Source: Candidatus Moraniibacteriota bacterium
GTDB lineage: Bacteria; Patescibacteriota; Minisyncoccia; Moranbacterales; UBA1568
Direction: 5' to 3'
NCBI GenBank assembly: GCA_963778555.1
Contig: CAVZUR010000004.1
Coordinates: forward strand, 244,151 to 308,150
DNA: 64,000 nucleotides
The notes beneath the pieces are model-generated. The model did not search any database. It saw only the letters and a list, made by a program, of their open reading frames with translations, and had not been told where the DNA came from. Shown in pieces: positions 1-64,000 of this stretch; positions within the stretch are counted from its first letter, which is position 1, and each line of letters opens with the position of its first letter. The translations under genes were made by a program, and so were the position numbers.

Positions 1-1175
1 GCATCCCGTTCGACGCCGATTGCCCGCGCGGCGATACCGACGACTCCATGATCCTCGCCGATCGCCCGTTCAAGCCGACCCGTATTCTGGAGCCGATTGA
101 GTAGCGACAGGCTCTCCGATACCGCGCCCATCACCTCGAGAAAGTCGTTCTCCAGGTCGACAAGGTCTGTTTTGAGCGCTTTCAGATGCTCGTTCGAAAT
201 GTCTTTTTTCAACCCACCCGGCGTCAATATGCCACGCAGAAAGCGATGGCCCGTGAGCCGCTCATGCCACTGCATCACGCGCTCGCGAAGCCGCGTCCCC
301 TGACTCCCGCCAAAAGCGAGTCCCGTATCGAGCATGATGAACGCAAGATCATTGAAGTGATTCGCCAAACGTTCGAGCTCAGCACACACTGTGCGCAAAT
401 AGAGCGCGCGCTTGGGAACCGAAGCGTCAGCCAGCGTCTCGATCGCCTGACAGTAAGCGAGGGCATGATGGAATGAGCTGTCGCCCGAGATACGCTCCGC
501 CAAATCCACACGCTGCTCAGACGAAAGTACCTCAAACAATTTCTCGGTCCCCTTGTGGACATAGCCGAGCCGCGGCTCGAGGCGGAGAATCTCCTCGCCC
601 AGCACGCTGAAGCGGAAATGTCCGGGCTCGATGATACCGGCATGCACCGGGCCGACCGGTATCTCATATACGCCTTCACCCGCGTAGTGCTTGAAGGTGG
701 CCCATTCTTTCACTTTCGGTTCGGTGCTGCGCGCATCCCACCGGAACTCTTTTCTCAGCGGGTGGATATCTTTCGGGAAATTCTCGACGTGCAGCGTGAT
801 GCGTTCCGGTTCCGGGTGCCCCTCGGGAACAAGTCCGAAAAAAGTCAAAATCTCGCGCTCGTACAAGGAGAACTCCTGATCTTCCGGCGTCAGCGATGGA
901 AATGATCCCTGGTCGGAATGGATCGAGATATAGGGTATGAGAAACCGATCTTCCTTTGGAATGCCGAAAACATAATAGATTCGGAAACCCCGACCGCTGG
1001 CGCGTTCATCGGACGCGGCGACGGTCTTCAGTGGCAGGCGATGCGTTTTCTTGAGTGTCAGGATGACCCGAGCGATATCAGTCGCATTCACTTCAAACAC
1101 GACGCGGTTGCCCTCGATCGTCGGAATGAGTCCGGTGAGACCGAAGCGCTGGAGGAGATGGAGTGGATCAATCAT
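1..1175 (-). CDS. Group-4 [NiFe]-hydrogenase large-subunit-like protein (fused NuoC/NuoD, HycE/HyfG-like). Only the N-terminal ~390 aa lie in the window; the gene continues past the window start. The N-terminal NiFe-ligating CxxC is replaced by SxxxS (Ehr large-subunit-like).
   Basis: This ORF is absent from the ORF track because it runs off the window edge. I translated the minus strand by hand from the ATG whose complement ends at 1175, and the frame stays open to position 1. The protein reads MIDPLHLLQRFGLTGLIPTIEGNRVVFEV...YEIPVGPVHAGIIEPGHFRFSVLGEEILRLEPRLGYVHKGTEKLFE...ERISGDSSFHHALAYCQAIE.... GPVHAGIIEPGHFRF is the NuoD/HycE hallmark, and the N-terminal third is NuoC-like. The position where the L1 motif R-x-C-G-x-C-xxxH is expected reads R-I-S-G-D-S-S-F-H-H. 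Confidence 0.75.
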   Translation of the reverse strand, partial: MIDPLHLLQRFGLTGLIPTIEGNRVVFEVNATDIARVILTLKKTHRLPLKTVAASDERASGRGFRIYYVFGIPKEDRFLIPYISIHSDQGSFPSLTPEDQEFSLYEREILTFFGLVPEGHPEPERITLHVENFPKDIHPLRKEFRWDARSTEPKVKEWATFKHYAGEGVYEIPVGPVHAGIIEPGHFRFSVLGEEILRLEPRLGYVHKGTEKLFEVLSSEQRVDLAERISGDSSFHHALAYCQAIETLADASVPKRALYLRTVCAELERLANHFNDLAFIMLDTGLAFGGSQGTRLRERVMQWHERLTGHRFLRGILTPGGLKKDISNEHLKALKTDLVDLENDFLEVMGAVSESLSLLNRLQNTGRLERAIGEDHGVVGIAARAIGVERD

Positions 1176-1181
1176 ACGCGT

Positions 1182-2621
1182 TTAGCGAGAGAGATTCTGG
1201 TTGATAGACTGAAGCAACAGAACGAGCGGTTCGGGTAGATACCAGCTCAGCACGAGCAAGGTGCCAAAGAGGAGGACCACAGGGAGCTGGGTAAGGAAAT
1301 GGCTTTCGCCGCGTTCGATGCCCTCCGGTACCGGACCATAGGCCAGCGCGGTCGTAAATCGGAAGAGACCAAAAAACATGACGCCGAGCGCGAGCAGCAG
1401 CGCGCCAACCAACCACGGTGAAAACGCTATGCCCGCCGAGAGGATAAGCAGCTTGGTCGCAAAGAGCGCGAAGGGCGGCAGACCGGCGAGGATGAAAATA
1501 CCAGCGAAAAAAAGCGGACCTGAGAGCGGCAATGCTTCAAGGAGGCCGCTGACGTTTTTGAGCTTGGTCGAACTGTATCGCAGGAAGATATTTCCCGCCA
1601 AGAGAAACAGCATGGATTTAGCCAGAGCATGGTAGAGCATGTGCAACAATCCTGCCATCGTCCCCACGCCGCCCAATCCGAAACCGATTACGATGAGCCC
1701 CATATGCTCGATGCTCGAGTATGCGAGGAGACGCTTGTAATTTTTCTGGACAAAAATGATGAAGGCGCCGAGAAAAACTGAAAGCATTCCGAAAAAAATG
1801 AGCAGCCCACCCGTAAACTGATCGCCATCGAGCGCAACATCAGTGATGTGTTTCCAACGCAGTACCGCAAAGAGCGCGACATTTAGGAGCACTCCTGAAA
1901 GCAAGGCTGAGATGGGTGACGGCGCTTTGCTATGGGCATCGGGAAGCCAGGTATGGAGCGGTGCCAGACCGACCTTGGTCCCATAACCGATCAGGACGAG
2001 CACGAAGGCGATCTTGACGGCGTCCGGCGGCATGAGCGTAGCCGAAGCGACGAAACCGGCCCAGTCCGTCGCTCCTGAGCGGTCGCCCAAGAGCGCAACA
2101 TACAGCAGCGTTCCTAGGAGGCCAATGAGGAGACCGAGCGAATTGAGAATGAGGTATTTCCATGCCGCTTCAGTCGACGAAGGCTTGTTGTAGAAACTGA
2201 TGAGAAAAACGGTGGCAAGCGTCGTGGCCTCGATGGCGATCCAGGTGATGATTGGGCTCGCCGTCGAAACCGCCAGATACATCGCGAACAGAAAAAGCTC
2301 GAGTAACACGAAGAACTGGCGGATCCGGCGCGGACCAATGATTCCTTTGGCGCTCTCGGCCCGCAGATAGCCGACTGAATACAGACTGACAAAAAAGCCG
2401 ACAAGCGCGATGAGAAGTGTCAGGTAGCGAGCCAGGTCATCCAGCGCCAGTGCTACGGCGCTTTCTCCTGGTACACCCGAGACAACAAACCAGAGGGCAA
2501 GGGCGAGTTCCGCTCCGGCTACGAGGATGACTGTTGCTTCCATGAACCGCACCTTCTTCGTCGGCAAGAGGAAGCAGAGGAGAGCGGACAGGAGCGGCAG
2601 GAGGACAAGGGTGAGAAGCAT
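1182..2621 (-). CDS. Antiporter-like membrane subunit (NuoN/HyfF/MnhD family) of the complex-I-like module
   Basis: 479-aa polytopic membrane ORF with NuoN/Mrp-type antiporter sequence character (...HTWLPDAHSKAPSPISALLSG...). It sits in an operon with NuoH-, NuoK-, NuoL-, NuoB- and NuoCD-like genes. Confidence 0.7.
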   Translation of the reverse strand: MLLTLVLLPLLSALLCFLLPTKKVRFMEATVILVAGAELALALWFVVSGVPGESAVALALDDLARYLTLLIALVGFFVSLYSVGYLRAESAKGIIGPRRIRQFFVLLELFLFAMYLAVSTASPIITWIAIEATTLATVFLISFYNKPSSTEAAWKYLILNSLGLLIGLLGTLLYVALLGDRSGATDWAGFVASATLMPPDAVKIAFVLVLIGYGTKVGLAPLHTWLPDAHSKAPSPISALLSGVLLNVALFAVLRWKHITDVALDGDQFTGGLLIFFGMLSVFLGAFIIFVQKNYKRLLAYSSIEHMGLIVIGFGLGGVGTMAGLLHMLYHALAKSMLFLLAGNIFLRYSSTKLKNVSGLLEALPLSGPLFFAGIFILAGLPPFALFATKLLILSAGIAFSPWLVGALLLALGVMFFGLFRFTTALAYGPVPEGIERGESHFLTQLPVVLLFGTLLVLSWYLPEPLVLLLQSINQNLSR

Positions 2622-2630
2622 AGGTATAGC

Positions 2631-3290
2631 TTAGTCTTCAATCAGGTGACGCATCTCGCGTGTATCAAGCGAACCAAACTGGCGATAGACCAGATGCAGG
2701 AAAGCGTACGCGATGACCATCCAGATGAGAATATCGAAGAGGATGCCCATCTCCAGCACAAATGCCTGCTTCACTCCCAGAAAAATGGCGAAAAGGATAA
2801 TACTGTTCTCAAGCGCCAGGACGGCGATGATCTGAGCGAGCGCCCCCTGCCGATTGATGAGCAGAAAAATAGCGATCAGCACCATCGCGATATTGAAGAT
2901 GAACACGTCCGGCGTCACCGCGGCGATCGACCACAGCGGATGAAAGACCGTCGAGGCCGAAAAAAGGATGAGACCGAGCAGAAGGACGAGTGTTGCCGGC
3001 GTAGAAAGATAGCTCGCGCTGGCAACGAGGTGTCCGAAACGGTGCAAGAGGCGGGAAAAGAAATACGGCGCGACCAGCACTTTCGCTATGAAGGTGATGG
3101 CACCGATGGCTGCCAATCCGCGCTCCCCCTCCGTCAGGCCGATAATCATGAGCACCAGAGCGACGGCTGCCGACTGGACAGCGTACAGGCGAACCGTATA
3201 CCGCGTGCTCTTGACAAGATGTAGCAGCACCACCGCGACGAACGCTATGAGGTCGAGTGAGAGAGACAATTGGAGAAGTGGTGATTCCAT
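2631..3290 (-). CDS. HyfE/NuoK-like small membrane subunit
   Basis: Hydrophobic ~215-aa protein with a NuoK-like motif IIAVLALENSIILFAIFLG. It lies between the NuoH-like and NuoN-like genes. The true start is probably an internal Met (MESPLLQ...). Confidence 0.55.
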   Translation of the reverse strand: MESPLLQLSLSLDLIAFVAVVLLHLVKSTRYTVRLYAVQSAAVALVLMIIGLTEGERGLAAIGAITFIAKVLVAPYFFSRLLHRFGHLVASASYLSTPATLVLLLGLILFSASTVFHPLWSIAAVTPDVFIFNIAMVLIAIFLLINRQGALAQIIAVLALENSIILFAIFLGVKQAFVLEMGILFDILIWMVIAYAFLHLVYRQFGSLDTREMRHLIED

Positions 3291-3294
3291 AGTC

Positions 3295-4290
3295 TTAGGC
3301 CGTGAGTGAAACCGTGAGGACAACAGCGATCATACCAAGTACAAATGAGGTAAAAAGCAGGTCGGGAACCCGAAAAATTCGATATTTGGCCATGAGCGAC
3401 TCAAGACCCGCCAGAGCCATGAGAAAACAGAGCACCTTACCGGCAAAGACGAGCACCGGGATAAGCAGTGCGGAAACTGAGACGAATTCAGACGCGACGC
3501 CCCACGGAAAGAAAATATTCGCGCCGAGAGCGATGAAGATCAAAAGCTTGTTCGCGCTCGCCCACTCCATCAGGGCGAGCCGCTTCCCCGAGTACTCAAG
3601 CAGCATCGCTTCATGAATCATCGTGAGCTCGAGATGCGTGGACGGATTGTCCACTGGAAAACGCGCGTTCTCAGCGAGGAGCGCGATGGCAAAAGCGAGA
3701 AAAGCGACGAACAGCGGAAAGGCTGCAGTGACAGAAAGATTGCCGAGTTGCGTGACCATATCCAACAGATGCCCCGTTCCCGCGAGGAAAGAAGCCGGCA
3801 ACAACGAGAAGATCAGTCCGGCCTCAGCGAGCGCCGCGACCATCATTTCCCGGCTCGAGCCGAAGCCACCGAAACCGCTACCGGCGTCCATCCCGGCTAG
3901 AGCGAGGAAAAAGGTCATGAGCGCAAAAAGGTACACAATCACGATGAAATCTCCGGTCGCCGTGAGCGTCCAAGCGGGATTTCCCGGCACCGCGGGCGCG
4001 ACGGCCGTGACGAGCGGAACGGTTGCACCCAAAAGCAATGTAATGGAAAAGATGAGATAGGGCGCGAAGCGAGTGATCCAGGAAGCGTCTTGTGAAATCA
4101 CTTCGTCTTTCGCAAAGAGTTTGCGGAGATTGCGATACGGCTGAAGGACATCGGCTCCGACCCGGCCCTGCAGCCGCGCCTTGATGCGCCGAATGATGCC
4201 GATGCAAAGCGGTGACAAGACCGGGACGGCAATAATCTGGAGCAGGAAGAAAATGGTATTCATACGAGGGATCAGGCATACGTGGCCCAC
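3295..4290 (-). CDS. NuoH/HycD/HyfC-like membrane subunit
   Basis: N-terminus ...IGIIRRIKARLQGRVGADVLQPYRNLRKLFAKDEV matches the formate-hydrogenlyase subunit 4 / NuoH signature (R-K-I-x-A-R-x-Q-x-R-x-G-P, LQPY). It is polytopic. Confidence 0.7.
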   Translation of the reverse strand: MGHVCLIPRMNTIFFLLQIIAVPVLSPLCIGIIRRIKARLQGRVGADVLQPYRNLRKLFAKDEVISQDASWITRFAPYLIFSITLLLGATVPLVTAVAPAVPGNPAWTLTATGDFIVIVYLFALMTFFLALAGMDAGSGFGGFGSSREMMVAALAEAGLIFSLLPASFLAGTGHLLDMVTQLGNLSVTAAFPLFVAFLAFAIALLAENARFPVDNPSTHLELTMIHEAMLLEYSGKRLALMEWASANKLLIFIALGANIFFPWGVASEFVSVSALLIPVLVFAGKVLCFLMALAGLESLMAKYRIFRVPDLLFTSFVLGMIAVVLTVSLTA

Positions 4291-6330
4291 AGAAGCGCGC
4301 CGATGAGCGCCAGGGCGAAATAGAGGATATACATATTCACGTTACCGGTCTGCACGCGCCGCGCCTGCTGAGCGAGAAAATGGAGCGCCTGATTGACCGG
4401 ACGATAGAGACGCTCGTGATAAATGTCCCGGAGCCCTGTCTCGATGGAAGCTGAGCGGATGAAATACCGCGTTCGCTCGTCGTGATATTCAACGGTGGAT
4501 TGCTTGGTCGGCCGGAGAACACCTTGAAAGATCGTTACCAACGAACGAGAGAAACTGGCCGGCGTGATCTCACTCCGCTCTGAAAGCGGAAAACCACAGT
4601 CCCAGGTCGGACCAATCACAACAGTTCGTTTCTCGTGCCATGAAACGGACCGCGAGCACAACGAGTCCAAAGACCAGCGCGAGAAGCACTGCCACCCTCG
4701 CGAGTGGAAGCACATCAGCAAACGCGTGCCGCGTGGCGACAATCTCCAGAAATGGGAAGCGCAGCGTCACCGGGCTCGTGAGACCGATACTCGCGACGAT
4801 GCCGGTCAGACCCGACAACACGAATGAAGAGGCGAAACCGAGAAGGAGCGTCAGGAGTGATAGCACGCCCATCGGGAGGAGCATGAACCAGGAAACTTCC
4901 TTCGCCTCCCGGGCCAGAGCCGTCCAGGCCGCGCTAAAAAGGCCGTACCAAACACTTTGACGAAACAAGCGATCGCCAGACCACCGGTGAAAACCAGACT
5001 TGAGAGCGCCACTAAAAATGCGATTTTTACTGCCAGCGGCGCGCCGATGACGCCGGCAAACAGCACTTGGAACGTAAGCCATTCACTCACAAATCCATTG
5101 AAAGGCGGAAGGGCGGCGATGGCAAGCGATCCGGCAAGGAAGAATGCAGCGGTATACGGCATGACGCGCATCAGTCCGCCAAACGACTCCATATTGCGCG
5201 TGCCCGTAGCACTAGCGACAGCACCCGCGCCAAAAAAGAGCAACGCCTTGAAGATCGCGTGATTGACGAGATGATACAGCGCGGCCGCCAGCGCGAAGAG
5301 GGCAACGCGTTCCTGCCCGAGGGCGAAGAGCGTCAATCCCGCGCCGAAAGCAATCGTGATGATGCCGACGTTTTCCACCGTGCTGTAGGCGAGAAGGCGT
5401 TTCAGATCGCGTTCGGCATTGGCATACAGGATGCCGAGGATCGCAGACACGGATCCGATAATGAGAAAGACTACCCCCCATTCGATCCGCGCGCCCTGGA
5501 AGAAATCGAAGAAGAATCGGAACAGCATGAAGATCGCCGCCTTCACCATGATGCCCAGACATCAAGGCCGAGACGTGCGATGGGGCAGCCGGGTGCGCTT
5601 CCGGCAGCCAGATATGGAGCGGGACAAGACCCGCCTTGGTAGCAAACCCAATCAGCGCCGAACCGAGGATGAACATCTCGACCGCGGGCGGAAGCGTTCC
5701 GAAGGCGTCGCGCCACGCGTCGAATGAAAATGATCCCGTGGCCTGATACGCCAGCAGACAAGCCAGAATGATAAAAGCCGTCCCAAAATGAGTCATGAGG
5801 AAATAAAGGAAACCCGCCCGAACATTTTCGACTGTTTCCCGATCGAACACGACCAGAAAATATGATGCCAATGACATCACTTCCCACACCAACAGAAAGA
5901 ACAGCGCGTGGTTCGCGATCGGAATCAAGAGCAGGCTTCCGACAAAGAGATTATAGAAAAATCCGTACGCTCCTAGGCGGTCGCTGCCGATGAAATGCCG
6001 CTGATATGCATACCCATAGACCGAGGCCAGCATGACGATGAGCGAGGCGAGACCAAGAAAAAAAGCACCCATACCATCGATCCGGAAGGACAGGTCGAGG
6101 AGCGGGAGAGCGCTGGCGAATTGCCACGCGACTCCCCGCCCCTGGAACAGCACGGTTACGGACATCACGAGTCCCACCAGCGATCCGAGTACAGCGAAAC
6201 CATGGGCGAAAGTATTCGCCAGAACGCCCCCATCCGCGATCCTCGCTCCTGCCCAAAGCGATGCCAAAGCGCCGGCGAGAAACAACCCGACCAGGAGAAA
6301 GAGTGCGTTTACTGTCAAAAAAAATTCCAT
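4275..6330 (-). CDS. NuoL/HyfB/MrpA-like antiporter subunit, split over at least 3 frames (either an interrupted gene or sequencing indels)
   Basis: ORF 5212..6330 matches the N-terminal two-thirds of the NuoL family (...HIWLPEAHPAAPSHVSALMSG). The frame is lost right after SALMSG at about 5555. ORF 4851..5549 continues the homology in another frame (VMVKAAIFMLFR...). ORFs 4570..5082 and 4272..4742 carry the hydrophobic C-terminal continuation in two further frames. Confidence 0.65.
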
Positions 6331-6348
6331 AGTCGCTCGGCTTTCGGA

Positions 6349-6894
6349 TTACTCCTTCACGTCTTTCGGCCGGCGCTGATCGATCGTATCAAGGATCCCC
6401 AACAATGCCTTGAGGACAGTGGTCGGCGACGGAGGGTCACCAGGAATCTTGAAGTCTACTGGAACGATATCCCCGACCTGATCGTACACTGCGTACGAGC
6501 CGCGGTAGATGCTGCCGCCGATAGCACCGTCCCCGACCGCCACGACCCACTTCGGAGTTGGCATCGCCTCGTACGCATGACGCAGGCCATCTGCCATATT
6601 GCGGCTGACGGGACCCGTCACGAAGAGCATATCCGCATGCCGTGGTGACGCGACGAACTGCACGCCGAAACGTTCGATATCATAGTATGCGTTCGTCAGA
6701 GCCGTCAATTCCTGCTCTTCCGCATTGCTCGATCCGGCGGCGACCTGTCGAATGGCTATCGACCCACCGAAAATCTGAGTGGCGCGTTTCTTGATCGCCT
6801 GACCGAGCACCTCGGTGTCGCTGCTTTCACGGATATCCCGCTCGCTTTTGACCTGAAGCGGCGTCATGAAGATTTTCTTCAGCATGCGGTACAT
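6349..6894 (-). CDS. NuoB/HycG-like small subunit that lacks all four [4Fe-4S]-ligating cysteines (Ehr small-subunit-like)
   Basis: Clear NuoB-family core: YDIERFGVQFVASPRHADMLFVTGPVSRNM...MPTPKWVVAVGDGAIGGSIY...IVPVDFKIPGDPPSP. Relative to NuoB, the CCxxE motif reads SSNAEE, GACAxxGG reads GDGAIGG, and PGCPP reads PGDPP. Confidence 0.75.
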   Translation of the reverse strand: MYRMLKKIFMTPLQVKSERDIRESSDTEVLGQAIKKRATQIFGGSIAIRQVAAGSSNAEEQELTALTNAYYDIERFGVQFVASPRHADMLFVTGPVSRNMADGLRHAYEAMPTPKWVVAVGDGAIGGSIYRGSYAVYDQVGDIVPVDFKIPGDPPSPTTVLKALLGILDTIDQRRPKDVKE

Positions 6895-6971
6895 AATCGT
6901 CTTTCAATCGGTAGAAATAAAACAGCCAGCAGGAACTCCCTCCGGCTATTTACCCGACTATCGTACTCCAC

Positions 6972-7616
6972 TCATCCCTTTTTGTCCATTTCAGCCTCTT
7001 CCAAAGCCTCGCGTTTCATCTGCCTCCGGTCTCGCCAGTATTCGAATGCGCCCGGTAGAATGGAAAGGAAGATAATAAGCAGAACAATCGGTAGCAGATA
7101 CTTGTCGATGTCCTTAATCAGCCCACCGAGGTAATACGCGAGGGTTGTTAGGCCAACGGACCAGAGGAGTGCTCCAATAAAGTTAAAGAAGGCAAATGTC
7201 CCATAATGCATCCGCGCCACGCCAGCTACAATCGGGGCAAAGGTCCGAACAATTGGAATGAAACGAGCCAGTACGATAGTTTTTCCGCCGTAGCGCTCAT
7301 AGAACGCCTGAGCTTTCCGAATATGGGATTTCCGAAATAAGAGGGAATCCTCGCGCGAAAAGATTTTCGGTCCGACGTACGCACCGAACCAATACCCCAC
7401 CATGTTTCCCGTAAAGGCGGCCACGAAGAGGATGATGAGTAGGAGCGGCAAGGAGAAGAATCCTTGCGCCGCAAGCACCCCGGCGACAAAGAGCAGGCTA
7501 TCACCTGGGAAAAAGAACCCGAGGAACAGCCCTGTCTCGGCGAAAACAATAGCGAAAAGCCCGATGTACCCAATCGTCTTGATTGCTGAAATCATGTCGA
7601 TACCGAAGAATTCCAT
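6972..7616 (-). CDS. DedA/SNARE-associated family membrane protein
   Basis: 214-aa ORF with the typical DedA signature (...GLFLGFFFPGDSLLFVAGVLAAQG...RFIPIVRTFAPIVAGVARMHY...). Confidence 0.8.
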   Translation of the reverse strand: MEFFGIDMISAIKTIGYIGLFAIVFAETGLFLGFFFPGDSLLFVAGVLAAQGFFSLPLLLIILFVAAFTGNMVGYWFGAYVGPKIFSREDSLLFRKSHIRKAQAFYERYGGKTIVLARFIPIVRTFAPIVAGVARMHYGTFAFFNFIGALLWSVGLTTLAYYLGGLIKDIDKYLLPIVLLIIFLSILPGAFEYWRDRRQMKREALEEAEMDKKG

Positions 7617-7629
7617 AGTTGCAAAAAAC

Positions 7630-9762
7630 TTAGATCGAGTATGCCTCGTCTTTCAGTTCATTATAGAGCATATTGGCGACTTTGCGAGGCAGCATCGCAT
7701 TCTCCAATAGCTCATCGAGTATCCGCTCCTCGCTCTTGAAAAGGGCTGAGCGACCAAATGATTCATTCATATGAGCCAACTCTGCCCCGATCCGCGTACC
7801 CGCTGCTTCCCGTTTTTGTTCCGCATCAACACGTAATCCCTCATACAACGCGACCACCGAATCACTTGACGCCGAATCTCCATAGAGTCCCGGTGACCGA
7901 TCTCCAAGCGACTTCAATCGGCGGAGTACTTTTGCCAAGACGACTTCCTGGGCCCGATAATAGCGATACTCCTCGAGCGCTTCCTGCTTAGCTGTTTTCG
8001 GCCGGAAGTTGTTCCGGAACCAGAGAACCAGCGTCTCAAACCAGTCTTGCTGAAAACGCTCTGCATGACCCGACACTTGCTCCCTCCCCTCTTCAACGCG
8101 GCTCGTTTGGATGGCAATCTTATTCAGGATCTCCTTATATTCTGACTCTGAAACTTCTTGATAGATAAAAAGTTCCCGAAGGAAACGCTTTTCCATACCC
8201 AGGGCATACATCTGGAGTGCCCGACCCATATCACCCGGCGTGGCAGCGAACAACGTCTTGCAGACTTCCGCCGACCTTTCATACCGCTCCGTGTACTCGC
8301 TTTTCAGTCGCGTAAAGATATCGTCTTTCACATAGCCTTTCGCGTGGAAATCTTCAAGCTTCTCTAGCGCTTCTTGATACACCAAGGCCGCACATTCGTT
8401 ATACTCCAGCGTCTCCAGCGCTGTGAGATCCGACAGCTTCATTCTTTTAATCATCGCGCCGATCGAGGTCGCCTTGATGCAAAGCGTGAAATAGATACAG
8501 CCGATAGTAATGGCCGCGATAAATTCCTTCACTGTGAACTCATAGCTCCAACCGGGAAACGTGAGCGAATCCGGAATGAGCAGCACCATGGTGACTGCGA
8601 GTGCACCGCGTAGACTCCCCCATGCGAGCAGATGCTGCCAACTCAAAGGAATCGGTTCTTCCTTCTTCAGACGATTGACTATAGCCACGACTGGATAGAT
8701 AGACAGCGCGCGCCCGACAAGCACGACAGCAACGGTGAGCAACATCGGCCAGACGAACTGATCGAAGTGTATGGGAAGATCAGCGAAGAGGAGTCCCATC
8801 AAGATGAAGACAAGAGAGTTCGCCACGAAGGCAAAGTAACCCCAGAATTTTTCCATGTATTCCTCGACCCGTGGCGATATTTTGAATCGGCCGTAATTAC
8901 CGATGACCATTGAAGCCATCACTGTCGCAATGATTGATGAGAATTTAATATCTTGGCCAAACAGGACAAAATGATGCGAAATAAGCTCGGAGAGTATGAA
9001 GGTCAGGTGTGCCACGAGCATCGTCAACGTAATCTCAATATGCTCATTATCCTTCACCTTGCCGATGATCTTGGAAAAAACAAAGCCCATGAAGAGACCG
9101 AAGGCACCGCCGCCCACGACCATAGTCGTAAACATGAACACGCCCTCGAGAACACTACCGAGACCGGTGAATCCTGATAGTGCTACCTCAAGGACAATGA
9201 GGAAGAGTGCTAGCGAGGTTCCATCATTGAAGAGGCTCTCGCCTTCGAAAATGAGCGAGAGGCGCCTCGGCACACCGAATTCTTTGAAAAGGGCCAAGAC
9301 TGCTACCGGATCAGTCGCCGAGATGAGCGTGCCAAAGATAAGGGTCGCCATGAAGGGCACCGGAAGACCGATAAACGCCAAGCCGAGATAGAGAGCACCG
9401 GCGACAAAAAACGCTGAGGCAATGAGACTCACGATGGACAGCCACGAGATCGAGCGGACATTCTCAGCCATCTCGCGCATGTTCATGTTATATGCCGACT
9501 CGAAAATGAGCACCGGGAGAAACACGAAGAAAAGAAGCTCAGGCGTCAACTGGAAGCTTTTGATGAAGTGAAAGAGCGGGAAGTCCGTCAGCGGAACGAG
9601 TGCTGATCCGACGATGACGAGCAGCACTGTATACGGCAGCTTCAGCCGTCCAGCGACAAAATATGTCCCGATAGAGATCAGCATGAGGACCGCGATTGCG
9701 AGTACGACTTCGAGCGACATAGAGGCAGTTTTTAGCAAACAAAAGAGGCTCTCGCGAGCCAA
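7630..9762 (-). CDS. CPA1-family Na+/H+ (cation/proton) antiporter of NhaP type with a long cytoplasmic C-terminal domain
   Basis: 710-aa ORF. The N-terminal ~400 aa are polytopic with CPA1 motifs (FLPVLIFESAYNMN, ATDPVAVLALFKEFGVP, LIFEGESLFNDGTSLALF). The C-terminal ~300 aa are soluble. Confidence 0.8.
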   Translation of the reverse strand: MARESLFCLLKTASMSLEVVLAIAVLMLISIGTYFVAGRLKLPYTVLLVIVGSALVPLTDFPLFHFIKSFQLTPELLFFVFLPVLIFESAYNMNMREMAENVRSISWLSIVSLIASAFFVAGALYLGLAFIGLPVPFMATLIFGTLISATDPVAVLALFKEFGVPRRLSLIFEGESLFNDGTSLALFLIVLEVALSGFTGLGSVLEGVFMFTTMVVGGGAFGLFMGFVFSKIIGKVKDNEHIEITLTMLVAHLTFILSELISHHFVLFGQDIKFSSIIATVMASMVIGNYGRFKISPRVEEYMEKFWGYFAFVANSLVFILMGLLFADLPIHFDQFVWPMLLTVAVVLVGRALSIYPVVAIVNRLKKEEPIPLSWQHLLAWGSLRGALAVTMVLLIPDSLTFPGWSYEFTVKEFIAAITIGCIYFTLCIKATSIGAMIKRMKLSDLTALETLEYNECAALVYQEALEKLEDFHAKGYVKDDIFTRLKSEYTERYERSAEVCKTLFAATPGDMGRALQMYALGMEKRFLRELFIYQEVSESEYKEILNKIAIQTSRVEEGREQVSGHAERFQQDWFETLVLWFRNNFRPKTAKQEALEEYRYYRAQEVVLAKVLRRLKSLGDRSPGLYGDSASSDSVVALYEGLRVDAEQKREAAGTRIGAELAHMNESFGRSALFKSEERILDELLENAMLPRKVANMLYNELKDEAYSI

Positions 9763-9810
9763 ATTTTATACTGCTCTATCCTACTCCTCCCCTATTTTTT
9801 GTCAAAGTAA

Positions 9811-9830
9811 AACCCCGCCAACTGGCGGGG
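9811..9830 (-). terminator. Rho-independent terminator downstream of rplL
   Basis: On the minus strand the sequence reads CCCCGCCAGTTGGCGGGG followed by TTTTACTTTGACAAAAAAT. It lies just 3' of the true rplL stop. Confidence 0.5.
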
Positions 9831-9862
9831 CATACTGTCCATAAGACTAAGTGCTTGCCTTA

Positions 9863-10262
9863 CTTCAAAGTCACGGTCGCGCCGGCTTCCTCGAGCTTCT
9901 TCTTCATCGTTTCGGCATCGGCTTTGGAGACTTTCTCCTTGATGACTTTCGGAGCGGCATCCACCATGATCCTTGGCTTCCTTCAGACCCAAGCCAGTCA
10001 CTTCGCGGACAGCCTTGATGGCGTTGATCTTCTGCTGGCCGGCAGCCGTAATCTCGACATCGAACTCAGTCTTTTCCTCGACAGCTTCGGCAGCGGCAGC
10101 CGGTGCGGCCCCCATCATCATGGGAGCGGCAGCCGAAACGCCGAACTTGTCCTCGAGAACTTTCACGAGCTCGGACAAATCCAGCACGCTCATTTTCTCG
10201 ATCTCGGCGACGAGCTTCTCGAACTTCTCCGGCACCACGACGTCTTTCTTCTCTTCTGACAT
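9863..10262 (-). CDS. rplL: 50S ribosomal protein L7/L12 (one frameshift near 9950)
   Basis: The ORF-track protein [47 protein letters not shown]...[38 protein letters not shown] then turns to garbage. I read the C-terminus in the next frame as ...[34 protein letters not shown]. Confidence 0.8.
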
Positions 10263-10281
10263 ATGTGTACTGATTACGTGA

Positions 10282-10800
10282 TTACTGAATTGAAAAATGA
10301 AACTTTTTTACGCTGATTTCTGATCCCGCACGGCGCTCAAGCACCCGGACAAACCCGCTGAGATTACCCGAGAGGGTCCGGACAAAGCCAGCAATCGGCG
10401 CCTGCAGCGTGCCCACGAGCATGGCTCGGAGTTCATCACGCGATGGGAGTTTGGCCAGCGCCTTGACCGCGTCGATCGTCAAGGATTCCGACCCGAGCGA
10501 TCCCCCGACGATCGGAGAGGGTCGATTCTTTGTTCGCTTTGATGAAGTCAGCGATGGTCTTGGCTGCTGAAACTTCGTCCTCGAGAACGCGACTCCGACC
10601 TGGCCGTCGAGTCCGCGAGCATCGACCTTCACACCCGCCTCATCAAGCGCCCGATTGAGGAGTGTCTTCTTCAGCACCTGCCAGCCGGAACCGGTTTCGC
10701 GGAGGCTGCGGCGCAGAGTCGTGATATCTTTCACCGAAACGCCCTTGAAATTGGCGAAGACCAGAGCCTTCGACTCCTTTGCTCTTGTTCGTCACCTCGG
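10282..10800 (-). CDS. rplJ: 50S ribosomal protein L10 (N-terminal part out of frame)
   Basis: The ORF 10282..10734 C-terminal region (…[38 protein letters not shown]...) is L10-like. The expected N-terminus lies upstream in another frame, and the L10-L7/L12 gene order is canonical. Confidence 0.65.
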
Positions 10801-10859
10801 CAATGAGCGTGTGTCTTCTGTTGATTTATTCTGCATAATAGATCATTAGAAAAAGTCTG

Positions 10860-11375
10860 CAGTGACCGCAGACTAAAAAATCTCCTATTTCCAGGAGACT
10901 GAACAATGAAGCCACAGGCTTGGGAACTGTTCCTCTAAGGATTTACCTGTCTGCGCGACGGACCTTAGGTCTCTGGATGTCCTAATGATCTACGGAGTAT
11001 TCAGTTGTAGAGCCATGGCTACCGGAAAATCGGACTTCGTCAAGCCTTCGGCGTTACTCGGCCATCGGAGCGTTTCGGCCGACTGCGGCACAGCTTCTGC
11101 GAGCTGGAGCAGCTTCTCGCGGTTGACCTCGGCTGGTACCGCTGTCACGCTTTGACCGGGACTCTTTCTCTTCTTCGCTTCGGATGCCTCAACTTCCGGC
11201 TGTCACGGGACTTCTGGTGCATACGCCTTCGCGATGATCTTTTTTCGATTTCTTCCTCGATCACGCCTTCGCGGATGAGCAGATTCGTCACGCGGCGGAG
11301 GTCTGGGCACCCTGTCCGATCCAATACAGAATGCGTTCTTTTTTCAGAAAGTCGGTTTTCTTGAATGCGGATCAT
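10860..11375 (-). CDS. Hypothetical protein, apparently frameshifted (begins MIRIQENRLSEKRTHSVLDRTG...)
   Basis: ORF 11145..11375 plus an in-phase continuation in another frame (...IEEEIEKKIIAKAYAPEV... / ...TAVPAEVNREKLLQLAEAVPQSAE...). I see no recognisable domain. Confidence 0.2.
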
Positions 11376-11693
11376 AGCTGCCCAAGAATCTCCACATGGC
11401 GATGCCCGGGGCTTTGGTGTGTCTCCTGCAGAACGACCCGGAAAGAGGCATGATTTCTCTTGCCGAGCGGTTGAAACGGATTGACGAGCATACGGGCTTC
11501 TGAATATGCGAAAAAATGATATACGAAGACCATTCTAGCCTGATTCTCTGAGGCTGTCAACCCGTTAGATTCCGACAAAAACTGAGTCTTACTCAAGCAC
11601 AAATACACTGCTGCCGCGTTTACCACCAGAGATACTCTTGCAAAAACTCTAACGGGATTATCAATTATGCGCCACGGACTTTCCCACCCTCCC

Positions 11694-13981
11694 CTATCTG
11701 GTCAAGCCGGATCGAGAGAAGCTGGGAAACGCCATCAGCTGGCCCATCGTGACGCCGTAGAGGAGTCCGGCCTGGGCCATCGTCTCGCGATTGTGCGTGA
11801 TGGCGATGAACTGGGTATGCAGCGAGAGTTCGCGAGCATCGTGCGAAACGCCTGGAATTGGCCTCGTCGAGCGCCGCTTCCACTTCATCGAGTACCGCAA
11901 ACGGCGGCGGATTGTGCGAGATGATCGCGAAGAAGAGCGCCAAGCGACGTCAGCGAGCGTTCGCCGCCGGAAAGCATCGAGAGATTGGTGATTTTCTTCC
12001 CGGGAGGACAGGCGAATATCTCGATGCCGATCTCATCGCTTCCTCCGTTCTCTTCATCCTCCGTATCATCCTCATCTGACTTCGGCTCTATCCCTCCGCC
12101 TGTCTGACGACTGTTACTTTGACGATTTCCAGGCTCCGCCTTGCCACCGCCGAAGATGATCCTGAAATACGTCTCGAATTTCTGACGGATTTCCTTGAAA
12201 GCCTCGTGGAATACCTTGTCAATTTTCTGTTCCATCTCTCTGATGACCGTACGCAAAGATTCGGTCGCCTGCTTCAGATCGGCCGATTCACGCGTCAAAG
12301 AACTCGAAACGCTTCTCTGTTTCCTGATATTCCTCCACCACGAGCGGATCAATCGTACCGATATGCTCGACTTCCACTTTGAGACGGGCGATCTCGCGCT
12401 CAAGCTTTTCCCGTTCTACGGAAGTACCGTCATATTTCAGCTCTCTCCGCCGCATCGAGAGCTCGTCTCGCGATCGAGCGCCATCAGGTCTTCTTCGCGC
12501 ACCTCGACCCGCGCCAAACGCACTTTCACTTCGTTCAAGTCGGTCTTTCATACCCGTCAGCCGATAACCCTTCTCGCGCCACTCTTTTTCCTTGGCGAAA
12601 AAGGTCTCGCTGGCTCGACCCGAGCTCGCCTCGCGGAGCGCCTGAAGGGACTGTTCTTTCGAAACGATGGTTTTCTGCAGCACCTCCAGTTTCGTCATTC
12701 AAGTCCTTCTTTCTCTTCCGCCAATCGATGCCAAACGCTCATCGCTTAGCTTCCTCTCTTCAGCCGGCAGCGCGATGATCTTCTTCTCCTTCACGCTCCC
12801 CTGGCCGGCCTTCTCATCGAGATCGTGGAGTTTTTGCTTGATACCCTTCGCGAATTCGCGGATATCCTGCAGATCTTCCAATTTCTCGGCGTTCCGGATG
12901 CGATCGATGAGTTCCGCCTGATGCTTCTGGATCTCTTCGAGCGCCCTGCGGACATAATTGAGATCGACGGGAATGACGCGTATCACTTCCTCTCTCTTCT
13001 GCTTTTCTTTTTCGATCTCGATCTTGCCGTCGACGATACTTCTGTCCCGCAAAATATATTCGCGTCATCGCGCGAAGCTGTTCAGTTCGCGGCTGATCAC
13101 GTCTTCCTGACTCTGATCTTCCATCATCGCCGAGGCTTCCGTCACCTCGCGCTCGAGCGTATTGGTCTCCACTTCCAGATCGAACACCTGCTTCGCATGC
13201 CCTTTCACGTTCGCCTACCAGCGTACCGCGTTCACCCTGGAAATTATCCCAGAGGAAACTGTAGAGCAGCACCTGTTTGACGCGGAGTTTCTCCGCCACA
13301 TCTTTTCCCTGCGATGCCTTTTCCGCCTGCCGGCGCAGGTTCTTCAGATGCGGCTCGATTTCCGCCGTCAAACTGTCCACGCGCACCAGATTCTCGCGCG
13401 TGCTCTCCAGTTTCCGGAGCGCGCGTTCCTTCTCGATCTGATACTGTTTCACGCCGGCAGCATCCTCGAAAATGGAGCGGCGCTCGGCCGGCGTCGCGTT
13501 CAGCACGGCATCCGACATGCCCTGTGTGATGACGCAGTAGCTGTCCTTGCCGATACCGGCTTTCGCCAGCATATCCACGATATCCATCAGGCGCACGCGG
13601 GCACCATTGATGAGATATTCGCTCTCGCCGCTCCTGTAGATCTTCCTCGTGATGGAGACTTCCGCGAATTCGATCGGAATACGCTTGTCGGAATTGTCGA
13701 AGTACAACGTCACGGATGCCGTACCGAGGCGCGCCTTCTTGTCCGTACCGGCGAAAATGACGTCCTCTGATTTTTTTCCACGCAGATTCTTCAGCGACTG
13801 CTCGCCGATCGCCCAGCGGATAGCATCGGCCACGTTCGATTTGCCGCTGCCGTTGGGACCGACGATGGCCGTAATACCGCATTTCCCGCCGCCGGCGATA
13901 TCGCAGTCGGGCAAGAAAATCCAATGCCGTCTTGTTGGCGAAGGACTTGAATCCGCTGATTTCGAGTTTCTTCAGATACAT
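11694..13981 (-). CDS. smc: SMC-family chromosome-segregation ATPase, unusually short (~760 codons end to end), fragmented by at least 6 frameshifts
   Basis: N-terminus MYLKKLEISGFKSFANKTALDF, then in the next frame ...ITAIVGPNGSGKSNVADAIRWAIGEQSLKNLRGKKSEDVIFAGTDKKARLGTASVTLYFDN... (Walker A). Coiled-coil pieces lie in ORFs 12699..13052 and 12288..12698. C-terminus ...LSGGERSLTSLG...FAVLDEVEAALDEANSRRFA...QFIAITHNRETMAQAGLLYGVTMGQ (signature and Walker B motifs). Confidence 0.7.
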
Positions 13982-14099
13982 AATCGGACTCGAAAAAACA
14001 ATCAGCGATCATTGCCGATTTTTCTTGATACAATTACTCCCTCAGTATAGCTTTTCCCGAGCCAAATGAAAAAGAGGCTTGCCGCCTCACCTCTTACTG

Positions 14100-14780
14100 T
14101 TACCAGCCCTGCTTTATCACCCTGCTTGGCGGCTTCGCGCTGGGCGTCCTGCTTGGAGAGCCCTCGCCTTCGGCGATCAGCTCTTCCTCCAAGAAGACTC
14201 CCGCGATGAAACGCCGGTCATGATCCGGTCCCGATTCTTTCAGCACCCGATAGTGCGGAGTGATACCCGTCTTCTCCTGCGCGAGTTCCTGAAAACGGCT
14301 TTTTGGATCGGTATAGAGTCTCGAGTCGGAATACCTCGTCCGCGTCATCACGTGCTCCTCGATGAAATCCTTAGCCGCATAATATCCCTGATCCAGATAG
14401 AGGGCGCCAATGACGGATTCCATCGCGTTGGCGATGAGAAATCCCGCGCCCGTCCAGTATCCTTGGCTTCGCCACGGCTCATCAGGAGAAAATCCTGCAT
14501 CCCCAGATCGCGGCCGATTTTCCCGAGCATATCGCCATTGACGAGCGCCGCCCGCAAAGCCGTCAGCTCGCCTTCCGGCGATCGGGAAAATCAGCAGAGA
14601 GCCGCTCGGTCACGGCCAACTCAAGCACCGCATCGCCGAGAAATTCCAGCCGCTCATTCTGCGGAACTGGATGCCCCTTGTGCTCGTTCAGATACGACCG
14701 GTGCGTCAGGGCCTCATGAAACAGAGCCGTGTTCCCGATCTCGATCCCGAGCGCGCTTTTATTTTCTCGCCTAGAATGTC
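14100..14780 (-). CDS. rnc: Ribonuclease III (frameshifted)
   Basis: The C-terminal dsRBD reads ...ESVIGALYLDQGYYAAKDFIEEH...DPKSRFQELAQEKTGITPHYRVLKESGPDHDRRFIAGVFL. The N-terminal catalytic part is in another frame (ORF 14348..14557: ...ALVNGDMLGKIGRDLGMQDFLLMSRGE). Confidence 0.75.
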
Positions 14781-14983
14781 ATAGGTGGAGGTCATTCATT
14801 GCGCGAAGAAAAGCGTCTCTTAGGACGCTTTTCGCTTTCTTCTGAGTTAGTTTTGCTTCATCTTCGGCTTTGCCTGGGTTCCTTGCTTTCTGTCTTTTTC
14901 GAAACCGGACTCTCCTGGTCGAGCTTTCCTTCCCCTGGCTCTCCTTTTCGCGCTCTGCCTTGTGATTTTCGTCGTATCGTCTT

Positions 14984-15407
14984 TCATCGGCTCCCCCATT
15001 TCGCGATAGATGGTCCCAAGCACGCCATTGACGAAACGCGGGGTGCATCGCTCCCGAAAGTCTTGGCCAGCTCGATGGCCTCATTGATGGCGACTTTCGG
15101 CGGCACTTCGTCATAGTCGCCGAACATGAGCTCATAGATCCCGAGCCGCAGGATGTTCCGGTCGATGACCGTCACCTGTTCGAGCGGCCACTCTGGCGCG
15201 CATTTCTCGATGAGCTGATCGATGGTCGGCCGATGCGCCAAGAGCTTTCCATGATCCGGCGCGCAAAGGTATAGTCCTCAAGCCCAGGAGCGAACTCTTC
15301 CATGTTCTTGCGCAGGATAGGCAGCGCTTTTCATCGTGCTTTCCCTGAAAGTCCCACTCGAAGAGAGACTGCATGACGACCGAACGCTGAAGGTGCCTAT
15401 TGGCCAT
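14984..15407 (-). CDS. nusB: Transcription antitermination factor NusB (frameshifted)
   Basis: [21 protein letters not shown]... (ORF 15132..15407) joined with ...[38 protein letters not shown] (ORF 14984..15241). Confidence 0.65.
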
Positions 15408-15494
15408 GGTGGTAAGAAAACTATTTTATCTTGGTTTCAGTATACCACACCCCGGCGCAGGATTCATCCGAGGCGCGCAATAAGAAAAAGCTGC

Positions 15495-15698
15495 CTAAGC
15501 AGCCTTTTCCTTTTTCAGTTTGGGAGTCATGTTCACGACTTCGCGTCCCTTGTAATAGCCGCATTCTTTGCAGGCGCGGTGCGGCAGCATATCAGCGCTG
15601 CACTTCGGACACTTCGTGGTCACGGTCGGTGTGAGTTCCAGGAACTTGCGCGCTCGATCACGGCGATGATGGGTATGTCGTTGTTTGGGGAGAGCCAT
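15495..15698 (-). CDS. rpmF: 50S ribosomal protein L32
   Basis: MALPKQRHTHHRRDRARKFLELTPTVTTKCPKCSADMLPHRACKECGYYKGREV matches L32, including its Zn-ribbon. Confidence 0.8.
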   Translation of the reverse strand: MALPKQRHTHHRRDRARKFLELTPTVTTKCPKCSADMLPHRACKECGYYKGREVVNMTPKLKKEKAA

Positions 15699-15765
15699 AC
15701 TGGACAGTGATTAGGGAATAGTGGCTAGCGTATAGAAAAAGCCTTCAGAAGGCCCTCATAATCTA

Positions 15766-16491
15766 TCAGATAGCCCGCTTATTGGCAAGATTGCCGGCCT
15801 TTTTCGGCGTCAGGACATTCGAAAACCGCTGGTTCACAGTCTCGGGGTTGGCCAATTGGACGGGACGGAAGCTTTTCCGGTGGATTGGGGTGGGGCCGAG
15901 CCGTCGGAGCGCGTTCATGTGCTCCTGCGTCCCATAGCCTTTGTGCCGAGCGAAACCATAGGCCGGGTATTCGTGGTCGGCGAGGATGATGAGCCGGTCG
16001 CGCGTCACTTTGGCGATGATGGAGGCCGCCGCGATCGACTTCACCAGCCCGTCGCCGTCGACGACCGCCTCTTGCCGCAAGGATAGATTGGGCAATGTTT
16101 GATTGCCGTCAATGAGGAGTACAAGGGACGATTCTTTTCCTCGCAATCCCGCCGCCCGTTCGAGCTCGGACAGCGCGCTTTTCATCGCCAGAAAAGTCGC
16201 CTGCAGGATATTCACCCGATCGATAGTCTCGGCGCTCACGATACCGACCCCGACATGGAAAAATTCCTGGACGAGCGCAAAGGCCTTCTCGCGCTGCATT
16301 TCGGAAAGTTTCTTGGAATCCCGGATGAGATTGAATTCTTTTTCACGTTTTAGCACAAAACTACGGTCGTCGGAATGTGCTAAAACATCGATATATATTT
16401 TTTTGAGAAGTACGGCTGCTGCCACGACCGGCCCGGCCAAGTGGCCCCCGTCCCGCTTCGTCGATACCAATAGGGATAAGTCCCCGCTCAA
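15766..16491 (-). CDS. rnhB: Ribonuclease HII
   Basis: ...HLAGPVVAAAVLL...SIAAASIIAKVTRDRLI...HKGYGTQEHMNALRRLGPTPIHRKSFRPV. The N-terminus appears slightly out of frame. Confidence 0.8.
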   Translation of the reverse strand: MSGDLSLLVSTKRDGGHLAGPVVAAAVLLKKIYIDVLAHSDDRSFVLKREKEFNLIRDSKKLSEMQREKAFALVQEFFHVGVGIVSAETIDRVNILQATFLAMKSALSELERAAGLRGKESSLVLLIDGNQTLPNLSLRQEAVVDGDGLVKSIAAASIIAKVTRDRLIILADHEYPAYGFARHKGYGTQEHMNALRRLGPTPIHRKSFRPVQLANPETVNQRFSNVLTPKKAGNLANKRAI

Positions 16492-16619
16492 TACATTCTA
16501 TTTCGCGTTAAAAATGGGCGATTTGCATAACGCCATTATACCCAGAGGACCAACCACGAAAATTCCGAATCTCTGAAATGGCTTTCAAAGAGATAACTCA
16601 TAATATCCAAGGCCAGGTA

Positions 16620-17150
16620 TTGACAACGGCTATTTATAGTCACAATACCAGATTGGAGAAGGTCCATATCCGGTCAAACTTCCCCTGGTACTGAGGCAGA
16701 GCACAGTCGCCATCGGCATCTTCGCCTTTGCCTTCTATTCCCGAACTCCTCCCCGTTGGAGGCCTCGTGGTCACGGGGCATGAAAATCCCCACGCAGCCC
16801 GATGGATCGCGGCGCTCAATGCATGGTCAGCCGCCGGTGGCGATCAATGGACTTAGAAGCGAACTGTGTAGGTTCCTCAAAACGCCTCTACCATGGTGGG
16901 TAGATCGTGAGGCAGTACTCTGGTACTCGGAGACTTTATCTCCCGCGGCGCATACAAACACCCGTAGCGGTGGCGCTGCGAGACAAGCGGTCCTAACCGC
17001 ACCAAATCCGCCATCATGGGTAGTCGAATCGAAAACTCCAGGTGGTGAGGCGCAAGTCTCGATCTTTCTACCCACAGGCGGGAACTCTGGACGCCGTCAA
17101 TAGACAGGCTCGGCATTCACCTCCTAGACCAACCATACGGCTGCTGACCC
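16620..17150. ncRNA. Candidate structured non-coding RNA of unknown family (strand not determined)
   Basis: GC-rich 0.5-kb stretch between rnhB and dnaE with no credible ORF. Overlapping ORFs on both strands give low-complexity, un-protein-like peptides. It has several long-range complementary segments, for example GGGTAGATCG at ~16905 and CGATCTTTCTACCC at ~17062. CTGGTACTGAGG at ~16690 recurs as CTGGTACTCGGAG at ~16930. There is a local hairpin GGGGCATGAAAATCCCC. Confidence 0.2.
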
Positions 17151-17317
17151 GGCCCCGAAGCGTTTTTCTTTCTTATAATGGTAAAATAACGCAAGTAACT
17201 TCCCTGCAAAGTCCAGTGCGCAAGCCGGACGATGAGGGAAAAAATATGCACTATTTAAACTTCCCTATCTCCCAGCCACTGATTCCATGTGGTTTTTTTG
17301 TCGCTGAAAATTGAATT

Positions 17318-20300
17318 ATGGCCTTCGTCCATCTCCACACGCATTCCCACTACTCACTCCTCACGGCGCTCCCGACACCAGATGGTCTCCTCGCACGCGC
17401 GCAAGAGCTTGGCATGACGTCCTTGGCGCTCACCGATACCTCGGCGATGTACGGCGCCGTCGAATTCTACAGTCACGCGCGTGATCTCGGCATCAAGCCG
17501 ATACTCGGCGCCGAAGTCTGGGTATCAAAGGACCTCCATAGCAAGAATAATACTGCCGAAGACCGCCGCCGCAATCAGCTCGTGCTGCTCGTAAAAAATG
17601 AAATCGGGTACAAGAACCTGATGAAAATCATTTCCATTGCCCAGCTCGAGGGCTTCTATTACAAGGCCCGGACCGATAAGGCGCTCCTCCGACAGTACCA
17701 TGAGGGACTCATCGCGCTATCGGGCTCGCTCCAAGGCGAAGTTCCCGCTGAAATCCTCTATGGCAATGTGGAGCGGGCAAAGAATGTTGCGCTCGAATAT
17801 CAGTCGATTTTCGGACCCGAAAACTTCTACCTGGAAATCCAGCCTCATCTCGACTATGAAAACCAGATGATCGCCAATCAGGGGCTGATCCAAATCTCGG
17901 GTGAGACCGGCATCCCCTTGGTCGCAACCAATGATGTGCACTATCTCCACCCCGAAGACGCCGCCACGCAAGACGTCCTCCTCGCCATCCGCGACAACAA
18001 ACAGGTGACGGATACTGAGCGCTTCAGTATGAAGGCCTTCAATCTCTCGTTCCGGAGCGAGTCTGAGATGCGCGAACTCTTCCGAGACATCCCCGAGGCT
18101 ATCGACGCATACTGAAACGATTGCCCGCCAGTGTGACTTTACGCTCAAAATGGGCGAGAACCAGCTCCCCTCTTTTCCGCTCCCCGCAGGGGTGACAGCT
18201 GATCAATTCCTCCGCGAGCTCTGCCTCACCGGACTGGAGAAGCGCTACCCCGGCGAAACGATCACACCAGAGCGGCAACAACGAATGGACTATGAGCTTT
18301 CCGTCATCGCGAGCACCGGGTTTGCCTCCTACTTCCTCATCGTTCAGGATTTCGTGAACTGGGCCAAGGACAACGGCGTAGTCGTCGGTCCGGGACGCGG
18401 CTCGGCGGCCGGTTCCTTTGTCGCCTATCTGACTGGCATCACCAACCTCGATCCGATCAAATACGGACTCCTCTTCGAACGCTTCCTCAATCCGGAACGC
18501 GTCTCCATGCCCGATGTGGATATGGACTTCGCCGACACCCGCCGGGAGGACGTACTCAACTATGTCCGGCACAAATACGGCGCCGACCACGTCGCGCAAA
18601 TCATCACCTTTGGCACCATGGCCGCGCGCGGATCTATCCGCGACGTCGGCCGCGCGCTCGGCATCCCACTCGAGCTCTGCGACAAGACAGCTAAAATGAT
18701 CCCCATGTTCACCTCCATCGCGGAGGCGCTCAGCGGCGTACCCGAATTCCAAGCGCACTATAGCGGCTCGAGCGAAGTGAAGCGTCTCGTCGATGCCGCG
18801 CGGAAAATCGAGGGACTCGCCCGCCACGCTTCGATGCATGCTTGCGGTGTTGTCATCACCAAAGATCCCGTCACTGAATACACCCCACTCCAACGCGTCG
18901 CGGGTGGCGAAAATGCAGTCGTCACGCAGTACGCCGCCTCGACCAAGGCGAACGCGGTCGAAAAGATTGGCTTGCTCAAGATGGACTTCCTCGGCTTGAA
19001 AAACCTGACCATCATCGAGAACACGCTGAAGATCGCGAAGAAGATCGGCAAAGTGGTTCCGGACATCGAGAAACTGCCGCTCGATGATGCGGCCAGCTAC
19101 CAAGTCCTCCAGGACGCCCACACGACCGGCGTCTTCCAATTGGAATCGACGGGCATGAAACGCTACCTGAAACAGCTGAAGCCCACTGTTTTTGAAGACA
19201 TCATTGCCATGGTCGCTTTGTATCGGCCCGGACCGATGGAATATATCCCTGACTTCATCGCCGGCAAACACGGCACCCGTGAAGTGAAATACCTCCATCC
19301 AAAACTCGAACCGATTCTGAAGAACACCTACGGTGTCGCTGTCTATCAGGAACAGCTCATGCAGATCGCCCGCGACTTAGCTGGTTTCTCCCTCGGTGAA
19401 GCTGACGTGCTCCGGAAAGCGGTCGGCAAGAAGATCAAAGAGCTCGTCGATGGCCAACGCGTGAAATTCGTCGAGGGATGCGAACAAACCGGCGTCGGCC
19501 GTGCAATCGGTGAAAAGGTTTTCGCCTTCATTGAGCCGTTCGCCGGCTATGGCTTCAATCGTTCCCACGCTGCTTGCTATGCCCTGATCGGCTATCAGAC
19601 CGCGTACCTGAAGGCCCATTTCCCGGCGGAATTCATGGCGGCACTCCTGACCAGCGATCAGGGTGACACGGACCGCATCGCTATCGAAGTCCGTGAGGCG
19701 CGTGAAATTGGCATCGACGTTCTGCCGCCAGATGTGAATGAGAGCTTCGATACGTTCGCGGTCATCAAAAGTGACGATGGCAAAGAGCACATCCGCTTCG
19801 GCTTGAACGCGATCAAGAACGTTGGCACCGTCGCTGCCGAGGAAATCGTGAAGGAACGGAAGCGTGGCGGAAAATTCCCGTCACTCGAGAATTTCATGGA
19901 ACGCGTCCAAGCAAAGGATCTGAACAAGCGGACGATTGAAGCACTCGCCAAAGTGGGCGCCTTCGACAGTCTTTCGGAACGGAAAATTGTCCTCGACAAT
20001 CTCGATGCTATCATCACACATGGCAAGGAGCTTCGAAATCTTCGCGAAACCCACGGCCAGAGCTTGTTCGGCGATATGCCGCTCCCCGCGATGAAGATCC
20101 CCATGAAAACATCCGCGCACTCCACAAAGCCGGAGCGCCTCGCCTGGGAGAAGGAGCTGCTCGGGCTCTATGTCACTGATCACCCGATGACGGAATTCAC
20201 CGCATATCTGAAGCAGGCCGCGACCGAGATCGGGCAGCTCGAAAAAGTGCCGGATGGCAAGCGCGTCACCATCGGCGGCGTCATCACCAGCGCGCGGCGA

Positions 20301-20807
20301 TCACTCTCGAAATCCGGCCAACCGCTGTACTTCGTCACGCTCGAAGACATGAGCGGACGCATCGACATCCTCGTCTTCGGTAAGAATGCCGAACGCCTGG
20401 CCGGACTCCTCGTCGAGGACCAGATCGTGATGATCGATCTGAAGGTAGCGCACAAGGACGGCTTGCTCCGCCTCGCGGCCGATGATGTTCGACCGATGAG
20501 CCCAGAGACCATCGCAAATTTCGATCGCGTTGCCAAGACACATGAGCGTTATGAGTTCGGAAACACGGAAATACCAAAACGGCCGAGAGTGACGCTCGCC
20601 ATCTCCTGTGCGGATACAGCTAATTCCCGGCTCTTTGACGAGATTGGCAAGACGCTCCGCCGTCTCCCCGCCGGTCCGGTCAGCGTGACGCTCTGTCTGC
20701 TCAATCAAACCATCGCGACTTCCTTTTCGGTCGAGAAAAATACCGCGACTGTCGAAGCGCTCTCTGTCCTTCCGGGTGTGACCAAGGTCGAGTACCGGAC
20801 TGCCTGA
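17318..20807 (+). CDS. dnaE: DNA polymerase III alpha subunit (one frameshift at ~18105-18150)
   Basis: PHP domain MAFVHLHTHSHYSLLTALPTPDGLLARAQELGMTSLALTDTSAMYGAVEFY... (17318..18115). After the frameshift the homology continues as ...ETIARQCDFTLKMGENQLPSFPLPAGVT... in ORF 18150..20807 (885 aa, polymerase core, OB domain). Confidence 0.9.
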
Positions 20808-20858
20808 GCCTTCCCAAAAGCATTTTTTTAGGGCATACTCATCACTCAATCATCGCTC

Positions 20859-21770
20859 ATGGAAAAACCGCCCATTATCGTCATCGTCGGACCGACTGCT
20901 TCCGGCAAGTCGGCTGTGGCTATCGCGCTCGCAAGGGAGCTCGACGGCGAGATCGTATCCGTCGACAGCCGCCAAGTGTACCTGGGTATGGATATCGGCA
21001 CCGGCAAGGTGACGCGTGAAGAGCAGCGCCAGGCCCGCCACCATCTCCTCGATGTCGCCAACCCGAAAGTCGAATACAATGTCTCGCATTTTCTCGTCGA
21101 TGCGGCCAAAGCGATCGCCGATATCGAAGCCCGCAAGAAACGCGTCATCCTCTGCGGTGGAACGACATTCTGGATCGAATCTCTCATCCTCGGCCTGCCA
21201 ATCCCGAAAGTCGTCCCTGACATGGCTTTCCGCGAGAAGTGGGGCAAGAAGGACGCTGGTGAGCTCTATGGCTATCTGAAACGCCTCGACCCGGAGCGCG
21301 CGAAATTGATCGACCGGAAAAATAAGGTCCGCCTGCTCCGAGCGATCGAGATCGCCAAGGCGCTCGGCAAGGTCCCGGTCATCGACCGTTCCGCCCTCCC
21401 CGACCTGTCGCGCTATATCGTCATCGGTCTCAATCCGGCGATTGAAGAGTTGAACAAGAGCATCCGCGCCCGTTTCATCAAGCGGATGAAGGCCGGTATG
21501 CTCGATGAAGTCGTCAGACTGAACCGGGCCGGACTCTCGTATGAACGGTTGGAATCATTCGGCCTTGAATACCGGGCCCTTGTCCGCTTTCTCCAAAAAA
21601 AAATCACCGACGCCGAACTGTACGCCACTCTCCCCTACGACATCATCCACTATGCCAAACGGCAGCGCTCCTCACTCCGCCGCCTAGAAAAGCAAGGCGT
21701 CAGCATCCGCTGGGTGAAGGATGCGTCCGACGCGCTCGAAACCATAAAGAAAAAAGGGATGCCGGCGTAG
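20859..21770 (+). CDS. miaA: tRNA dimethylallyltransferase
   Basis: IVIVGPTASGKSAVAIALARELDGEIVSVDSRQVYLGMDIGTGKVTREE... matches the MiaA P-loop and DSRQ motif. Confidence 0.85.
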   Translation: MEKPPIIVIVGPTASGKSAVAIALARELDGEIVSVDSRQVYLGMDIGTGKVTREEQRQARHHLLDVANPKVEYNVSHFLVDAAKAIADIEARKKRVILCGGTTFWIESLILGLPIPKVVPDMAFREKWGKKDAGELYGYLKRLDPERAKLIDRKNKVRLLRAIEIAKALGKVPVIDRSALPDLSRYIVIGLNPAIEELNKSIRARFIKRMKAGMLDEVVRLNRAGLSYERLESFGLEYRALVRFLQKKITDAELYATLPYDIIHYAKRQRSSLRRLEKQGVSIRWVKDASDALETIKKKGMPA

Positions 21771-21817
21771 AATCACGTCCGCACCCCGTTCGCGAATTTC
21801 GCCAAACACTGACCTCA

Positions 21818-22054
21818 TCAGAAGTAAATGAGTGGTTTGTCAAGAATATCCTGCGCCTGCTGAGCCCGCTTGAGTTCTTCCGCTCTGCGCAGGGGTAGCT
21901 CAGCGACCGCTTTCCGCTCCAACTCGGCGTACCAGTCCTGGTGACTAGGTACTGGTTGACCCGGAGGCTTTCCGCCAGGCACACCGTTCCATTCGTCTGT
22001 CTTCATCTCACGCTCCAATTTCCGGGATAATTCCCGTTTAAAACCTACGCCCAA
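21818..22054 (-). CDS. Hypothetical small protein (78 aa)
   Basis: ORF only. It is charged and helical-looking, with no recognisable domain. Confidence 0.2.
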   Translation of the reverse strand: MGVGFKRELSRKLEREMKTDEWNGVPGGKPPGQPVPSHQDWYAELERKAVAELPLRRAEELKRAQQAQDILDKPLIYF

Positions 22055-22084
22055 AGGCTAGGCTTAGCAATGGCTCCACCATTT

Positions 22085-22684
22085 TTATGAAAGCCGCAGA
22101 ATGTCCGCTACGAGCTCAGGGAATTCTTCCTGAAGAAAATGGCCGCGATCTTTGAAGGTTCGGGCGGTGGCATCGGGTAGATCGCGTTGATAATCCGCCA
22201 GGCTCGAGAACGGCACGACATCATCATCCTCACTGTGATAGAGGAAAATCTTTCCTCCCTGCTTGATGAATAGCTGCTTGTCTTTTGGTGGAAGAAAGCC
22301 ACCCAGATACTCGCGCGCCCCGGTTTCGTCATAGCACGGAGCGATGAGAAACGCGGCTCGGATTGATTTCGAACACTCTTCGCTCGACAAGTACTTCGCG
22401 AGAAATGTCCCGCCGAGCGAGTGCCCGACGAGGATAACGCCATCATCCATGAGCACCATCACTTTTTCGAACCAGAGCTTCCATTGCTCATATCGAGCAT
22501 CAGCGGAGTTGGGCAGGCGCGGCGCGAAAACAGCATAGCCGGAACCAAGCGCCAACTCAAGCCCTGTCTTCCAGCCTTTCCGTTGGAAATCTTCAAGTGA
22601 AAGCGTTTCTTGTTTCAGGAATTCCAAGCAATCTTCCGGCGAACGGAACGTATCGCCACCATGAATCACGACGACTTGTTGCAT
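22085..22684 (-). CDS. Alpha/beta-hydrolase-fold serine hydrolase (RBBP9/YdeN-like)
   Basis: 199 aa with a nucleophile elbow VGHSLGG and catalytic Asp/His candidates (DDDV..., RGHF). Confidence 0.55.
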   Translation of the reverse strand: MQQVVVIHGGDTFRSPEDCLEFLKQETLSLEDFQRKGWKTGLELALGSGYAVFAPRLPNSADARYEQWKLWFEKVMVLMDDGVILVGHSLGGTFLAKYLSSEECSKSIRAAFLIAPCYDETGAREYLGGFLPPKDKQLFIKQGGKIFLYHSEDDDVVPFSSLADYQRDLPDATARTFKDRGHFLQEEFPELVADILRLS

Positions 22685-22692
22685 AGTGGAAA

Positions 22693-24168
<1,476 letters not shown>

Positions 24169-24184
24169 ATGTGTTTATGATGTG

Positions 24185-24610
24185 TCAGTGTACCCCAGTC
24201 GAGCCAAAACCTCCAGCACCTCGTGCCGTCTCACTAAGCTCGGCCACTTCTTCGATGTCCGGATGCTCGACTTTCTGGATGAGGAGCTGCGCGATTTTCT
24301 GGCCGACCTTGATTTCGAAGTCCGCTTGCCCGAGATTGATGAGACCGATCAAATATTCCCCGCGGTACCCGCTATCCAGCACACCACCGAGCGTTTTCAC
24401 ACCAAATTTGTGGGAAGGTCCGCTTTTGTCCCAGACCAGACTGACATAGCCATCTGGAAGCGCGATCGCTATCCCCGTCGGGACCGAACGCCGCTCACCA
24501 GGCGCCAGGACCATATTCTCGACGGAATACAGGTCCAGTCCCGCGTCACCCGGATGCGCGAAAGCGGGAATTTTAGCATCGGGATGGAGCTTCTGGATGG
24601 AGATCTTCAT
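24185..24610 (-). CDS. dut: dUTP diphosphatase
   Basis: ...HPGDAGLDLYS...LVWDKSGPSHKFGVKTLGGVLDSGYRGEYLIGLINLG...GFGSTG matches dUTPase motifs. Confidence 0.85.
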   Translation of the reverse strand: MKISIQKLHPDAKIPAFAHPGDAGLDLYSVENMVLAPGERRSVPTGIAIALPDGYVSLVWDKSGPSHKFGVKTLGGVLDSGYRGEYLIGLINLGQADFEIKVGQKIAQLLIQKVEHPDIEEVAELSETARGAGGFGSTGVH

Positions 24611-25299
24611 AGCAATTTTTTGACTCGCTGCCAGACCCTCTCCGCGATCGCCTCACGTGAGAGCAGTTCACCCTTTTTGGAACAATCAATACGCGTCCAC
24701 ATATTTAGTTTCTTGACGAGCCGCAACGCGTTTCCTCGGCTTTCGGCGAGATGCTTCACATTTGTCTCCGCCAAATCCTTTTGTCCTTTTTTCAAATACA
24801 CTTTTTTCCGCGTTTGTTCTTCCTGGCTAAGCAGTCGTTGCGAAATTTCAATCGGCACATCAAGGTAGACGATGGCATCCGGACGCGGCAAACCGAACAC
24901 ACCATGTTCCATCCGATCGAGCCATTCCAGAAATACCTTCTGCTTCTTGGCGTCATGAATTTTCCCGCCTTGATGAATCTGATTAGCGCTGACGTAGCGA
25001 TCCAGAACGACGATATTCCCCGCCTTGAGCCAGCCCTCTATCTTCGGTTTCGATTCGAAACGGTCGGCGGCGTAGAGGACCGAGCCGATGTGCGGGTCGA
25101 TCGAGATGAAATCACCGAAGTCGCCAGCCAAGCAGCGACCGAGAAGCCGTCCGAAATGATTCGCCTCGTACTGTGGGAAATCGAGCGTTTTCGTCCGATA
25201 CCCCCCTGCCTTCAGCCGAGCCAAGATCAATCGGGTCTGCGTCGCTTTGCCCGATCCATCAGAGCCGTCAATGACGATGAGTTTTCCGCGTTTCGCCAT
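24607..25299 (-). CDS. tmk: Thymidylate kinase
   Basis: MAKRGKLIVIDGSDGSGKATQTRLILARLKAGGYRTKTLDFPQY... matches Tmk. Confidence 0.85.
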   Translation of the reverse strand: MAKRGKLIVIDGSDGSGKATQTRLILARLKAGGYRTKTLDFPQYEANHFGRLLGRCLAGDFGDFISIDPHIGSVLYAADRFESKPKIEGWLKAGNIVVLDRYVSANQIHQGGKIHDAKKQKVFLEWLDRMEHGVFGLPRPDAIVYLDVPIEISQRLLSQEEQTRKKVYLKKGQKDLAETNVKHLAESRGNALRLVKKLNMWTRIDCSKKGELLSREAIAERVWQRVKKLL

Positions 25300-25300
25300 A

Positions 25301-25870
25301 CTATACGCGCGTAATCATGTCGACTGCCACGTCGAGCTGCGCCTGGAGCGCTTCGAGTTCGCCCTCGTTCACGATCATGAAGTCCGCCAAGGCGATCGGC
25401 GTCCCTTGGGAAAGGCGATTGAGCTGCGCCCAGTCGCGCTCTTCGGATTCCTGGAGCGAGAGCGGACGGATCGGTCGATGAATAAGCCGCTCATGCCGGA
25501 GCCGGGGCCGGGCGTGAATCGCAATCGTAAAGAACGCCTCAGAGAAATGCCGCTTCAAGACCCGGTACTCGTCGCCGCTGTACAGACTCTCCACCAGGAC
25601 CACCGGCACGGCACCGAGCGCTTCGATCTTCTTCACCACCTCCTGCGCGTAATACTCGTCGCCATGGAGATTGCGCAGGTCTTCACGCACGAGCCGTTCA
25701 TTCGCCTGATTGCGCTCCAGTCCCCGCCGCTTCATCTCATCAAACGTCACATCGCCGAAATAGACCTTTGGCCAGGCATGCTTTCCCATCAGGTATTCGA
25801 TCGCTTCGGATTTTCCGCTGCCCGGCATCCCGAGCACGGCGACGATTTTCGGCATAGTCTTACGATCCAA
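25301..25870 (-). CDS. P-loop nucleoside/nucleotide kinase of uncertain specificity (dNMP-kinase-like)
   Basis: KIVAVLGMPGSGKSEAIEYL... is a Walker A motif. The gene is 189 aa and embedded in the dcd-thyX-tmk-dut block. Confidence 0.45.
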   Translation of the reverse strand: MDRKTMPKIVAVLGMPGSGKSEAIEYLMGKHAWPKVYFGDVTFDEMKRRGLERNQANERLVREDLRNLHGDEYYAQEVVKKIEALGAVPVVLVESLYSGDEYRVLKRHFSEAFFTIAIHARPRLRHERLIHRPIRPLSLQESEERDWAQLNRLSQGTPIALADFMIVNEGELEALQAQLDVAVDMITRV

Positions 25871-25872
25871 CT

Positions 25873-27165
25873 TTATTTCTTAACGATGTCCTGCAATCCA
25901 CGCCGCACATCCCAATCATCTGGATCCAAATCGGTATGCAGCGTCACGAACGGCAGGCCCCGTCGAAGCACATGATGCATCGCATGGGCGATAGGGCGGA
26001 GTGTCGGATGGACCAGCCGGCCTGACCGAAGTTCGACGAAATATACAAGCGCCGGAAGATCAAAGGTGAAGCGGCATGGAACCTGGAATCCCATCGCGAT
26101 AAAGTATTGCCGGTCTTCCTCGGAAGTCTTCAATTTCTGTATGGCCGCCGTCTGTTGCAGGATGAGTTGATCGGCTTTTTTTCTCAGGGATTCTGGCAAT
26201 TGGTCGAGATACCAGGCGTGGAAGCCGAAGCGCGTGGTGAGGAGCGGCATCTGATAGATACTGGCGCGATGACGTTGCAAATCGCGGAATGACCCGAAAT
26301 CGAGCAAGAAATCGAACGTGTAGGTTCCGAGGCTACGCATAAAAAATGGAAGTGTCGTCTTCACTGGCCGCTCTTTCAACAATTCAATATAAGGCCTCAA
26401 GGAGGTTTTTGCGATTGAAGAGACCGAGGAAAATTTCCGGCCAAACTTCTTGGGCATGAAGTACGTATGCTTTGCTGTGACCGTTCCACGGTACGCTTCC
26501 TGCTCTTCATACAACTTGTGACTGAAGCTATTCGGATAGCGGCTCTTCAGCTGCTTCCAGATTTTTTCGGCGATTTCTCGCACCTCTTCCAGCGGGTGAT
26601 GGCGGAGCGTGGAGAGCTTATCCCAAGCCTGCCGGAGATTGGTATGCCAAGAGATTTGCGTGGTCATCCCAGCTGGGAGAAACCCGCGGAGGATATCGAA
26701 CGAGCGAGCCTTGATCGCTTTGCCATAGACTTTCTCGTCCTCACCGGGTTTGAGCGGGTACTTTTCCCGCAGGTACTGTTCCAATTCCGGGCCAGAAGAA
26801 GCATAAAAATCCAACCACCGTTTCAGTATCGCCTGCGAATATTTCGTCTTGAGTGGATCAGCGATTGCCTGCTGGCTCATGTCGATATACCGGGTGCTGG
26901 TTTCTTGTCCTGCATAGAGCGGCCAATCCTGGACCGCCTTTGCGCCCAGCATGCTGATACCTTCGATGAAGAGCGTGGTGCTGCCACAATCCGCGATGCT
27001 CTGATGCCCGTAGCCGACATAGAAACGCTCCATGAATTTCCCTGACCCGCTCGCCTTTACCTTTTCGGCATGAACGACGACGCTCTCCGCACTTCGAGAA
27101 TAGAGCGCTTGCATCATGGCGGTATCCTCCGGATTGTATTCGTCGTACAGGAATACTTTGGCCAT
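25873..27165 (-). CDS. thyX: Flavin-dependent thymidylate synthase (ThyX)-like protein, long form (430 aa)
   Basis: It contains ...FRDLQRHRASIYQ... (RHR motif) and ...ETSTRYIDM.... Its neighbours are dcd, tmk and dut. The length is about twice that of a typical ThyX. Confidence 0.5.
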   Translation of the reverse strand: MAKVFLYDEYNPEDTAMMQALYSRSAESVVVHAEKVKASGSGKFMERFYVGYGHQSIADCGSTTLFIEGISMLGAKAVQDWPLYAGQETSTRYIDMSQQAIADPLKTKYSQAILKRWLDFYASSGPELEQYLREKYPLKPGEDEKVYGKAIKARSFDILRGFLPAGMTTQISWHTNLRQAWDKLSTLRHHPLEEVREIAEKIWKQLKSRYPNSFSHKLYEEQEAYRGTVTAKHTYFMPKKFGRKFSSVSSIAKTSLRPYIELLKERPVKTTLPFFMRSLGTYTFDFLLDFGSFRDLQRHRASIYQMPLLTTRFGFHAWYLDQLPESLRKKADQLILQQTAAIQKLKTSEEDRQYFIAMGFQVPCRFTFDLPALVYFVELRSGRLVHPTLRPIAHAMHHVLRRGLPFVTLHTDLDPDDWDVRRGLQDIVKK

Positions 27166-27192
27166 AGTCGGAATCTTTACGAGTAAACGGGG

Positions 27193-27786
27193 CTAGTGCT
27201 GCTTCTTGGTGGCTTTCTTCTTCTGGGCGAAGTTGAGATGCATCTTAGAGGCAGTCGGCTTTTTGTCACCCATATACTTGGAGTTGAGACCGGCCGAACC
27301 ATACGGTCGCTCGCATGGGCTCGAGAGATATTCGAACGCCATCTGTCCGATCGGCATCCGATAGTACAGCTTGATTGGGATCTTGCCGGCATTGTAGAGC
27401 TCGAGGGTCATCTTCAGCGAATTTCCCGGATCAAGAAAGCCGGCCGTCGTGTGGATGATGAGGCCGAGGCGGCCGAGCGAGCTCTTGCCTTCGAGACGGC
27501 CGACGAGCCGATCCGAGACGCCGGTCTCCTCCAAGAGCATGCCGAGCGCGAATTCACCCGGATGGAGGATGAACGGTTCGTCGAGCGTGATATCGATCTT
27601 CTTCATCAAATCCACCGACGGGACTTTCGGATCGATGACGAAATTATTGTTGATATTGAAGATGAGGAAGTGGCGATCGAGATGCACGTCATAGCTAGCT
27701 GGCTGCACATGTTCCGCCCGATACGGTTCGATAGTAATTTCTCCGGCTTTCCGTTCTTTCTTGATGTCGCGGTCTGAGAGGATCAT
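27193..27786 (-). CDS. dcd: dCTP deaminase
   Basis: MILSDRDIKKERKAGEITIEPYRAEHVQPASYDVHLDRHFLIF... matches Dcd. It has a Lys-rich C-terminal tail. Confidence 0.85.
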   Translation of the reverse strand: MILSDRDIKKERKAGEITIEPYRAEHVQPASYDVHLDRHFLIFNINNNFVIDPKVPSVDLMKKIDITLDEPFILHPGEFALGMLLEETGVSDRLVGRLEGKSSLGRLGLIIHTTAGFLDPGNSLKMTLELYNAGKIPIKLYYRMPIGQMAFEYLSSPCERPYGSAGLNSKYMGDKKPTASKMHLNFAQKKKATKKQH

Positions 27787-27883
27787 ACGGTGTAATGGAT
27801 TATGTACTCCCCCAGTATACTGGAAAATTCCGGGTAAAGAAAAAGCCCCGTGTGGGGGCTTTTTGTGGTCTAATCGTGGTCGC

Positions 27884-28573
27884 TTATTTCGTGATGCGGA
27901 GGCCCGGACTCATGGTCGAGGTCAGGGTCATAGACTGGATGAAACGCCCCTTCAATCCTTCTGGCTTCATCTTTTCGACGGCTTCGAGGAACGTGCGGAT
28001 ATTCGCTTCGAGCGCGGCCGCCTCGAATGAGAGCTTGCCCACCACCTGATGGAGATTGCCGGTATCGTCGTTCTTGTAACTCGCTTTCTTTCCCTTCTGG
28101 AGCATCTCGACGGTCTCACCGATCTTCTGAGTGACCGTTTCGTTCTTCGGGCTCGGCATCATGCCCTTGGGTCCCAGGATCTTGGCAACGGTCGCGAGCT
28201 TGGGCATCATTTCCGGCGTCGCCAGCACGAGATCGAAGTCCGATCCCGGATTTGCCTTGCCGCTCTTGATGTCAGCAATCAACTCTTCGCCTCCGGCCAA
28301 GGCCGCGCCCGCGTCTTGGGCTTCTTTGAGTTTGGTGCTGGTCACAACAGCGACCTTTTTTGTCCGGCCAGTGCCATGCGGCAAAACGACGGTCCCGCGC
28401 ACATTCTCATCCGACTTCTTGTTCGAGATCCCGAGCCGGAAATGCATTTCCACGGATTCGTCGAATTTCGTCAGTTTGTTCGCCTGGAGAAACGCAATCG
28501 CCTCGGCAATCGTATACGCTTTGCCCACTTCCAGCTTCTCAAACGCTGCCCGATACTTTTTGCCGTGTGCCAT
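27884..28573 (-). CDS. rplA: 50S ribosomal protein L1
   Basis: MAHGKKYRAAFEKLEVGKAYTIAEAIAFLQANKLTKFDESVEMHFRLGI... The start is taken at the internal Met of ORF 27884..28618. Confidence 0.85.
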   Translation of the reverse strand: MAHGKKYRAAFEKLEVGKAYTIAEAIAFLQANKLTKFDESVEMHFRLGISNKKSDENVRGTVVLPHGTGRTKKVAVVTSTKLKEAQDAGAALAGGEELIADIKSGKANPGSDFDLVLATPEMMPKLATVAKILGPKGMMPSPKNETVTQKIGETVEMLQKGKKASYKNDDTGNLHQVVGKLSFEAAALEANIRTFLEAVEKMKPEGLKGRFIQSMTLTSTMSPGLRITK

Positions 28574-28632
28574 ATGGTTGTCGTGGTACAATCGTCCGCC
28601 TCGGGCAGACTCCCACAAATCAGTTGAATAAA

Positions 28633-28965
28633 TTATTGCCGCTCCAAACCATCTTTCAGCTTGTCCAGGTCGCTGCTACGGATTTCCCAATAGGCAAGTC
28701 GTTTTTGATCCGTTTCAGCGCCTTGTTCCTGATGGGCTTTCTCTATCTGGCTATCGAGATACGCGCTCGCCGCTTCGAAGTCCCCGTCATCGATGGCCTC
28801 CAGCGCCTGGGCCGCCTCATGCATACCGTCAAAATTCTCAGACTCGGCGCCATCATCGATCTGAGTGGTAGTCGCCTCCTTCATGAGGAAACTCTTGAGC
28901 CGGCCCACATATCTCTCCCATGCTTTTTCTTCCTCCCTGTCCTCTATTTGTTCGAAATCGGACAT
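28633..28965 (-). CDS. Acidic hypothetical protein (110 aa) inserted between rplK and rplA
   Basis: The ORF is Asp/Glu-rich (MSDFEQIEDREEEKAWERYVGRLKSFLMKE...). It has a clean start and stop and fills the rplK-rplA gap on the same strand. Confidence 0.4.
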   Translation of the reverse strand: MSDFEQIEDREEEKAWERYVGRLKSFLMKEATTTQIDDGAESENFDGMHEAAQALEAIDDGDFEAASAYLDSQIEKAHQEQGAETDQKRLAYWEIRSSDLDKLKDGLERQ

Positions 28966-29002
28966 ACGCCTCCGTTTAACGATTACGCCTTATATGTTGC
29001 GC

Positions 29003-29428
29003 TTAGCCCTCGACTTTGATGCCCATGGAACGGGCCGTGCCTTTGATGATATTGATGGCTGCGTCAACGTCGTTGGCGTTCAGGTCGGGCAGCTTCTTTT
29101 CGGCGATCTCGCGCACCTGGGCCGCGGTGACGGAGCCAGCCTTGTCCTTCAAAGGATTCGCGGCCGCTTTTTCGATTTTCGCCGCTTTCTTCAACAGGTC
29201 CGAGGCGGGCGGCGTCTTCATGACAAACGTGAATGTCCGGTCCTCGAAAATAGTGATCTCGACCGGGATGATGTCACCCATCATCGGACGGGTCGCCTCA
29301 TTGTACTTGCCGCAAAAATCCTGGATGTTCAATCCATGCGGTCCGAGGGCAGTACCAACCGGTGGGGCCGGGGTCGCCTTGCCCGCGGGGATTTGCAGCT
29401 TCACGATCGCTTTGATTGCTTTGGCCAT
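29003..29428 (-). CDS. rplK: 50S ribosomal protein L11
   Basis: [43 protein letters not shown]... matches L11. Confidence 0.9.
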
Positions 29429-29448
29429 ATGCGCGTCTTATCTGGAAA

Positions 29449-29994
29449 TTACCCTTTCTTGATCTGGAGGAAGTCGAGTTCCACCGGCGTTTCGCGGCCG
29501 AAAATGGACACCAGTACCTTCACCTTGCCCTTTTCATCGTCCACTTCCTGGACCTTGCCTTCGAAGTTCTTGAACGGTCCGTCGGTGATGCGGACGCTTT
29601 CGCCGATCTTCACGTCAATCTTGTACTTCGGTTCGGCCACGCCCATGCGCTTTTTGAGCCCTTCAATCTCAGCCGGATCGATCGGCGTCGGCGTCGTGCC
29701 GAGCCCGATGAAGCCCGTCACGTTCGGCGTGTTCCGTACCACGTACCAACTGGCGTCCGTCACCACCATATCCACCAGGACATAACCTGGATAGATGCGC
29801 TCTTCGACGACAACACGCTTGCCCGCCTTGATCTTAATCTTCTTCTCTTTCGGCACCAAGACATCAAAGATGAGGCTTTGCATGTCCATTGACTCGATAC
29901 GCTGCTTCAAGTTGCGCGACACATTGTCCTCGTAACCGGAGTAGGTGTGCAGCACATACCAGGCGCGCCCATGATGCTGACTCTGTTTGGCCAT
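29449..29994 (-). CDS. nusG: Transcription termination/antitermination factor NusG
   Basis: ...AWYVLHTYSGYEDNV...VLVPKE...YPGYVLVDM...KIGESVRITDGPFKNFEGKVQEVD... covers the NGN and KOW domains. Confidence 0.9.
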   Translation of the reverse strand: MAKQSQHHGRAWYVLHTYSGYEDNVSRNLKQRIESMDMQSLIFDVLVPKEKKIKIKAGKRVVVEERIYPGYVLVDMVVTDASWYVVRNTPNVTGFIGLGTTPTPIDPAEIEGLKKRMGVAEPKYKIDVKIGESVRITDGPFKNFEGKVQEVDDEKGKVKVLVSIFGRETPVELDFLQIKKG

Positions 29995-30011
29995 ATGATT
30001 CTAGAAGTTAC

Positions 30012-30197
30012 TTAAGTCAGGAGAAAACGCTCGACGAGATAGCTGAAGAGTGTGTCGAGCGAACCAAGGAATATGGCCACCGCCAGGCTGATGACAACCA
30101 CGAGAACAGTGTAGCGGACCAGCTCCTTCTGAGTCGGCCAGTTCACCTTCATCAATTCACCTTTGGCCTCCAAAAAGAAGGTAATGATCTGTTGCAT
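30012..30197 (-). CDS. secE: Preprotein translocase subunit SecE
   Basis: 61 aa with a single TM segment (VKVNWPTQKELVRYTVLVVVISLAVAIFLGSLD). It sits in the conserved secE-nusG-rplK-rplA context. Confidence 0.8.
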   Translation of the reverse strand: MQQIITFFLEAKGELMKVNWPTQKELVRYTVLVVVISLAVAIFLGSLDTLFSYLVERFLLT

Positions 30198-30253
30198 GGC
30201 GATTCGATAGTTTGTAAAGGCTTGGTACCGCCTTTCTGTCCCTTAGTTTGGGT

Positions 30254-30276
30254 CTAAAAAAAGCCCCAAGGGCTTG
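30254..30276 (-). terminator. Rho-independent terminator (minus-strand orientation) immediately upstream of secE
   Basis: The minus strand reads AAGCCCTTGGGGCTT followed by TTTTTTT. Confidence 0.45.
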
Positions 30277-30372
30277 TGCTTCAACCTTACTGGAAAGCCT
30301 GGAGTCTGTCAATTATCCTTCAGGCTCGATTTGGTATGACAACCGCTGGATATACCTATCTGTATCAGTTAC

Positions 30373-30399
30373 TTGACAAACGGTCAAAAATGATATATT
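30373..30399 (+). promoter_or_regulatory. Putative sigma70-type promoter (TTGACA, 15-nt spacer, extended -10 TGaTATATT)
   Basis: acTTGACAaacggtcaaaaaTGaTATATTg sits directly upstream of the small-ORF/GT2 operon. Confidence 0.35.
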
Positions 30400-30426
30400 G
30401 TGCTTCGTCATTCATTAAGTTTCCAT

Positions 30427-30621
30427 ATGGCTCCAGCTGCTCAAATCCTTGCCTCGGCTATCCTGGTTTCTTTTGGTTTTTTGGCTCCAGAAAGCGTTTC
30501 TGCGACCTCTCAAGATAATTTCACGCATTCCATCCTCTCAGTCACCGCCATCACACTCGGCAGCCTCATCGCCGTAAGCTTTGCGGTCAGCCGGTTCTTC
30601 AGCTGGATAATCAATCGCTAA
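30427..30621 (+). CDS. Small membrane protein (about 64 aa) upstream of the GT2 synthase
   Basis: MAPAAQILASAILVSFGFLAPESVSATSQDNFTHSILSVTAITLGSLIAVSFAVSRFFSWIINR. The protein has two hydrophobic segments. The ORF-track GTG start at 30400 overlaps the -10 element, so I prefer the ATG at 30427. Confidence 0.35.
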   Translation: MAPAAQILASAILVSFGFLAPESVSATSQDNFTHSILSVTAITLGSLIAVSFAVSRFFSWIINR

Positions 30622-30634
30622 AGCGGACACCCCC

Positions 30635-31901
30635 ATGGATACCTACGGCCAAATCGTTGCTAGCCTAATTGTCGTTTTCGGACTCGTAAACATTTTCCGG
30701 ATGGCATTTTTTATGGTTGGCTCGGACATCTATACGGTGAAACGGGCACTTCGGACCCAACGGAAGCGACAGATAACCTTCGGTCTACCGACGATAAGTG
30801 TCATTATTCCTGCTCACAACGAGGAAAACACCATCATCCGTACAATCGAGTCCGTCTTAGTGGTCAGGTACCCAAAAAGTAAGCTCGAAATTATCGTCGT
30901 TGACGATGGGTCCACTGATCAGACGCGCGCGATCACTAAACGCTATCAGGTCGAACACAACGCCGATTTCAAGCTCATCTACCAGGAAAACGCTGGCAAA
31001 GCCCATGCGCTCAATACCGGTATGCGCCGACATGCGACCGGCCAGCTCATGATGTGTCTCGACGCAGACTCAACGCTCGCGCCCGATGCTTTGCTAAACG
31101 CGGCAAGTTACTTCGTCGATCCGCGCGTAGTCGCGCTTTCAGCCAACGTAAAAATCCGCCCGAGTGGAGAGCTTTTCAACCTGATCCAGGTCTTCGAGTA
31201 CCTCGTCTGCTATCAGATGAAGCGCGCCCAAACCATCTTCAATATCGAATACATCATCGGCGGCATCGGCTCCACATTTCGCCGCTCTGCTCTCGTCCAA
31301 GTCGGCTACTACGATACCGACACTATCACGGAGGATATCGACCTCACCATGAAGCTGCTCCGTCTCGGCGGCAAAGACCATCGTGTCATCTACGGCTCGG
31401 ATGTCATCGCCTATACCGGAATCCGTCCTGGACCTCGCCGGCCTCATCCGTCAGCGCTTCCGCTGGAAGTACGGCCGCGCCCAGACCTTCGTAAAAAACC
31501 GTTCTCTCTTCTTCTCGAATGACCGACGCCATTCCCGTTGGCTGACCTGGTTCTATCTCCCCTATGCCTTGTTCTCTGACCTCGCATTCTTCTTCGAGCC
31601 GTTCATGGTGTCGTATATCGCTTATATCGTCGTCGCATACGGTGACTGGATCACCCTCGCCAGCGCCTTCACCATCGTCGGGGGCTACGTTGCACTGAAT
31701 ATCCTCGCTGAGGACACTCTCCCACTCAAGCAGAAGCTCACGCTTGCAGCCATCGCGCCGTTCATGTATTTCTTCTTCTATATCCTGAGCTATGTCGAGT
31801 ACCTCGCCCTCATCAAGACCTATATGAAGTTCTGGGAGATCCCCGCGAGCATTCGCGCCAAGCAATGCGGCTGGACCCATGTCGAACGCGCTAGGGCCTA
31901 A
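30635..31901 (+). CDS. Processive family-2 glycosyltransferase (cellulose/chitin/PNAG-synthase-like), one frameshift near 31420
   Basis: GT-A fold with SVIIPAHNEE...VVDDGSTD...DAD. After the frameshift the next frame carries ...LIRQRFRWKYGRAQTF (Q-x-x-R-W) followed by multiple TM helices (ORF 31383..31901). Confidence 0.75.
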
Positions 31902-31913
31902 CGATTTTTCAGT

Positions 31914-31955
31914 GAAAAAAAGCCCGGTCGACAACATGTGTCAGACCGGGTTTTC
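31914..31955. terminator. Bidirectional rho-independent terminator between convergent genes
   Basis: AAAAAAAGCCCGGTC-gacaacatgtgtca-GACCGGGTTTT. The hairpin has an A-tract on one side and a T-tract on the other. Confidence 0.55.
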
Positions 31956-31980
31956 GCGCGCGGCACGGCGGCCCACCCGC

Positions 31981-32280
31981 CTATTCGTCCATCATCGAGG
32001 GATACTGGTCCTCAACGAAAGTCGGGGCGCCGAAGTCCTGGGCAAAGACATACCACTTGTGGTCGAACGGGCTGCGTCCGCACCAGTAACAGTCGTCGTC
32101 CCAGGGGCGAGTCGGGCGGAAGCTGATCTCGATCGCACTCGCGGCCGCGCGCAGCTCGTCAGGTGTGACAGTCGCGGGCGCCGTCAGCTGACAAATCCGC
32201 GTAACAGCCCGGTGGTCTCCCATGTTCGCTCGCGGAATCGTGTCCAGAATCGTAGCGATGGTCATTGCATCCATGTCAGG
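31981..32280 (-). CDS. Small hypothetical protein (~100 aa) with an acidic C-terminus
   Basis: The C-terminal 100 aa of ORF 31981..32541 read MDAMTIATILDTIPRANMGDHRAVTRICQLTAPATVTPDELRAAASAIEISFRPTRPWDDDCYWCGRSPFDHKWYVFAQDFGAPTFVEDQYPSMMDE. The upstream part of the ORF is Ser/Arg/Pro-rich and not protein-like. Confidence 0.35.
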   Translation of the reverse strand, partial: PDMDAMTIATILDTIPRANMGDHRAVTRICQLTAPATVTPDELRAAASAIEISFRPTRPWDDDCYWCGRSPFDHKWYVFAQDFGAPTFVEDQYPSMMDE

Positions 32281-32559
32281 CCTCCTTGGGGTTGGTGTTT
32301 GTCCCGGTCGGCACATCATGGACGAAGTACGGCTTCCGGCAGAACGGACAGGTAGTGACGGAATCATCTGACGAGAAGGACCCGCCGTACTCCGTCTGGC
32401 GACCGACCGTACCGCAGACAGGACACTCGAGGGTGTACTCGTCTTCGTAGTTGACACCCCCAATATCGCGGCGAAAGCACTTGGCTGGGCCGGCGCATTT
32501 CGGACAAGTGGGCAGCGACTGGGCAGTCGCGACCGAATCACTCACGCTCTGGTTCATCA
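32276..32559 (-). CDS. Small triple Zn-ribbon-like protein (~94 aa)
   Basis: MNQSVSDSVATAQSLPTCPKCAGPAKCFRRDIGGVNYEDEYTLECPVCGTVGRQTEYGGSFSSDDSVTTCPFCRKPYF... has three CPxC-type pairs. A good RBS GAGGAGAG lies before the ATG. The gene overlaps the downstream gene by 4 nt. Confidence 0.4.
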
Positions 32560-32896
32560 ATACTCTCCTCAGATTGGGTACTTGGTAGCTGCCAAGCCAG
32601 CGAGTGAACAACCTCCTCCGTATTGGTAAAGGGCCCTCCATTATCACCTGAGATAGAAGTTTTGTAAAGCAGCTTTGAAAGAGTTTAGTTGATACAACAG
32701 GACTCTTCCCTAAACGTCCCTAGGTCTGTAGCTTTATATTCGGCGAGGTAACCGCGCATGCGGTCGAGGTGAAGGCGAGTGTTGACTTGACGGAGTACTT
32801 TTGGTATATTCGAGGCGCTTCGATCTCGTGCGGTATCGCCGCAGAGAGGAAACTGAAGCAAGGCAAGAGCTCCTTCAGTGGAGATGGAGAGTAAGC

Positions 32897-33097
32897 ATGA
32901 GTACGCACAGTCAAGACAAGAAGTCGGAGCAGGACTACTACTTCCAGAAAGGCGGGCAGGACGCCAAAGATGGCGTGTACCACTCGCCGAAAGACAGTCT
33001 CGTCGACTGCTTCAGGCTCTTTGATGCCGCGACGGTAGCGGAGGTGACAAGCGCCTACGACGCCGGCCATTCGAAGCCTGATTCCAACAAGAAGTAG
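32897..33097 (+). CDS. Hypothetical small protein (66 aa)
   Basis: MSTHSQDKKSEQDYYFQKGGQDAKDGVYHSPKDSLVDCFRLFDAATVAEVTSAYDAGHSKPDSNKK is preceded by GGAGATGGAGAG. A terminator-like hairpin (GAGGATGATC-aacc-GATCATCCTC) follows at ~33168. Confidence 0.25.
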   Translation: MSTHSQDKKSEQDYYFQKGGQDAKDGVYHSPKDSLVDCFRLFDAATVAEVTSAYDAGHSKPDSNKK

Positions 33098-33290
33098 GTC
33101 CCAAGCCACACACTCTACCTTCGAGTGAGGAGTACCATAAAATGCATCACTTCAACAAAGTCGAATGCGTTCGAGGATGATCAACCGATCATCCTCACTT
33201 CATTTTGTAGCGAATAGCAGCGGCCCGAGAGGCTTTTTTTTGCCCCTCCCCGCTTATAATATCCATTCCAGCACTAAGATATAGAGTTTT

Positions 33291-33641
33291 CTATCTGGTG
33301 TCAGTCCAAACGCCCGACGGCTCATCGTAGTCGGACAAAGTTGTCCCGCCGACGCACATGCCATCCTCGATCGGACCGATGAAATAAGTCACATCGACGA
33401 GCGTATTGGCGACTTTCGTTTCCGGATGGTCACCCGCTCGACGGTACGAGTAGAGTGAGGCATCGCCTTTTTCGTCGACTGTAACGACTTCATGGAGATA
33501 GACGCCCTTTTCGTCCTCGAGCGTCCTGAGTACTTCGGGGTTCTCTTTGCCGCAGAGTTTTTCAATCTTGGCTTTTATTTCCGCCACAGACAGGCTGCGC
33601 GGTCCTTGCTCCGGAACTGGCGTTAGATTTTCAAAGTCCAT
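33291..33641 (-). CDS. Hypothetical protein (116 aa)
   Basis: ORF with plausible composition and no recognisable motif. Confidence 0.35.
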   Translation of the reverse strand: MDFENLTPVPEQGPRSLSVAEIKAKIEKLCGKENPEVLRTLEDEKGVYLHEVVTVDEKGDASLYSYRRAGDHPETKVANTLVDVTYFIGPIEDGMCVGGTTLSDYDEPSGVWTDTR

Positions 33642-33664
33642 AGGGTATGAGTATGGAGTCGATG

Positions 33665-34204
33665 TTAATTAAGAAAACAGTTCCAACTCAACCAAAAGGG
33701 CTTTATATTTTTCGAGGTAGTCTTGGCCTGCTCCCGGTCCAGGGTGAAAGCGGGCTCGTTCACGATGCGGTTCCGGACAGCGTGGACTTCGGACAAGCCC
33801 GCATGACTCTGCAACTGGCCGGGGTGCATATTGGCCAGACGCTCGCCCATATTTTCTCCATGGAAACCCGATTCCGATAGCAGCGTGTCAGCGAAGTGGT
33901 CGGCCTCGAGGATGGCGACTTTGTAGTGGGATGGATTGTCACTATCGAGACGTCTTTCGACGGCCTTCCATTGACTCATCGCTTCGTTCTTCTTGATGAG
34001 GGGTCGGGTCGTACCGTAGAGCTGGACTTTCAGGTTGCCAGTGATGCCGCGCATGAGGAGCAGCATGACAACATTCGCGATCATCACGAGTGAATAGATG
34101 ATGAGAAAGGCTTTGACCACCGTGAAGACAGCCGATTGGCTGATGATCTCCCAGATCGCCGGGAGGGCACCGATGAAACCGAGGGCGTCGAAATCCGTGT
34201 TCAT
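33665..34204 (-). CDS. Hypothetical membrane protein (two N-terminal TM helices plus a soluble domain)
   Basis: MNTDFDALGFIGALPAIWEIISQSAVFTVVKAFLIIYSLVMIANVVMLLLMRG... with no recognisable domain. Confidence 0.4.
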   Translation of the reverse strand: MNTDFDALGFIGALPAIWEIISQSAVFTVVKAFLIIYSLVMIANVVMLLLMRGITGNLKVQLYGTTRPLIKKNEAMSQWKAVERRLDSDNPSHYKVAILEADHFADTLLSESGFHGENMGERLANMHPGQLQSHAGLSEVHAVRNRIVNEPAFTLDREQAKTTSKNIKPFWLSWNCFLN

Positions 34205-34256
34205 GTTTATATTATAGCCGATTCAGACAAGTATCGTCCTCAACTTCAGGCTCGCA

Positions 34257-35729
34257 CTACAAACTCGCACGCTTGTTTGTTAGTTCAAAAGCGTGGGCCA
34301 GGTTCAGGACAGTCTCTTCCTCGAACCAGCGTCCCATGAATTGCCCACCGATAGGGAGCGGCTTTTTTTCTCCTTGGCCATCAGTCAGAATAGTGCCGAT
34401 AGGAAACGACAGCGCTGGAACGCCAACCAAATTCGCCGTCACCGTATAGATATCCGAGAAATACATTTTCAAAGGATCATCGGTCTTGGCGCCCAGCTTG
34501 AACGCCGTCTCGGGCGCGGTCGGAGAAAAAATCACATCTACCTTGGCATAGGCGTCCTGGAAGTCTCGCTTTAGGAGCGAGCGGACAGCCAGCGCTTTCT
34601 TGTAGTACGCGTCATAGTAGCCGGCCGACAGCGCATAGGTACCGAGCATGATGCGGCGTTTGGCTTCCGGACCCAGGCCGACCTTGCGCGTGTCGAGATA
34701 CGTTTCGAGGAGAGTCGAGGTTTTTTCCAGCGAATCCTGTTGGTCGTTCACCGATAGGCCGTAACGGATGCCGTCGAAACGTGACAGGTTCGACGACAGT
34801 TCGGATGACTGCACGATGTAGTAGATGGGCAGCGCTAGATGGCTATGCGGCAGGCTGATGGGCACGATTTCCGCCCCCAGCGACCGGAACACGTCGAGCG
34901 CGGCCTCGGCCGCCGCTTTCACTATTGGGTCAAGCGCGTCAGTAAAGTACTCTTTGGGAACACCGATCTTTTTGCCTTTGATGTCGCCCGTGAGCAGGTC
35001 TTCATACTGCAAGACGGGACGAGTGGACGCAGTGCCGTCGAGTGAGTCGACCCCCGCGATGCGCGACAATACGATCGCCACGTCCTCGACCGAATTGGCC
35101 AAGACACCAATCTGGTCCAGGCTCGAGGCCGAAGCGATGAGGCCAGAGCGCGACACGCGGCCATAGGTCGGTTTCAATCCGTACACGCCGCAAAAAGCAG
35201 CCGGCTGACGAATGGAGCCCCCCGTGTCGGAACCGAGCGCCCATGCGGCCATATCAGCCGCTACAGCCACGGCCGAACCGCCGGACGTCCCGCCAGGAAC
35301 GCGTGTGTCATCGATCGGGTTTTTCGTCGGACCATAGGCCGAGAGCTCGGTGGAGGAACCGAGCGCGAATTCATCCAGGTTCGTCTTGCCGAGGATGACA
35401 GCGTGTTCAGCATGTAGTTTCTTCACGACCGTCGCATCATAGGTGGCGACATAGTTGTCGAGAATCTTGGACCCGGCCGTGGTGCGCTCGCCAGCCATCA
35501 CGATATTGTCCTTGATCGCGCCCGGGATGCCGGCGAATAGGCCGATGGTCTCGCCGTTTTTTACAGCCTCATCGACGGCTTCGGCTTCGCGCTGGGCCTG
35601 CGCCGCTCGCGTCGACAGGAAGGCATGCAGCGTTGGGTCGCGTTCAGTGATCAGGGCAATACGATCAGCGACGAGTTCGGTCGCTTTCTTTTTCCCGCTT
35701 TGGATCTGGTCGTGCAGTTCGCGGATCAT
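34257..35729 (-). CDS. gatA: Glutamyl-tRNA(Gln) amidotransferase subunit A
   Basis: Amidase signature ...GGSSGGSAVAVAADMA... at canonical length (490 aa). Confidence 0.9.
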   Translation of the reverse strand: MIRELHDQIQSGKKKATELVADRIALITERDPTLHAFLSTRAAQAQREAEAVDEAVKNGETIGLFAGIPGAIKDNIVMAGERTTAGSKILDNYVATYDATVVKKLHAEHAVILGKTNLDEFALGSSTELSAYGPTKNPIDDTRVPGGTSGGSAVAVAADMAAWALGSDTGGSIRQPAAFCGVYGLKPTYGRVSRSGLIASASSLDQIGVLANSVEDVAIVLSRIAGVDSLDGTASTRPVLQYEDLLTGDIKGKKIGVPKEYFTDALDPIVKAAAEAALDVFRSLGAEIVPISLPHSHLALPIYYIVQSSELSSNLSRFDGIRYGLSVNDQQDSLEKTSTLLETYLDTRKVGLGPEAKRRIMLGTYALSAGYYDAYYKKALAVRSLLKRDFQDAYAKVDVIFSPTAPETAFKLGAKTDDPLKMYFSDIYTVTANLVGVPALSFPIGTILTDGQGEKKPLPIGGQFMGRWFEEETVLNLAHAFELTNKRASL

Positions 35730-35732
35730 ACA

Positions 35733-36014
35733 CTAAAAGACTGATTTCACTTTGAAAGAACCATCTTTTTGGCTGGGCGCGTTTTCGAGGATTCGCGGCG
35801 CCTCGCCCGAGAGCCTCTCAACGTCCTCAGCGCAGCGATTGAATTCCGGGGCCATCGACGTTTCGATCGGCATGCTGCTCACATTGACGTCTTTGAGTTC
35901 CTCGAACCAGTCGAGGACAGCGGAGAGGTCACGCTGGAAATGGGCCACCTCCCCATCGGTCAATCCGATGCGGGCGAGGGTCGCGATGTGTTTCACTTCG
36001 TCAGTCGAGAGCAT
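35733..36014 (-). CDS. gatC: Glutamyl-tRNA(Gln) amidotransferase subunit C
   Basis: MLSTDEVKHIATLARIGLTDGEVAHFQRDLSAVLDWFEELKDVNV... matches GatC. Confidence 0.85.
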   Translation of the reverse strand: MLSTDEVKHIATLARIGLTDGEVAHFQRDLSAVLDWFEELKDVNVSSMPIETSMAPEFNRCAEDVERLSGEAPRILENAPSQKDGSFKVKSVF

Positions 36015-36042
36015 TGTCAGAAATCCAGGTTTTAGGGGCTAG

Positions 36043-38728
<2,686 letters not shown>

Positions 38729-38732
<4 letters not shown>

Positions 38733-39367
38733 TTCCACGTCGTCAGTAAAAGCTCGGCGTACACGCACTTATTGTACGGCGTGCACCAGGTGATCGCTCC
38801 GGCGCCGTTCAGATTATTGAGCGGATCCTGCCAGGTCACAAAGCTTTGGACGCGGGCAGTATCGGCACCGCCCGGGTGCTCAATTTTTACGAGCCGATAA
38901 AAGCGCGTGGTGACACCCAACCCATGCTGGTACAGTCCCGATGCCAGTGCTGATAGCACCAGTGAACCAGCGGGGCAGGTGAACGCTGTCGGGCCACTCG
39001 CACCATAGCTGACAGTACAGCGTTGATTCCCGTTCGGAAAATACCGAAACGGATCGCAATTCCCGGCCACCGTCGTACTGCAATTATTGGGCGGCCCGCT
39101 CAACCAGTTCTGGGCTCGAAACGCGGAGTTGTTATCCCGCACATTGCGCGCGACCTCGACCCCCTCCTGGGCGAGCTGCGAGGCGATGATGACATTGAGC
39201 GTATCGGATGAACTCCGCTGCGCGGCAAAAAACAAATTCATCACTGCGACAAGACCGATGGCCAGGAGAAAACCCGCCAGCATTACCTCGGCAATCGTAA
39301 AGGCTTTGGAATGGCGACGAGAGATGATGAAGAAACAAGCGGGGCATGGAATCAGAGTTACGGACAA
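38729..39367 (-). CDS. Pilin-like protein (minor pilin candidate) with a non-canonical leader
   Basis: ...RRHSKAFTIAEVMLAGFLLAIGLVAVMNLF... has Ala rather than Gly at -1. The C-terminal region is Cys-rich. Confidence 0.45.
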
Positions 39368-39879
39368 GTCGAGTTCGCGCCGTTCTCGACGATACGCCCG
39401 GTCGGGTAGATACAGACGTACCGTTTGAGCGTGCCGCTGGCGAGATCGATGCGATACGAACCGACGACCGGAGTTCCGCCGCGCGTCACTTCACCGCGCG
39501 GAAGCGTGAAACCGATAGTCGTCGCGCCCGACGTGAAGCCCGCTCCTTCTTTCAGCCGATAGCTTACGATTGTCCCGAGGCCCGTACAGGCGCCAGCAAC
39601 ACGGAAATTATTCACGATATGATAAGCGGTCGCGGATGCAATCTGCACTCCGTAGGAACAGTTGTCCTCGTTAGCATTGGTGCTTCTCCCCGCCTGCGCA
39701 TAGCTCTGGGCTTCACGGAGCGCGGCCGCCAACTCTTGCGACGCTCGGTCGATGCCCCGCTCTGAACGCTTGCCGGAAAATGACGCGAGCGTCATCGCCG
39801 ACAAAATGCCGATAATCGCGATGACGATTACCATCTCGATCAATGTAAAACCGTGGAGCGCTTTTGAGTTCTCGTGCAT
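39358..39879 (-). CDS. Type IV pilin/pseudopilin (GspG/PilE-like)
   Basis: MHENSKALHGFTLIEMVIVIAIIGILSAMTLASF... Confidence 0.7.
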   Translation of the reverse strand: MHENSKALHGFTLIEMVIVIAIIGILSAMTLASFSGKRSERGIDRASQELAAALREAQSYAQAGRSTNANEDNCSYGVQIASATAYHIVNNFRVAGACTGLGTIVSYRLKEGAGFTSGATTIGFTLPRGEVTRGGTPVVGSYRIDLASGTLKRYVCIYPTGRIVENGANSTCP

Positions 39880-39909
39880 ACCCCTATTGTACCGCTAAAT
39901 CTGCCGGAA

Positions 39910-40716
39910 CTAAACAGGGAGAAGCAGGAGCGCGAGCCACCACGGACCGATAGCCTGGATCAGCACTGTGCCGAGCGTGCCAACGGCGAGAAACGGCGCG
40001 AATGGAATCTGGCTTTTCATGCTGCGCTCACCCCGAACGAGGAGTCCGATACCAACCAGGGCACCGATAAAGAAAGAGAGCGTGAAGAGAAAGAGGAGTG
40101 CGGGCAAGCCGACGGCGGCGCCGGCCAGGCCAGCCAGCCAGACATCGCCCATGCCCATCCAGGTCTCCTTGGAAAAATAGACCAGGGCGTAAAAGATTGC
40201 CGCCGCAATGCCGCCGCCCCAGAGCATTTGCTGCCATATGACCCCACTGGCAAACCAATCGCCGCCTGCCAAGTACGTCGCAATGAACGCGTAGACAATG
40301 GCCGCGATAATACCGGTGGCCAACAGCACCAGCGGGATTTCCATGTTCCGGGCATCATATACCGCGATGGTGACGAGCAGCCCGACGAGGACGAGATGCC
40401 AGAGTGTAAAGACGATTTCCGTCGCGCTCCCCGCTCCGATAGCGAGTGTCCCGAACAGCGCGAAGAGTACACCCGTCACGAACTCAACCGCGGGGTACTG
40501 CCATGAGATGGGAAAGCGACAAACTCGGCAGCGTTGGCGGAGAAGGAAAAAGGAGAGGATTGGGATATTGTCATACCAGCGGATGACTGCACCACATGAC
40601 GGACATTTTGAGCGTCCATCGAAGGACTGGTCTTTTTCCAGCCGAAACACAACCACATTGAGAAAACTCCCGATGATGAGGCCGAAGAGGAAGAAAAAGA
40701 GTGGGTACACTGCCAT
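39910..40716 (-). CDS. pilD: Prepilin peptidase (A24 family)
   Basis: The N-terminal TM region and the Zn-binding CPSCG...CRVC pair are present (the track also shows an AVYDARNMEI segment, which I did not align), plus eight TM helices. Confidence 0.85.
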   Translation of the reverse strand: MAVYPLFFFLFGLIIGSFLNVVVFRLEKDQSFDGRSKCPSCGAVIRWYDNIPILSFFLLRQRCRVCRFPISWQYPAVEFVTGVLFALFGTLAIGAGSATEIVFTLWHLVLVGLLVTIAVYDARNMEIPLVLLATGIIAAIVYAFIATYLAGGDWFASGVIWQQMLWGGGIAAAIFYALVYFSKETWMGMGDVWLAGLAGAAVGLPALLFLFTLSFFIGALVGIGLLVRGERSMKSQIPFAPFLAVGTLGTVLIQAIGPWWLALLLLPV

Positions 40717-40860
40717 GTCGGCAGTATATCAAATAGTGCCGCAACCAAAAACACAGATAGCTGCTCGTGCTGATTGGACGATATTCCTGAGTCGTCCCGT
40801 CTGCATTGTGCCTCGGGGATGAAGTTGATAGACTGGGAGTGAACTAAAACATCGTAGTCA

Positions 40861-41121
40861 TTGGATTGTTTACATGATGCTATGGATCAGAATTACGAGC
40901 CACCGGTACGGACATCAAGAATGGCGCGGTGGGTTGTGGATCACACGGGTGGTTTCATCAAAAATGAACAGCAGGCGAATTATATCTTGATCGGATTGGT
41001 GATTCTTTTGTTTTCTGTCTCCCTGTTATTAATGTTCAGCGGAGGGACCGAGGTGAAGAAAGGCGGGCCCGGGCCGAGCGCCCAAGAATTGGAAGCCTAC
41101 CGAAAAATCCAGCCTTTCTAG
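40861..41121 (+). CDS. Small hypothetical membrane protein
   Basis: An 86-aa ORF with a single TM segment (ILIGLVILLFSVSLLLMF). It lies upstream of the plus-strand pilin. Confidence 0.3.
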   Translation: MDCLHDAMDQNYEPPVRTSRMARWVVDHTGGFIKNEQQANYILIGLVILLFSVSLLLMFSGGTEVKKGGPGPSAQELEAYRKIQPF

Positions 41122-41127
41122 AAGACT

Positions 41128-41712
41128 ATGAAACGACACTCGCACGCAGGCTTTACACTCATCGAGGTATTGGTCGTGGTTGCCATCCTCGGGATACTGT
41201 CGACCGTCGTCCTCACCACTTCCAACGCGGCGCGCTCGAAGGCCCGTGATGCGAAGCGCTTTGCCGACCTGAAATCAATCGAGGCCGGTTTACACCTGTA
41301 TCTTCTGAACAATCGGGATTTGCCCGATGAGACCGGTGTTACGCCAACTAGCCGGTGGCTGGGAAGTCAGTTTTTCCCCAATTTTATGGAGTATCTCGCC
41401 CCATATTTGACGACCGTTCCCATTGACACGCTCAATGCCGGCCCCCCATCAAGCATGTTCAATCCACGGCCGGACGGCTCATATTACTATACCTACTATT
41501 ATTATAATTTCGCTAACGCGGGAACCAATTACGGTTGTCCGTGGACGGGATCATTCGCTGTACTCGGTTTCCGTTCTGTCGAAGCCATGGACCGAACCAA
41601 ACTCCCCAAAGCCCAATGCGGCCCGCAACCTTGTCCTCTCTCTGGCACCCCTGGGGTTTGCCGCGATTGGTCCAGTGAGTTTGATTACTCGGTTTTCGTC
41701 TTTCCCCAATAA
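41128..41712 (+). CDS. Type IV pilin (194 aa)
   Basis: MKRHSHAGFTLIEVLVVVAILGILSTVVLTTSNAARSKARDAKRFADLKSIEAGL... Confidence 0.75.
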   Translation: MKRHSHAGFTLIEVLVVVAILGILSTVVLTTSNAARSKARDAKRFADLKSIEAGLHLYLLNNRDLPDETGVTPTSRWLGSQFFPNFMEYLAPYLTTVPIDTLNAGPPSSMFNPRPDGSYYYTYYYYNFANAGTNYGCPWTGSFAVLGFRSVEAMDRTKLPKAQCGPQPCPLSGTPGVCRDWSSEFDYSVFVFPQ

Positions 41713-41799
41713 GGAAACCCATCCAGTCCCGCAGACAGTTTTTTCTAAAAAGAGACAGTACGGACGCTCTGCTCTGCCGATCAATCGTGACGCTCAACT

Positions 41800-42207
41800 T
41801 TAGCAGCCCGCCGGAAAAGTCACACCATTCGCATCGATGATTGTGCCCCCATTCGTCTCGCAAGCGGTCGCGGTCGCTCCCGTACCTAGATCGACTGATT
41901 CCAGAGCGATATTGAACGTTCCGACACCCGTCGGAGTACAGCTTTGCACAGGGAGACCCAGTGCCATGGTATCGATATAGCTAGTTCCGCTGGTTGGCTC
42001 AGAGAGGTTGGCACCGAGAACAATGACCGTATCATCACAGATGCGGACCGCCGCGACTTGAATCGAATGGACCTGGGCTTTATAGCTCGCCACCAATGCC
42101 CGCTCTCGAGAGCCTATCAAAGAGACCAGGACAATCGAAGCGAGCAGACCGATGAGTCCAACCACGATCAGAATCTCGATTATGGTGAACCCTTTAAGCT
42201 GGTTCAT
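41800..42207 (-). CDS. Type IV major-pilin paralogue 1
   Basis: MNQLKGFTIIEILIVVGLIGLLASIVLVSLIGSRERA... ends ...GVTFPAGC. Confidence 0.8.
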   Translation of the reverse strand: MNQLKGFTIIEILIVVGLIGLLASIVLVSLIGSRERALVASYKAQVHSIQVAAVRICDDTVIVLGANLSEPTSGTSYIDTMALGLPVQSCTPTGVGTFNIALESVDLGTGATATACETNGGTIIDANGVTFPAGC

Positions 42208-42369
42208 TCATTTTTCTCTAAAATGTATAGGGGGAGGTTTTGGATACCCCCCCGGTTCACGTGCGGTTTCAATGAAATAGGGAGATAGCTGTTTGAAAAG
42301 TCCAGACTCGCTTGATCGGCAATAGCGGCATTCACTGTTCCCCAATTACACCCCGAGAAACACGCACTT

Positions 42370-42759
42370 TCAACAACCGACAAAAGCGGTTATCCCTGTC
42401 TCCTCTATCGTGGCTGTACACGGAGTAGTCAATACAGCTGAGGGCACATCGGCGCTAAACGTCTTCGCATCGTTCACACCGCAGAGCTGCCCATTATCGA
42501 CGATTCCAGCCGCATCAATATCGGCGGGAAAAGAACCGAACGATCCCGTCACATCGGTATAGTCGATGTCACTAGAATCGCAAGCCTCAATCGCCTTCGT
42601 CTGAATCGAATGCACGACCGCCTTGAACCGGGCCACCTTGGCTCTCTCACGCGCTCCCGTCAGGGAGACGAGCACGATCGAGGCGAGAATACCGATGATC
42701 GCGATGACGATGAGGAGTTCGATGAGGGTGAATGCACGAGACGTTCTCGATAGAGGCAT
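42370..42759 (-). CDS. Type IV major-pilin paralogue 2 (Ala at -1 of the leader)
   Basis: MPLSRTSRAFTLIELLIVIAIIGILASIVLVSLTGARERAKVA... ends ...GITAFVGC. Confidence 0.8.
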   Translation of the reverse strand: MPLSRTSRAFTLIELLIVIAIIGILASIVLVSLTGARERAKVARFKAVVHSIQTKAIEACDSSDIDYTDVTGSFGSFPADIDAAGIVDNGQLCGVNDAKTFSADVPSAVLTTPCTATIEETGITAFVGC

Positions 42760-42763
42760 ACCG

Positions 42764-43186
42764 CTAACAACCCACGGGGAAAGTCACGCCGGTTTCATCG
42801 AGCGTCGTGCTGTCATCCACGGCACAGGCGGTCGCAGCTGCTCCAGCGCCCAGATTGATAGACTCAAGTGCGATACTAAAGTTGCCCGCGCCATCCACAC
42901 CACAATTCGAAGACGTGTAGGTGACGTTGGCCGCGGCCGTAATCTTATTATTGGTCGCCGGAAACGCGATCTCTCCATCCGCGAGCGTGCCGTCCGCATC
43001 CGAGTCGCAGGCGAGCACCGCTGCGGCCTGAAACGAGTGAACTTGGGCCTTGTAACTCGCGATTTGCGCCTTCTCACGCGCTCCCGTCAGGGAGACGAGC
43101 ACGATCGAGGCGAGAATACCGATGATCGCGATGACGATGAGGAGTTCGATGAGGGTGAAACCGTACTTTTTTGTGAGAATACGCAT
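42764..43186 (-). CDS. Type IV major-pilin paralogue 3
   Basis: MRILTKKYGFTLIELLIVIAIIGILASIVLVSLTGAREKAQIA... ends ...GVTFPVGC. Confidence 0.8.
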   Translation of the reverse strand: MRILTKKYGFTLIELLIVIAIIGILASIVLVSLTGAREKAQIASYKAQVHSFQAAAVLACDSDADGTLADGEIAFPATNNKITAAANVTYTSSNCGVDGAGNFSIALESINLGAGAAATACAVDDSTTLDETGVTFPVGC

Positions 43187-43257
43187 AGTATGTAGCGCGT
43201 CACCTGAACTAGGCAGAGGACCAATCCAGATTCCGATACGCTCTAGTGTTGATTAAT

Positions 43258-43686
43258 TTAGCACCCCGCTGGAAAAACAATCCCGGTATGAGAGATCAGT
43301 GTTCCATCAGCACCCGCGCACGCGACGGCAGCCGCACCCGTACCGAGGTTGATGGACTCGGTCCGAAGGTCAAACGTCCCGGCACCATTGATGCCGCAAC
43401 TCGAGGCGGTGAATGTAATTGTGTTGATCTTGCTGTTCGTAGCGGGAGTCGCTACTTCGCCGGCCGCGAGCGTTCCGTTCGCATCCGAGTCGCACGCGAG
43501 AATCGCGGCGGCCTGGAACGAGTGGGCCTGCGCTTTGTAGACGGCGATCTGCGCCTTCTCACGCGCTCCCGTCAGGGAGACGAGCACGATCGAGGCGAGA
43601 ATACCGATGATCGCGATGACGATGAGGAGTTCGATCAAGGTGAAACCGTGTTTTTTCAATGACTGCTTTCTAATCACTCTACGCAT
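43258..43686 (-). CDS. Type IV major-pilin paralogue 4
   Basis: MRRVIRKQSLKKHGFTLIELLIVIAIIGILASIVLVSLTGAREKAQIAVYKAQAHSF... ends ...GIVFPAGC. It is near-identical to paralogue 5. Confidence 0.8.
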   Translation of the reverse strand: MRRVIRKQSLKKHGFTLIELLIVIAIIGILASIVLVSLTGAREKAQIAVYKAQAHSFQAAAILACDSDANGTLAAGEVATPATNSKINTITFTASSCGINGAGTFDLRTESINLGTGAAAVACAGADGTLISHTGIVFPAGC

Positions 43687-43805
43687 ATTTTTTTATTTTG
43701 GCTGTCACAATCATTGTACCGCAACACCTCAAAGATGGCTATATTTTGTCAAGAGGTGCGCTTATTCAGGGCCCGAGAATCACATACGGGGAACGATACA
43801 AGAAA

Positions 43806-43825
43806 GAGCCGTTCAAAAACGGCTC
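43806..43825 (-). terminator. Rho-independent terminator after pilin paralogue 5
   Basis: GAGCCGTT-caaaa-AACGGCTC is followed by a T-rich tract (read on the minus strand: GAGCCGTTTTTGAACGGCTC TTTCTT). Confidence 0.5.
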
Positions 43826-43854
43826 TTTCTATCCCCAAAGTCGAAACTGAAACA

Positions 43855-44262
43855 CTAGCAGCCCGCAGGGAAGACAACACCCGTATCAGAGATGATGGTT
43901 GCATCCGCACCCGCGCACGCGACGGCAGCCGCGCCCGTACCGAGGTTGATGGACTCAGTCGCCAGAGTGAACGTTCCCGCACCATTCGTACCGCAACTCG
44001 AGGTCGTGAACGTAATGGTGTTGATCTTGCTGTTCGTAGCGGGAGTCGCTACTTCGCCGGCCGCGAGCGTACCGTTCGCATCCGAGTCGCACGCGAGAAT
44101 CGCGGCGGCTTGGAACGAGTGGACCTGCGCTTTGTAGACGGCGATCTGCGCCTTCTCACGCGCTCCCGTCAGGGAGACGAGCACGATCGAGGCGAGAATA
44201 CCGATGATCGCGATGACGATGAGGAGTTCGATCAAGGTGAAACCTTTGTATGTTTTATTCAT
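43855..44262 (-). CDS. Type IV major-pilin paralogue 5
   Basis: MNKTYKGFTLIELLIVIAIIGILASIVLVSLTGAREKAQIAVYKAQVHSF... ends ...GVVFPAGC. Confidence 0.8.
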   Translation of the reverse strand: MNKTYKGFTLIELLIVIAIIGILASIVLVSLTGAREKAQIAVYKAQVHSFQAAAILACDSDANGTLAAGEVATPATNSKINTITFTTSSCGTNGAGTFTLATESINLGTGAAAVACAGADATIISDTGVVFPAGC

Positions 44263-44469
44263 ATTCTCACCTCCTTTCTTGTTTTGTTTTTATCTTCTGC
44301 ATTTCTATTGTATCCCATTTTCGACACTTCGTGTAGCTTTCTGTCAACCCCGTTAAAAGTCTGTCCGGAATGGGTATTGGGAAGTGATAGCAAGAAGATA
44401 TGGGTAGACCTGTTTCAACAATCTTTTTTGTCAGCCTTCTAACAGGATTGAGCCACACCGATTACGAAA

Positions 44470-45687
44470 TTACAATTGGCCCGCGATATTGTATACCGGC
44501 ATGAGAATACCAATCGTGAGAATACCGACGCCGATGCCAAGACCGACGATCAGAATCGGCTCAATCAAGGACGTCAGGTTGCGAGTCATGACCTCCACCT
44601 CCTGATTATAGAACTTCCCGATTCCCTCGAGCACATGCGCCATGGTGCCCGTTTCTTCGCCGATTCTCACCATCTGTGCGACGATTGGTGGAATCTCTTC
44701 GGGATACTTCTGGAACACGACGCTCATCGCCCCGCCTGTTTTCACTTCTTCTGCCGCTTTCAGCATGATTTGGGCATACACCGTGCTACCGATGACATCG
44801 CTCGTAATCATGAGCGCCCGGACGACCGGAATGCCGCCCGCCATGAGGGCTGCCAGATTCTCGGAGAGCCGGGTGATAAAGACGTTCTTCGCAAGTGTCT
44901 TAAAGACCGGCAGGTGAAGCACGATGATATCCCACTCATGCCGGCCGCTTTCCGACTTGAAGTAGTAGAAGATACCGATGGCAATCGCCCCGAGAACAAA
45001 AAGGACTGCCCACCAATATTGGTTCATAAAGTCCCCCAGATTAATCAGTACGGTCGTATACCACGGTACCGCAATCGCCATATCTTTGATGATGACGGTG
45101 ATTTTCGGCAGGATGAACGTAATGACCAGAAAGCCGATGATTCCCGCGACGAAAATCACGAAGGCGGGGTAGAACAACGCACCCTTTATCTTCGACGTCA
45201 GATGATAGTTTTTCTCGATACTATCCGCCACGAACTCGATGGAATGCTGGAGGTTGCCAGAAATCTCACCAGCCCGGATGATATTGATAGTCATGGTATC
45301 GAACACTTTGGGGTGCTTTTCGAGCGACTCGGAAAAAGACATGCCGTCTTCGATATTGTCCTCGATCTCATTGAGCACGACCCGCAGATACCGGTTGCTC
45401 ATCTCTTCACTGATAGTCTTGAGCGACGTCACGACCGGCACGCGCGCTTCAATGAGCGTTGCGAGCTGGCGGAAAATGACCATCAGTTCCTTCGGTGACA
45501 CGCCCTCCCAAAGCTTCTGGATATCGCGGAGATAACTCTCAATGCTCCCCTTCTCTTCCGTGGCGACCTGGAGCGGGATGAGACCGTTTTTCTGGAGAAT
45601 GTCGATTGCCGCCTCGCGGGAAATGGCTTCAACCAAACCCTCTTTCAGATCTCCGGTCTCAGTTTTGGCTTTGAAATTGAATTTCAT
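44470..45687 (-). CDS. pilC: Type IV pilus platform protein (GspF family)
   Basis: 405 aa with two GspF repeats and three TM segments. The sequence character is typical of this family. Confidence 0.9.
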   Translation of the reverse strand: MKFNFKAKTETGDLKEGLVEAISREAAIDILQKNGLIPLQVATEEKGSIESYLRDIQKLWEGVSPKELMVIFRQLATLIEARVPVVTSLKTISEEMSNRYLRVVLNEIEDNIEDGMSFSESLEKHPKVFDTMTINIIRAGEISGNLQHSIEFVADSIEKNYHLTSKIKGALFYPAFVIFVAGIIGFLVITFILPKITVIIKDMAIAVPWYTTVLINLGDFMNQYWWAVLFVLGAIAIGIFYYFKSESGRHEWDIIVLHLPVFKTLAKNVFITRLSENLAALMAGGIPVVRALMITSDVIGSTVYAQIMLKAAEEVKTGGAMSVVFQKYPEEIPPIVAQMVRIGEETGTMAHVLEGIGKFYNQEVEVMTRNLTSLIEPILIVGLGIGVGILTIGILMPVYNIAGQL

Positions 45688-45798
45688 AACAGTCCGTTAT
45701 TCCCTCCAGCGGCCGATTCGAATTATTTCCGGACAGCGCAGTATCGATCGCGTGCCGCCTGATCGTTGGCGGTTGAGCCCAGAATCGGCGTCGCCGAG

Positions 45799-46884
45799 CT
45801 ACTGCTCTTCTTTCCGGACCAGCATGGTGAAATAATCCTTGTTCTTGGCATAAGAAATCGCATCGTCGATGGAGACGACGCCCCGTCGGACGAGATCAGC
45901 CAGCGAGCGATCCAGTGAAATCATCCCCTCCTTCATACTCGTCTCAATGACGGAATCCAGCTGATGCACCTTATTTTCGCGGATAAGATTCTCGATTGCA
46001 TGGTTCTTGAACATGATTTCGATAGCTGGCACGCGACCACCCGCCAGCGATGGCAGGAGACGCTGCGACACTACGCCGAGGAGCACATTGGCGAGCTGGA
46101 GTCGGATCTGGTTCTGCTGATGTGCAGGGAAAACGTCGATGATGCGATCGATAGTCTGAGGCGCGTCATTAGTGTGGAGCGTCGCGAAGATGAGATGACC
46201 CGTCTCGGCAGCGGTCATCGCCGTCGAGATCGTATCCAGGTCGCGAAGCTCACCGAGGAGCACGACGTTCACATCTTCGCGCAAGACGGCCCGCAGCGCC
46301 GTCGCGAAACTCTTGGCGTCACGACCGACTTCGCGTTGATTGATGATGCAGTGGTCCTGCTCATAGACGAACTCGATCGGGTCCTCGATCGTCACGATGT
46401 GTTTCTCTTGGTGATGGTTGATGTAGTCGATCAGTGCAGCCAAGGTCGTTGATTTTCCGTGGCCAACTGGTCCCGTCATGAGCACGAGTCCCTGCGAAAC
46501 ATTGGTGAAATTGTAGAGGGACGGGGGTACGCCAAGTTCTTCAAGTGGCCGGATCTTGTTCATCACGAAACGCATCGCAATCGATACGTAGCCCTTCTGA
46601 TAGAAGATATTGACCCGGAAACGTGCCCGATCCTCAAAATTATACGAGAGGTCAGTCTGACCGTCTTCTGCCAGCTCGACTTTCTTGTCCTCAGTCAGAA
46701 TAATCTCAGACATGGCCTTGGTATCAGCCGGGGTCAGAATCTTCTCTTTGGTCAGTTGATGGAGCTTGCCATTGATCCGCAGCGTCGGAAAACGGCCGAT
46801 GACGAAATGGACATCGGATGCGCCCTGCTGCCCCACAATCGCGAGTATGCTTTTCAGCCGTGCCTCAACGTCGAGTTGTCCCAT
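45799..46884 (-). CDS. pilT: Twitching-motility (retraction) ATPase
   Basis: ...LVLMTGPVGHGKSTTLAALIDYIN...TIEDPIEF...VLLGELRDLDTISTAMTAAETGHLIFATLHTNDA... Confidence 0.9.
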   Translation of the reverse strand: MGQLDVEARLKSILAIVGQQGASDVHFVIGRFPTLRINGKLHQLTKEKILTPADTKAMSEIILTEDKKVELAEDGQTDLSYNFEDRARFRVNIFYQKGYVSIAMRFVMNKIRPLEELGVPPSLYNFTNVSQGLVLMTGPVGHGKSTTLAALIDYINHHQEKHIVTIEDPIEFVYEQDHCIINQREVGRDAKSFATALRAVLREDVNVVLLGELRDLDTISTAMTAAETGHLIFATLHTNDAPQTIDRIIDVFPAHQQNQIRLQLANVLLGVVSQRLLPSLAGGRVPAIEIMFKNHAIENLIRENKVHQLDSVIETSMKEGMISLDRSLADLVRRGVVSIDDAISYAKNKDYFTMLVRKEEQ

Positions 46885-46928
46885 AAGTGTTTGTTTCTGC
46901 TCTTTACTCTAACACGCCTACAAAGTTT

Positions 46929-48608
46929 TCACTCTTCATCGATGAGCGACCCTTCCGTAACACGCTCGACTTCTTCAATCGTCGTGATTCCTTTCAGAAC
47001 CTTCAGAAGACCGTCTCCCTTCATGAGCATCATTTTCTGACGAGCCGCCTCCTTTTTCAGCTCATTCTCGCTGGCCGCCTTATCGGTAATAATGACTTTC
47101 GCCTCCTCAGTCACTTCGAAAACTTCATAGATTGCGATTCGGCCCTTATAGCCAGACTGCTTGCATTTATCGCAGCCCTTCCCTTCATACACCTTGATTG
47201 GAGCATGCGGCGCGATATCATAGTTCACAAGCTCCTCGGGTGTGATCGCGGCACGGGTCGTCTCAATCTGCTTCAGCATGCCCGGCGTCAGCGTCACTTC
47301 TTGCTTGCAGTGCTCACAGATCCGACGCACGAGCCGCTGTGCGGCCAGCGCCTGGATTGAGGCTGCCAACAAAAATGGTTCTGCACCCATATCGATAAGG
47401 CGGGGAAGTCCTTTGATCGCATCATTCGTATGGAGCGTCGAAAGGACGAGATGGCCGGTCAAAGCAGCATGGATCGCGAGCTCACCGGTCTCTTCGTCGC
47501 GAATCTCGCCGACCATGATGACGTTCGGATCTTGGCGCAGAATAGAGCGCAGACCATCAGCAAACGAGTAGCCGATCTCAGGCCGGATTTGGCTCTGATT
47601 GATGCCGTCCATGAAATACTCAATCGGATCTTCGAGTGTGATGATATTGCGCTCCTCTCGATTCAGGATTTGAAGAAAAGCGTACAGCGTTGTGGATTTT
47701 CCCGAACCGGTCGGTCCGGTGTTGAGGATGATACCAAATGGCTCCATGATCTTCCGCAGCAAGACTTCGCGGTTCCTCCCCCAGAGTCCGAGCTTGTCCA
47801 AGTCAGCCATATTATCGGATTTGTCCAGAATACGCATGACGACCTTTTCTCCTCCGATGACAGGCAGGGTCGAGACGCGAAGATCGATGGACTTACGTTC
47901 GGCCTCGACCCGAAAGCGGCCGTCTTGAGGCTTACGCTTCTCATCGATCTTCAGGTTCGCGAGGATCTTGATGCGAGAAACCACCGCCTTCCCGACTTCG
48001 TTGGGAAAAACGAGTGTCGCACGCAGAATCCCGTCCACACGGAAACGCACACGGTAATTTCCATCGACCGGTTCGATATGGATATCGCTTGCTCGGCCGT
48101 CCATCGCGTGCTTCACGATGATATCGACCAGTTTGGCAATTGGGGCGTCTTGGAGGATCTCCGGCATCTGACTACCGGACTTCTTCTGCACTTGAGCCAG
48201 CACTGCCTGCTCATCGGTTTTGAGAGAATTGATGGCTTCTTCCAGCACTCGCTCCGTGCCGGTATAAAGTTTCAGAAGCTCCTCGAACATTTCAGCCGAC
48301 ACCAGCGATACCTCAATGGCGAGCCGCTCCTTCTCGGCGATAAAGCGCAGCGCGTTCAGGGCATCGAAATCCTGCGGATTAACCATCGCCACTTGGAGCA
48401 CTCCATCACGCTCATCGAAAACACACATCCGGTACTTTTTCGCTGTGTCCTCAGGAATAACTGACAGAATCGCCTTATCCACCTTTTCCGGCAGCTTATC
48501 AAGCCAGGGCACCCCAAGGCTTTTGGCCAGCGCGCTGGCATCCTGAACCAGCGGTGCTGCCGTCTCACCGCTGGCCGACCCAGCTCTCGATGTTGTTTCT
48601 TCAGGCAT
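46929..48608 (-). CDS. pilB: Type IV pilus assembly ATPase (GspE family) with a tetracysteine Zn motif
   Basis: ...LNTGPTGSGKSTTLYAFLQILN...TLEDPIEY...MVGEIRDEETGELAIHAALTGHLVLSTLHTND...CEHCKQ...GCDKCKQSGYKGR... Confidence 0.9.
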   Translation of the reverse strand: MPEETTSRAGSASGETAAPLVQDASALAKSLGVPWLDKLPEKVDKAILSVIPEDTAKKYRMCVFDERDGVLQVAMVNPQDFDALNALRFIAEKERLAIEVSLVSAEMFEELLKLYTGTERVLEEAINSLKTDEQAVLAQVQKKSGSQMPEILQDAPIAKLVDIIVKHAMDGRASDIHIEPVDGNYRVRFRVDGILRATLVFPNEVGKAVVSRIKILANLKIDEKRKPQDGRFRVEAERKSIDLRVSTLPVIGGEKVVMRILDKSDNMADLDKLGLWGRNREVLLRKIMEPFGIILNTGPTGSGKSTTLYAFLQILNREERNIITLEDPIEYFMDGINQSQIRPEIGYSFADGLRSILRQDPNVIMVGEIRDEETGELAIHAALTGHLVLSTLHTNDAIKGLPRLIDMGAEPFLLAASIQALAAQRLVRRICEHCKQEVTLTPGMLKQIETTRAAITPEELVNYDIAPHAPIKVYEGKGCDKCKQSGYKGRIAIYEVFEVTEEAKVIITDKAASENELKKEAARQKMMLMKGDGLLKVLKGITTIEEVERVTEGSLIDEE

Positions 48609-48617
48609 GAACGGAAG

Positions 48618-49415
48618 CTACTCGAAGGGATTAGCTTTTCCCCCACCACTGGCATCAATTGGTGCCGGCGGATTCTTCACAAATGAGGTGGCTTTATCAG
48701 CAGCGGAAAAGTCGAAGATTTCGCTCTCAAAAATCGGGTTGCTCAGCGCGCTTGCGACGCGCTTCTCGACGATGTAGGGAAAATCGGCCTGAAACGATCC
48801 GACGAGAAAATTATCCTGTATGCCTTTGGCGGCGTCCTCTTCCGCTTGGTTTTCATCCTTTTTCAGGTACAGCATCGAGAACTCGCGTGTCACATGCAGG
48901 CGATCCGCCCGGTAAATACGGCCAAAAAAATTTTTGATATTCGGATAGGCTCCCAGTACGGTAATCTTCGAAGAATAGCTCTCAGGAAAAACAGCGAGAA
49001 CCGCTTCTGCTTGCGCGGCCAGCGCTTCAGGTGTGAGACCCTCAGTCGAAACACCGAGCGTTGGATCAATGGCTGTCGGTGGCCGCGTGAACGGAATTTT
49101 CGTAATCATAACATCCGTTATAATGATACCCGACTGCAGCGCAAAGAAATTGAACATATCTACAATGCGTTCCTCATCGAGCATTTTCGGATAGTATCGT
49201 TCGATGAAACGAGCCGTCTCGCCACGACTCTCGATTGCGCCTGAAAGGGTTTGAATGTTTTTTTCAACCGATTCCACTTTGGCCAGCGACCCTTGGGCAG
49301 CCGCAATCTCATCGCGCTTGGCAAAAATCGCACTCACATTTGGTTTGATATAGCTGACGGCAATAATCAACTCCAGGATGATGAATGTCGGAAGGATGAG
49401 GATTTTTAGGCTCAT
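48618..49415 (-). CDS. pilO: PilO-like pilus assembly protein
   Basis: N-terminal TM anchor, then a coiled coil and a periplasmic domain. Its position between pilN and pilB is conserved. Confidence 0.5.
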   Translation of the reverse strand: MSLKILILPTFIILELIIAVSYIKPNVSAIFAKRDEIAAAQGSLAKVESVEKNIQTLSGAIESRGETARFIERYYPKMLDEERIVDMFNFFALQSGIIITDVMITKIPFTRPPTAIDPTLGVSTEGLTPEALAAQAEAVLAVFPESYSSKITVLGAYPNIKNFFGRIYRADRLHVTREFSMLYLKKDENQAEEDAAKGIQDNFLVGSFQADFPYIVEKRVASALSNPIFESEIFDFSAADKATSFVKNPPAPIDASGGGKANPFE

Positions 49416-49447
49416 AATCAGCGGACGCGACTTAGGATGTCTCAGGC

Positions 49448-49978
49448 TTACCAGCGACGGTGAGTGTCAGCAGGAATATCTATCTGCCCGTCGTCGGCAT
49501 ACTTGATGCTCTCAGCATGCACTGTCTGCACTCCGTCGAGCTTCTTCAAAGAAAGCATCTGCTGCGCGAGGTAGCGCAGACTCGACGTCACTCCGCCAAC
49601 GGTAATGAGTCCCTCCGTCTGCCGATGCGTGTACTCCGTTATCCGGATTGCCGGCAAGACGACACGTTCCAATCCTGCGAAGACCACTCCCGGATCCGGA
49701 TTCGCCTTGAGGTTCTCATCGATCGTATCGATCCGCGAACGGACATCCGCGACTCGATTGACCGACGGACCCTTGAGGCCAGCCAACTTTTCTGCTGAGC
49801 TGACCTGTAGGACTACCAGCTCCTCTTCAATCGTGCCGAGATACCAGGTCGAGCCGCCATACGCCGCCACGACCAGGAGAAAAATTGCGATATTGACGAA
49901 CAACCCCCGATCGAAGAACTTTCCCCGAGCTAACGCTTGTTTTTCTTGGATCGATTGGGAGAGGTTGATGCCTGCCAT
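49448..49978 (-). CDS. pilN: PilN-like pilus assembly protein
   Basis: Single-TM bitopic protein immediately downstream of pilM. Confidence 0.55.
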   Translation of the reverse strand: MAGINLSQSIQEKQALARGKFFDRGLFVNIAIFLLVVAAYGGSTWYLGTIEEELVVLQVSSAEKLAGLKGPSVNRVADVRSRIDTIDENLKANPDPGVVFAGLERVVLPAIRITEYTHRQTEGLITVGGVTSSLRYLAQQMLSLKKLDGVQTVHAESIKYADDGQIDIPADTHRRW

Positions 49979-50010
49979 ACGCGATATTTGTTTTATGCCC
50001 CGCCCGCTGA

Positions 50011-51087
50011 TCAGTGTTTTTTGATGGAGCGGTTCGCGCCATGCAGCGCCAGTCCGAGAGCGATAGAAAAGGATGTGCCCATTTGAGAAATCGCGCCTTT
50101 GAGCTCAGGGCGAGAGTGGACATGCCGCCAGGGATTGCCGATCGTGACCGGCAAGTGCAACATATCCGCATAATACGTCGTAATCCCCGTCAAACTCGCC
50201 GTCCCGCCCGAGAGAATTATACCATCAATCGCTTGGTCAGGATGCTTCAATCGATGCATCGAAATAATCCGCTCCATCTCCGCTCCGATCGCCTCGAGCG
50301 CCGGGAATATCATCTTCGAATCGCGCGCATTGAGATAGTCCTTGTCGCTCTTCTTCAGTTCCTCGGCGCGATCGAGCGCGATACCGAGTCCTTCGGTCAG
50401 GGTTCGCGTCACTTCGCGCCCGCCGACATCCAGATTTCGGCTCACTTTGACGAGTCCATTCTCCACCAAAACAATATTTGTCGCGCGTGAACCGATATCA
50501 ACCACGAGAAAGAGACCCTGATCGCTGCCCACCACCGAGCGGACCAGAGAGAATGTCTCAAGCTCCAATAGCTTCATCGTGCAATTCACCGATTTGACGT
50601 AGCTCTCATACCGTTCTACCTCTTTGTTCAGAGCTGCGACCAGAAGTACTTCGACACGTTCCGATCCGGGTTCTTTTCCAGCCTCTCCCGCGGCATGCGT
50701 CTCGCCGACGATCTCCCACGAAAGCGCTACCTCCTCTAAAGGCGAAGGAATATATTTATGCGCCTCAAATTGGATTGCTTCCTGAAGCTCCTTTTCGCTC
50801 ATCTTTGGGAATTCCACAAGCGCCACCAGCCCAATGAAAGCCGGCATCGCGACATAGACCTCCTTCGTCTTGGGCTGGAGACGCTCAAGAAGCGCGCGGA
50901 GATACGTCGTCACGCGCGCATCATAGCTGCCCTGCTGATTTTCTCCGCTTTGCTCGATTGTGGTCAGGTTGATCTCGGCATAATTCTCGAGCATGACTGA
51001 GCCCTCCACAACTCGAAGTTCGACCGCCTTGATGGAAGACGTGCCGAAATCGATACCCAAAAAAGTCGGTTTATTGAATCCGAACAT
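50011..51087 (-). CDS. pilM: Type IV pilus assembly protein PilM (actin-like ATPase fold)
   Basis: MFGFNKPTFLGIDFGTSSIKAVEL...VVDIGSRATNIVLV... matches the PilM/FtsA-like family. Confidence 0.85.
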   Translation of the reverse strand: MFGFNKPTFLGIDFGTSSIKAVELRVVEGSVMLENYAEINLTTIEQSGENQQGSYDARVTTYLRALLERLQPKTKEVYVAMPAFIGLVALVEFPKMSEKELQEAIQFEAHKYIPSPLEEVALSWEIVGETHAAGEAGKEPGSERVEVLLVAALNKEVERYESYVKSVNCTMKLLELETFSLVRSVVGSDQGLFLVVDIGSRATNIVLVENGLVKVSRNLDVGGREVTRTLTEGLGIALDRAEELKKSDKDYLNARDSKMIFPALEAIGAEMERIISMHRLKHPDQAIDGIILSGGTASLTGITTYYADMLHLPVTIGNPWRHVHSRPELKGAISQMGTSFSIALGLALHGANRSIKKH

Positions 51088-51198
51088 TGTCTGTTTTATT
51101 TCATTGTCACTATATCATATTTCCGTCCACCAAGAGAAAAAATATGGAGCGCTACAAAGTTGAGCGAGAGCGGTGTATACTATGCATATATATAGTGT

Positions 51199-51630
51199 AT
51201 GCGTTCCTCCATATTCATCTGCCTCTCACTCTTCACGCTGTTCTCCGCGACGTTGTTCGCGCTGCCGATCGCACCAGCTGAAGCCGCTATCATCCCGTGC
51301 GGCACTAAGGCCAATCCTGAAAAATGCACGCTCTGCCATCTCGTCGTCGGTATCAATCAGATTATCGTGCTCTTGCGGAACATCATGACCGCCATCGCTA
51401 TCGTGGTCATCGTGGCTATGGCGATTATTTACATCACCTCGGCTGGCAACGAATCACGAATGAGCTTCGCCAAGAGCGGCATTTCGGCCGCGCTCATCGG
51501 ATTTTGTATCATACTCTTGGCATGGATCGTCGTGAATTTCATTCTGACTCTGCCAATTTTCTCCAACAGCGGTTTGGTCCGAACCGGCTGGAGCACCCTC
51601 ACGTGCAACACTGCATCACAGGCCCGCTGA
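51199..51630 (+). CDS. Small secreted two-TM protein with a conjugative-pilin-like (VirB2/TrbC-like) topology
   Basis: Signal peptide MRSSIFICLSLFTLFSATLFALPIAPAEA, then a Cys cluster (CGTKANPEKCTLC), then two long hydrophobic helices. It is transcribed divergently from pilM. Confidence 0.35.
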   Translation: MRSSIFICLSLFTLFSATLFALPIAPAEAAIIPCGTKANPEKCTLCHLVVGINQIIVLLRNIMTAIAIVVIVAMAIIYITSAGNESRMSFAKSGISAALIGFCIILLAWIVVNFILTLPIFSNSGLVRTGWSTLTCNTASQAR

Positions 51631-51732
51631 CATTGGACGCCAGGCTTGGCTGAAACTACTTTCTCTGACTCCAAACCGCGCTTATTTCGCGTTGACAGCC
51701 CGTGTGAAACGCCCTACAATCGACTGTACTCT

Positions 51733-54234
51733 ATGCTCATTCCCGCTTTCGGAGAAAAGCTCTCGCTCCATGCCCGGCACGCCCTGAAAGAGGCGCGCGA
51801 TATTGCGCGTTATACACGAACAGAACAGATCGAGCCGCAGCATCTCCTCCTCGCTCTTTCGCTCGAGTCTGGCAGCCTCGGCAGCATCCTACTTGAAAAC
51901 ATTGGCTTCAAAAAAGACGCTGTCGGAAAGCTCTGCCTGAAGAAAGCGACGGGCCTGAAGAAACAGTCGAGTTCGGATTATTCTCCAGCCCTTTCGCCGC
52001 CGGTCCAAGCCATGGTCAAGCGCGCCTATTTCCTGGCGAAAGAGCACCGCTATCCGTATGTGGGGACCGAGCACCTCGTCGCCGCGCTCCTCGAGAGCGA
52101 GGACGAAGCACTGCGCTCGATCATCGAGGCGTTGGAAGTGAGCGAGGAAAAAGTCCGTGCGGCACTTGATACCAATCTGCGCTTCGAGCACTTCCCCGAA
52201 TTAGCCAAAATGTTCGACCTCCCCGACTTCTCTCTGGCTCCGGAACGGGGCGCACCGGAACGCGGATCGCACGCCAACACCTCTTTCCTCGACCAGTACA
52301 CGATTGACCTCGCCGAGCGCGGAGAAGCGGACCAGACGCGTTTTATTGGCCGCGAACCGGAGCTCGACCGCCTCACGCACATCCTGGGGAGGAAAGAGAA
52401 AAATAATGCCATCCTGATCGGCGACCCCGGCGTCGGCAAGACGGCGCTCGTCACCGCTTTGGCGCTACGCATGCGGCAAGGCCAAGCCGGACCACTCCTC
52501 TCCGGCAAGCGCGTTCTATCTCTTGATCTCGCCCTGCTCGTCGCAGGGACGAGTTTCCGAGGTGAATTCGAAAACCGGGTAAAGGAACTCATCCACGAAA
52601 CGCAGCACCGCTCCGACGTCATTCTCTTCATCGACGAGATTCACACGCTCATCGGCACAGGCAATACCCAAGGCGGTCTCGACGCAGCCAACATCCTGAA
52701 GCCGGCCTTGGCCCGCGGTGAGATCCAAGTCATCGGTGCGACGACGTTTTCCGAGTTCAAGCGACATTTCGAAAAAGACGCCGCGCTCGAACGGCGCTTC
52801 CAGCCGCTGCAACTCGCAGAGCCCTCAGCTGAAGAGACGCTCCGCATTCTGGAGCATGCACGTGCTGGCTATGAGGAATTTCACGCCCTGGCGATTGATG
52901 ATACTGCGCTCCATTCCGCTGTCGACCTCGCAGTCCGCTATATTCCCGACCGCTTTCTCCCCGACAAGGCGCTCGATCTCCTCGATGAAGCCGCATCGCT
53001 CGTTCGTCACCAGAGCGCTGGAAAAAACGGGGGGAACTTCTCGGTACTGCTCGCACTGGAACGCGAGCTTGACGAAACCGAAGAGGAAAAGGAGCGGCTC
53101 ATTGCCGAAGGCAACTATGATCAAGCCGCACGGGCGAAGAAAACCATTACGCGGATCGAAACGAGCATCAATGACCTGACGACTGATGGCTCGGCGCGTC
53201 CCCGAATCAAGCTGCCCCGCGTCACCGAAGCCGACATTCTCCGCGTTGTCTCGCGCACGACCGGCATCCCCTTCGCCCGTCTATCCGAAGACACGCCCAG
53301 CGAACGCCTCCGTCGCGTCGAACAGGCTTTGGTGAAACGTGTAATCGGCCAAGAAGAAGCCAAGGGTAAGATCCTCACGACCCTCAGGCGATCCGTTTCT
53401 GGTGTCAACGATCCCAACCGGCCGCTTGGCTCATTCTTATTTCTCGGGCCGACCGGCGTCGGCAAGACCCATCTCGCGAAGGTGCTGGCGGAAGAATTCT
53501 TCGGCGACGAGAAGGCGCTCATCCGTCTGGATATGAGCGAATTCATGGAACGCCACTCCGTCGCACAGATCATCGGCGCTCCCGCCGGCTATGTCGGCTA
53601 TGGCGATGGTGGAAAACTGACCGAAGCGATCCGCCGGCGGCCGTACGCAGTCGTCCTCTTCGACGAGATCGAAAAGGCTCATCCGGACGTCTTCAATATC
53701 CTTCTCCAGATCCTCGACGAAGGAACCCTCACCGACGCCGAAGGCCGGCGCGTTTCATTCAAGCATACCCTCGTCATTCTCACTTCGAACATCGGCACCG
53801 CGAGCTTCACCCAATCAGCCAAAGTCGGCTTCGCTGAAGCCGTCCCGGGTCGAGTGCTGCGCGCCGAATTCGAAGCGATCAAGCGCGAAGTGCTCGAAGA
53901 GTTGAAGAAAGAACTCCGCCCCGAACTTCTCGGCCGTCTCGACCGTGTCGTTGTCTTCAACGCCCTCGACCAGAAGGCGATCGAACAGATCGCGACGCTC
54001 GAACTCGAAGCGCTTCGCTCGCGTCTCGCGTCCCAAGGTATCATGATCGCGATCCCCCAATCCGTCGACCGCTGGATCGCCGCGAAAAGCTTCGCTCCCG
54101 AACAGGGTGCGCGCCTCGTCCGAAAGAATGTCCAAGAATATGTCGAATCCGTGCTTGCTGAAAAGCTCCTCGGCAAGCGCCTCCCCAAGAAACTCGCGCT
54201 TTCCATCCGCCATGACACTGTCCTCGCTCGCTGA
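51733..54234 (+). CDS. clpC: ATP-dependent Clp protease ATP-binding subunit ClpC/ClpB-type (two AAA+ modules)
   Basis: Clp_N repeats, then Walker A motif GDPGVGKTALV, then IDEIHTLIG, then a second AAA+ module with GPTGVGKTHLAK, a sensor and ClpB_D2-small. The start is taken at MLIPAFGEKLSLHARHALKEA. Confidence 0.85.
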   Translation: MLIPAFGEKLSLHARHALKEARDIARYTRTEQIEPQHLLLALSLESGSLGSILLENIGFKKDAVGKLCLKKATGLKKQSSSDYSPALSPPVQAMVKRAYFLAKEHRYPYVGTEHLVAALLESEDEALRSIIEALEVSEEKVRAALDTNLRFEHFPELAKMFDLPDFSLAPERGAPERGSHANTSFLDQYTIDLAERGEADQTRFIGREPELDRLTHILGRKEKNNAILIGDPGVGKTALVTALALRMRQGQAGPLLSGKRVLSLDLALLVAGTSFRGEFENRVKELIHETQHRSDVILFIDEIHTLIGTGNTQGGLDAANILKPALARGEIQVIGATTFSEFKRHFEKDAALERRFQPLQLAEPSAEETLRILEHARAGYEEFHALAIDDTALHSAVDLAVRYIPDRFLPDKALDLLDEAASLVRHQSAGKNGGNFSVLLALERELDETEEEKERLIAEGNYDQAARAKKTITRIETSINDLTTDGSARPRIKLPRVTEADILRVVSRTTGIPFARLSEDTPSERLRRVEQALVKRVIGQEEAKGKILTTLRRSVSGVNDPNRPLGSFLFLGPTGVGKTHLAKVLAEEFFGDEKALIRLDMSEFMERHSVAQIIGAPAGYVGYGDGGKLTEAIRRRPYAVVLFDEIEKAHPDVFNILLQILDEGTLTDAEGRRVSFKHTLVILTSNIGTASFTQSAKVGFAEAVPGRVLRAEFEAIKREVLEELKKELRPELLGRLDRVVVFNALDQKAIEQIATLELEALRSRLASQGIMIAIPQSVDRWIAAKSFAPEQGARLVRKNVQEYVESVLAEKLLGKRLPKKLALSIRHDTVLAR

Positions 54235-54950
54235 CGCCACGGAAAAGTTTCGCCGATACCTCGTCGATTTTTTCTTTCCTCTGCAGTGCTTCGGCTGTGA
54301 GACAGAGGGCGCGCTCGCGTGCTCTACCTGCCTCGCGGCGGCCTCCCGAACGCGAGTACCAAGAATGCCCTGTTTGCCGCCGACCCTATCAGAAAAATGG
54401 CGCTACGTGCCGGGAGTGCCGGAAAGCGACCGCCTTGGACGGACTCTTTATCGCCCGGCCCTATCGCCACCGCCTCCTGCAAAAACTGCTCTTCGCGCTG
54501 AAGTACCGCTTCATCGATGCCGCAGCCGATCCACTCGCGACGCTCCTCGCGGAGAGCATCGCGCATCATCCGCTTCCGCTCCCTGACTTCGTCATCCCGG
54601 TGCCGCTCCACGCCAGGCGGCTGCGCTATCGCGGTTTCAATCAGGCCGAGGTGCTGGCACGAAAACTCATGGCCCAGCTACTCCCCGGGACGCCCGTTGG
54701 TGTCCGCTCCGATCTCCTTCGCCGCGTGCGCTTCACCAAACCGCAGATGAAAACCGATTCCAAACCAGAGCGCCTCGCCAATCTCTCGGATGCTTTTGTC
54801 GCGCCGCTCGAGACCGCTGGACCGCTCGTCGGCAAGTACATCTGGCTCATTGACGATGTCGCAACCACTGGCGCCACGCTTGACGAATGTGCCCGCGCAC
54901 TGAAAAAGCCGGCGCCAAGACTGTCTGGGGTATCGTCGTCGCCCGCTGAA
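54215..54950 (+). CDS. comFC: ComF family phosphoribosyltransferase-like competence protein (frameshifted at both ends)
   Basis: N-terminal zinc finger ...CFGCETEGALACSTC... (ORF 54107..54586). Then ...LFIARPYRHRLLQKLLFALKYR...VPLHARRLRYRGFNQAEVLARKL...YIWLIDDVATTGATL (PRTase fold). The real C-terminus in the next frame reads ...AKTVWGIVVAR*. Confidence 0.7.
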
Positions 54951-54996
54951 ATTTTGAACAGACATCGAGCGACGACCAAGCTGTTACAATGAGGGC

Positions 54997-55717
54997 ATGA
55001 CGTTCCTTTCCTCATTCGGTGTCGTGTTCCTTTTCGTGGGAATCAGCTACAGCGTTTTCACGTTTCTCCGTATCCACCGATTGATACACGAGAGCGCTGT
55101 CCTCATCGAACGAGCCATGCCATATGAACAGCGCGGCAATCCCGCTGCGCCGAAAGTACTCTTCGTCGGTGACAGCACCGGCGTTGGTGTCGGTACGGAC
55201 GATGCTGCGCTTTCTGTCGCCGGTCGTTATGGCACGGAGTTTCCCGACTGGACAGTCGACAACATTGCCGTCTCCGGGAAGTAAAGCCGTCGACCTCGTC
55301 ACCGTCCTCCGAACTATCCCTGACGCCTCCTATCAGCGAGTTGTCATCCAGATCGGCGGCAACGACATCACGCAGTTTTCCTCCCTGCCACAGCTCAGGC
55401 AGACTATCGAGTCCGTCCTCTATGAAGCACATCGGATTTCCAATCGCGTCTTCCTCCTTACCTCTGGCAATGTCGCCAATGCCCCACTCATTCCTCGTCC
55501 ACTCGCCTTCCTCTGGGAACATCGCACGCGTACCGTCCGCACCCTGTTCATGACCGCATCAAAAAAGACCGGCACGACCTATGTCGATCTCTTCATCGAA
55601 AACCCCAAGGCCGATCCCTTCGCCGTCTTGCCCTATCGCTATCACGCAACTGACCTCTTCCATCCGAGCGCAGCCGGCTACGGTCTCTGGTACACCCAGC
55701 TGAAGCAAGCACTCTAG
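54997..55717 (+). CDS. SGNH/GDSL-family hydrolase (one frameshift at ~55285)
   Basis: Block I VLFVGDSTGVGVG, block III GGNDI, block V DLFHPSAAGY. These are split between ORFs 54997..55284 and 55124..55717. Confidence 0.65.
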
Positions 55718-55720
55718 CGT

Positions 55721-56419
55721 CTACTTCTTTGTCGTCCAGTTCAGCAGCCACTGGACACCATACCGATCTATAAACAAACCAATATAAATTGCCAACAGCG
55801 AACTCCCGAGGAGCCAGCCAGCCAAAACATCCGTGGGCCAATGGACACCGAGGTACAGCCGAGAAACACCAATCAGAAGAATAATGCTTCCAAACACCCC
55901 AATAACCAATGCTTTTGCCCATAGCTTCTTTGCGAAACGCCAGACAAAGTAGCCAACAAGACCATAGAACAGGGTCGCCGATGTGGTATGGCCGCTCGGA
56001 AATGAATATCCACCCCGCTCGACCCACGCATACATCTCGTCTGGACGCAGGCGCTGCACGAGCTGTTTGAAAGCCCAGTAGCCCGCTTGCCCCACAATGA
56101 TCGAGGTTATCAGAAAATAGGCCGGTCGCGTGTTCCCAAAGAATCTGAAGAGCAGCACCAACACTAATCCCAAACTGGTAATGACCCCACCGCTCCCAAG
56201 TTCGGTAATGAATCGAAAGACGGGTGCCATTTCAGGGGTGCGGTGCTGGATGACGAAATCCATCAATTGCCGATCCAGCGCGACGAGCGAGTGATTTCCG
56301 ACGATTTGATACGTGAGAAACAGAAAACCAATGAACAGGAGTCCGCTAATGCTTGCTTCCACCGTAAACAAACGATTATGCGTATGATTCTGAGAAAGTA
56401 CAGTTGTTATGTCAGACAT
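55721..56419 (-). CDS. PAP2-family membrane phosphatase
   Basis: KQLVQRLRP, YSFPSGHT and SRLYLGVHWPTDVLAG are the three PAP2 motifs. Confidence 0.8.
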   Translation of the reverse strand: MSDITTVLSQNHTHNRLFTVEASISGLLFIGFLFLTYQIVGNHSLVALDRQLMDFVIQHRTPEMAPVFRFITELGSGGVITSLGLVLVLLFRFFGNTRPAYFLITSIIVGQAGYWAFKQLVQRLRPDEMYAWVERGGYSFPSGHTTSATLFYGLVGYFVWRFAKKLWAKALVIGVFGSIILLIGVSRLYLGVHWPTDVLAGWLLGSSLLAIYIGLFIDRYGVQWLLNWTTKK

Positions 56420-56829
56420 TTTTAAGTTCTCGGGTCATCCTCGATATTATTTGCTTGATGCGGGCCACTCGGGTTAAGTACCGACCGATGGGGCCGTTGA
56501 GGGGGATTTAGCATCCTTCTCGGGGGACTCGCCGAGGCACCCGAGTCTAGGGTCTTTTTTTACCAAATGAGACTAATAAGACAGTCCTGGGCGTCTTAAA
56601 TATAAAAACGAAAAGTCCGCTGGGCGACAACCCAAACGGACTTTTCCTTTGCTCATAGTACCCGACGACTTTACAGGGTCCTCTACGCCGATTAGCGTGG
56701 AGCGAACACGATGAGGAGTATCCAGGCTCTGTTGTCGCAGAGCTTTTTCAAGCCGGATGTCACTTTCCTTCAGCAAGGGTAAGGAAAAACTATATTTTGC
56801 CCCTCATAGCTGACATCACGGTTCCGAGA

Positions 56830-57459
56830 ATCCGTCTCTCCAACCTTGCGGAAGAAGGTTGAGTTCATTTCGAAACTATTCGAGCGCGAGGAGCAGTCAA
56901 AAGTTGGGTATCAAGGCAAACATGAACCCATCATCGACAAAGAACTCTTTGAGAAAGCCCAGGAGCAGCTAAAGCGTGACAAGATCGTTCGTCAAAGTAG
57001 AGAGTTTGCCTTTACTAAACTCATGCTCTGCGGACTCTGTGGCTCAGGTATATCAGCCGAAGAAAAATACAAGCAGCTCAAAGATGGTTCGGTTGTTAAA
57101 TATATATACTACGGCTGTGGACGATCCAAAGATCGCCACTGCAAGAACCCCTATTAAGGGAAGAAGAAGTAACCGATCAGCTCATTAAAATTATGGACCA
57201 AATCGATCTTAATCAAACTGGCGTACAACATAAATTTGAGGAAGAGCTGAAGCGATATAACAAGTTCAATCGTGGTGTACTTGGGATCAGGAATCAGATC
57301 AAAGATCATCAGGAACTAGACCTTTGCACCTATGCAAAGTACATCCTGCGGGAAGGCACGAACGAAGAAAAACGAGAATTGATGGGATGTTTCAAGTCAA
57401 AAATCAGTATAATGCAGCGAGTCGTTGCTATTGAGGTGGGGCGTGGAATCAACACGTAA
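56830..57459 (+). pseudogene. Large serine recombinase, C-terminal fragment only (recombinase Zn-ribbon plus coiled coil). The catalytic N-terminal domain is absent.
   Basis: ...HEPIIDKELFEKAQEQLKRDKIVRQSREFAFTKLMLCGLCGSGISAEEKYKQLKDGSVVKYIYYGCGRSKDRHCKNPY... Then after a frameshift ...QLIKIMDQIDLNQTGVQHKFEEELKRYNKF.... There is no start codon and no resolvase domain upstream. Confidence 0.55.
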
Positions 57460-57478
57460 AAACTGGTAAAATGTCTCT

Positions 57479-58950
57479 ATGAAGCCTGAAATGACCCAAC
57501 TATTCTCTAGACAGGCTACTCTTGGTTTCTTCGAAGAAACTGGCCTTATTGATCATGTCGAACTTGCAGAAGAATTCTCAACCGAAGTTGACGGGAAAAA
57601 TCTAGCCAAAAAAAACTCCGGGTCTTATACTCCTGAGGAGATAGCTCTCCCTTTAATTCAGCAGGTATTAGATGCAGTAAAACTCAAAGGAAGAAAAGGG
57701 AAGGTTCGAATCATAGATCCTTTTTGCGGGGATGGCAGATTGATCAAATGGATGATCCCCTATCTTAAAAATCTCAAGTGTAGTTTTGAGATATATCTCT
57801 GGGATTATGATGAAGAAGCTGTATCTAGAGCCTCGTCTCAAATAAAAGATATGGGGAGAAAAGCCGGAGTCACTCTCAATCTTTATCCCAGGAAAAAAGA
57901 TTCTTTCGCTGAATTTTTCGAGGGATCGGAGAATAGCTTCGATATCGTAATAACTAATCCACCTTGGGAAGTGATAAAGCCAAGATCCAAAGATCTTGCT
58001 CATGTAGATAAAGAAAAAAAGATTCAATACATTGCAAGCCTTAAGGAATTTTCAAATCGACTCTTAAGAGATTTCCCTTTATCAAAACCCACAAAGGCAT
58101 ACGGAGGCTGGGGAGTAAATCTTGCCCGTGTTGGTACGGAACTTTCTGCACGGTTAGCTAAAAAAGGTGGAGTGATAGGTATTGTTACCCCTTCCACAAT
58201 CTTTGCTGACCAGAATTCCCATAATCTTAGAAAGTGGCTATTCGAGAATAACAATATAAAAAACATAAATGTTTATCCGGCAGAATTAAAACTGTTCACT
58301 GGAGTAGATTAACCATCCGTAAGTTTTGTTTTATTCCGAGATGATCAACAAGATCACCTAAAAATTTCAAACTATCAATCACTGACGAGGCCCACGTCAC
58401 ACGAGATAAAGGATGTGCAAAGTTTACTTAAGTCGACGGATTATATTTTTCCTGTATCGATTGCTACCAATCCGAGTCACTTAGAAATTTTGGCTACATT
58501 TTCGGAACTCTCAAAATTGTCAGATCTAGAGACTCAGCAAGGAGTATGGATGGGGCGAGAACTCGACGAGACTAACTATAAGTCGTGGCTGAGCTACACA
58601 GGTGAGTGCCGCTTTGTTAAGGGAAGAGATGTAGATCGCTTCAATTTAACTACAGCTACTGCTGTTTATATAAACAAGGAAGCTCTACCAAACGATTTGC
58701 CAATATCTATTGGATATCATCGTGTTGTATGGCGAAGACGTATGACGACCAACTCAGAAGCGCCATGTTATTGCAACCATTGTTCCGCCAGGATGCGTCA
58801 CGGGTAACTCTCTTGGAGTATTACATATTAAGAACCAGAGCGAAAGCAAGTCTATCAGCTTTGCTGGGATTAATTTCTAGTTTTGTATTCGAATTCCAGC
58901 TACGAGCTTATTTAGCAATGGAACACTATCAGCGGGGGTTATGAAAAAGG
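57479..58950 (+). CDS. N6-adenine DNA methyltransferase, gamma class (TaqI/Eco57I-like), frameshifted near 58730
   Basis: Motif I IIDPFCGDGRL, motif IV ITNPPW, then a TRD-like region ...CRFVKGRDVDRFNLT.... In another frame ...RSAMLLQPLFRQDASRVTLLEYYILRTRAKAS.... Confidence 0.65.
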
Positions 58951-59129
58951 TTCGCATCCCGATATGGAGCAATTCTTTCGTGAACCATACTTCAAAGTTA
59001 GTATCAAAAAGGATGAGTGGGATTGCTTCGAGCCGAATATCAGTTAGAGGTCGACATTGCAAAGGCCTATGGCTTAAACCGCAATGAGTTTAGTGAAATT
59101 CTCAATGCCTTCCCAAAAGTTTCGAGGAT

Positions 59130-60300
59130 GGGAAAGGGATACGCTCTTGAATAATTAACTTATGGGAAATATGCATGATCCCCAATCACTTCTCTGCAAA
59201 ATTAAGCGATCTCGATTTACGCATGGTAAGAGAGATACCACCAGGCGGAAATTGGAATAATATTCCCGTATCTGTCCCTTCTAAAAGATTGGAGCAAATT
59301 CGACAGGGTTTCGAGGAGGGAAAAGGTTAGCCGTTCAACCTATTACGGCAGACTATCGTCCAAATAAGCCTTCCTATACAATTAGTACTTACTTTAATCG
59401 TCCAGGGAATGGCTGTTTCATACACTACGATCCTAAGCAACAAAGGGTTATTAGCCAAAGAGAGGCGGCTACGTACTCCATACCTTCCCGAGATGACTTT
59501 CATACTTTACAGGATAGAATTTGAGTATCAATAAGCAGATCGGAAATGCTGGCCTCCCGTCCTTGGCTAAAATTGCAAAGAGTTTCGGAAAGCCTGGAAT
59601 CGTGGTTGACCTTTTCACTGGTGCAGGAGGCCTTTCTCTAGGATTTGAATGGTAACGGATGGCAAAATACGTTATCGCCAACGACATAGACGGCTCCTTC
59701 TTGGAAACATACAAAAACGGTAGCATCGAGCGGAGATACTGTTGTCGGAGACATTTCGGGATAAAAAAGTGTTTGAGACGATTGTGAGTAGCGCTCTCGC
59801 GGCTAGAGAAAAAATATCCGGATTTGCCCCTCCGAGCAATTGTGTCGGAACCCCACCACGTGAAGGATTCTCGACAGCGGGCAAAGGGAGAAGCATGGAG
59901 GACGAAAGAAACCACCTTTTTAAAGAACTCACCGAAAAACTTGACGCTATCCAGCCTGACGCTTTCAGTCTTATGAGAACGTCGCCGGACTGATGAATAT
60001 CGAGGGAGGAAAGGTTTTCAAGCTCGTTACTCAAACACTTAAAAAAATCCAAGGGATTAGTCTCGAAGATCTGGAAACTCCAAGCCGAGCATTTCGGCGT
60101 TCCGCAGCGTCGAACGCGAGTAGTAATTGTGGGACACCGAACCGAATACGTTATTAAGGACCTAAAAGCCTCTTACACAAGGGAAAGAGGTTTATTGCTG
60201 TGTAGCCCTGAGCGACCTACCACCTATCCAGGCTTCGGAAGATGGATCAGCAAAGACCTACTTGAAGAAGGCACAGAATAACATTCCAGCGCTTTATGCG
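59130..60300 (+). pseudogene. C5-cytosine DNA methyltransferase remnant with multiple frameshifts. Motif IX/X-like sequence precedes motifs I-VIII, so this is either a permuted enzyme or two fragments.
   Basis: ~59300-59500 reads ...YFNRPGNGCFIHYDPKQQRVISQREAA...SRDDFH (like motif X REAARLQxFPDDF). ~59560 reads VDLFTGAGGLSLGFE (motif I). ~59830 reads ...GTPPREGFSTAGK (degenerate PCQ). ENV...GL appears at ~59975. ~60080 reads ...AEHFGVPQRRTRVVIVG (motif VIII) in a shifted frame. Confidence 0.45.
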
Positions 60301-62002
60301 TGGCGAGATAAACGTTGCCAAATATTTAAAATCTATTGTCGGCTAGAAAAGAGCCAACACCGTCGTCAAGAGGCCTTTAGGCTATCGCGTGTACCTACGA
60401 AGTTGCCTTCGGGCTTATAACTTCTATTCAAGACCTTTTCAACTAATGCGACACATCCAGGGCCTAGGTCGTTTCTAAGCGCCTTGAATACGAGCTTGTC
60501 GCAGGTTTAGCGATATATCTTTCTTACTCGCATTTTCGACTTCAGCCTTCATTGTCTCTAACACTTGAAGACGTAGCAGACGCTCGATTTTCAGCTGGTG
60601 TACTTCACGAATATTTCGCTGCTCCTTAAGGCGTAATTGTTGAGCGAATCAAATGCGATACGGATCATTTCTAGCAGCCTTACTCTTGGAGTACGTATCC
60701 GCACGCTTAGTGCGAAGAATTTCCTTAAACGAAAAGTCAAGAGGATTAAACTCCGTAAATTCAATCTTTTTCTTCCGCAAGCTCGAGACTTAATAAAGTC
60801 AGCAATACTTCCGGATGACCCAGATCGTAAAGTTCCTTCAAGAGAAGGAGGAAGTAGTGCTGGTTGATGCGAAGAAGCTTGCTGAGCTTTGTCGCGCTTG
60901 TATCCGAGTCGGTCCCCTGCGCTTACAACCGTCCCATAGCGCCGTGACCTGGAAAGATGCCACTCTAGTTCCACTTGTTTCTTTTGCAATCAAGGCCTTA
61001 ACATCAGCGTACGTGAGTCGATTTCCCTTAGAGCTGTTGCAGCTCGAGCACAAGGGCTTAAACCACGGCATGTGTGTAAAGCCAAGCGAAATTGGACCAA
61101 TTATGGTCCGCGGACATGTGATCGATTACGAGCCGCATTCGGGACACGGTCCGAAGCCACCTAACGTCATAAGAAGATTTGCCGCTGCCCAGTCGCCCTC
61201 ACACCAGAATCGAAATGCCCTGCGGTCGTCGCTGTAAGTACGGAGGTTTTCGGTCGCTCGGCCGGTGTCCTGTTGATGTCGGCAACATAAATTGTAAGTA
61301 TGGAAACCATCGAGGCGGTCTGGTGCATCCGACATGGCACCTGGAACACTAAGTTCCTCCCTCGTGGCGACAAGGCACGATTTTCTCCGAAGAAGAAACC
61401 GAATATATGCCTCCTCATTCTTCTCCGTATCCACAAGCACAGGAAAGATCGACGATAGGACATCGTATGCGTTAGTGCCAATCTTCTTTACGAGCAAAAG
61501 GAAAAATCTCGTAAATCGTGAGGAAGTCCTCGTATGTAAACTGCGCGTCGTCCTCCAACGCGCGGTTAATTTTCTCAAGCGTATTCTTTGTTGGATATAC
61601 GTAGTTCAAAGACATCACACGACCGCATGTTCTCGGCATGGCTTTTCCTCGAATGGGTCTATCGCCTTTGCTACCTTTGAAATCCACTCGCCTCGAGTTA
61701 CGATCTCTACTTCCTTGGCTTTTCCTTGCCACCAAACAAGACGTCGGTCACGAAGATCCTGCCAGCGACTTTACAGGTGGTCTATTGGATGGCGCGTTCC
61801 AACCAATCCGCCCTTGATCGTCTATGGGAGTCGGGCATCCCTTTAAAATTGGGGTGCTGAAATTTCTTCATATAGCCAACAAACTTCTTTTCCAGGAGCG
61901 TGACGTTGATCGCCCGTATTTCACATTAAGATTACAGGGGCGTCTTGATACCAATAAATCATACAGCTGTGTATGACGGTTTTATTATTTTTCAATGTAT
62001 CT

Positions 62003-62125
62003 GTATCTGGGATGGGACTCGAACCCACATAGCTTGCGCCACCTCTTTAGAGAACTTCCAATGCTTGGAAACTCTGGTAAAAAGGCATGTCTACCATTCC
62101 ATCACCCAGATGTACTTACGGGCAT
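62003..62125 (-). tRNA. tRNA-like element with type-II tRNA features (D-loop GGAATGGTAGAC, T-arm GTGGGTTCGAGTCCCAT, GNRA variable arm) but an aberrant 34-nt anticodon loop. It could be an intron-containing tRNA or a pseudo-tRNA.
   Basis: The minus strand reads ATCTGGG-TG-ATG-GAATGGTAGA-CAT-G-CCTTT-[TTACCAGAGTTTCCAAGCATTGGAAGTTCTCTAA]-AGAGG-TGGCGCAAGCTA-TGTGGG-TTCGAGT-CCCAT-CCCAGAT-A. The acceptor stem ATCTGGG/CCCAGAT is perfect. Confidence 0.3.
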
Positions 62126-62172
62126 TATATACCCCGTAAGGCACTCGGGTAATCCGATATGAAATACTCAGT

Positions 62173-62260
62173 GCGGAGAGGGAGGGATTCGAACCCTCGA
62201 GGGAGTTTAATCCCCGCCACGTTAGCAGTGTGGTGCCTTAAGCCGCTCGGCCACCTCTCC
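62173..62260 (-). tRNA. tRNA-Ser (anticodon GCU)
   Basis: The minus strand reads GGAGAGG-TG-GCC-GAGCGGCTTAA-GGC-A-CCACA-CTGCTAA-CGTGG-long variable arm-GAGGG-TTCGAAT-CCCTC-CCTCTCC-G. The acceptor and T stems are perfect, the variable arm is long, and the anticodon loop is CT-GCT-AA. Confidence 0.8.
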
Positions 62261-62379
62261 AAAACTACGCTTTACCCTAGCATACCCCAGTGGGCGTCTC
62301 AAGCCCAGAAAGTTTGGAAAAGAAAAGGGCTCCGCGTGGTGTTACCATACGAAGCCCGGGCGATGTCGCCTGAAAAGAC

Positions 62380-63590
62380 CTAGTGCTTGAGCTGCACATC
62401 CGTCACAGCGGGTGCCGTGACTCGTCGTGAGCCGCAGATCTGGTTGGGGTTGTCTTTCTTGACCCAGACCACTTTGCCATTCACCGTCTTCGGACACGAG
62501 TCGGGCCGACGCGGAGTGATGGGCCCATCGAAGATCACCTCGCCGGTCACGAACGGCGCCTTGGCTATTTCCAACGCCGGTGGCGTCTGAACGACAGCCG
62601 CCGCTGGAGGGGCTGGCGTGGCCGGAGTGGTGGTGGTGGCGGAGCCGTATCTGCAACCTTTTTCGCGTACTCGCACGGTATCGCGACGACGCCGATGCTC
62701 GCATGCGAGGCGTTGGCCGAGAGACTCGTACCAACTCCGTTCATGCTGCCACCGGAATGGTTCAGCGAACCGCCACCCGCGCCGCCCTGGCCGCTGCTCG
62801 TTGCGACCATATAGAGCTGATGGCCCCAGGCAATCACAATCCGCTGCCAGATGGGTTCGCCGAGATTCAAGGTTTCCGTACGAAACGCCATCGCCTCACG
62901 GCCATCGAGCTTGCCGTGCATGGTTTCGAGCGGTTCGCGGCTATGCCCCGATCCCCAGACGTACGGCACAAAGAAGGCATTGTCGTACGGCTTCACTTTC
63001 CACTGCGGACCGCACTCGCCCATTTTCCGCAACTCACTTCCCGCTGCCGTCAGGGTAGGAGGAAGCGGTGCGACCTGGACCGGCACAAACGTCAGCTGCC
63101 GGCTGTTGTCCGCGATGGACACCGGCGAACCATTGCCATTGGCCTGCGCTTGCGACGCATTGTCATTGGTGTTATTGCCGGTGGTCAGCACAGCGTCGAG
63201 CACGGATTTTGCCGATGGATCGCTTTTGAAGGCGATCTTTTGGTCAGCCGAGAGCCTGCTCCAATTGTCATTCACGACTTGGATGTCGTTTTGCGACAAT
63301 CCGCCGGCACCGCCTTGGCCGCCCGTGGCTTTGGCCAGCGCGCCAGCGATGGCTTGTTGCGCTTGCTCTTGGGCTTGTCGCTGGGCCTGCTCTTGGGCTG
63401 GTGTCAGCGTCACCGTCGTCATACTCGGTGGCGGCGGAGCGGGTACCGGACTCGGAGCCGGTTGGCCACACCGATGGCCGCAATCGGGCTTCTTTCCTTT
63501 TTCATCGTCTTTGGCCGAGACTCCAATTGAAACTAGGGCAAAAAACAGGGCCGCGAGGGACGCGGGGTACAGATATTTCTGCGTGTGCAT
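62380..63590 (-). CDS. Secreted hypothetical protein (signal peptide, then Pro/Ala/Gln-rich low-complexity region, then globular domain), frameshifted near 62640
   Basis: MHTQKYLYPASLAALFFALVSIGVSAKDDEKGKK...PAPSPVPAPPPPSM...AQEQAQRQAQEQAQQA...GECGPQWKVKPYDNAFFVPYVWGSGHSREPLETMHG.... The C-terminus continues in ORF 62380..62676. Confidence 0.45.
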
Positions 63591-63846
63591 GGTTCGTCCT
63601 TTCGAGACGCTGATTGATAAAGGGCAAATTCCCACGAGGCATTGGCCCCGGTCATGAGACGGATTGCTCCATGGTATGACCCCATACGCTATCAGTATTT
63701 CTCGTTTTTGTCAATAGATAACCCGCCTTGTTAAAAGATTTTCACGGAAGGTCAATAAAAACCTGGGGAAAGCCATAACCTGCGGTTTTCGACAGATTTC
63801 CCCCTTTCCCTTAAACTAGATAGATAGTTAATTCATTTCTCCCGAC

Positions 63847-64000
63847 TATGGACAATCATGTCACCCCAGTTGTTCCTGAACCGACCGTTCCCGCACCGAC
63901 GCCGAAGAAAAAGATATCCTTCCCAAAAATCACACTCAGTAATCGGACCCTGTTGCTGTCGTTTGTCGCCATTGCCATTCTCGGGAGTGCCTATGGCTAT
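63847..64000 (+). CDS. 5' end of a membrane-anchored protein (continues beyond the window)
   Basis: MDNHVTPVVPEPTVPAPTPKKKISFPKITLSNRTLLLSFVAIAILGSAYGY is open to the window end. Confidence 0.3.

What the first reader, a model, noticed from the sequence alone, without database searches (positions are those of the whole stretch)
1..6894. Six-subunit complex-I / group-4-hydrogenase-like membrane complex whose 'catalytic' subunits have lost every metal-ligating cysteine
The operon encodes NuoB-like, NuoL-like, NuoH-like, NuoK-like, NuoN-like and fused NuoCD-like subunits, in that order on the minus strand. This is the Hyc/Hyf/Mbh architecture without a NuoI/HycF ferredoxin subunit in the window. 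In the NuoB-like protein the four Cys that bind the proximal [4Fe-4S] cluster are replaced: CC becomes SS, the second-site Cys becomes GDGA, and the third-site Cys becomes PGDPP. In the large subunit the N-terminal NiFe motif R-x-C-G-x-C reads R-I-S-G-D-S-S. So the module cannot bind Ni-Fe or pass electrons by the usual route. It looks like an energy-converting-hydrogenase-related (Ehr-type) or Mrp-like ion-translocating machine built on a hydrogenase scaffold. That family has been proposed from comparative genomics but is functionally uncharacterised. Two separately recorded points add context. The locus sits next to an NhaP-type Na+/H+ antiporter, and its NuoL-like subunit is broken into several frames.
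Basis: partly seen in the sequence, partly recalled or inferred. Interest (0 to 1): 0.8.

Follow-up and report, generated by a model that had tools for sequence, protein, structure and literature searches.

The report
Cofactor-free hydrogenase-like complex in CPR bacterium
A tiny uncultured bacterium (Moranbacteria group) carries a six-gene relative of membrane hydrogenases and respiratory complex I in which every metal-binding cysteine has been replaced, so it is most likely an ion-moving membrane machine that no longer handles electrons; the gene family was already known, but the loss of its last iron-sulfur site seems not to have been described.

Summary
Window 1-6894 (minus strand) holds a tight six-gene operon: small subunit (NuoB-like), HyfB/NuoL-like, NuoH-like, HyfE-like, HyfF/NuoN-like and a fused NuoCD-like large subunit, which is cut by the window edge. 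Residue-level alignments to MbhJ, HycE and Nqo4 show that all four [4Fe-4S] ligands and all four NiFe ligands are replaced. Complete loci of relatives have no ferredoxin subunit downstream.

It belongs to the Ehr family (energy-converting-hydrogenase-related; Geobacter ehrABCDLS). More precisely, it sits in the CPR-specific Ehr clade, whose large subunit was reported to lack the cysteines in 2020.

What is new here:
- Non-CPR Ehr keep the four-Cys cluster in the small subunit (65 of 79 loci), and the whole CPR clade has lost it.
- The replacement residues are invariant in 120 homologues.
- Purifying selection is strong (dN/dS below 0.1).
- All ion-channel residues of the membrane arm are kept.

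Best reading: a redox-inert ion-translocating device that works like an Mrp antiporter. This mechanism is inferred, not shown.

The breaks in the NuoL-like gene are probably assembly errors, because rplL, smc and dnaE are also frameshifted.

Verdict: new variant of a known kind; interest 0.6.

The parts
6349..6894 (-). Small subunit (EhrS / NuoB / HyfI-like), 181 aa, no cysteine. The former [4Fe-4S] ligand positions are S56, E59, G123 (next to D122) and D153.
   Evidence: Pfam Oxidored_q6 E 2.8e-22. Alignment to MbhJ 6cfw_J, E 3.5e-25. AF2 model pLDDT 91.3; Foldseek to MbhJ gives TM 0.88 and rmsd 1.7 A. The replacement motifs are invariant in 120 homologues.
4272..6330 (-). Antiporter-like subunit (EhrA / HyfB / NuoL-like), about 685 aa. 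It is read in four frame pieces because of single-base indels near 5556, 4927 and 4633.
   Evidence: NCBIfam hydrogenase-4 subunit B on all four pieces. tblastn and DNA alignment to the intact 685-aa orthologue in L001. No internal stops and dN/dS 0.03-0.22 in each piece. Conserved E150, K232, H239, K263, H353, H357, K361 and E416, in L001 numbering.
3295..4263 (-). NuoH / HyfC / HycD-like subunit (EhrB), 322 aa from the Met that matches the orthologues.
   Evidence: Pfam NADHdh E 8.2e-38. HycD 7z0s_D E 8.1e-40. The start was fixed by alignment to L001. E148, E156, E207, D214, H219, E221, H226, E227, E242 and E297 are conserved.
2631..3290 (-). HyfE-like membrane subunit (EhrC), 219 aa, with a NuoK-like C-terminal half.
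   Evidence: NCBIfam HyfE E 2.3e-13. Weak Pfam Oxidored_q2 match, 0.0017. The gene is 219 aa in L001, L002, L084 and L086 and 215-218 aa in the other two called loci. K81 and E172 are conserved.
1182..2621 (-). Second antiporter-like subunit (EhrD / HyfF / NuoN-M-like), 479 aa.
   Evidence: NCBIfam hydrogenase-4 subunit F E 2.7e-119. MbhH 6cfw_H E 2.2e-35. E131, K216, H223, H327, H331 and K335 are conserved, and the TM12 position is always K or E.
1..1175 (-). Fused NuoC-NuoD-like large subunit (EhrL / HyfG-like). The window holds residues 1-391 of 528.
   Evidence: Pfam Complex1_30kDa plus Complex1_49kDa. HycE 7z0s_E E 1.9e-41. The full-length 100% identical protein P0001 ends NLSYSGNDL. There is no conserved Cys; S230, G231, D232, S234 and H237 are invariant.
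6972..7616 (-). DedA / VTT-domain membrane protein directly upstream on the same strand. This is context, not a core part.
   Evidence: Pfam VTT_dom E 4.9e-19. It holds the same position in L001, L085 and L086 only.
7630..9762 (-). NhaP / CPA1-type Na+/H+ antiporter upstream on the same strand. This is context.
   Evidence: NCBIfam TIGR00831 E 5.4e-70. The adjacency is shared only with L001. A promoter-like site at 9805-9778 follows a terminator-like hairpin at 9831-9812, and no terminator lies between this gene and the operon.

Best explanation
Identity (confidence about 0.95): this is the six-subunit Ehr complex (energy-converting-hydrogenase-related) of a Moranbacteria-type CPR/Patescibacteria bacterium. 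It belongs to a CPR-specific clade in which the NiFe site of the large subunit is gone, as in all Ehr, and the single [4Fe-4S] site of the small subunit is gone as well. No ferredoxin-like subunit or domain exists. The complex therefore has no recognisable redox cofactor site.

Mechanism (inferred, about 0.4): the complex no longer turns over electrons. It works as a redox-independent ion translocator.
- The two antiporter-like subunits (HyfB-like and HyfF-like), the NuoH-like subunit and the HyfE-like subunit keep the full chain of buried Glu, Lys and His residues. In complex I, Mbh and Mrp this chain carries H+ or Na+.
- The complex would exchange or interconvert H+ and cation gradients, like an Mrp antiporter. 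That would serve pH and Na+ homeostasis and the F-type ATP synthase in a cell without a respiratory chain.
- The cofactor-less peripheral arm is retained under strong selection. It would act as the cytoplasmic cap of the NuoH-like channel.
- The former NiFe/FeS chamber is now lined by invariant Ser, Asp, Glu and His residues: large subunit E183, H186, S230, D232, S234, H237; small subunit E59, E60, E62, D122, D153. It would serve as an ion or proton entry, gating or sensing site.

Shown: the anatomy, the loss of the ligands, the conservation and the selection. Inferred: ion transport, its direction and the role of the chamber.
For: - Ligand losses are seen at residue level.
- 108 of 120 closest small-subunit homologues have zero Cys, and the replacement motifs (GSSNAEEQEL, GDGA, PGDPP) are invariant.
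- No Cys column is conserved in 116 large subunits.
- No 2x[4Fe-4S] ORF or fused domain occurs in any CPR-type locus.
- All loci whose small subunit lacks the cluster ligands and whose large subunit is Ehr-type form one clade in a neighbour-joining tree of the large subunit. All other Ehr carry CCCC.
- The fold is intact: AF2 pLDDT 91.3, TM 0.88 to MbhJ.
- Purifying selection against the L001 orthologue: dN/dS is 0.06 for the small subunit, 0.08 for the large subunit, 0.03 for the NuoH-like subunit and 0.10 for the HyfE-like subunit. dS is saturated, so these values are rough.
- Within the CPR clade the small subunit is the most conserved subunit (60% mean identity). The rank order of subunits is the same as in FeS-bearing Ehr.
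- The membrane-arm charged residues are 94-100% conserved. They include the TM5 Glu, the TM7 Lys, the TM12 Lys/Glu and the acidic residues of the NuoH loop.
- The gene neighbourhood concerns ion energetics. NhaP and DedA lie upstream here and in L001. In a Wildermuthbacteria contig the ATP synthase operon ends 10 nt before the operon, and atpC lies nearby in a Magasanikbacteria contig.
- The operon is kept in genomes of about 1.2 Mb.
Against: - No transport assay, expression data or structure exists for any Ehr. Its physiological role in Geobacter has never been investigated (PMC7894505).
- Mrp antiporters work without any peripheral arm. The very strong conservation of the arm, and of a chamber motif shared with FeS-bearing Ehr, suggests that something more specific than capping happens there, for example ligand binding.
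- Only a handful of clade-specific substitutions separate CPR Ehr from FeS-bearing Ehr. A wholesale change of function is therefore not evident.
- The small Mrp subunits (MrpE, F, G) are absent.
- The neighbourhood links are lineage-restricted. DedA occurs in four loci and NhaP in two.
- The former ligand positions vary among more distant cluster-less relatives, so no defined ion-binding tetrad can be named.
Confidence: 0.45

Rival explanations
1. Ligand- or chemistry-coupled pump. The conserved Ser/Asp/His chamber at the junction of the large subunit, the small subunit and the NuoH-like subunit binds and converts a small non-redox substrate, or binds a metabolite. That event drives or gates ion translocation, in the way CO2 hydration is coupled to NDH-1 or Dab modules.
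For: The chamber motifs (SGD[ST]S..H and NLSYSGNDL) are invariant and are shared between CPR and FeS-bearing Ehr across many phyla. The peripheral subunits are among the most conserved and are under strong purifying selection. Few residues changed when the cluster was lost.
Against: No candidate substrate can be named. No conserved accessory gene, such as a carbonic anhydrase or a hydrolase, sits next to the operon. No known catalytic motif was recognised by Pfam or NCBIfam.
Confidence: 0.2
2. Gradient-consuming machine. The complex uses the H+ or Na+ gradient, made by reverse ATP synthase or taken from a host, to drive a conformational task other than ion exchange. Examples would be energising another membrane process or regulating the ATP synthase.
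For: The operon abuts the ATP synthase operon in L084. A DedA-family protein is adjacent in the Moranbacteria lineage. From general knowledge, DedA proteins are PMF-dependent lipid-carrier flippases. CPR literature notes that no consumer or generator of PMF besides the ATP synthase is known in some genomes (PMC6851277).
Against: The adjacency is not conserved across the clade. No physical partner is indicated. This is pure inference.
Confidence: 0.15
3. Still a redox enzyme. A cluster is bound by non-cysteine ligands (Asp, Glu, Ser), or an external ferredoxin, flavodoxin or dehydrogenase docks and delivers electrons directly to a substrate in the chamber, as proposed for FDH-Ehr in Margulisbacteria.
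For: The commonest CPR pattern keeps one Cys at ligand position 2 ([T/D]-C-[D/E/G]-[D/N]). Single Asp or Ser ligands to [4Fe-4S] clusters exist in other proteins (general knowledge). An FDH-Ehr partnership has been hypothesised for non-CPR Ehr (PMC6349859).
Against: Three or all four ligands are replaced. In this lineage none is Cys and one is Gly. Position 2 tolerates Ala, Val or Ile in relatives. The large subunit lacks the NiFe Cys. It also lacks the complex I quinone ligands, with His38 replaced by I182 and Tyr87 by G231. No fdhA, nuoE/F or ferredoxin gene adjoins any CPR locus.
Confidence: 0.08
4. Decaying relic. The operon is a non-functional remnant of a hydrogenase, and the broken NuoL-like gene shows it is being lost in this genome.
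For: The HyfB-like gene has three frameshifts here. The HyfF-like gene has one in L001. All cofactor sites are lost.
Against: Essential genes in the same window are frameshifted too: rplL, smc in at least four frame pieces, and dnaE. The breaks are therefore best explained by assembly errors. Each HyfB-like piece has no stop and dN/dS 0.03-0.22. All other subunits have dN/dS of 0.10 or less. The replacement residues are invariant in 120 homologues. The operon is complete in all six relatives' loci with called genes that span the whole operon.
Confidence: 0.04

Closest known systems
CPR-specific Ehr clade (Jaffe et al. 2020, BMC Biol, PMC7304191)
   Same: Same thing at the level of the large subunit. 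That paper reported a monophyletic CPR group inside the Ehr subclade of group-4 hydrogenase relatives. It lacks the metal-binding cysteines and was judged unable to interact with H2. The window protein is 52-82% identical to Moranbacteria, Magasanikbacteria, Wildermuthbacteria and Howlettbacteria members.
   Different: The main text of that paper deals only with the large subunit. It does not mention the small subunit, the operon composition or the membrane arm. Its supplementary figures were not read. The loss of the small-subunit [4Fe-4S] ligands and the absence of any ferredoxin module are added here.
Ehr complexes of other phyla (Geobacter sulfurreducens EhrA-D, L and S, order ehrABCDLS from memory of Coppi 2005; Ehr of Nitrospira, Margulisbacteria, Acidobacteria, Firmicutes and Thaumarchaeota)
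   Same: The six homologous subunits are the same. So are the large-subunit motifs ER[IV]SGD[ST][ST]xxH and PDFPLINKSxNLSYSGNDL, and the conserved membrane residues. Function is unknown in all of them.
   Different: Those Ehr keep the four-Cys proximal cluster (65 of 79 loci). Some add a NuoI-like 2x[4Fe-4S] domain or gene. Most have the gene order A-B-C-D-L-S, whereas the CPR type has S-A-B-C-D-L. A few non-CPR lineages (Rokubacteria, Binatia, Methylomirabilota, Chloroflexia) also place S first.
Hydrogenase-4 / formate hydrogenlyase-2 (E. coli HyfA-J) and FHL-1 (HycB-G; PDB 7Z0S)
   Same: These are the best profile matches for the membrane subunits (HyfB, HyfE, HyfF) and for the large subunit (HycE E 1.9e-41). 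The large subunit is a NuoC-NuoD fusion as in HycE/HyfG.
   Different: There are no NiFe cysteines, no small-subunit cluster, no HyfA/HyfH/HycB/HycF ferredoxins and no formate dehydrogenase partner. All equivalog scores fall far below the NCBIfam cut-offs.
Membrane-bound hydrogenase Mbh of Pyrococcus furiosus (PDB 6CFW)
   Same: It is the closest solved small subunit (MbhJ E 3.5e-25, TM 0.88). MbhH, MbhM and MbhL are homologues.
   Different: Mbh has NiFe, three [4Fe-4S] clusters and an Mrp-like Na+ module (MbhA-G) that is absent here.
Mrp multisubunit cation/proton antiporter (MrpA-G; PDB 7QRU)
   Same: It is a redox-independent device built from the same antiporter-like subunits with the same Glu/Lys chain. 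This is the proposed functional analogue.
   Different: Mrp has no NuoH-, NuoB- or NuoCD-like subunits. It has MrpB, E, F and G, which are absent here. The window complex is not a member of this family.
Respiratory complex I (Nuo / Nqo; PDB 4HEA)
   Same: Homologues of the NuoB, C, D, H, K and L/M/N modules are present, and the overall L-shaped architecture is expected.
   Different: There is no N2 cluster. The quinone ligands are absent (Nqo4 His38 becomes I182 and Tyr87 becomes G231). NuoA, E, F, G, I and J are missing.

Membership tests
Ehr (energy-converting-hydrogenase-related complex) | Large subunit homologous to group-4 [NiFe] hydrogenase large subunit / NuoD but lacking the L1 and L2 Ni-Fe cysteines. 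| tested here: met
   HycE E 1.9e-41. RVCGICGFAHS aligns to RISGDSSFHHA. The C-terminus reads NLSYSGNDL instead of DPCxxCxxR.
Ehr (energy-converting-hydrogenase-related complex) | Six-gene core: NuoL-like (EhrA), NuoH-like (EhrB), HyfE-like (EhrC), second antiporter-like (EhrD), large (EhrL) and small (EhrS) subunits. | tested here: met
   All six are present and tightly packed. Subunit names follow Geobacter. The order here is S-A-B-C-D-L, not the A-B-C-D-L-S order of most other Ehr loci.
Ehr (energy-converting-hydrogenase-related complex) | Family-specific large-subunit motifs shared with Ehr of other phyla (HAGIIEPGHFRF, ER[IV]SGD[ST][ST]xxH, PDFPLINKSxNLSYSGNDL). | tested here: met
   The scan motifs HAGIIEPG and PDFPLINK brought in 591 confirmed loci in the species-representative genome collection. 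The Ser/Gly versions of the L1 and L2 motifs were then seen in 79 of the 86 operons read (76 of 83 loci) in the alignment.
Ehr (energy-converting-hydrogenase-related complex) | Small subunit with the four-Cys proximal [4Fe-4S] site. This is typical of Ehr outside the CPR. | tested here: not met
   The window reads S56, E59, G123 and D153 with zero Cys. 65 of 79 loci, none of them in the CPR-type clade, read C-C-C-C. The failure defines a subclade rather than excluding the family, because tree placement and all other features agree.
CPR-specific Ehr clade (Jaffe 2020) | Large subunit groups with CPR sequences, apart from other Ehr. | tested here: met
   A neighbour-joining tree of 86 large subunits puts the window with Moranbacteria, Magasanikbacteria, Wildermuthbacteria, Daviesbacteria and Saccharibacteria loci. 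The closest named database hits are Moranbacteria / Moraniibacteriota. The tree is distance-based and has no support values.
Group 4 [NiFe] hydrogenase (Hyf, Hyc, Mbh, Ech) | L1 (RxCGxCxxxH) and L2 (DPCxxCxxH/R) cysteines that bind Ni-Fe. | tested here: not met
   True NiFe motifs are seen in related loci L037, L042, L062, L070, L071, L079 and L083, so the alignment register is validated.
Group 4 [NiFe] hydrogenase (Hyf, Hyc, Mbh, Ech) | Small subunit proximal [4Fe-4S] cluster plus a NuoI/HycF-type 2x[4Fe-4S] subunit. | tested here: not met
   There are no Cys ligands. No CxxCxxCxxxC ORF or fused domain occurs in the operon of any CPR-type locus. The genes after the large subunit in relatives are unrelated.
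Group 4 [NiFe] hydrogenase (Hyf, Hyc, Mbh, Ech) | Hyp maturation genes and a large-subunit endopeptidase in the genome. | tested here: inconclusive
   None appears among about 40 ORFs of the 64-kb window scanned with Pfam. The rest of the genome could not be searched.
Respiratory complex I (NDH-1) | Cluster N2 cysteines in NuoB and the quinone ligands His38 and Tyr87 (T. thermophilus Nqo4 numbering) in NuoD. | tested here: not met
   There is no Cys in the small subunit. The ungapped alignment to Nqo4 residues 26-87 places I182 at His38 and G231 at Tyr87.
Respiratory complex I (NDH-1) | NuoA, NuoJ, NuoI and an electron-input module (NuoEFG or equivalent). | tested here: not met
   The operon holds only six genes, here and in relatives.
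Mrp-type cation/proton antiporter | MrpA/MrpD-type subunits with the conserved TM5 Glu, TM7 Lys and TM12 Lys/Glu. | tested here: met
   HyfF-like: E131, K216 and a K/E at TM12. HyfB-like: E150, K232 and E416.
Mrp-type cation/proton antiporter | Seven-subunit MrpA-G composition without a peripheral arm (MrpB, E, F and G present). | tested here: not met
   No MrpB, E, F or G homologues are present, and NuoH-, NuoB- and NuoCD-like subunits are. It may work like an Mrp antiporter but is not a member of the family.

The most novel reading that the evidence does not exclude
A complete complex-I/hydrogenase-fold machine that works with no redox cofactor at all. In CPR bacteria the former NiFe/[4Fe-4S] chamber would have become a carboxylate- and serine-lined ion or ligand site that gates or drives ion flow through the NuoH-like and antiporter-like subunits. 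This would make it a main H+/Na+ gradient converter for cells without a respiratory chain. Almost nothing else changed when the cluster was lost. The core activity of the whole, widespread Ehr family may therefore not depend on electron transfer either.
Probability: 0.35. Interest if true: 0.8.

Novelty: new variant of a known kind. Interest (0 to 1): 0.6.

Why it matters
Ehr complexes are encoded in hundreds of species across bacteria and archaea (at least 591 loci in one scan), and no function has ever been measured for any of them.

The CPR version is a natural experiment. The last iron-sulfur site has been removed, yet the peripheral arm and the ion-channel residues stay under strong selection. 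This gives a clean test of whether a complex-I-type coupling machine can run without redox chemistry. It would also show what the conserved chamber of Ehr does.

The question also bears on CPR bioenergetics, which is still open: how do ultra-small fermentative cells with an ATP synthase but no electron transport chain manage their membrane potential and Na+/H+ balance?

Tried and rejected
- Exact-sequence look-up of the window's own large subunit (P0001) found no contig on record. Context was taken from relatives instead.
- Cluster look-up gave no accession or name for the source genome.
- Marreiros et al. 2013, the paper that defined Ehr, is not held. Whether it mentions cluster-less small subunits could not be checked.
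- Searches for Patescibacteria + Ehr, Ehr + NuoB + cysteines, CPR + Hyf, and Saccharibacteria energetics found no description of the small-subunit loss.
- DedA or NhaP as a conserved partner: rejected. DedA adjacency is limited to four loci and NhaP to two.
- A NuoI-like gene just off the window: rejected.
- A defined new metal site formed by the replacement residues: not supported. Among 50%-identity representatives the four positions vary (SEGD, NEGD, DAAD, DVES, DADN, DIDD and others), and position 2 accepts Ala, Val or Ile.
- Clade-specific compensatory changes in the large or NuoH-like subunits: only three to five positions each, with no obvious pattern.
- Rfam and tRNA scans of the window added nothing relevant, only one tRNA-Ser.
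- Pseudogene reading of the NuoL-like gene: rejected, because essential genes are frameshifted too and dN/dS is low.

Full report
**What is in the window.**
The minus strand of 1-6894 carries six tightly packed genes. Pfam and NCBIfam identify them as follows.
- 6349-6894: a NuoB-family small subunit.
- 4272-6330: a hydrogenase-4 subunit B (NuoL-like) gene, read in four frame pieces.
- 3295-4263: a NuoH/HyfC-like gene.
- 2631-3290: a HyfE-like gene whose C-terminal half is weakly NuoK-like.
- 1182-2621: a hydrogenase-4 subunit F (NuoN/M-like) gene.
- 3-1175: a fused NuoC-NuoD-like large subunit that runs off the window.

All NCBIfam scores are far below the equivalog cut-offs. These are relatives of Hyf and Nuo subunits, not orthologues. 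Upstream on the same strand lie a DedA/VTT protein (6972-7616) and a CPA1/NhaP Na+/H+ antiporter (7630-9762), preceded by rplL and rplJ.

**The cysteine losses are real.**
phmmer alignments to solved structures give the register directly.
- Against MbhJ (6CFW), GSCNGCDIE aligns to GSSNAEEQE, GACPTGG to GDGAIGG, and PGCPPRP to PGDPPSP.
- The four [4Fe-4S] ligands are therefore S56, E59, G123 and D153. The protein has no cysteine at all.
- Against HycE (7Z0S), RVCGICGFAHS aligns to RISGDSSFHHA.
- A database protein 100% identical over the 391 window residues (P0001, 528 aa) supplies the missing C-terminus. It ends PDFPLINKSLNLSYSGNDL where hydrogenases have DPCxxCxxR.
- Against Thermus Nqo4, the ungapped stretch 26-87 places I182 at the quinone ligand His38 and G231 at Tyr87. 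The complex I quinone site is absent too.
- An AlphaFold2 model of the small subunit is confident (pLDDT 91.3). It superposes on MbhJ with TM 0.88 and rmsd 1.7 A. The fold is kept without the cluster.

**The organism, and the missing ferredoxin subunit.**
The closest homologues of both peripheral subunits come from Moranbacteria/Moraniibacteriota and other CPR (Patescibacteria) MAGs. Six relatives' loci with called genes were examined:
- the complete 1.2-Mb genome CP064975 (L001), which shares the synteny rplJ-rplL-NhaP-DedA-operon;
- a Magasanikbacteria contig;
- a Wildermuthbacteria contig;
- a further Moranbacteria contig;
- two unnamed contigs.

All six show the same six genes and nothing ferredoxin-like after the large subunit. 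A motif scan found no CxxCxxCxxxC ORF inside any CPR-type operon and no fused NuoI-like domain on the small subunit.

**Family placement.**
Two motifs of the large subunit (HAGIIEPG and PDFPLINK) picked up at least 591 confirmed loci in a one-genome-per-species collection. They come from Nitrospirota, Rokubacteria, Acidobacteriota, Verrucomicrobiota, Firmicutes, Chloroflexota, Thaumarchaeota, methanogens and CPR.
- Almost all have the same six subunits.
- In most non-CPR loci the order is A-B-C-D-L-S, as I recall it for Geobacter ehrABCDLS (Coppi 2005). PMC7894505 gives the subunit names. A few non-CPR lineages also place S first.
- In the CPR-type loci the order is S-A-B-C-D-L.
- The Cys-less large-subunit motifs ER[IV]SGD[ST][ST]xxH and NLSY[SA]G[NT]D[LR] are shared by CPR and non-CPR members.
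- Seven loci carry genuine NiFe motifs (ERICGxC and ELCYxCxDR), which validates the register.

The locus is therefore an Ehr complex. Jaffe et al. 2020 already reported that CPR large subunits form their own clade inside Ehr and lack the metal-binding cysteines (PMC7304191). The main text of that paper says nothing about the small subunit or the rest of the complex.

**What goes beyond the published picture.**
- The small subunit keeps all four cluster cysteines in 65 of 79 loci. None of these 65 lies in the CPR-type clade.
- The CPR-type loci read [T/D]-C-[D/E/G]-[D/N] or, as here, S-E-G-D.
- In a neighbour-joining tree of the large subunit, all loci that combine a cluster-less small subunit with an Ehr-type large subunit fall in one clade (distance tree, no support values). 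The Chloroflexota locus L079 also has a cluster-less small subunit, but it sits with the NiFe group.
- Some non-CPR Ehr additionally carry a NuoI-like 2x[4Fe-4S] gene or an N-terminal fusion. This agrees with Supplementary Note 4 of PMC6349859. CPR-type loci never do.
- In an exhaustive search of 1.84 billion cluster representatives, about 25 of the 150 best matches to the small subunit lack three or four of the ligands. The replacements are varied but polar or acidic.

**Is it functional?**
- In the 120 closest small-subunit homologues, the replacement segments V-A-A-G-S-S-N-A-E-E-Q-E-L, G-D-G-A-I and I-P-G-D-P-P are essentially invariant. 108 of the 120 have no Cys.
- In 116 large subunits no ligand column holds Cys, while S230, G231, D232, S234, H237 and the C-terminal motif are invariant.
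- Against the L001 orthologues, dN/dS is 0.06 (small), 0.08 (large), 0.03 (NuoH-like) and 0.10 (HyfE-like). This is comparable to NhaP (0.035). dS is saturated, so the values are rough.
- Within the CPR clade the small subunit is the most conserved of the six (60% mean pairwise identity). The rank order of the subunits matches that of FeS-bearing Ehr.
- The membrane arm keeps every hallmark residue.
  - HyfF-like: TM5 Glu (E131), TM7 Lys (K216), His/Lys relay (H327, H331, K335) and a Lys or Glu at TM12.
  - HyfB-like (L001 numbering): E150, K232, K263, H353, H357, K361 and E416.
  - NuoH-like: E148, E156, E207, D214, H219, E221, H226, E227, E242 and E297.
  - HyfE-like: K81 and E172.
- Only a few positions differ systematically between CPR and FeS-bearing Ehr.

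**The broken NuoL-like gene.**
Three single-base indels near 5556, 4927 and 4633 split the gene. Each piece is free of stops and has dN/dS 0.03-0.22 against the intact L001 gene. Essential genes in the same window are also broken.
- rplL has a one-base insertion near 9967.
- smc is in at least four frame pieces between 13320 and 11677.
- dnaE is split at 18115/18150.
- L001, in turn, has a split HyfF-like gene.

The simplest reading is an error-prone assembly, not decay of this gene.

**How it most likely works.**
- Shown: a conserved, selected six-subunit complex with an intact ion-conducting membrane arm and a peripheral arm that has no recognisable site for Ni-Fe, Fe-S or quinone.
- Inferred: it moves ions without redox chemistry, most likely exchanging or interconverting H+ and cation gradients like an Mrp antiporter.
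- Inferred: the peripheral arm caps the NuoH-like channel, and its acidic, serine-rich chamber acts as an entry, gating or sensing site.
- Context fits membrane energetics. NhaP and DedA lie upstream here. In Wildermuthbacteria the ATP synthase operon ends 10 nt before the operon. No terminator-like hairpin separates NhaP, DedA and the operon. These links are restricted to particular lineages.
- I put about 0.4 on this mechanism.
- The main rival (0.2) is that the conserved chamber binds or converts a non-redox ligand that drives or gates transport. The arm and its motifs are more conserved than a mere cap would need, and they are shared with FeS-bearing Ehr.
- A gradient-consuming role other than ion exchange (0.15), residual redox chemistry (0.08) and a decaying relic (0.04) follow.

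**Verdict.**
The family and its CPR clade are known. The complete loss of cofactor sites across the CPR clade, combined with strong conservation, appears not to be described in the literature I could search. Marreiros et al. 2013 was not available. Novelty: new variant of a known kind. Interest: 0.6.

Noticed in passing
window 9792-10262, 11677-13320 and 17318-20807: Essential genes are frameshifted. rplL has a one-base insertion near 9967. smc is split into at least four frame pieces. dnaE is split between its PHP domain (17318-18115) and the rest (18150-20807). This points to an indel-rich, probably long-read, assembly.
   Followed up: yes
L079 (Chloroflexota MAG JALYXG010000207), 8360-12364: The large subunit keeps all four NiFe cysteines (ERICGAC and ELCYACLDR). 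Its small subunit reads E-C-E-D at the [4Fe-4S] ligand positions. This would be a hydrogenase-type active site without its proximal cluster.
   Followed up: no
L084 (Wildermuthbacteria, JAUSER010000118), 1-4891: The F-type ATP synthase genes (delta, alpha, gamma, beta, epsilon) run straight into the Ehr operon. Epsilon ends at 4345 and the small subunit starts at 4355. An atpC gene also lies about 4 kb upstream of the operon in L002.
   Followed up: partly
L047 and L080 (Nitrospirota); L009: L047 and L080 each carry two complete Ehr operons in tandem on one contig. L009 has a CPR-type operon followed by a second, more divergent one.
   Followed up: no
L030, L031, L032, L037, L044, L056, L057, L061, L065, L067, L071, L076 (small-subunit ORFs): In Firmicutes and Acidobacteria Ehr or NiFe relatives, the small-subunit reading frame has an N-terminal extension of about 100 aa with two CxxCxxCxxxC motifs (a NuoI-like fusion). 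L015, L020, L062 and L064 have a separate small 2x[4Fe-4S] gene between the large and small subunits.
   Followed up: partly
L004, L008, L009, L010, L013: CPR-type operons with a cluster-less small subunit sit in MAGs labelled Bdellovibrionales, Firestonebacteria, Fibrobacteria, Thermoleophilia and Endomicrobiales. This reflects either mis-binned CPR contigs or lateral transfer out of the CPR.
   Followed up: no
window 38133-51087: A type IV pilus gene cluster on the minus strand. It holds two or more pilin-like genes with N-terminal methylation motifs, a prepilin peptidase (39910-40716), PilC (44470-45687), two T2SSE ATPases (45799-48608) and PilM (50011-51087).
   Followed up: partly
window 9778-9831: A strong terminator-like hairpin (9831-9812) lies after rplL, and a promoter-like site (9805-9778) lies just before the NhaP gene. 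No terminator-like site lies between NhaP, DedA and the Ehr genes, so the eight genes may form one transcription unit.
   Followed up: partly
window 25873-27165: The ThyX-like ORF is 430 aa long, but the Thy1 domain covers only residues 16-212. The C-terminal half is unassigned. It may be a fusion, or a read-through caused by an assembly error.
   Followed up: no
HyfB-like C-terminal region (L001 residues about 575-580; window about 4590-4610): A W-D-C-G motif in the C-terminal extension of the NuoL-like subunit is nearly invariant in both CPR and non-CPR Ehr. Its role is unknown.
   Followed up: no

What the first reader, a model, noticed from the sequence alone, without database searches (positions are those of the whole stretch)
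56800..62260. AT-rich ~5 kb island at a tRNA locus: serine-recombinase remnant plus decayed N6- and C5-methyltransferase genes
Composition changes abruptly at ~56.8 kb and returns at ~62 kb, next to tRNA-Ser(GCU) and a tRNA-like element. Inside are three fragments. One is the C-terminal Zn-ribbon and coiled-coil half of a large serine recombinase with no catalytic domain. One is a gamma-class N6-adenine MTase (DPFCGDG, NPPW) split once. One is a C5-MTase in many pieces. No intact endonuclease is recognisable in the ~1.6 kb that follows. This looks like an integrated restriction-modification mobile element that has been disarmed. The orphan MTase activities may or may not persist.
Basis: partly seen in the sequence, partly recalled or inferred. 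Interest (0 to 1): 0.55.

Follow-up and report, generated by a model that had tools for sequence, protein, structure and literature searches.

The report
Dead restriction-modification island at tRNA-Ser
This AT-rich 5.7-kb stretch is the wreck of a mobile element that a serine integrase once inserted at a tRNA-Ser gene. It carries a complete but apparently inactivated three-gene restriction-modification system of the well-known Alw26I/Eco31I/Esp3I (BsaI-like) type, so it is an ordinary kind of feature.

Summary
The island is real. GC is 0.446 against 0.549 for the rest of the window. Junction analysis places it at 56,464-62,171, not 56,800, ending at tRNA-Ser(GCU) (62,173-62,260, minus strand).

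It holds four genes in the order found intact in metagenome contigs:
- a large serine recombinase, of which only codons ~249-448 survive;
- an Alw26I-family m6A methyltransferase;
- a naturally circularly permuted m5C methyltransferase;

A frameshift-aware alignment finds about 39-41 frameshifts and 3-5 stops in the three restriction-modification genes. The m5C catalytic Cys is replaced by Arg.

The window lineage has an excess of nonsynonymous, GC>AT-biased changes, which supports real decay. Three observations leave assembly error as a live rival for part of the frameshifts:
- the indels are insertion-biased (33:6);
- they are unevenly distributed;
- they also occur in the neighbouring host genes ComF and SGNH.

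The integrase family usually sits convergent to a tRNA 3' end, mostly tRNA-Ser, with conserved att arms. Both arms are present at the island's edges.

Verdict: a degraded integrative restriction-modification island, and a new member of a known kind.

The parts
56417..56463 (.). Relic tRNA-proximal att arm of an older element of the same family (CTCGGGTCATCCTCGATATTATTTGCTTGA), ending in the displaced tRNA 3'-end pentamer TGCGG (56,459-56,463).
   Evidence: 83-92% identical to the sequence directly 3' of tRNA-Ser in L006, L007 and L060. It matches the proximal-arm consensus yGGGTC..CGATA..|GCGG seen in most recombinase loci.
56464..56600 (+). Distal end of the island: the att arm GCCACTCGGGTTAAGTACC directly after the core, then a conserved GGCACCCGAGTC / T-run / AATGAGACTAATAAGAC block.
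   Evidence: The same GCGG|GCnACTCGrGTTAAGTACC junction occurs in 9 other recombinase loci (10 matches against 3.1 expected). L100 is identical over 25 nt. The block is conserved in L001 and L026.
56601..56863 (.). Unassigned DNA between the distal arm and the recombinase remnant. It contains the internal deletion breakpoint and a 67-aa minus-strand ORF with no homologue found.
   Evidence: No blastn or tblastx match to 150 related loci. Recombinase homology starts at ~56,864.
56864..57463 (+). Large serine recombinase remnant, codons ~249-448 of 448, with one -1 frameshift at 57,156. The catalytic resolvase domain is absent.
   Evidence: Pfam Recombinase and Zn_ribbon_recom. tblastn and frameshift-aware alignment to L001/L002 integrases give 70-75% identity.
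57479..59174 (+). m6A DNA methyltransferase pseudogene (Alw26I/Eco31I/Esp3I family, gamma-class motif order). It has TAA at 58,310, TGA at 58,743 and frameshifts at 58,736, 58,848, 58,928, 59,034, 59,131 and 59,156.
   Evidence: The corrected translation scores 392.8 bits on TIGR02987 (cut-off 353.5). Lesion map. Intact homologues are 561-567 aa.
59175..60343 (+). Circularly permuted m5C DNA methyltransferase pseudogene with 17 frameshifts, one TAG, and motif IV PCQ changed to PRE (catalytic Cys lost).
   Evidence: 87% identity to the L001 C5 methyltransferase after frame correction. PF00145 matches in two stretches. Natural permutation of this family is reported in PMC5944983.
60329..61951 (-). 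Type IIS restriction endonuclease pseudogene (RE_Alw26IDE, HNH) with full-length coverage and 16 frameshifts. It is convergent with, and overlaps, the C5 gene end, as in intact relatives.
   Evidence: Pfam PF09665 hits on fragments. The corrected protein scores 387.5 bits on PF09665 and 412.5 on TIGR02986 (cut-off 443.85; intact relatives 450-451). Lesion map.
62003..62111 (-). tRNA-like gene with a 27-nt perfect hairpin inserted in the anticodon loop. It is probably a disrupted or non-functional cargo tRNA.
   Evidence: ARAGORN intron mode and fold. Not called by default ARAGORN or by the Rfam tRNA model at E<=1. No match in the viral collection or in 164 loci.
62140..62171 (.). tRNA-proximal att arm of the island (GGCACTCGGGTAATCCGATATGAAATACTCAG).
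   Evidence: Matches the proximal-arm consensus and the arms of L001 and L002.
62172..62260 (-). Core repeat TGCGG (62,172-62,176) and tRNA-Ser(GCU), whose 3' end faces the island.
   Evidence: ARAGORN and Rfam. 96-97% identical to tRNA-Ser(GCU) of related Moraniibacteriota genomes.

Best explanation
An integrative element mobilised by a large serine recombinase inserted at the 3' end of tRNA-Ser(GCU) in a Candidatus Moraniibacteriota-like (CPR/Patescibacteria) genome. It probably went in next to the relic of an earlier element of the same family.

Between the integrase and the tRNA it carried a complete Alw26I/Eco31I/Esp3I-family type IIS restriction-modification cassette. That cassette has a separate m6A methyltransferase and a permuted m5C methyltransferase, one for each strand of an asymmetric GTCTC-type site, plus a convergent HNH endonuclease.

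An internal deletion then removed the rest of the element and the first ~248 codons of the integrase, which fixed the island in place. The restriction-modification genes drifted without selection and accumulated frameshifts, a few stops and missense changes at conserved positions. The island now neither moves, restricts nor methylates.

Shown: gene identities, order, junctions and the lesion map. Inferred: the order of events, the recognition sequence, and that all lesions are biological.
For: Identity:
- Pfam and NCBIfam hits on the raw fragments and on the frame-corrected proteins.
- More than 1000 intact endonuclease homologues and more than 260 m6A methyltransferase homologues.

Module:
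- Intact recombinase-N6-C5-endonuclease modules with the same order and orientation occur in L001, L002 and L003, ending at tRNA-Ser.

Integration:
- TGCGG is repeated at both edges.
- The distal arm GCCACTCGGGTTAAGTACC and the proximal arm CTCGGGTAATCCGATA are conserved across independent loci.
- In this recombinase family, 57 of 128 loci have a tRNA within 7 kb downstream. All 57 are convergent and 35 are tRNA-Ser. Only 3 of 137 loci have one upstream.
- Relatives L007 and L009 lack the restriction-modification genes at this tRNA.

Decay:
- The same lesions appear with three independent references.
- Relative-rate tests show window-specific amino-acid acceleration: C5 34 vs 2, endonuclease 48 vs 14, recombinase 24 vs 7.
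- Window-unique changes at codon positions 1+2 are GC>AT biased, 111:77 against 46:62 in L001.
- Family-model scores are 17-47 bits below those of intact relatives.
- The catalytic PCQ motif reads PRE.
- GTCTC is not avoided in the host (O/E 0.97).
Against: - Indels are 33 insertions to 6 deletions, the opposite of the usual bacterial deletion bias.
- Only 3 clear nonsense substitutions accompany ~40 frameshifts.
- Lesions are very uneven: one in N6 codons 1-415 against 41 in the next 3.2 kb (Poisson P=2e-6).
- The conserved host genes ComF (2 frameshifts) and SGNH hydrolase (1) just left of the island are also broken. ComF shows no amino-acid acceleration.
- Together these fit local consensus errors in a metagenome assembly.
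- No isogenic empty site and no second assembly of this population was found.
Confidence: 0.7

Rival explanations
1. The restriction-modification cassette is intact, or nearly so, in the organism. Most frameshifts are consensus errors in a poorly covered or strain-variable part of a metagenome-assembled contig. On this reading it is an active type IIS system on an immobilised island.
For: - Insertion bias of 33:6, reproducible with three references.
- Few nonsense substitutions.
- A sharp change in lesion density inside one gene.
- Frameshifts in the conserved neighbours ComF and SGNH without relaxed-selection signal, while 10 kb further left has none.
- Third-position-dominated divergence from L001: codon-position identity .92/.93/.64 for C5.
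Against: - The frameshift-rich segment also carries a window-specific excess of nonsynonymous, GC>AT-biased substitutions. These outnumber the indels about 3:1. That does not match the indel-dominated error profile I would expect of long-read consensus (my knowledge; not tested here).
- The catalytic Cys is changed to Arg together with the adjacent Gln to Glu.
- Model scores are eroded.
- The integrase truncation is structural and is not a base-calling error.
Confidence: 0.2
2. One reading: methyltransferase-only remnants with no endonuclease gene, in which one or both orphan methyltransferases may still act.
For: The 277-codon N-terminal ORF of the N6 gene (57,479-58,312) is intact, shows no accelerated change, and is annotated as a protein in the public record (P0049).
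Against: - A full-length endonuclease pseudogene fills 60,329-61,951.
- The N6 ORF lacks the C-terminal half present in all 561-567-aa homologues.
- The C5 gene has 17 frameshifts and no catalytic Cys.
Confidence: 0.06
3. The low-GC stretch is native DNA, not a horizontally acquired element.
For: GC declines gradually from ~55.5 kb rather than in a step.
Against: - The same module occurs at 70-87% protein identity in unrelated contigs next to other tRNA-Ser genes.
- Conserved att arms lie at both edges.
- The genes are absent from seven related Moraniibacteriota loci.
Confidence: 0.02

Closest known systems
Alw26I / Eco31I / Esp3I (BsmAI, BsaI, BsmBI) type IIS restriction-modification systems
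   Same: - An HNH endonuclease of Pfam RE_Alw26IDE / TIGR02986.
- An m6A methyltransferase of TIGR02987.
- An m5C methyltransferase with motifs IX-X ahead of I-VIII.
- Two separate methyltransferase genes, as in Eco31I/BsaI rather than the fused M.Alw26I/M.Esp3I (the fusion/separate distinction rests partly on my knowledge of Bitinaite et al. 2002).
   Different: - All three genes are interrupted as sequenced.
- The recognition sequence is unknown.
- The cassette is carried as cargo of a serine-integrase element in a CPR bacterium.
Large serine recombinase (phage-type) integrases, for example the CcrB/XisF-like enzymes that are the best NCBIfam neighbours
   Same: Intact relatives have resolvase, Recombinase, Zn-ribbon and coiled-coil domains. 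They leave a short shared core at the junctions.
   Different: - No NCBIfam equivalog cut-off is reached.
- The family is found at tRNA 3' ends. To my knowledge that niche is typical of tyrosine integrases, not serine integrases.
- The window copy lacks the catalytic domain.
tRNA-associated genomic islands and 'grounded' (decayed) prophages
   Same: - Insertion at a tRNA 3' end.
- Deviant composition.
- An integrase remnant and cargo defence genes.
- Internal deletion and pseudogenisation.
- The relative L001 carries TerL, TerS and ParB-methyltransferase genes.
- 67 relatives of the integrase lie in IMG/VR contigs.
   Different: The repeat at the edges is only 5 bp plus imperfect arms, not a long copy of the tRNA 3' end. 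Related elements with both ends visible are small, 6-15 kb.

Membership tests
Alw26I/Eco31I/Esp3I type IIS restriction-modification system | Endonuclease matches the family model over its full length | tested here: met
   The frame-corrected protein scores 387.5 bits on PF09665 (cut-off 23.1), covering 8-458 of 507 positions. TIGR02986 gives 412.5 bits over 2-425 of 425, just under the 443.85 cut-off. Intact relatives L001 and P0165 score 450.5 and 451.4.
Alw26I/Eco31I/Esp3I type IIS restriction-modification system | Family-specific m6A methyltransferase (TIGR02987) | tested here: met
   The corrected protein scores 392.8 bits against a cut-off of 353.5, covering 3-518 of 523. DPFCGDG and NPPW are present.
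Alw26I/Eco31I/Esp3I type IIS restriction-modification system | Circularly permuted m5C methyltransferase (IX-X before I-VIII) | tested here: met
   The alignment to the intact L001 and L165 C5 methyltransferases shows the TRD/IX/X part first, then DLFTGAGG, PPxxGFS and ENV. PF00145 matches in two stretches. Literature: PMC5944983.
Alw26I/Eco31I/Esp3I type IIS restriction-modification system | HNH catalytic motif in the endonuclease | tested here: met
   MSADH...CSSCNSSKGN is retained in the corrected frame, and there is a weak HNH_5 hit.
Alw26I/Eco31I/Esp3I type IIS restriction-modification system | Uninterrupted genes encoding active enzymes | tested here: not met
   About 39-41 frameshifts and 3-5 stops, and the C5 catalytic Cys is changed to Arg. 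This assumes the sequence is correct.
Alw26I/Eco31I/Esp3I type IIS restriction-modification system | Recognition of a GTCTC-type site with cleavage 1/5 outside it | not testable with these tools
   The only indirect test was site avoidance: GTCTC is not avoided in the host (O/E 0.97).
Large serine recombinase integrase | N-terminal resolvase catalytic domain with the nucleophilic Ser | tested here: not met
   Homology starts at codon ~249 and nothing upstream matches. Intact relatives have PF00239.
Large serine recombinase integrase | Recombinase domain, Zn ribbon and coiled coil | tested here: met
   PF07508 and PF13408 hits, and 70-75% identity to L001/L002 over aa 249-444.
Large serine recombinase integrase | Element bounded by att junctions sharing only a short core | tested here: met
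   TGCGG lies at 56,459-56,463 and 62,172-62,176. Conserved distal and proximal arms occur in independent loci. Recombination itself was not tested.
tRNA-associated genomic island / prophage remnant | Insertion at a tRNA 3' end, deviant composition, absence from relatives | tested here: met
   The tRNA 3' end faces the island. GC is 0.446 against 0.549. The restriction-modification genes are absent from 8 related loci. L009 has the tRNA followed by a terminator and no arm. No isogenic empty site was found.

The most novel reading that the evidence does not exclude
The integrase remnant belongs to a large, apparently uncharacterised family of serine integrases. More than 540 metagenomic relatives and 67 IMG/VR loci were found. 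The family targets the extreme 3' end of tRNA genes: Ser in 35 of 57 cases, and also Gln, Asp, Arg and Glu. It has conserved att arms (proximal yGGGTC..CGATA, distal GCnACTCGrGTTAAGTACC) and a variable cargo slot between the integrase gene and the tRNA. That slot here holds a type IIS restriction-modification cassette. The family would be a serine-recombinase counterpart of the classical tyrosine-integrase tRNA islands, and it produces tandem 'graveyards' at tRNA-Ser in CPR bacteria.
Probability: 0.45. Interest if true: 0.5.

Novelty: new member of a known kind. Interest (0 to 1): 0.3.

Why it matters
For the genome, it means this locus should be annotated as four pseudogenes of one decayed integrative element, not as separate methyltransferase fragments. 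It also means no methylation motif should be expected from it.

For quality control, the odd lesion pattern flags 54.3-62 kb of the contig as worth checking against the reads.

The wider by-product is a serine-integrase family with predictable att arms at tRNA 3' ends. That could be useful for delimiting mobile elements in CPR genomes, and as a source of new site-specific integrases.

Tried and rejected
- **Long direct repeats of the tRNA 3' end at the left edge.** None were found with the repeat finder. Only a 5-bp core plus imperfect arms turned up, and only through comparison with relatives.
- **Stop-codon reassignment.** I considered it because the first endonuclease alignment showed five in-frame stops in one frame. 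I rejected it because they are a mix of TAA and TGA and disappear once frameshifts are modelled.
- **L006 and L007 as empty sites.** I first read them that way. I revised this because L006 carries its own integrase element, and the shared 47 bp is the family's proximal arm.
- **Identifying the source record.** Exact protein look-up gave no accession.
- **Viral-collection scan with the N6 protein.** Nothing found.
- **Homologues of the tRNA-like element and of 56,560-56,870.** None found.
- **Homologue-free frameshift detector for the rest of the window.** It was not discriminating, because normal operon overlaps swamp it. Pfam on suspicious ORF pairs was uninformative.
- **GTCTC avoidance in the host.** Absent.
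- **Search for a >=90% identical intact copy of the endonuclease or N6 gene.** None found; the best matches were 81% and 68%.
Full report
**Observation.**
The composition shift is real. In 500-nt windows GC falls from 0.56-0.63 (52-55.5 kb) to 0.37-0.49 (57-62 kb) and returns to 0.61-0.63 after 62.25 kb. At 1-kb resolution the 57-59 kb stretch (0.40-0.41) is the lowest in the whole 64-kb window. The island averages 0.446 against 0.549 for 1-56,400. The fall on the left is gradual from ~55.5 kb, not a step at 56.8 kb.

ARAGORN and Rfam find tRNA-Ser(GCU) at 62,173-62,260 on the minus strand, with its 3' end facing the island. The 'tRNA-like element' exists at 62,003-62,111 (minus). It has a 7-bp acceptor stem, a T arm and a long variable region, but a 27-nt perfect hairpin sits in the anticodon loop. 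It is called only in ARAGORN's intron mode, as Arg(UCU), and not by the Rfam tRNA model.

**What the genes are.**
Pfam on the raw ORFs gave these hits:
- Recombinase and Zn_ribbon_recom for 56,846-57,157;
- Eco57I and N6_Mtase for the 277-aa ORF at 57,479-58,312;
- RE_Alw26IDE for three minus-strand ORFs between 60,838 and 61,735.

Homologue searches returned hundreds of ~560-aa 'Alw26I/Eco31I/Esp3I family m6 adenine methyltransferases' and more than 1000 ~530-aa endonucleases of the same family.

The contigs encoding the two best N6 homologues show an intact four-gene module. It consists of a large serine recombinase (448 aa), the N6 methyltransferase (561-567 aa), a C5 methyltransferase (381-385 aa) and a convergent endonuclease (527-531 aa). 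tblastn of these proteins against the window covers N6 1-547, C5 2-385 and the endonuclease 6-531, but the recombinase only from 249 to 444.

After frame correction:
- the N6 protein passes the NCBIfam family cut-off (392.8 against 353.5);
- the endonuclease matches PF09665 (387.5 bits) and TIGR02986 end to end (412.5 bits, just under 443.85; intact relatives score 450-451);
- the C5 protein matches PF00145 in two stretches.

The C5 gene starts with the TRD/IX/X part and continues with motifs I-VIII. That is the natural topology of M.Alw26I, M2.Eco31I, M.Esp3I, M2.BsaI, M.BsmAI and M.BsmBI (PMC5944983). So the island carries one complete cassette of a well-known type IIS family, with separate methyltransferases as in Eco31I/BsaI.

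**Lesion map.**
I wrote a frameshift-aware protein-to-DNA alignment and ran it with three independent intact references: L001, L002 and L165. The lesions fall at the same coordinates each time.

| Gene | Identity to L001 | Lesions |
|---|---|---|
| N6 methyltransferase | 71% | CAA>TAA at 58,310; TCA>TGA at 58,743; six frameshifts between 58,736 and 59,156 |
| C5 methyltransferase | 87% | 17 frameshifts, one TAG, motif IV PCQ now reads PRE (catalytic cysteine lost) |
| Endonuclease | 83% | 16 frameshifts, no nonsense codon |
| Recombinase remnant | 70-75% | one clear -1 frameshift at 57,156 |

The five 'in-frame stops' seen at first in the endonuclease are products of being out of frame. They are not evidence of recoding.

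**Are the lesions biological?**
Evidence for real decay:
- Tajima relative-rate tests with L002 as outgroup show window-specific excess of amino-acid changes in C5 (34 vs 2, p=1e-7), the endonuclease (48 vs 14, p=2e-5) and the recombinase (24 vs 7). Third-position changes are equal in the two lineages.
- The window-unique changes at codon positions 1+2 are GC>AT biased (111:77 against 46:62 in L001) with transitions exceeding transversions.
- Family-model scores are 17-47 bits below those of intact relatives.

Evidence that calls for caution:
- Indels are +1 x23, +2 x10, -1 x5 and -2 x1. That is 33 insertions to 6 deletions, the reverse of the usual bacterial bias.
- Only about three nonsense substitutions accompany some forty frameshifts.
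- Lesion density is bimodal. There is one lesion and no acceleration in N6 codons 1-415, against 41 lesions with acceleration in the next 3.2 kb (Poisson P=2e-6).
- The conserved host genes just to the left are also broken: ComF (+1 at 54,344, -1 at 54,907) and an SGNH hydrolase (+1 at 55,276). ComF shows no acceleration at all. Eight genes in 44-54.2 kb are clean.
- No second assembly of this population and no >=90% identical intact copy exists in the protein collections searched.

I therefore rate 'real pseudogenes' at ~0.7 and 'largely consensus error' at ~0.2. The mosaic pattern could also reflect recombination that recently replaced the left part of the cassette. N6 is equidistant from L001 and L002, whereas C5 and the endonuclease are clearly closer to L001.

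**Host and integration.**
The ClpB-like protein upstream is 76-81% identical to proteins of Candidatus Moraniibacteriota MAGs, some of which are mislabelled Bdellovibrionales. None of eight related loci carries the restriction-modification genes.

The island's edges are defined by comparison:
- Left junction: ...CTCGGGTCATCCTCGATATTATTTGCTTGA-TGCGG|GCCACTCGGGTTAAGTACC...
- Right junction...GGCACTCGGGTAATCCGATATGAAATACTCAG|TGCGG-AGAGGG, where TGCGG-AGAGGG is the tRNA 3' end.

The distal arm GCGG|GCnACTCGrGTTAAGTACC recurs in nine other loci of the same integrase family (10 hits against 3.1 expected). One IMG/VR locus is identical over 25 nt. The proximal arm yGGGTC-N2-6-CGATA-N10-12 directly abuts the tRNA 3' end in most loci.

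Across 150 loci holding relatives of the integrase, 57 of 128 have a tRNA within 7 kb downstream. All 57 are convergent and 35 are tRNA-Ser of all four isoacceptors found. Only 3 of 137 have a tRNA upstream. The gap between integrase and tRNA ranges from 98 bp to ~7 kb, so it is a cargo slot. Here and in L001-L003 it holds the restriction-modification cassette. In L165 the same cassette sits next to a LexA/CI-like repressor instead.

L001 also encodes TerL (phrog_38, 1e-89), a TerS-like protein and a ParB-methyltransferase. 67 relatives of the integrase lie in IMG/VR contigs. The elements are therefore phage-related, although those with both ends visible are only 6-15 kb.

The 47 bp to the left of the island (56,417-56,463) are nearly identical to the proximal arms of L006, L007 and L060. 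I read them as the relic of an earlier element that was displaced when the present one integrated (a tandem site), not as pristine host flank. L100 shows the same arm-core-arm junction between two tandem elements. L009 has this tRNA followed by a plain terminator hairpin and no arm, and is the nearest thing to an unoccupied site.

**Mechanism (inferred).**
The sequence of events would be:
1. Integration by the serine integrase at the GCGG at the end of the tRNA acceptor stem.
2. The cassette protects its carrier by m6A on one strand and m5C on the other strand of an asymmetric site, with cleavage by the HNH endonuclease.
3. An internal deletion between ~56,600 and 56,864 removes the element body and the integrase catalytic domain.
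4. The endonuclease is lost or relaxed, then the methyltransferases.

GTCTC is not under-represented in the host (O/E 0.97; rank 212 of 512 pentamers). There is thus no sign of long coexistence with an active enzyme of that specificity.

**Novelty.**
The cassette, its permuted methyltransferase, tRNA-linked islands and decayed restriction-modification systems are all well known. The finding is a new, dead member of a known kind, and I score its interest at ~0.3.

The more interesting by-product is the integrase family itself: serine recombinases that occupy the tRNA-3'-end niche usually held by tyrosine integrases, with recognisable arms. I did not find this described in two literature searches, but the literature tool is incomplete, so this is a lead and not a claim.

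Noticed in passing
window 54,218-54,946 and 54,976-55,717: The conserved host genes ComF(C) and an SGNH/GDSL hydrolase are frameshifted: ComF +1 at 54,344 and -1 at 54,907 in an A5 run, SGNH +1 at 55,276. ComF shows no excess of amino-acid change. These are either very recent pseudogenes or local assembly errors.
   Followed up: partly
window 62,003-62,111 (minus): A full cloverleaf tRNA-like gene with a 27-nt perfect hairpin (ACCAGAGTTTCCAAGCATTGGAAGTTC) in the anticodon loop, a class-II-like D arm and a long variable arm. It has no homologue in the viral collection or in the fetched loci. Its origin and function are unexplained.
   Followed up: partly
window 56,540-56,590; L001 855-900; L026 1185-1240: The distal end of the elements carries repeated ATGAGAC / GTCTCAT motifs that look like operators. 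They contain GAGAC, the Alw26I core site, but they also occur in L026, which lacks the restriction-modification cassette, so this is probably coincidence.
   Followed up: no
window 55,721-56,419 (minus): A PAP2 phosphatase gene with GC ~0.50 lies between the host SGNH gene and the relic att arm. It has no counterpart in eight related loci. It may be cargo of the older, vanished element rather than a host gene.
   Followed up: no
L009 15,005-15,451: In a related genome, tRNA-Ser(GCU) is followed upstream by a 120-aa GIY-YIG-like ORF and then a partial second copy of the tRNA 5' half. This suggests a small nuclease cassette inserted into, and partly duplicating, the tRNA gene.
   Followed up: no
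L100 ~7,300-7,360 and L099 (same IMG/VR contig, two integrase copies): A proximal arm - TGCGG - distal arm junction lies between two related elements. It is evidence that these elements stack in tandem at one tRNA. Its distal arm is identical to the window's over 25 nt.
   Followed up: partly
L165 (OBEQ010185932.1) 3,611-8,735: The same N6-C5-endonuclease cassette (endonuclease 81% identical to the corrected window protein) sits beside a LexA/S24 CI-like repressor. There is no serine integrase and no tRNA called there. The cassette therefore moves between different element backbones.
   Followed up: no
window 41,800-44,300 (minus): Five tandem paralogous genes of ~140 aa, with multiple paralogues also in related Moraniibacteriota loci. 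Nearby genes at 38.1-39.9 kb carry the type IV pilin N-methylation motif.
   Followed up: no
window vs L006/L007: tRNA-Ser(GCU) is inverted relative to ClpB-ComF in L006 and L007 compared with the window and L009. The genes between ComF and the tRNA differ in every genome. The tRNA neighbourhood is a rearrangement hot spot.
   Followed up: no
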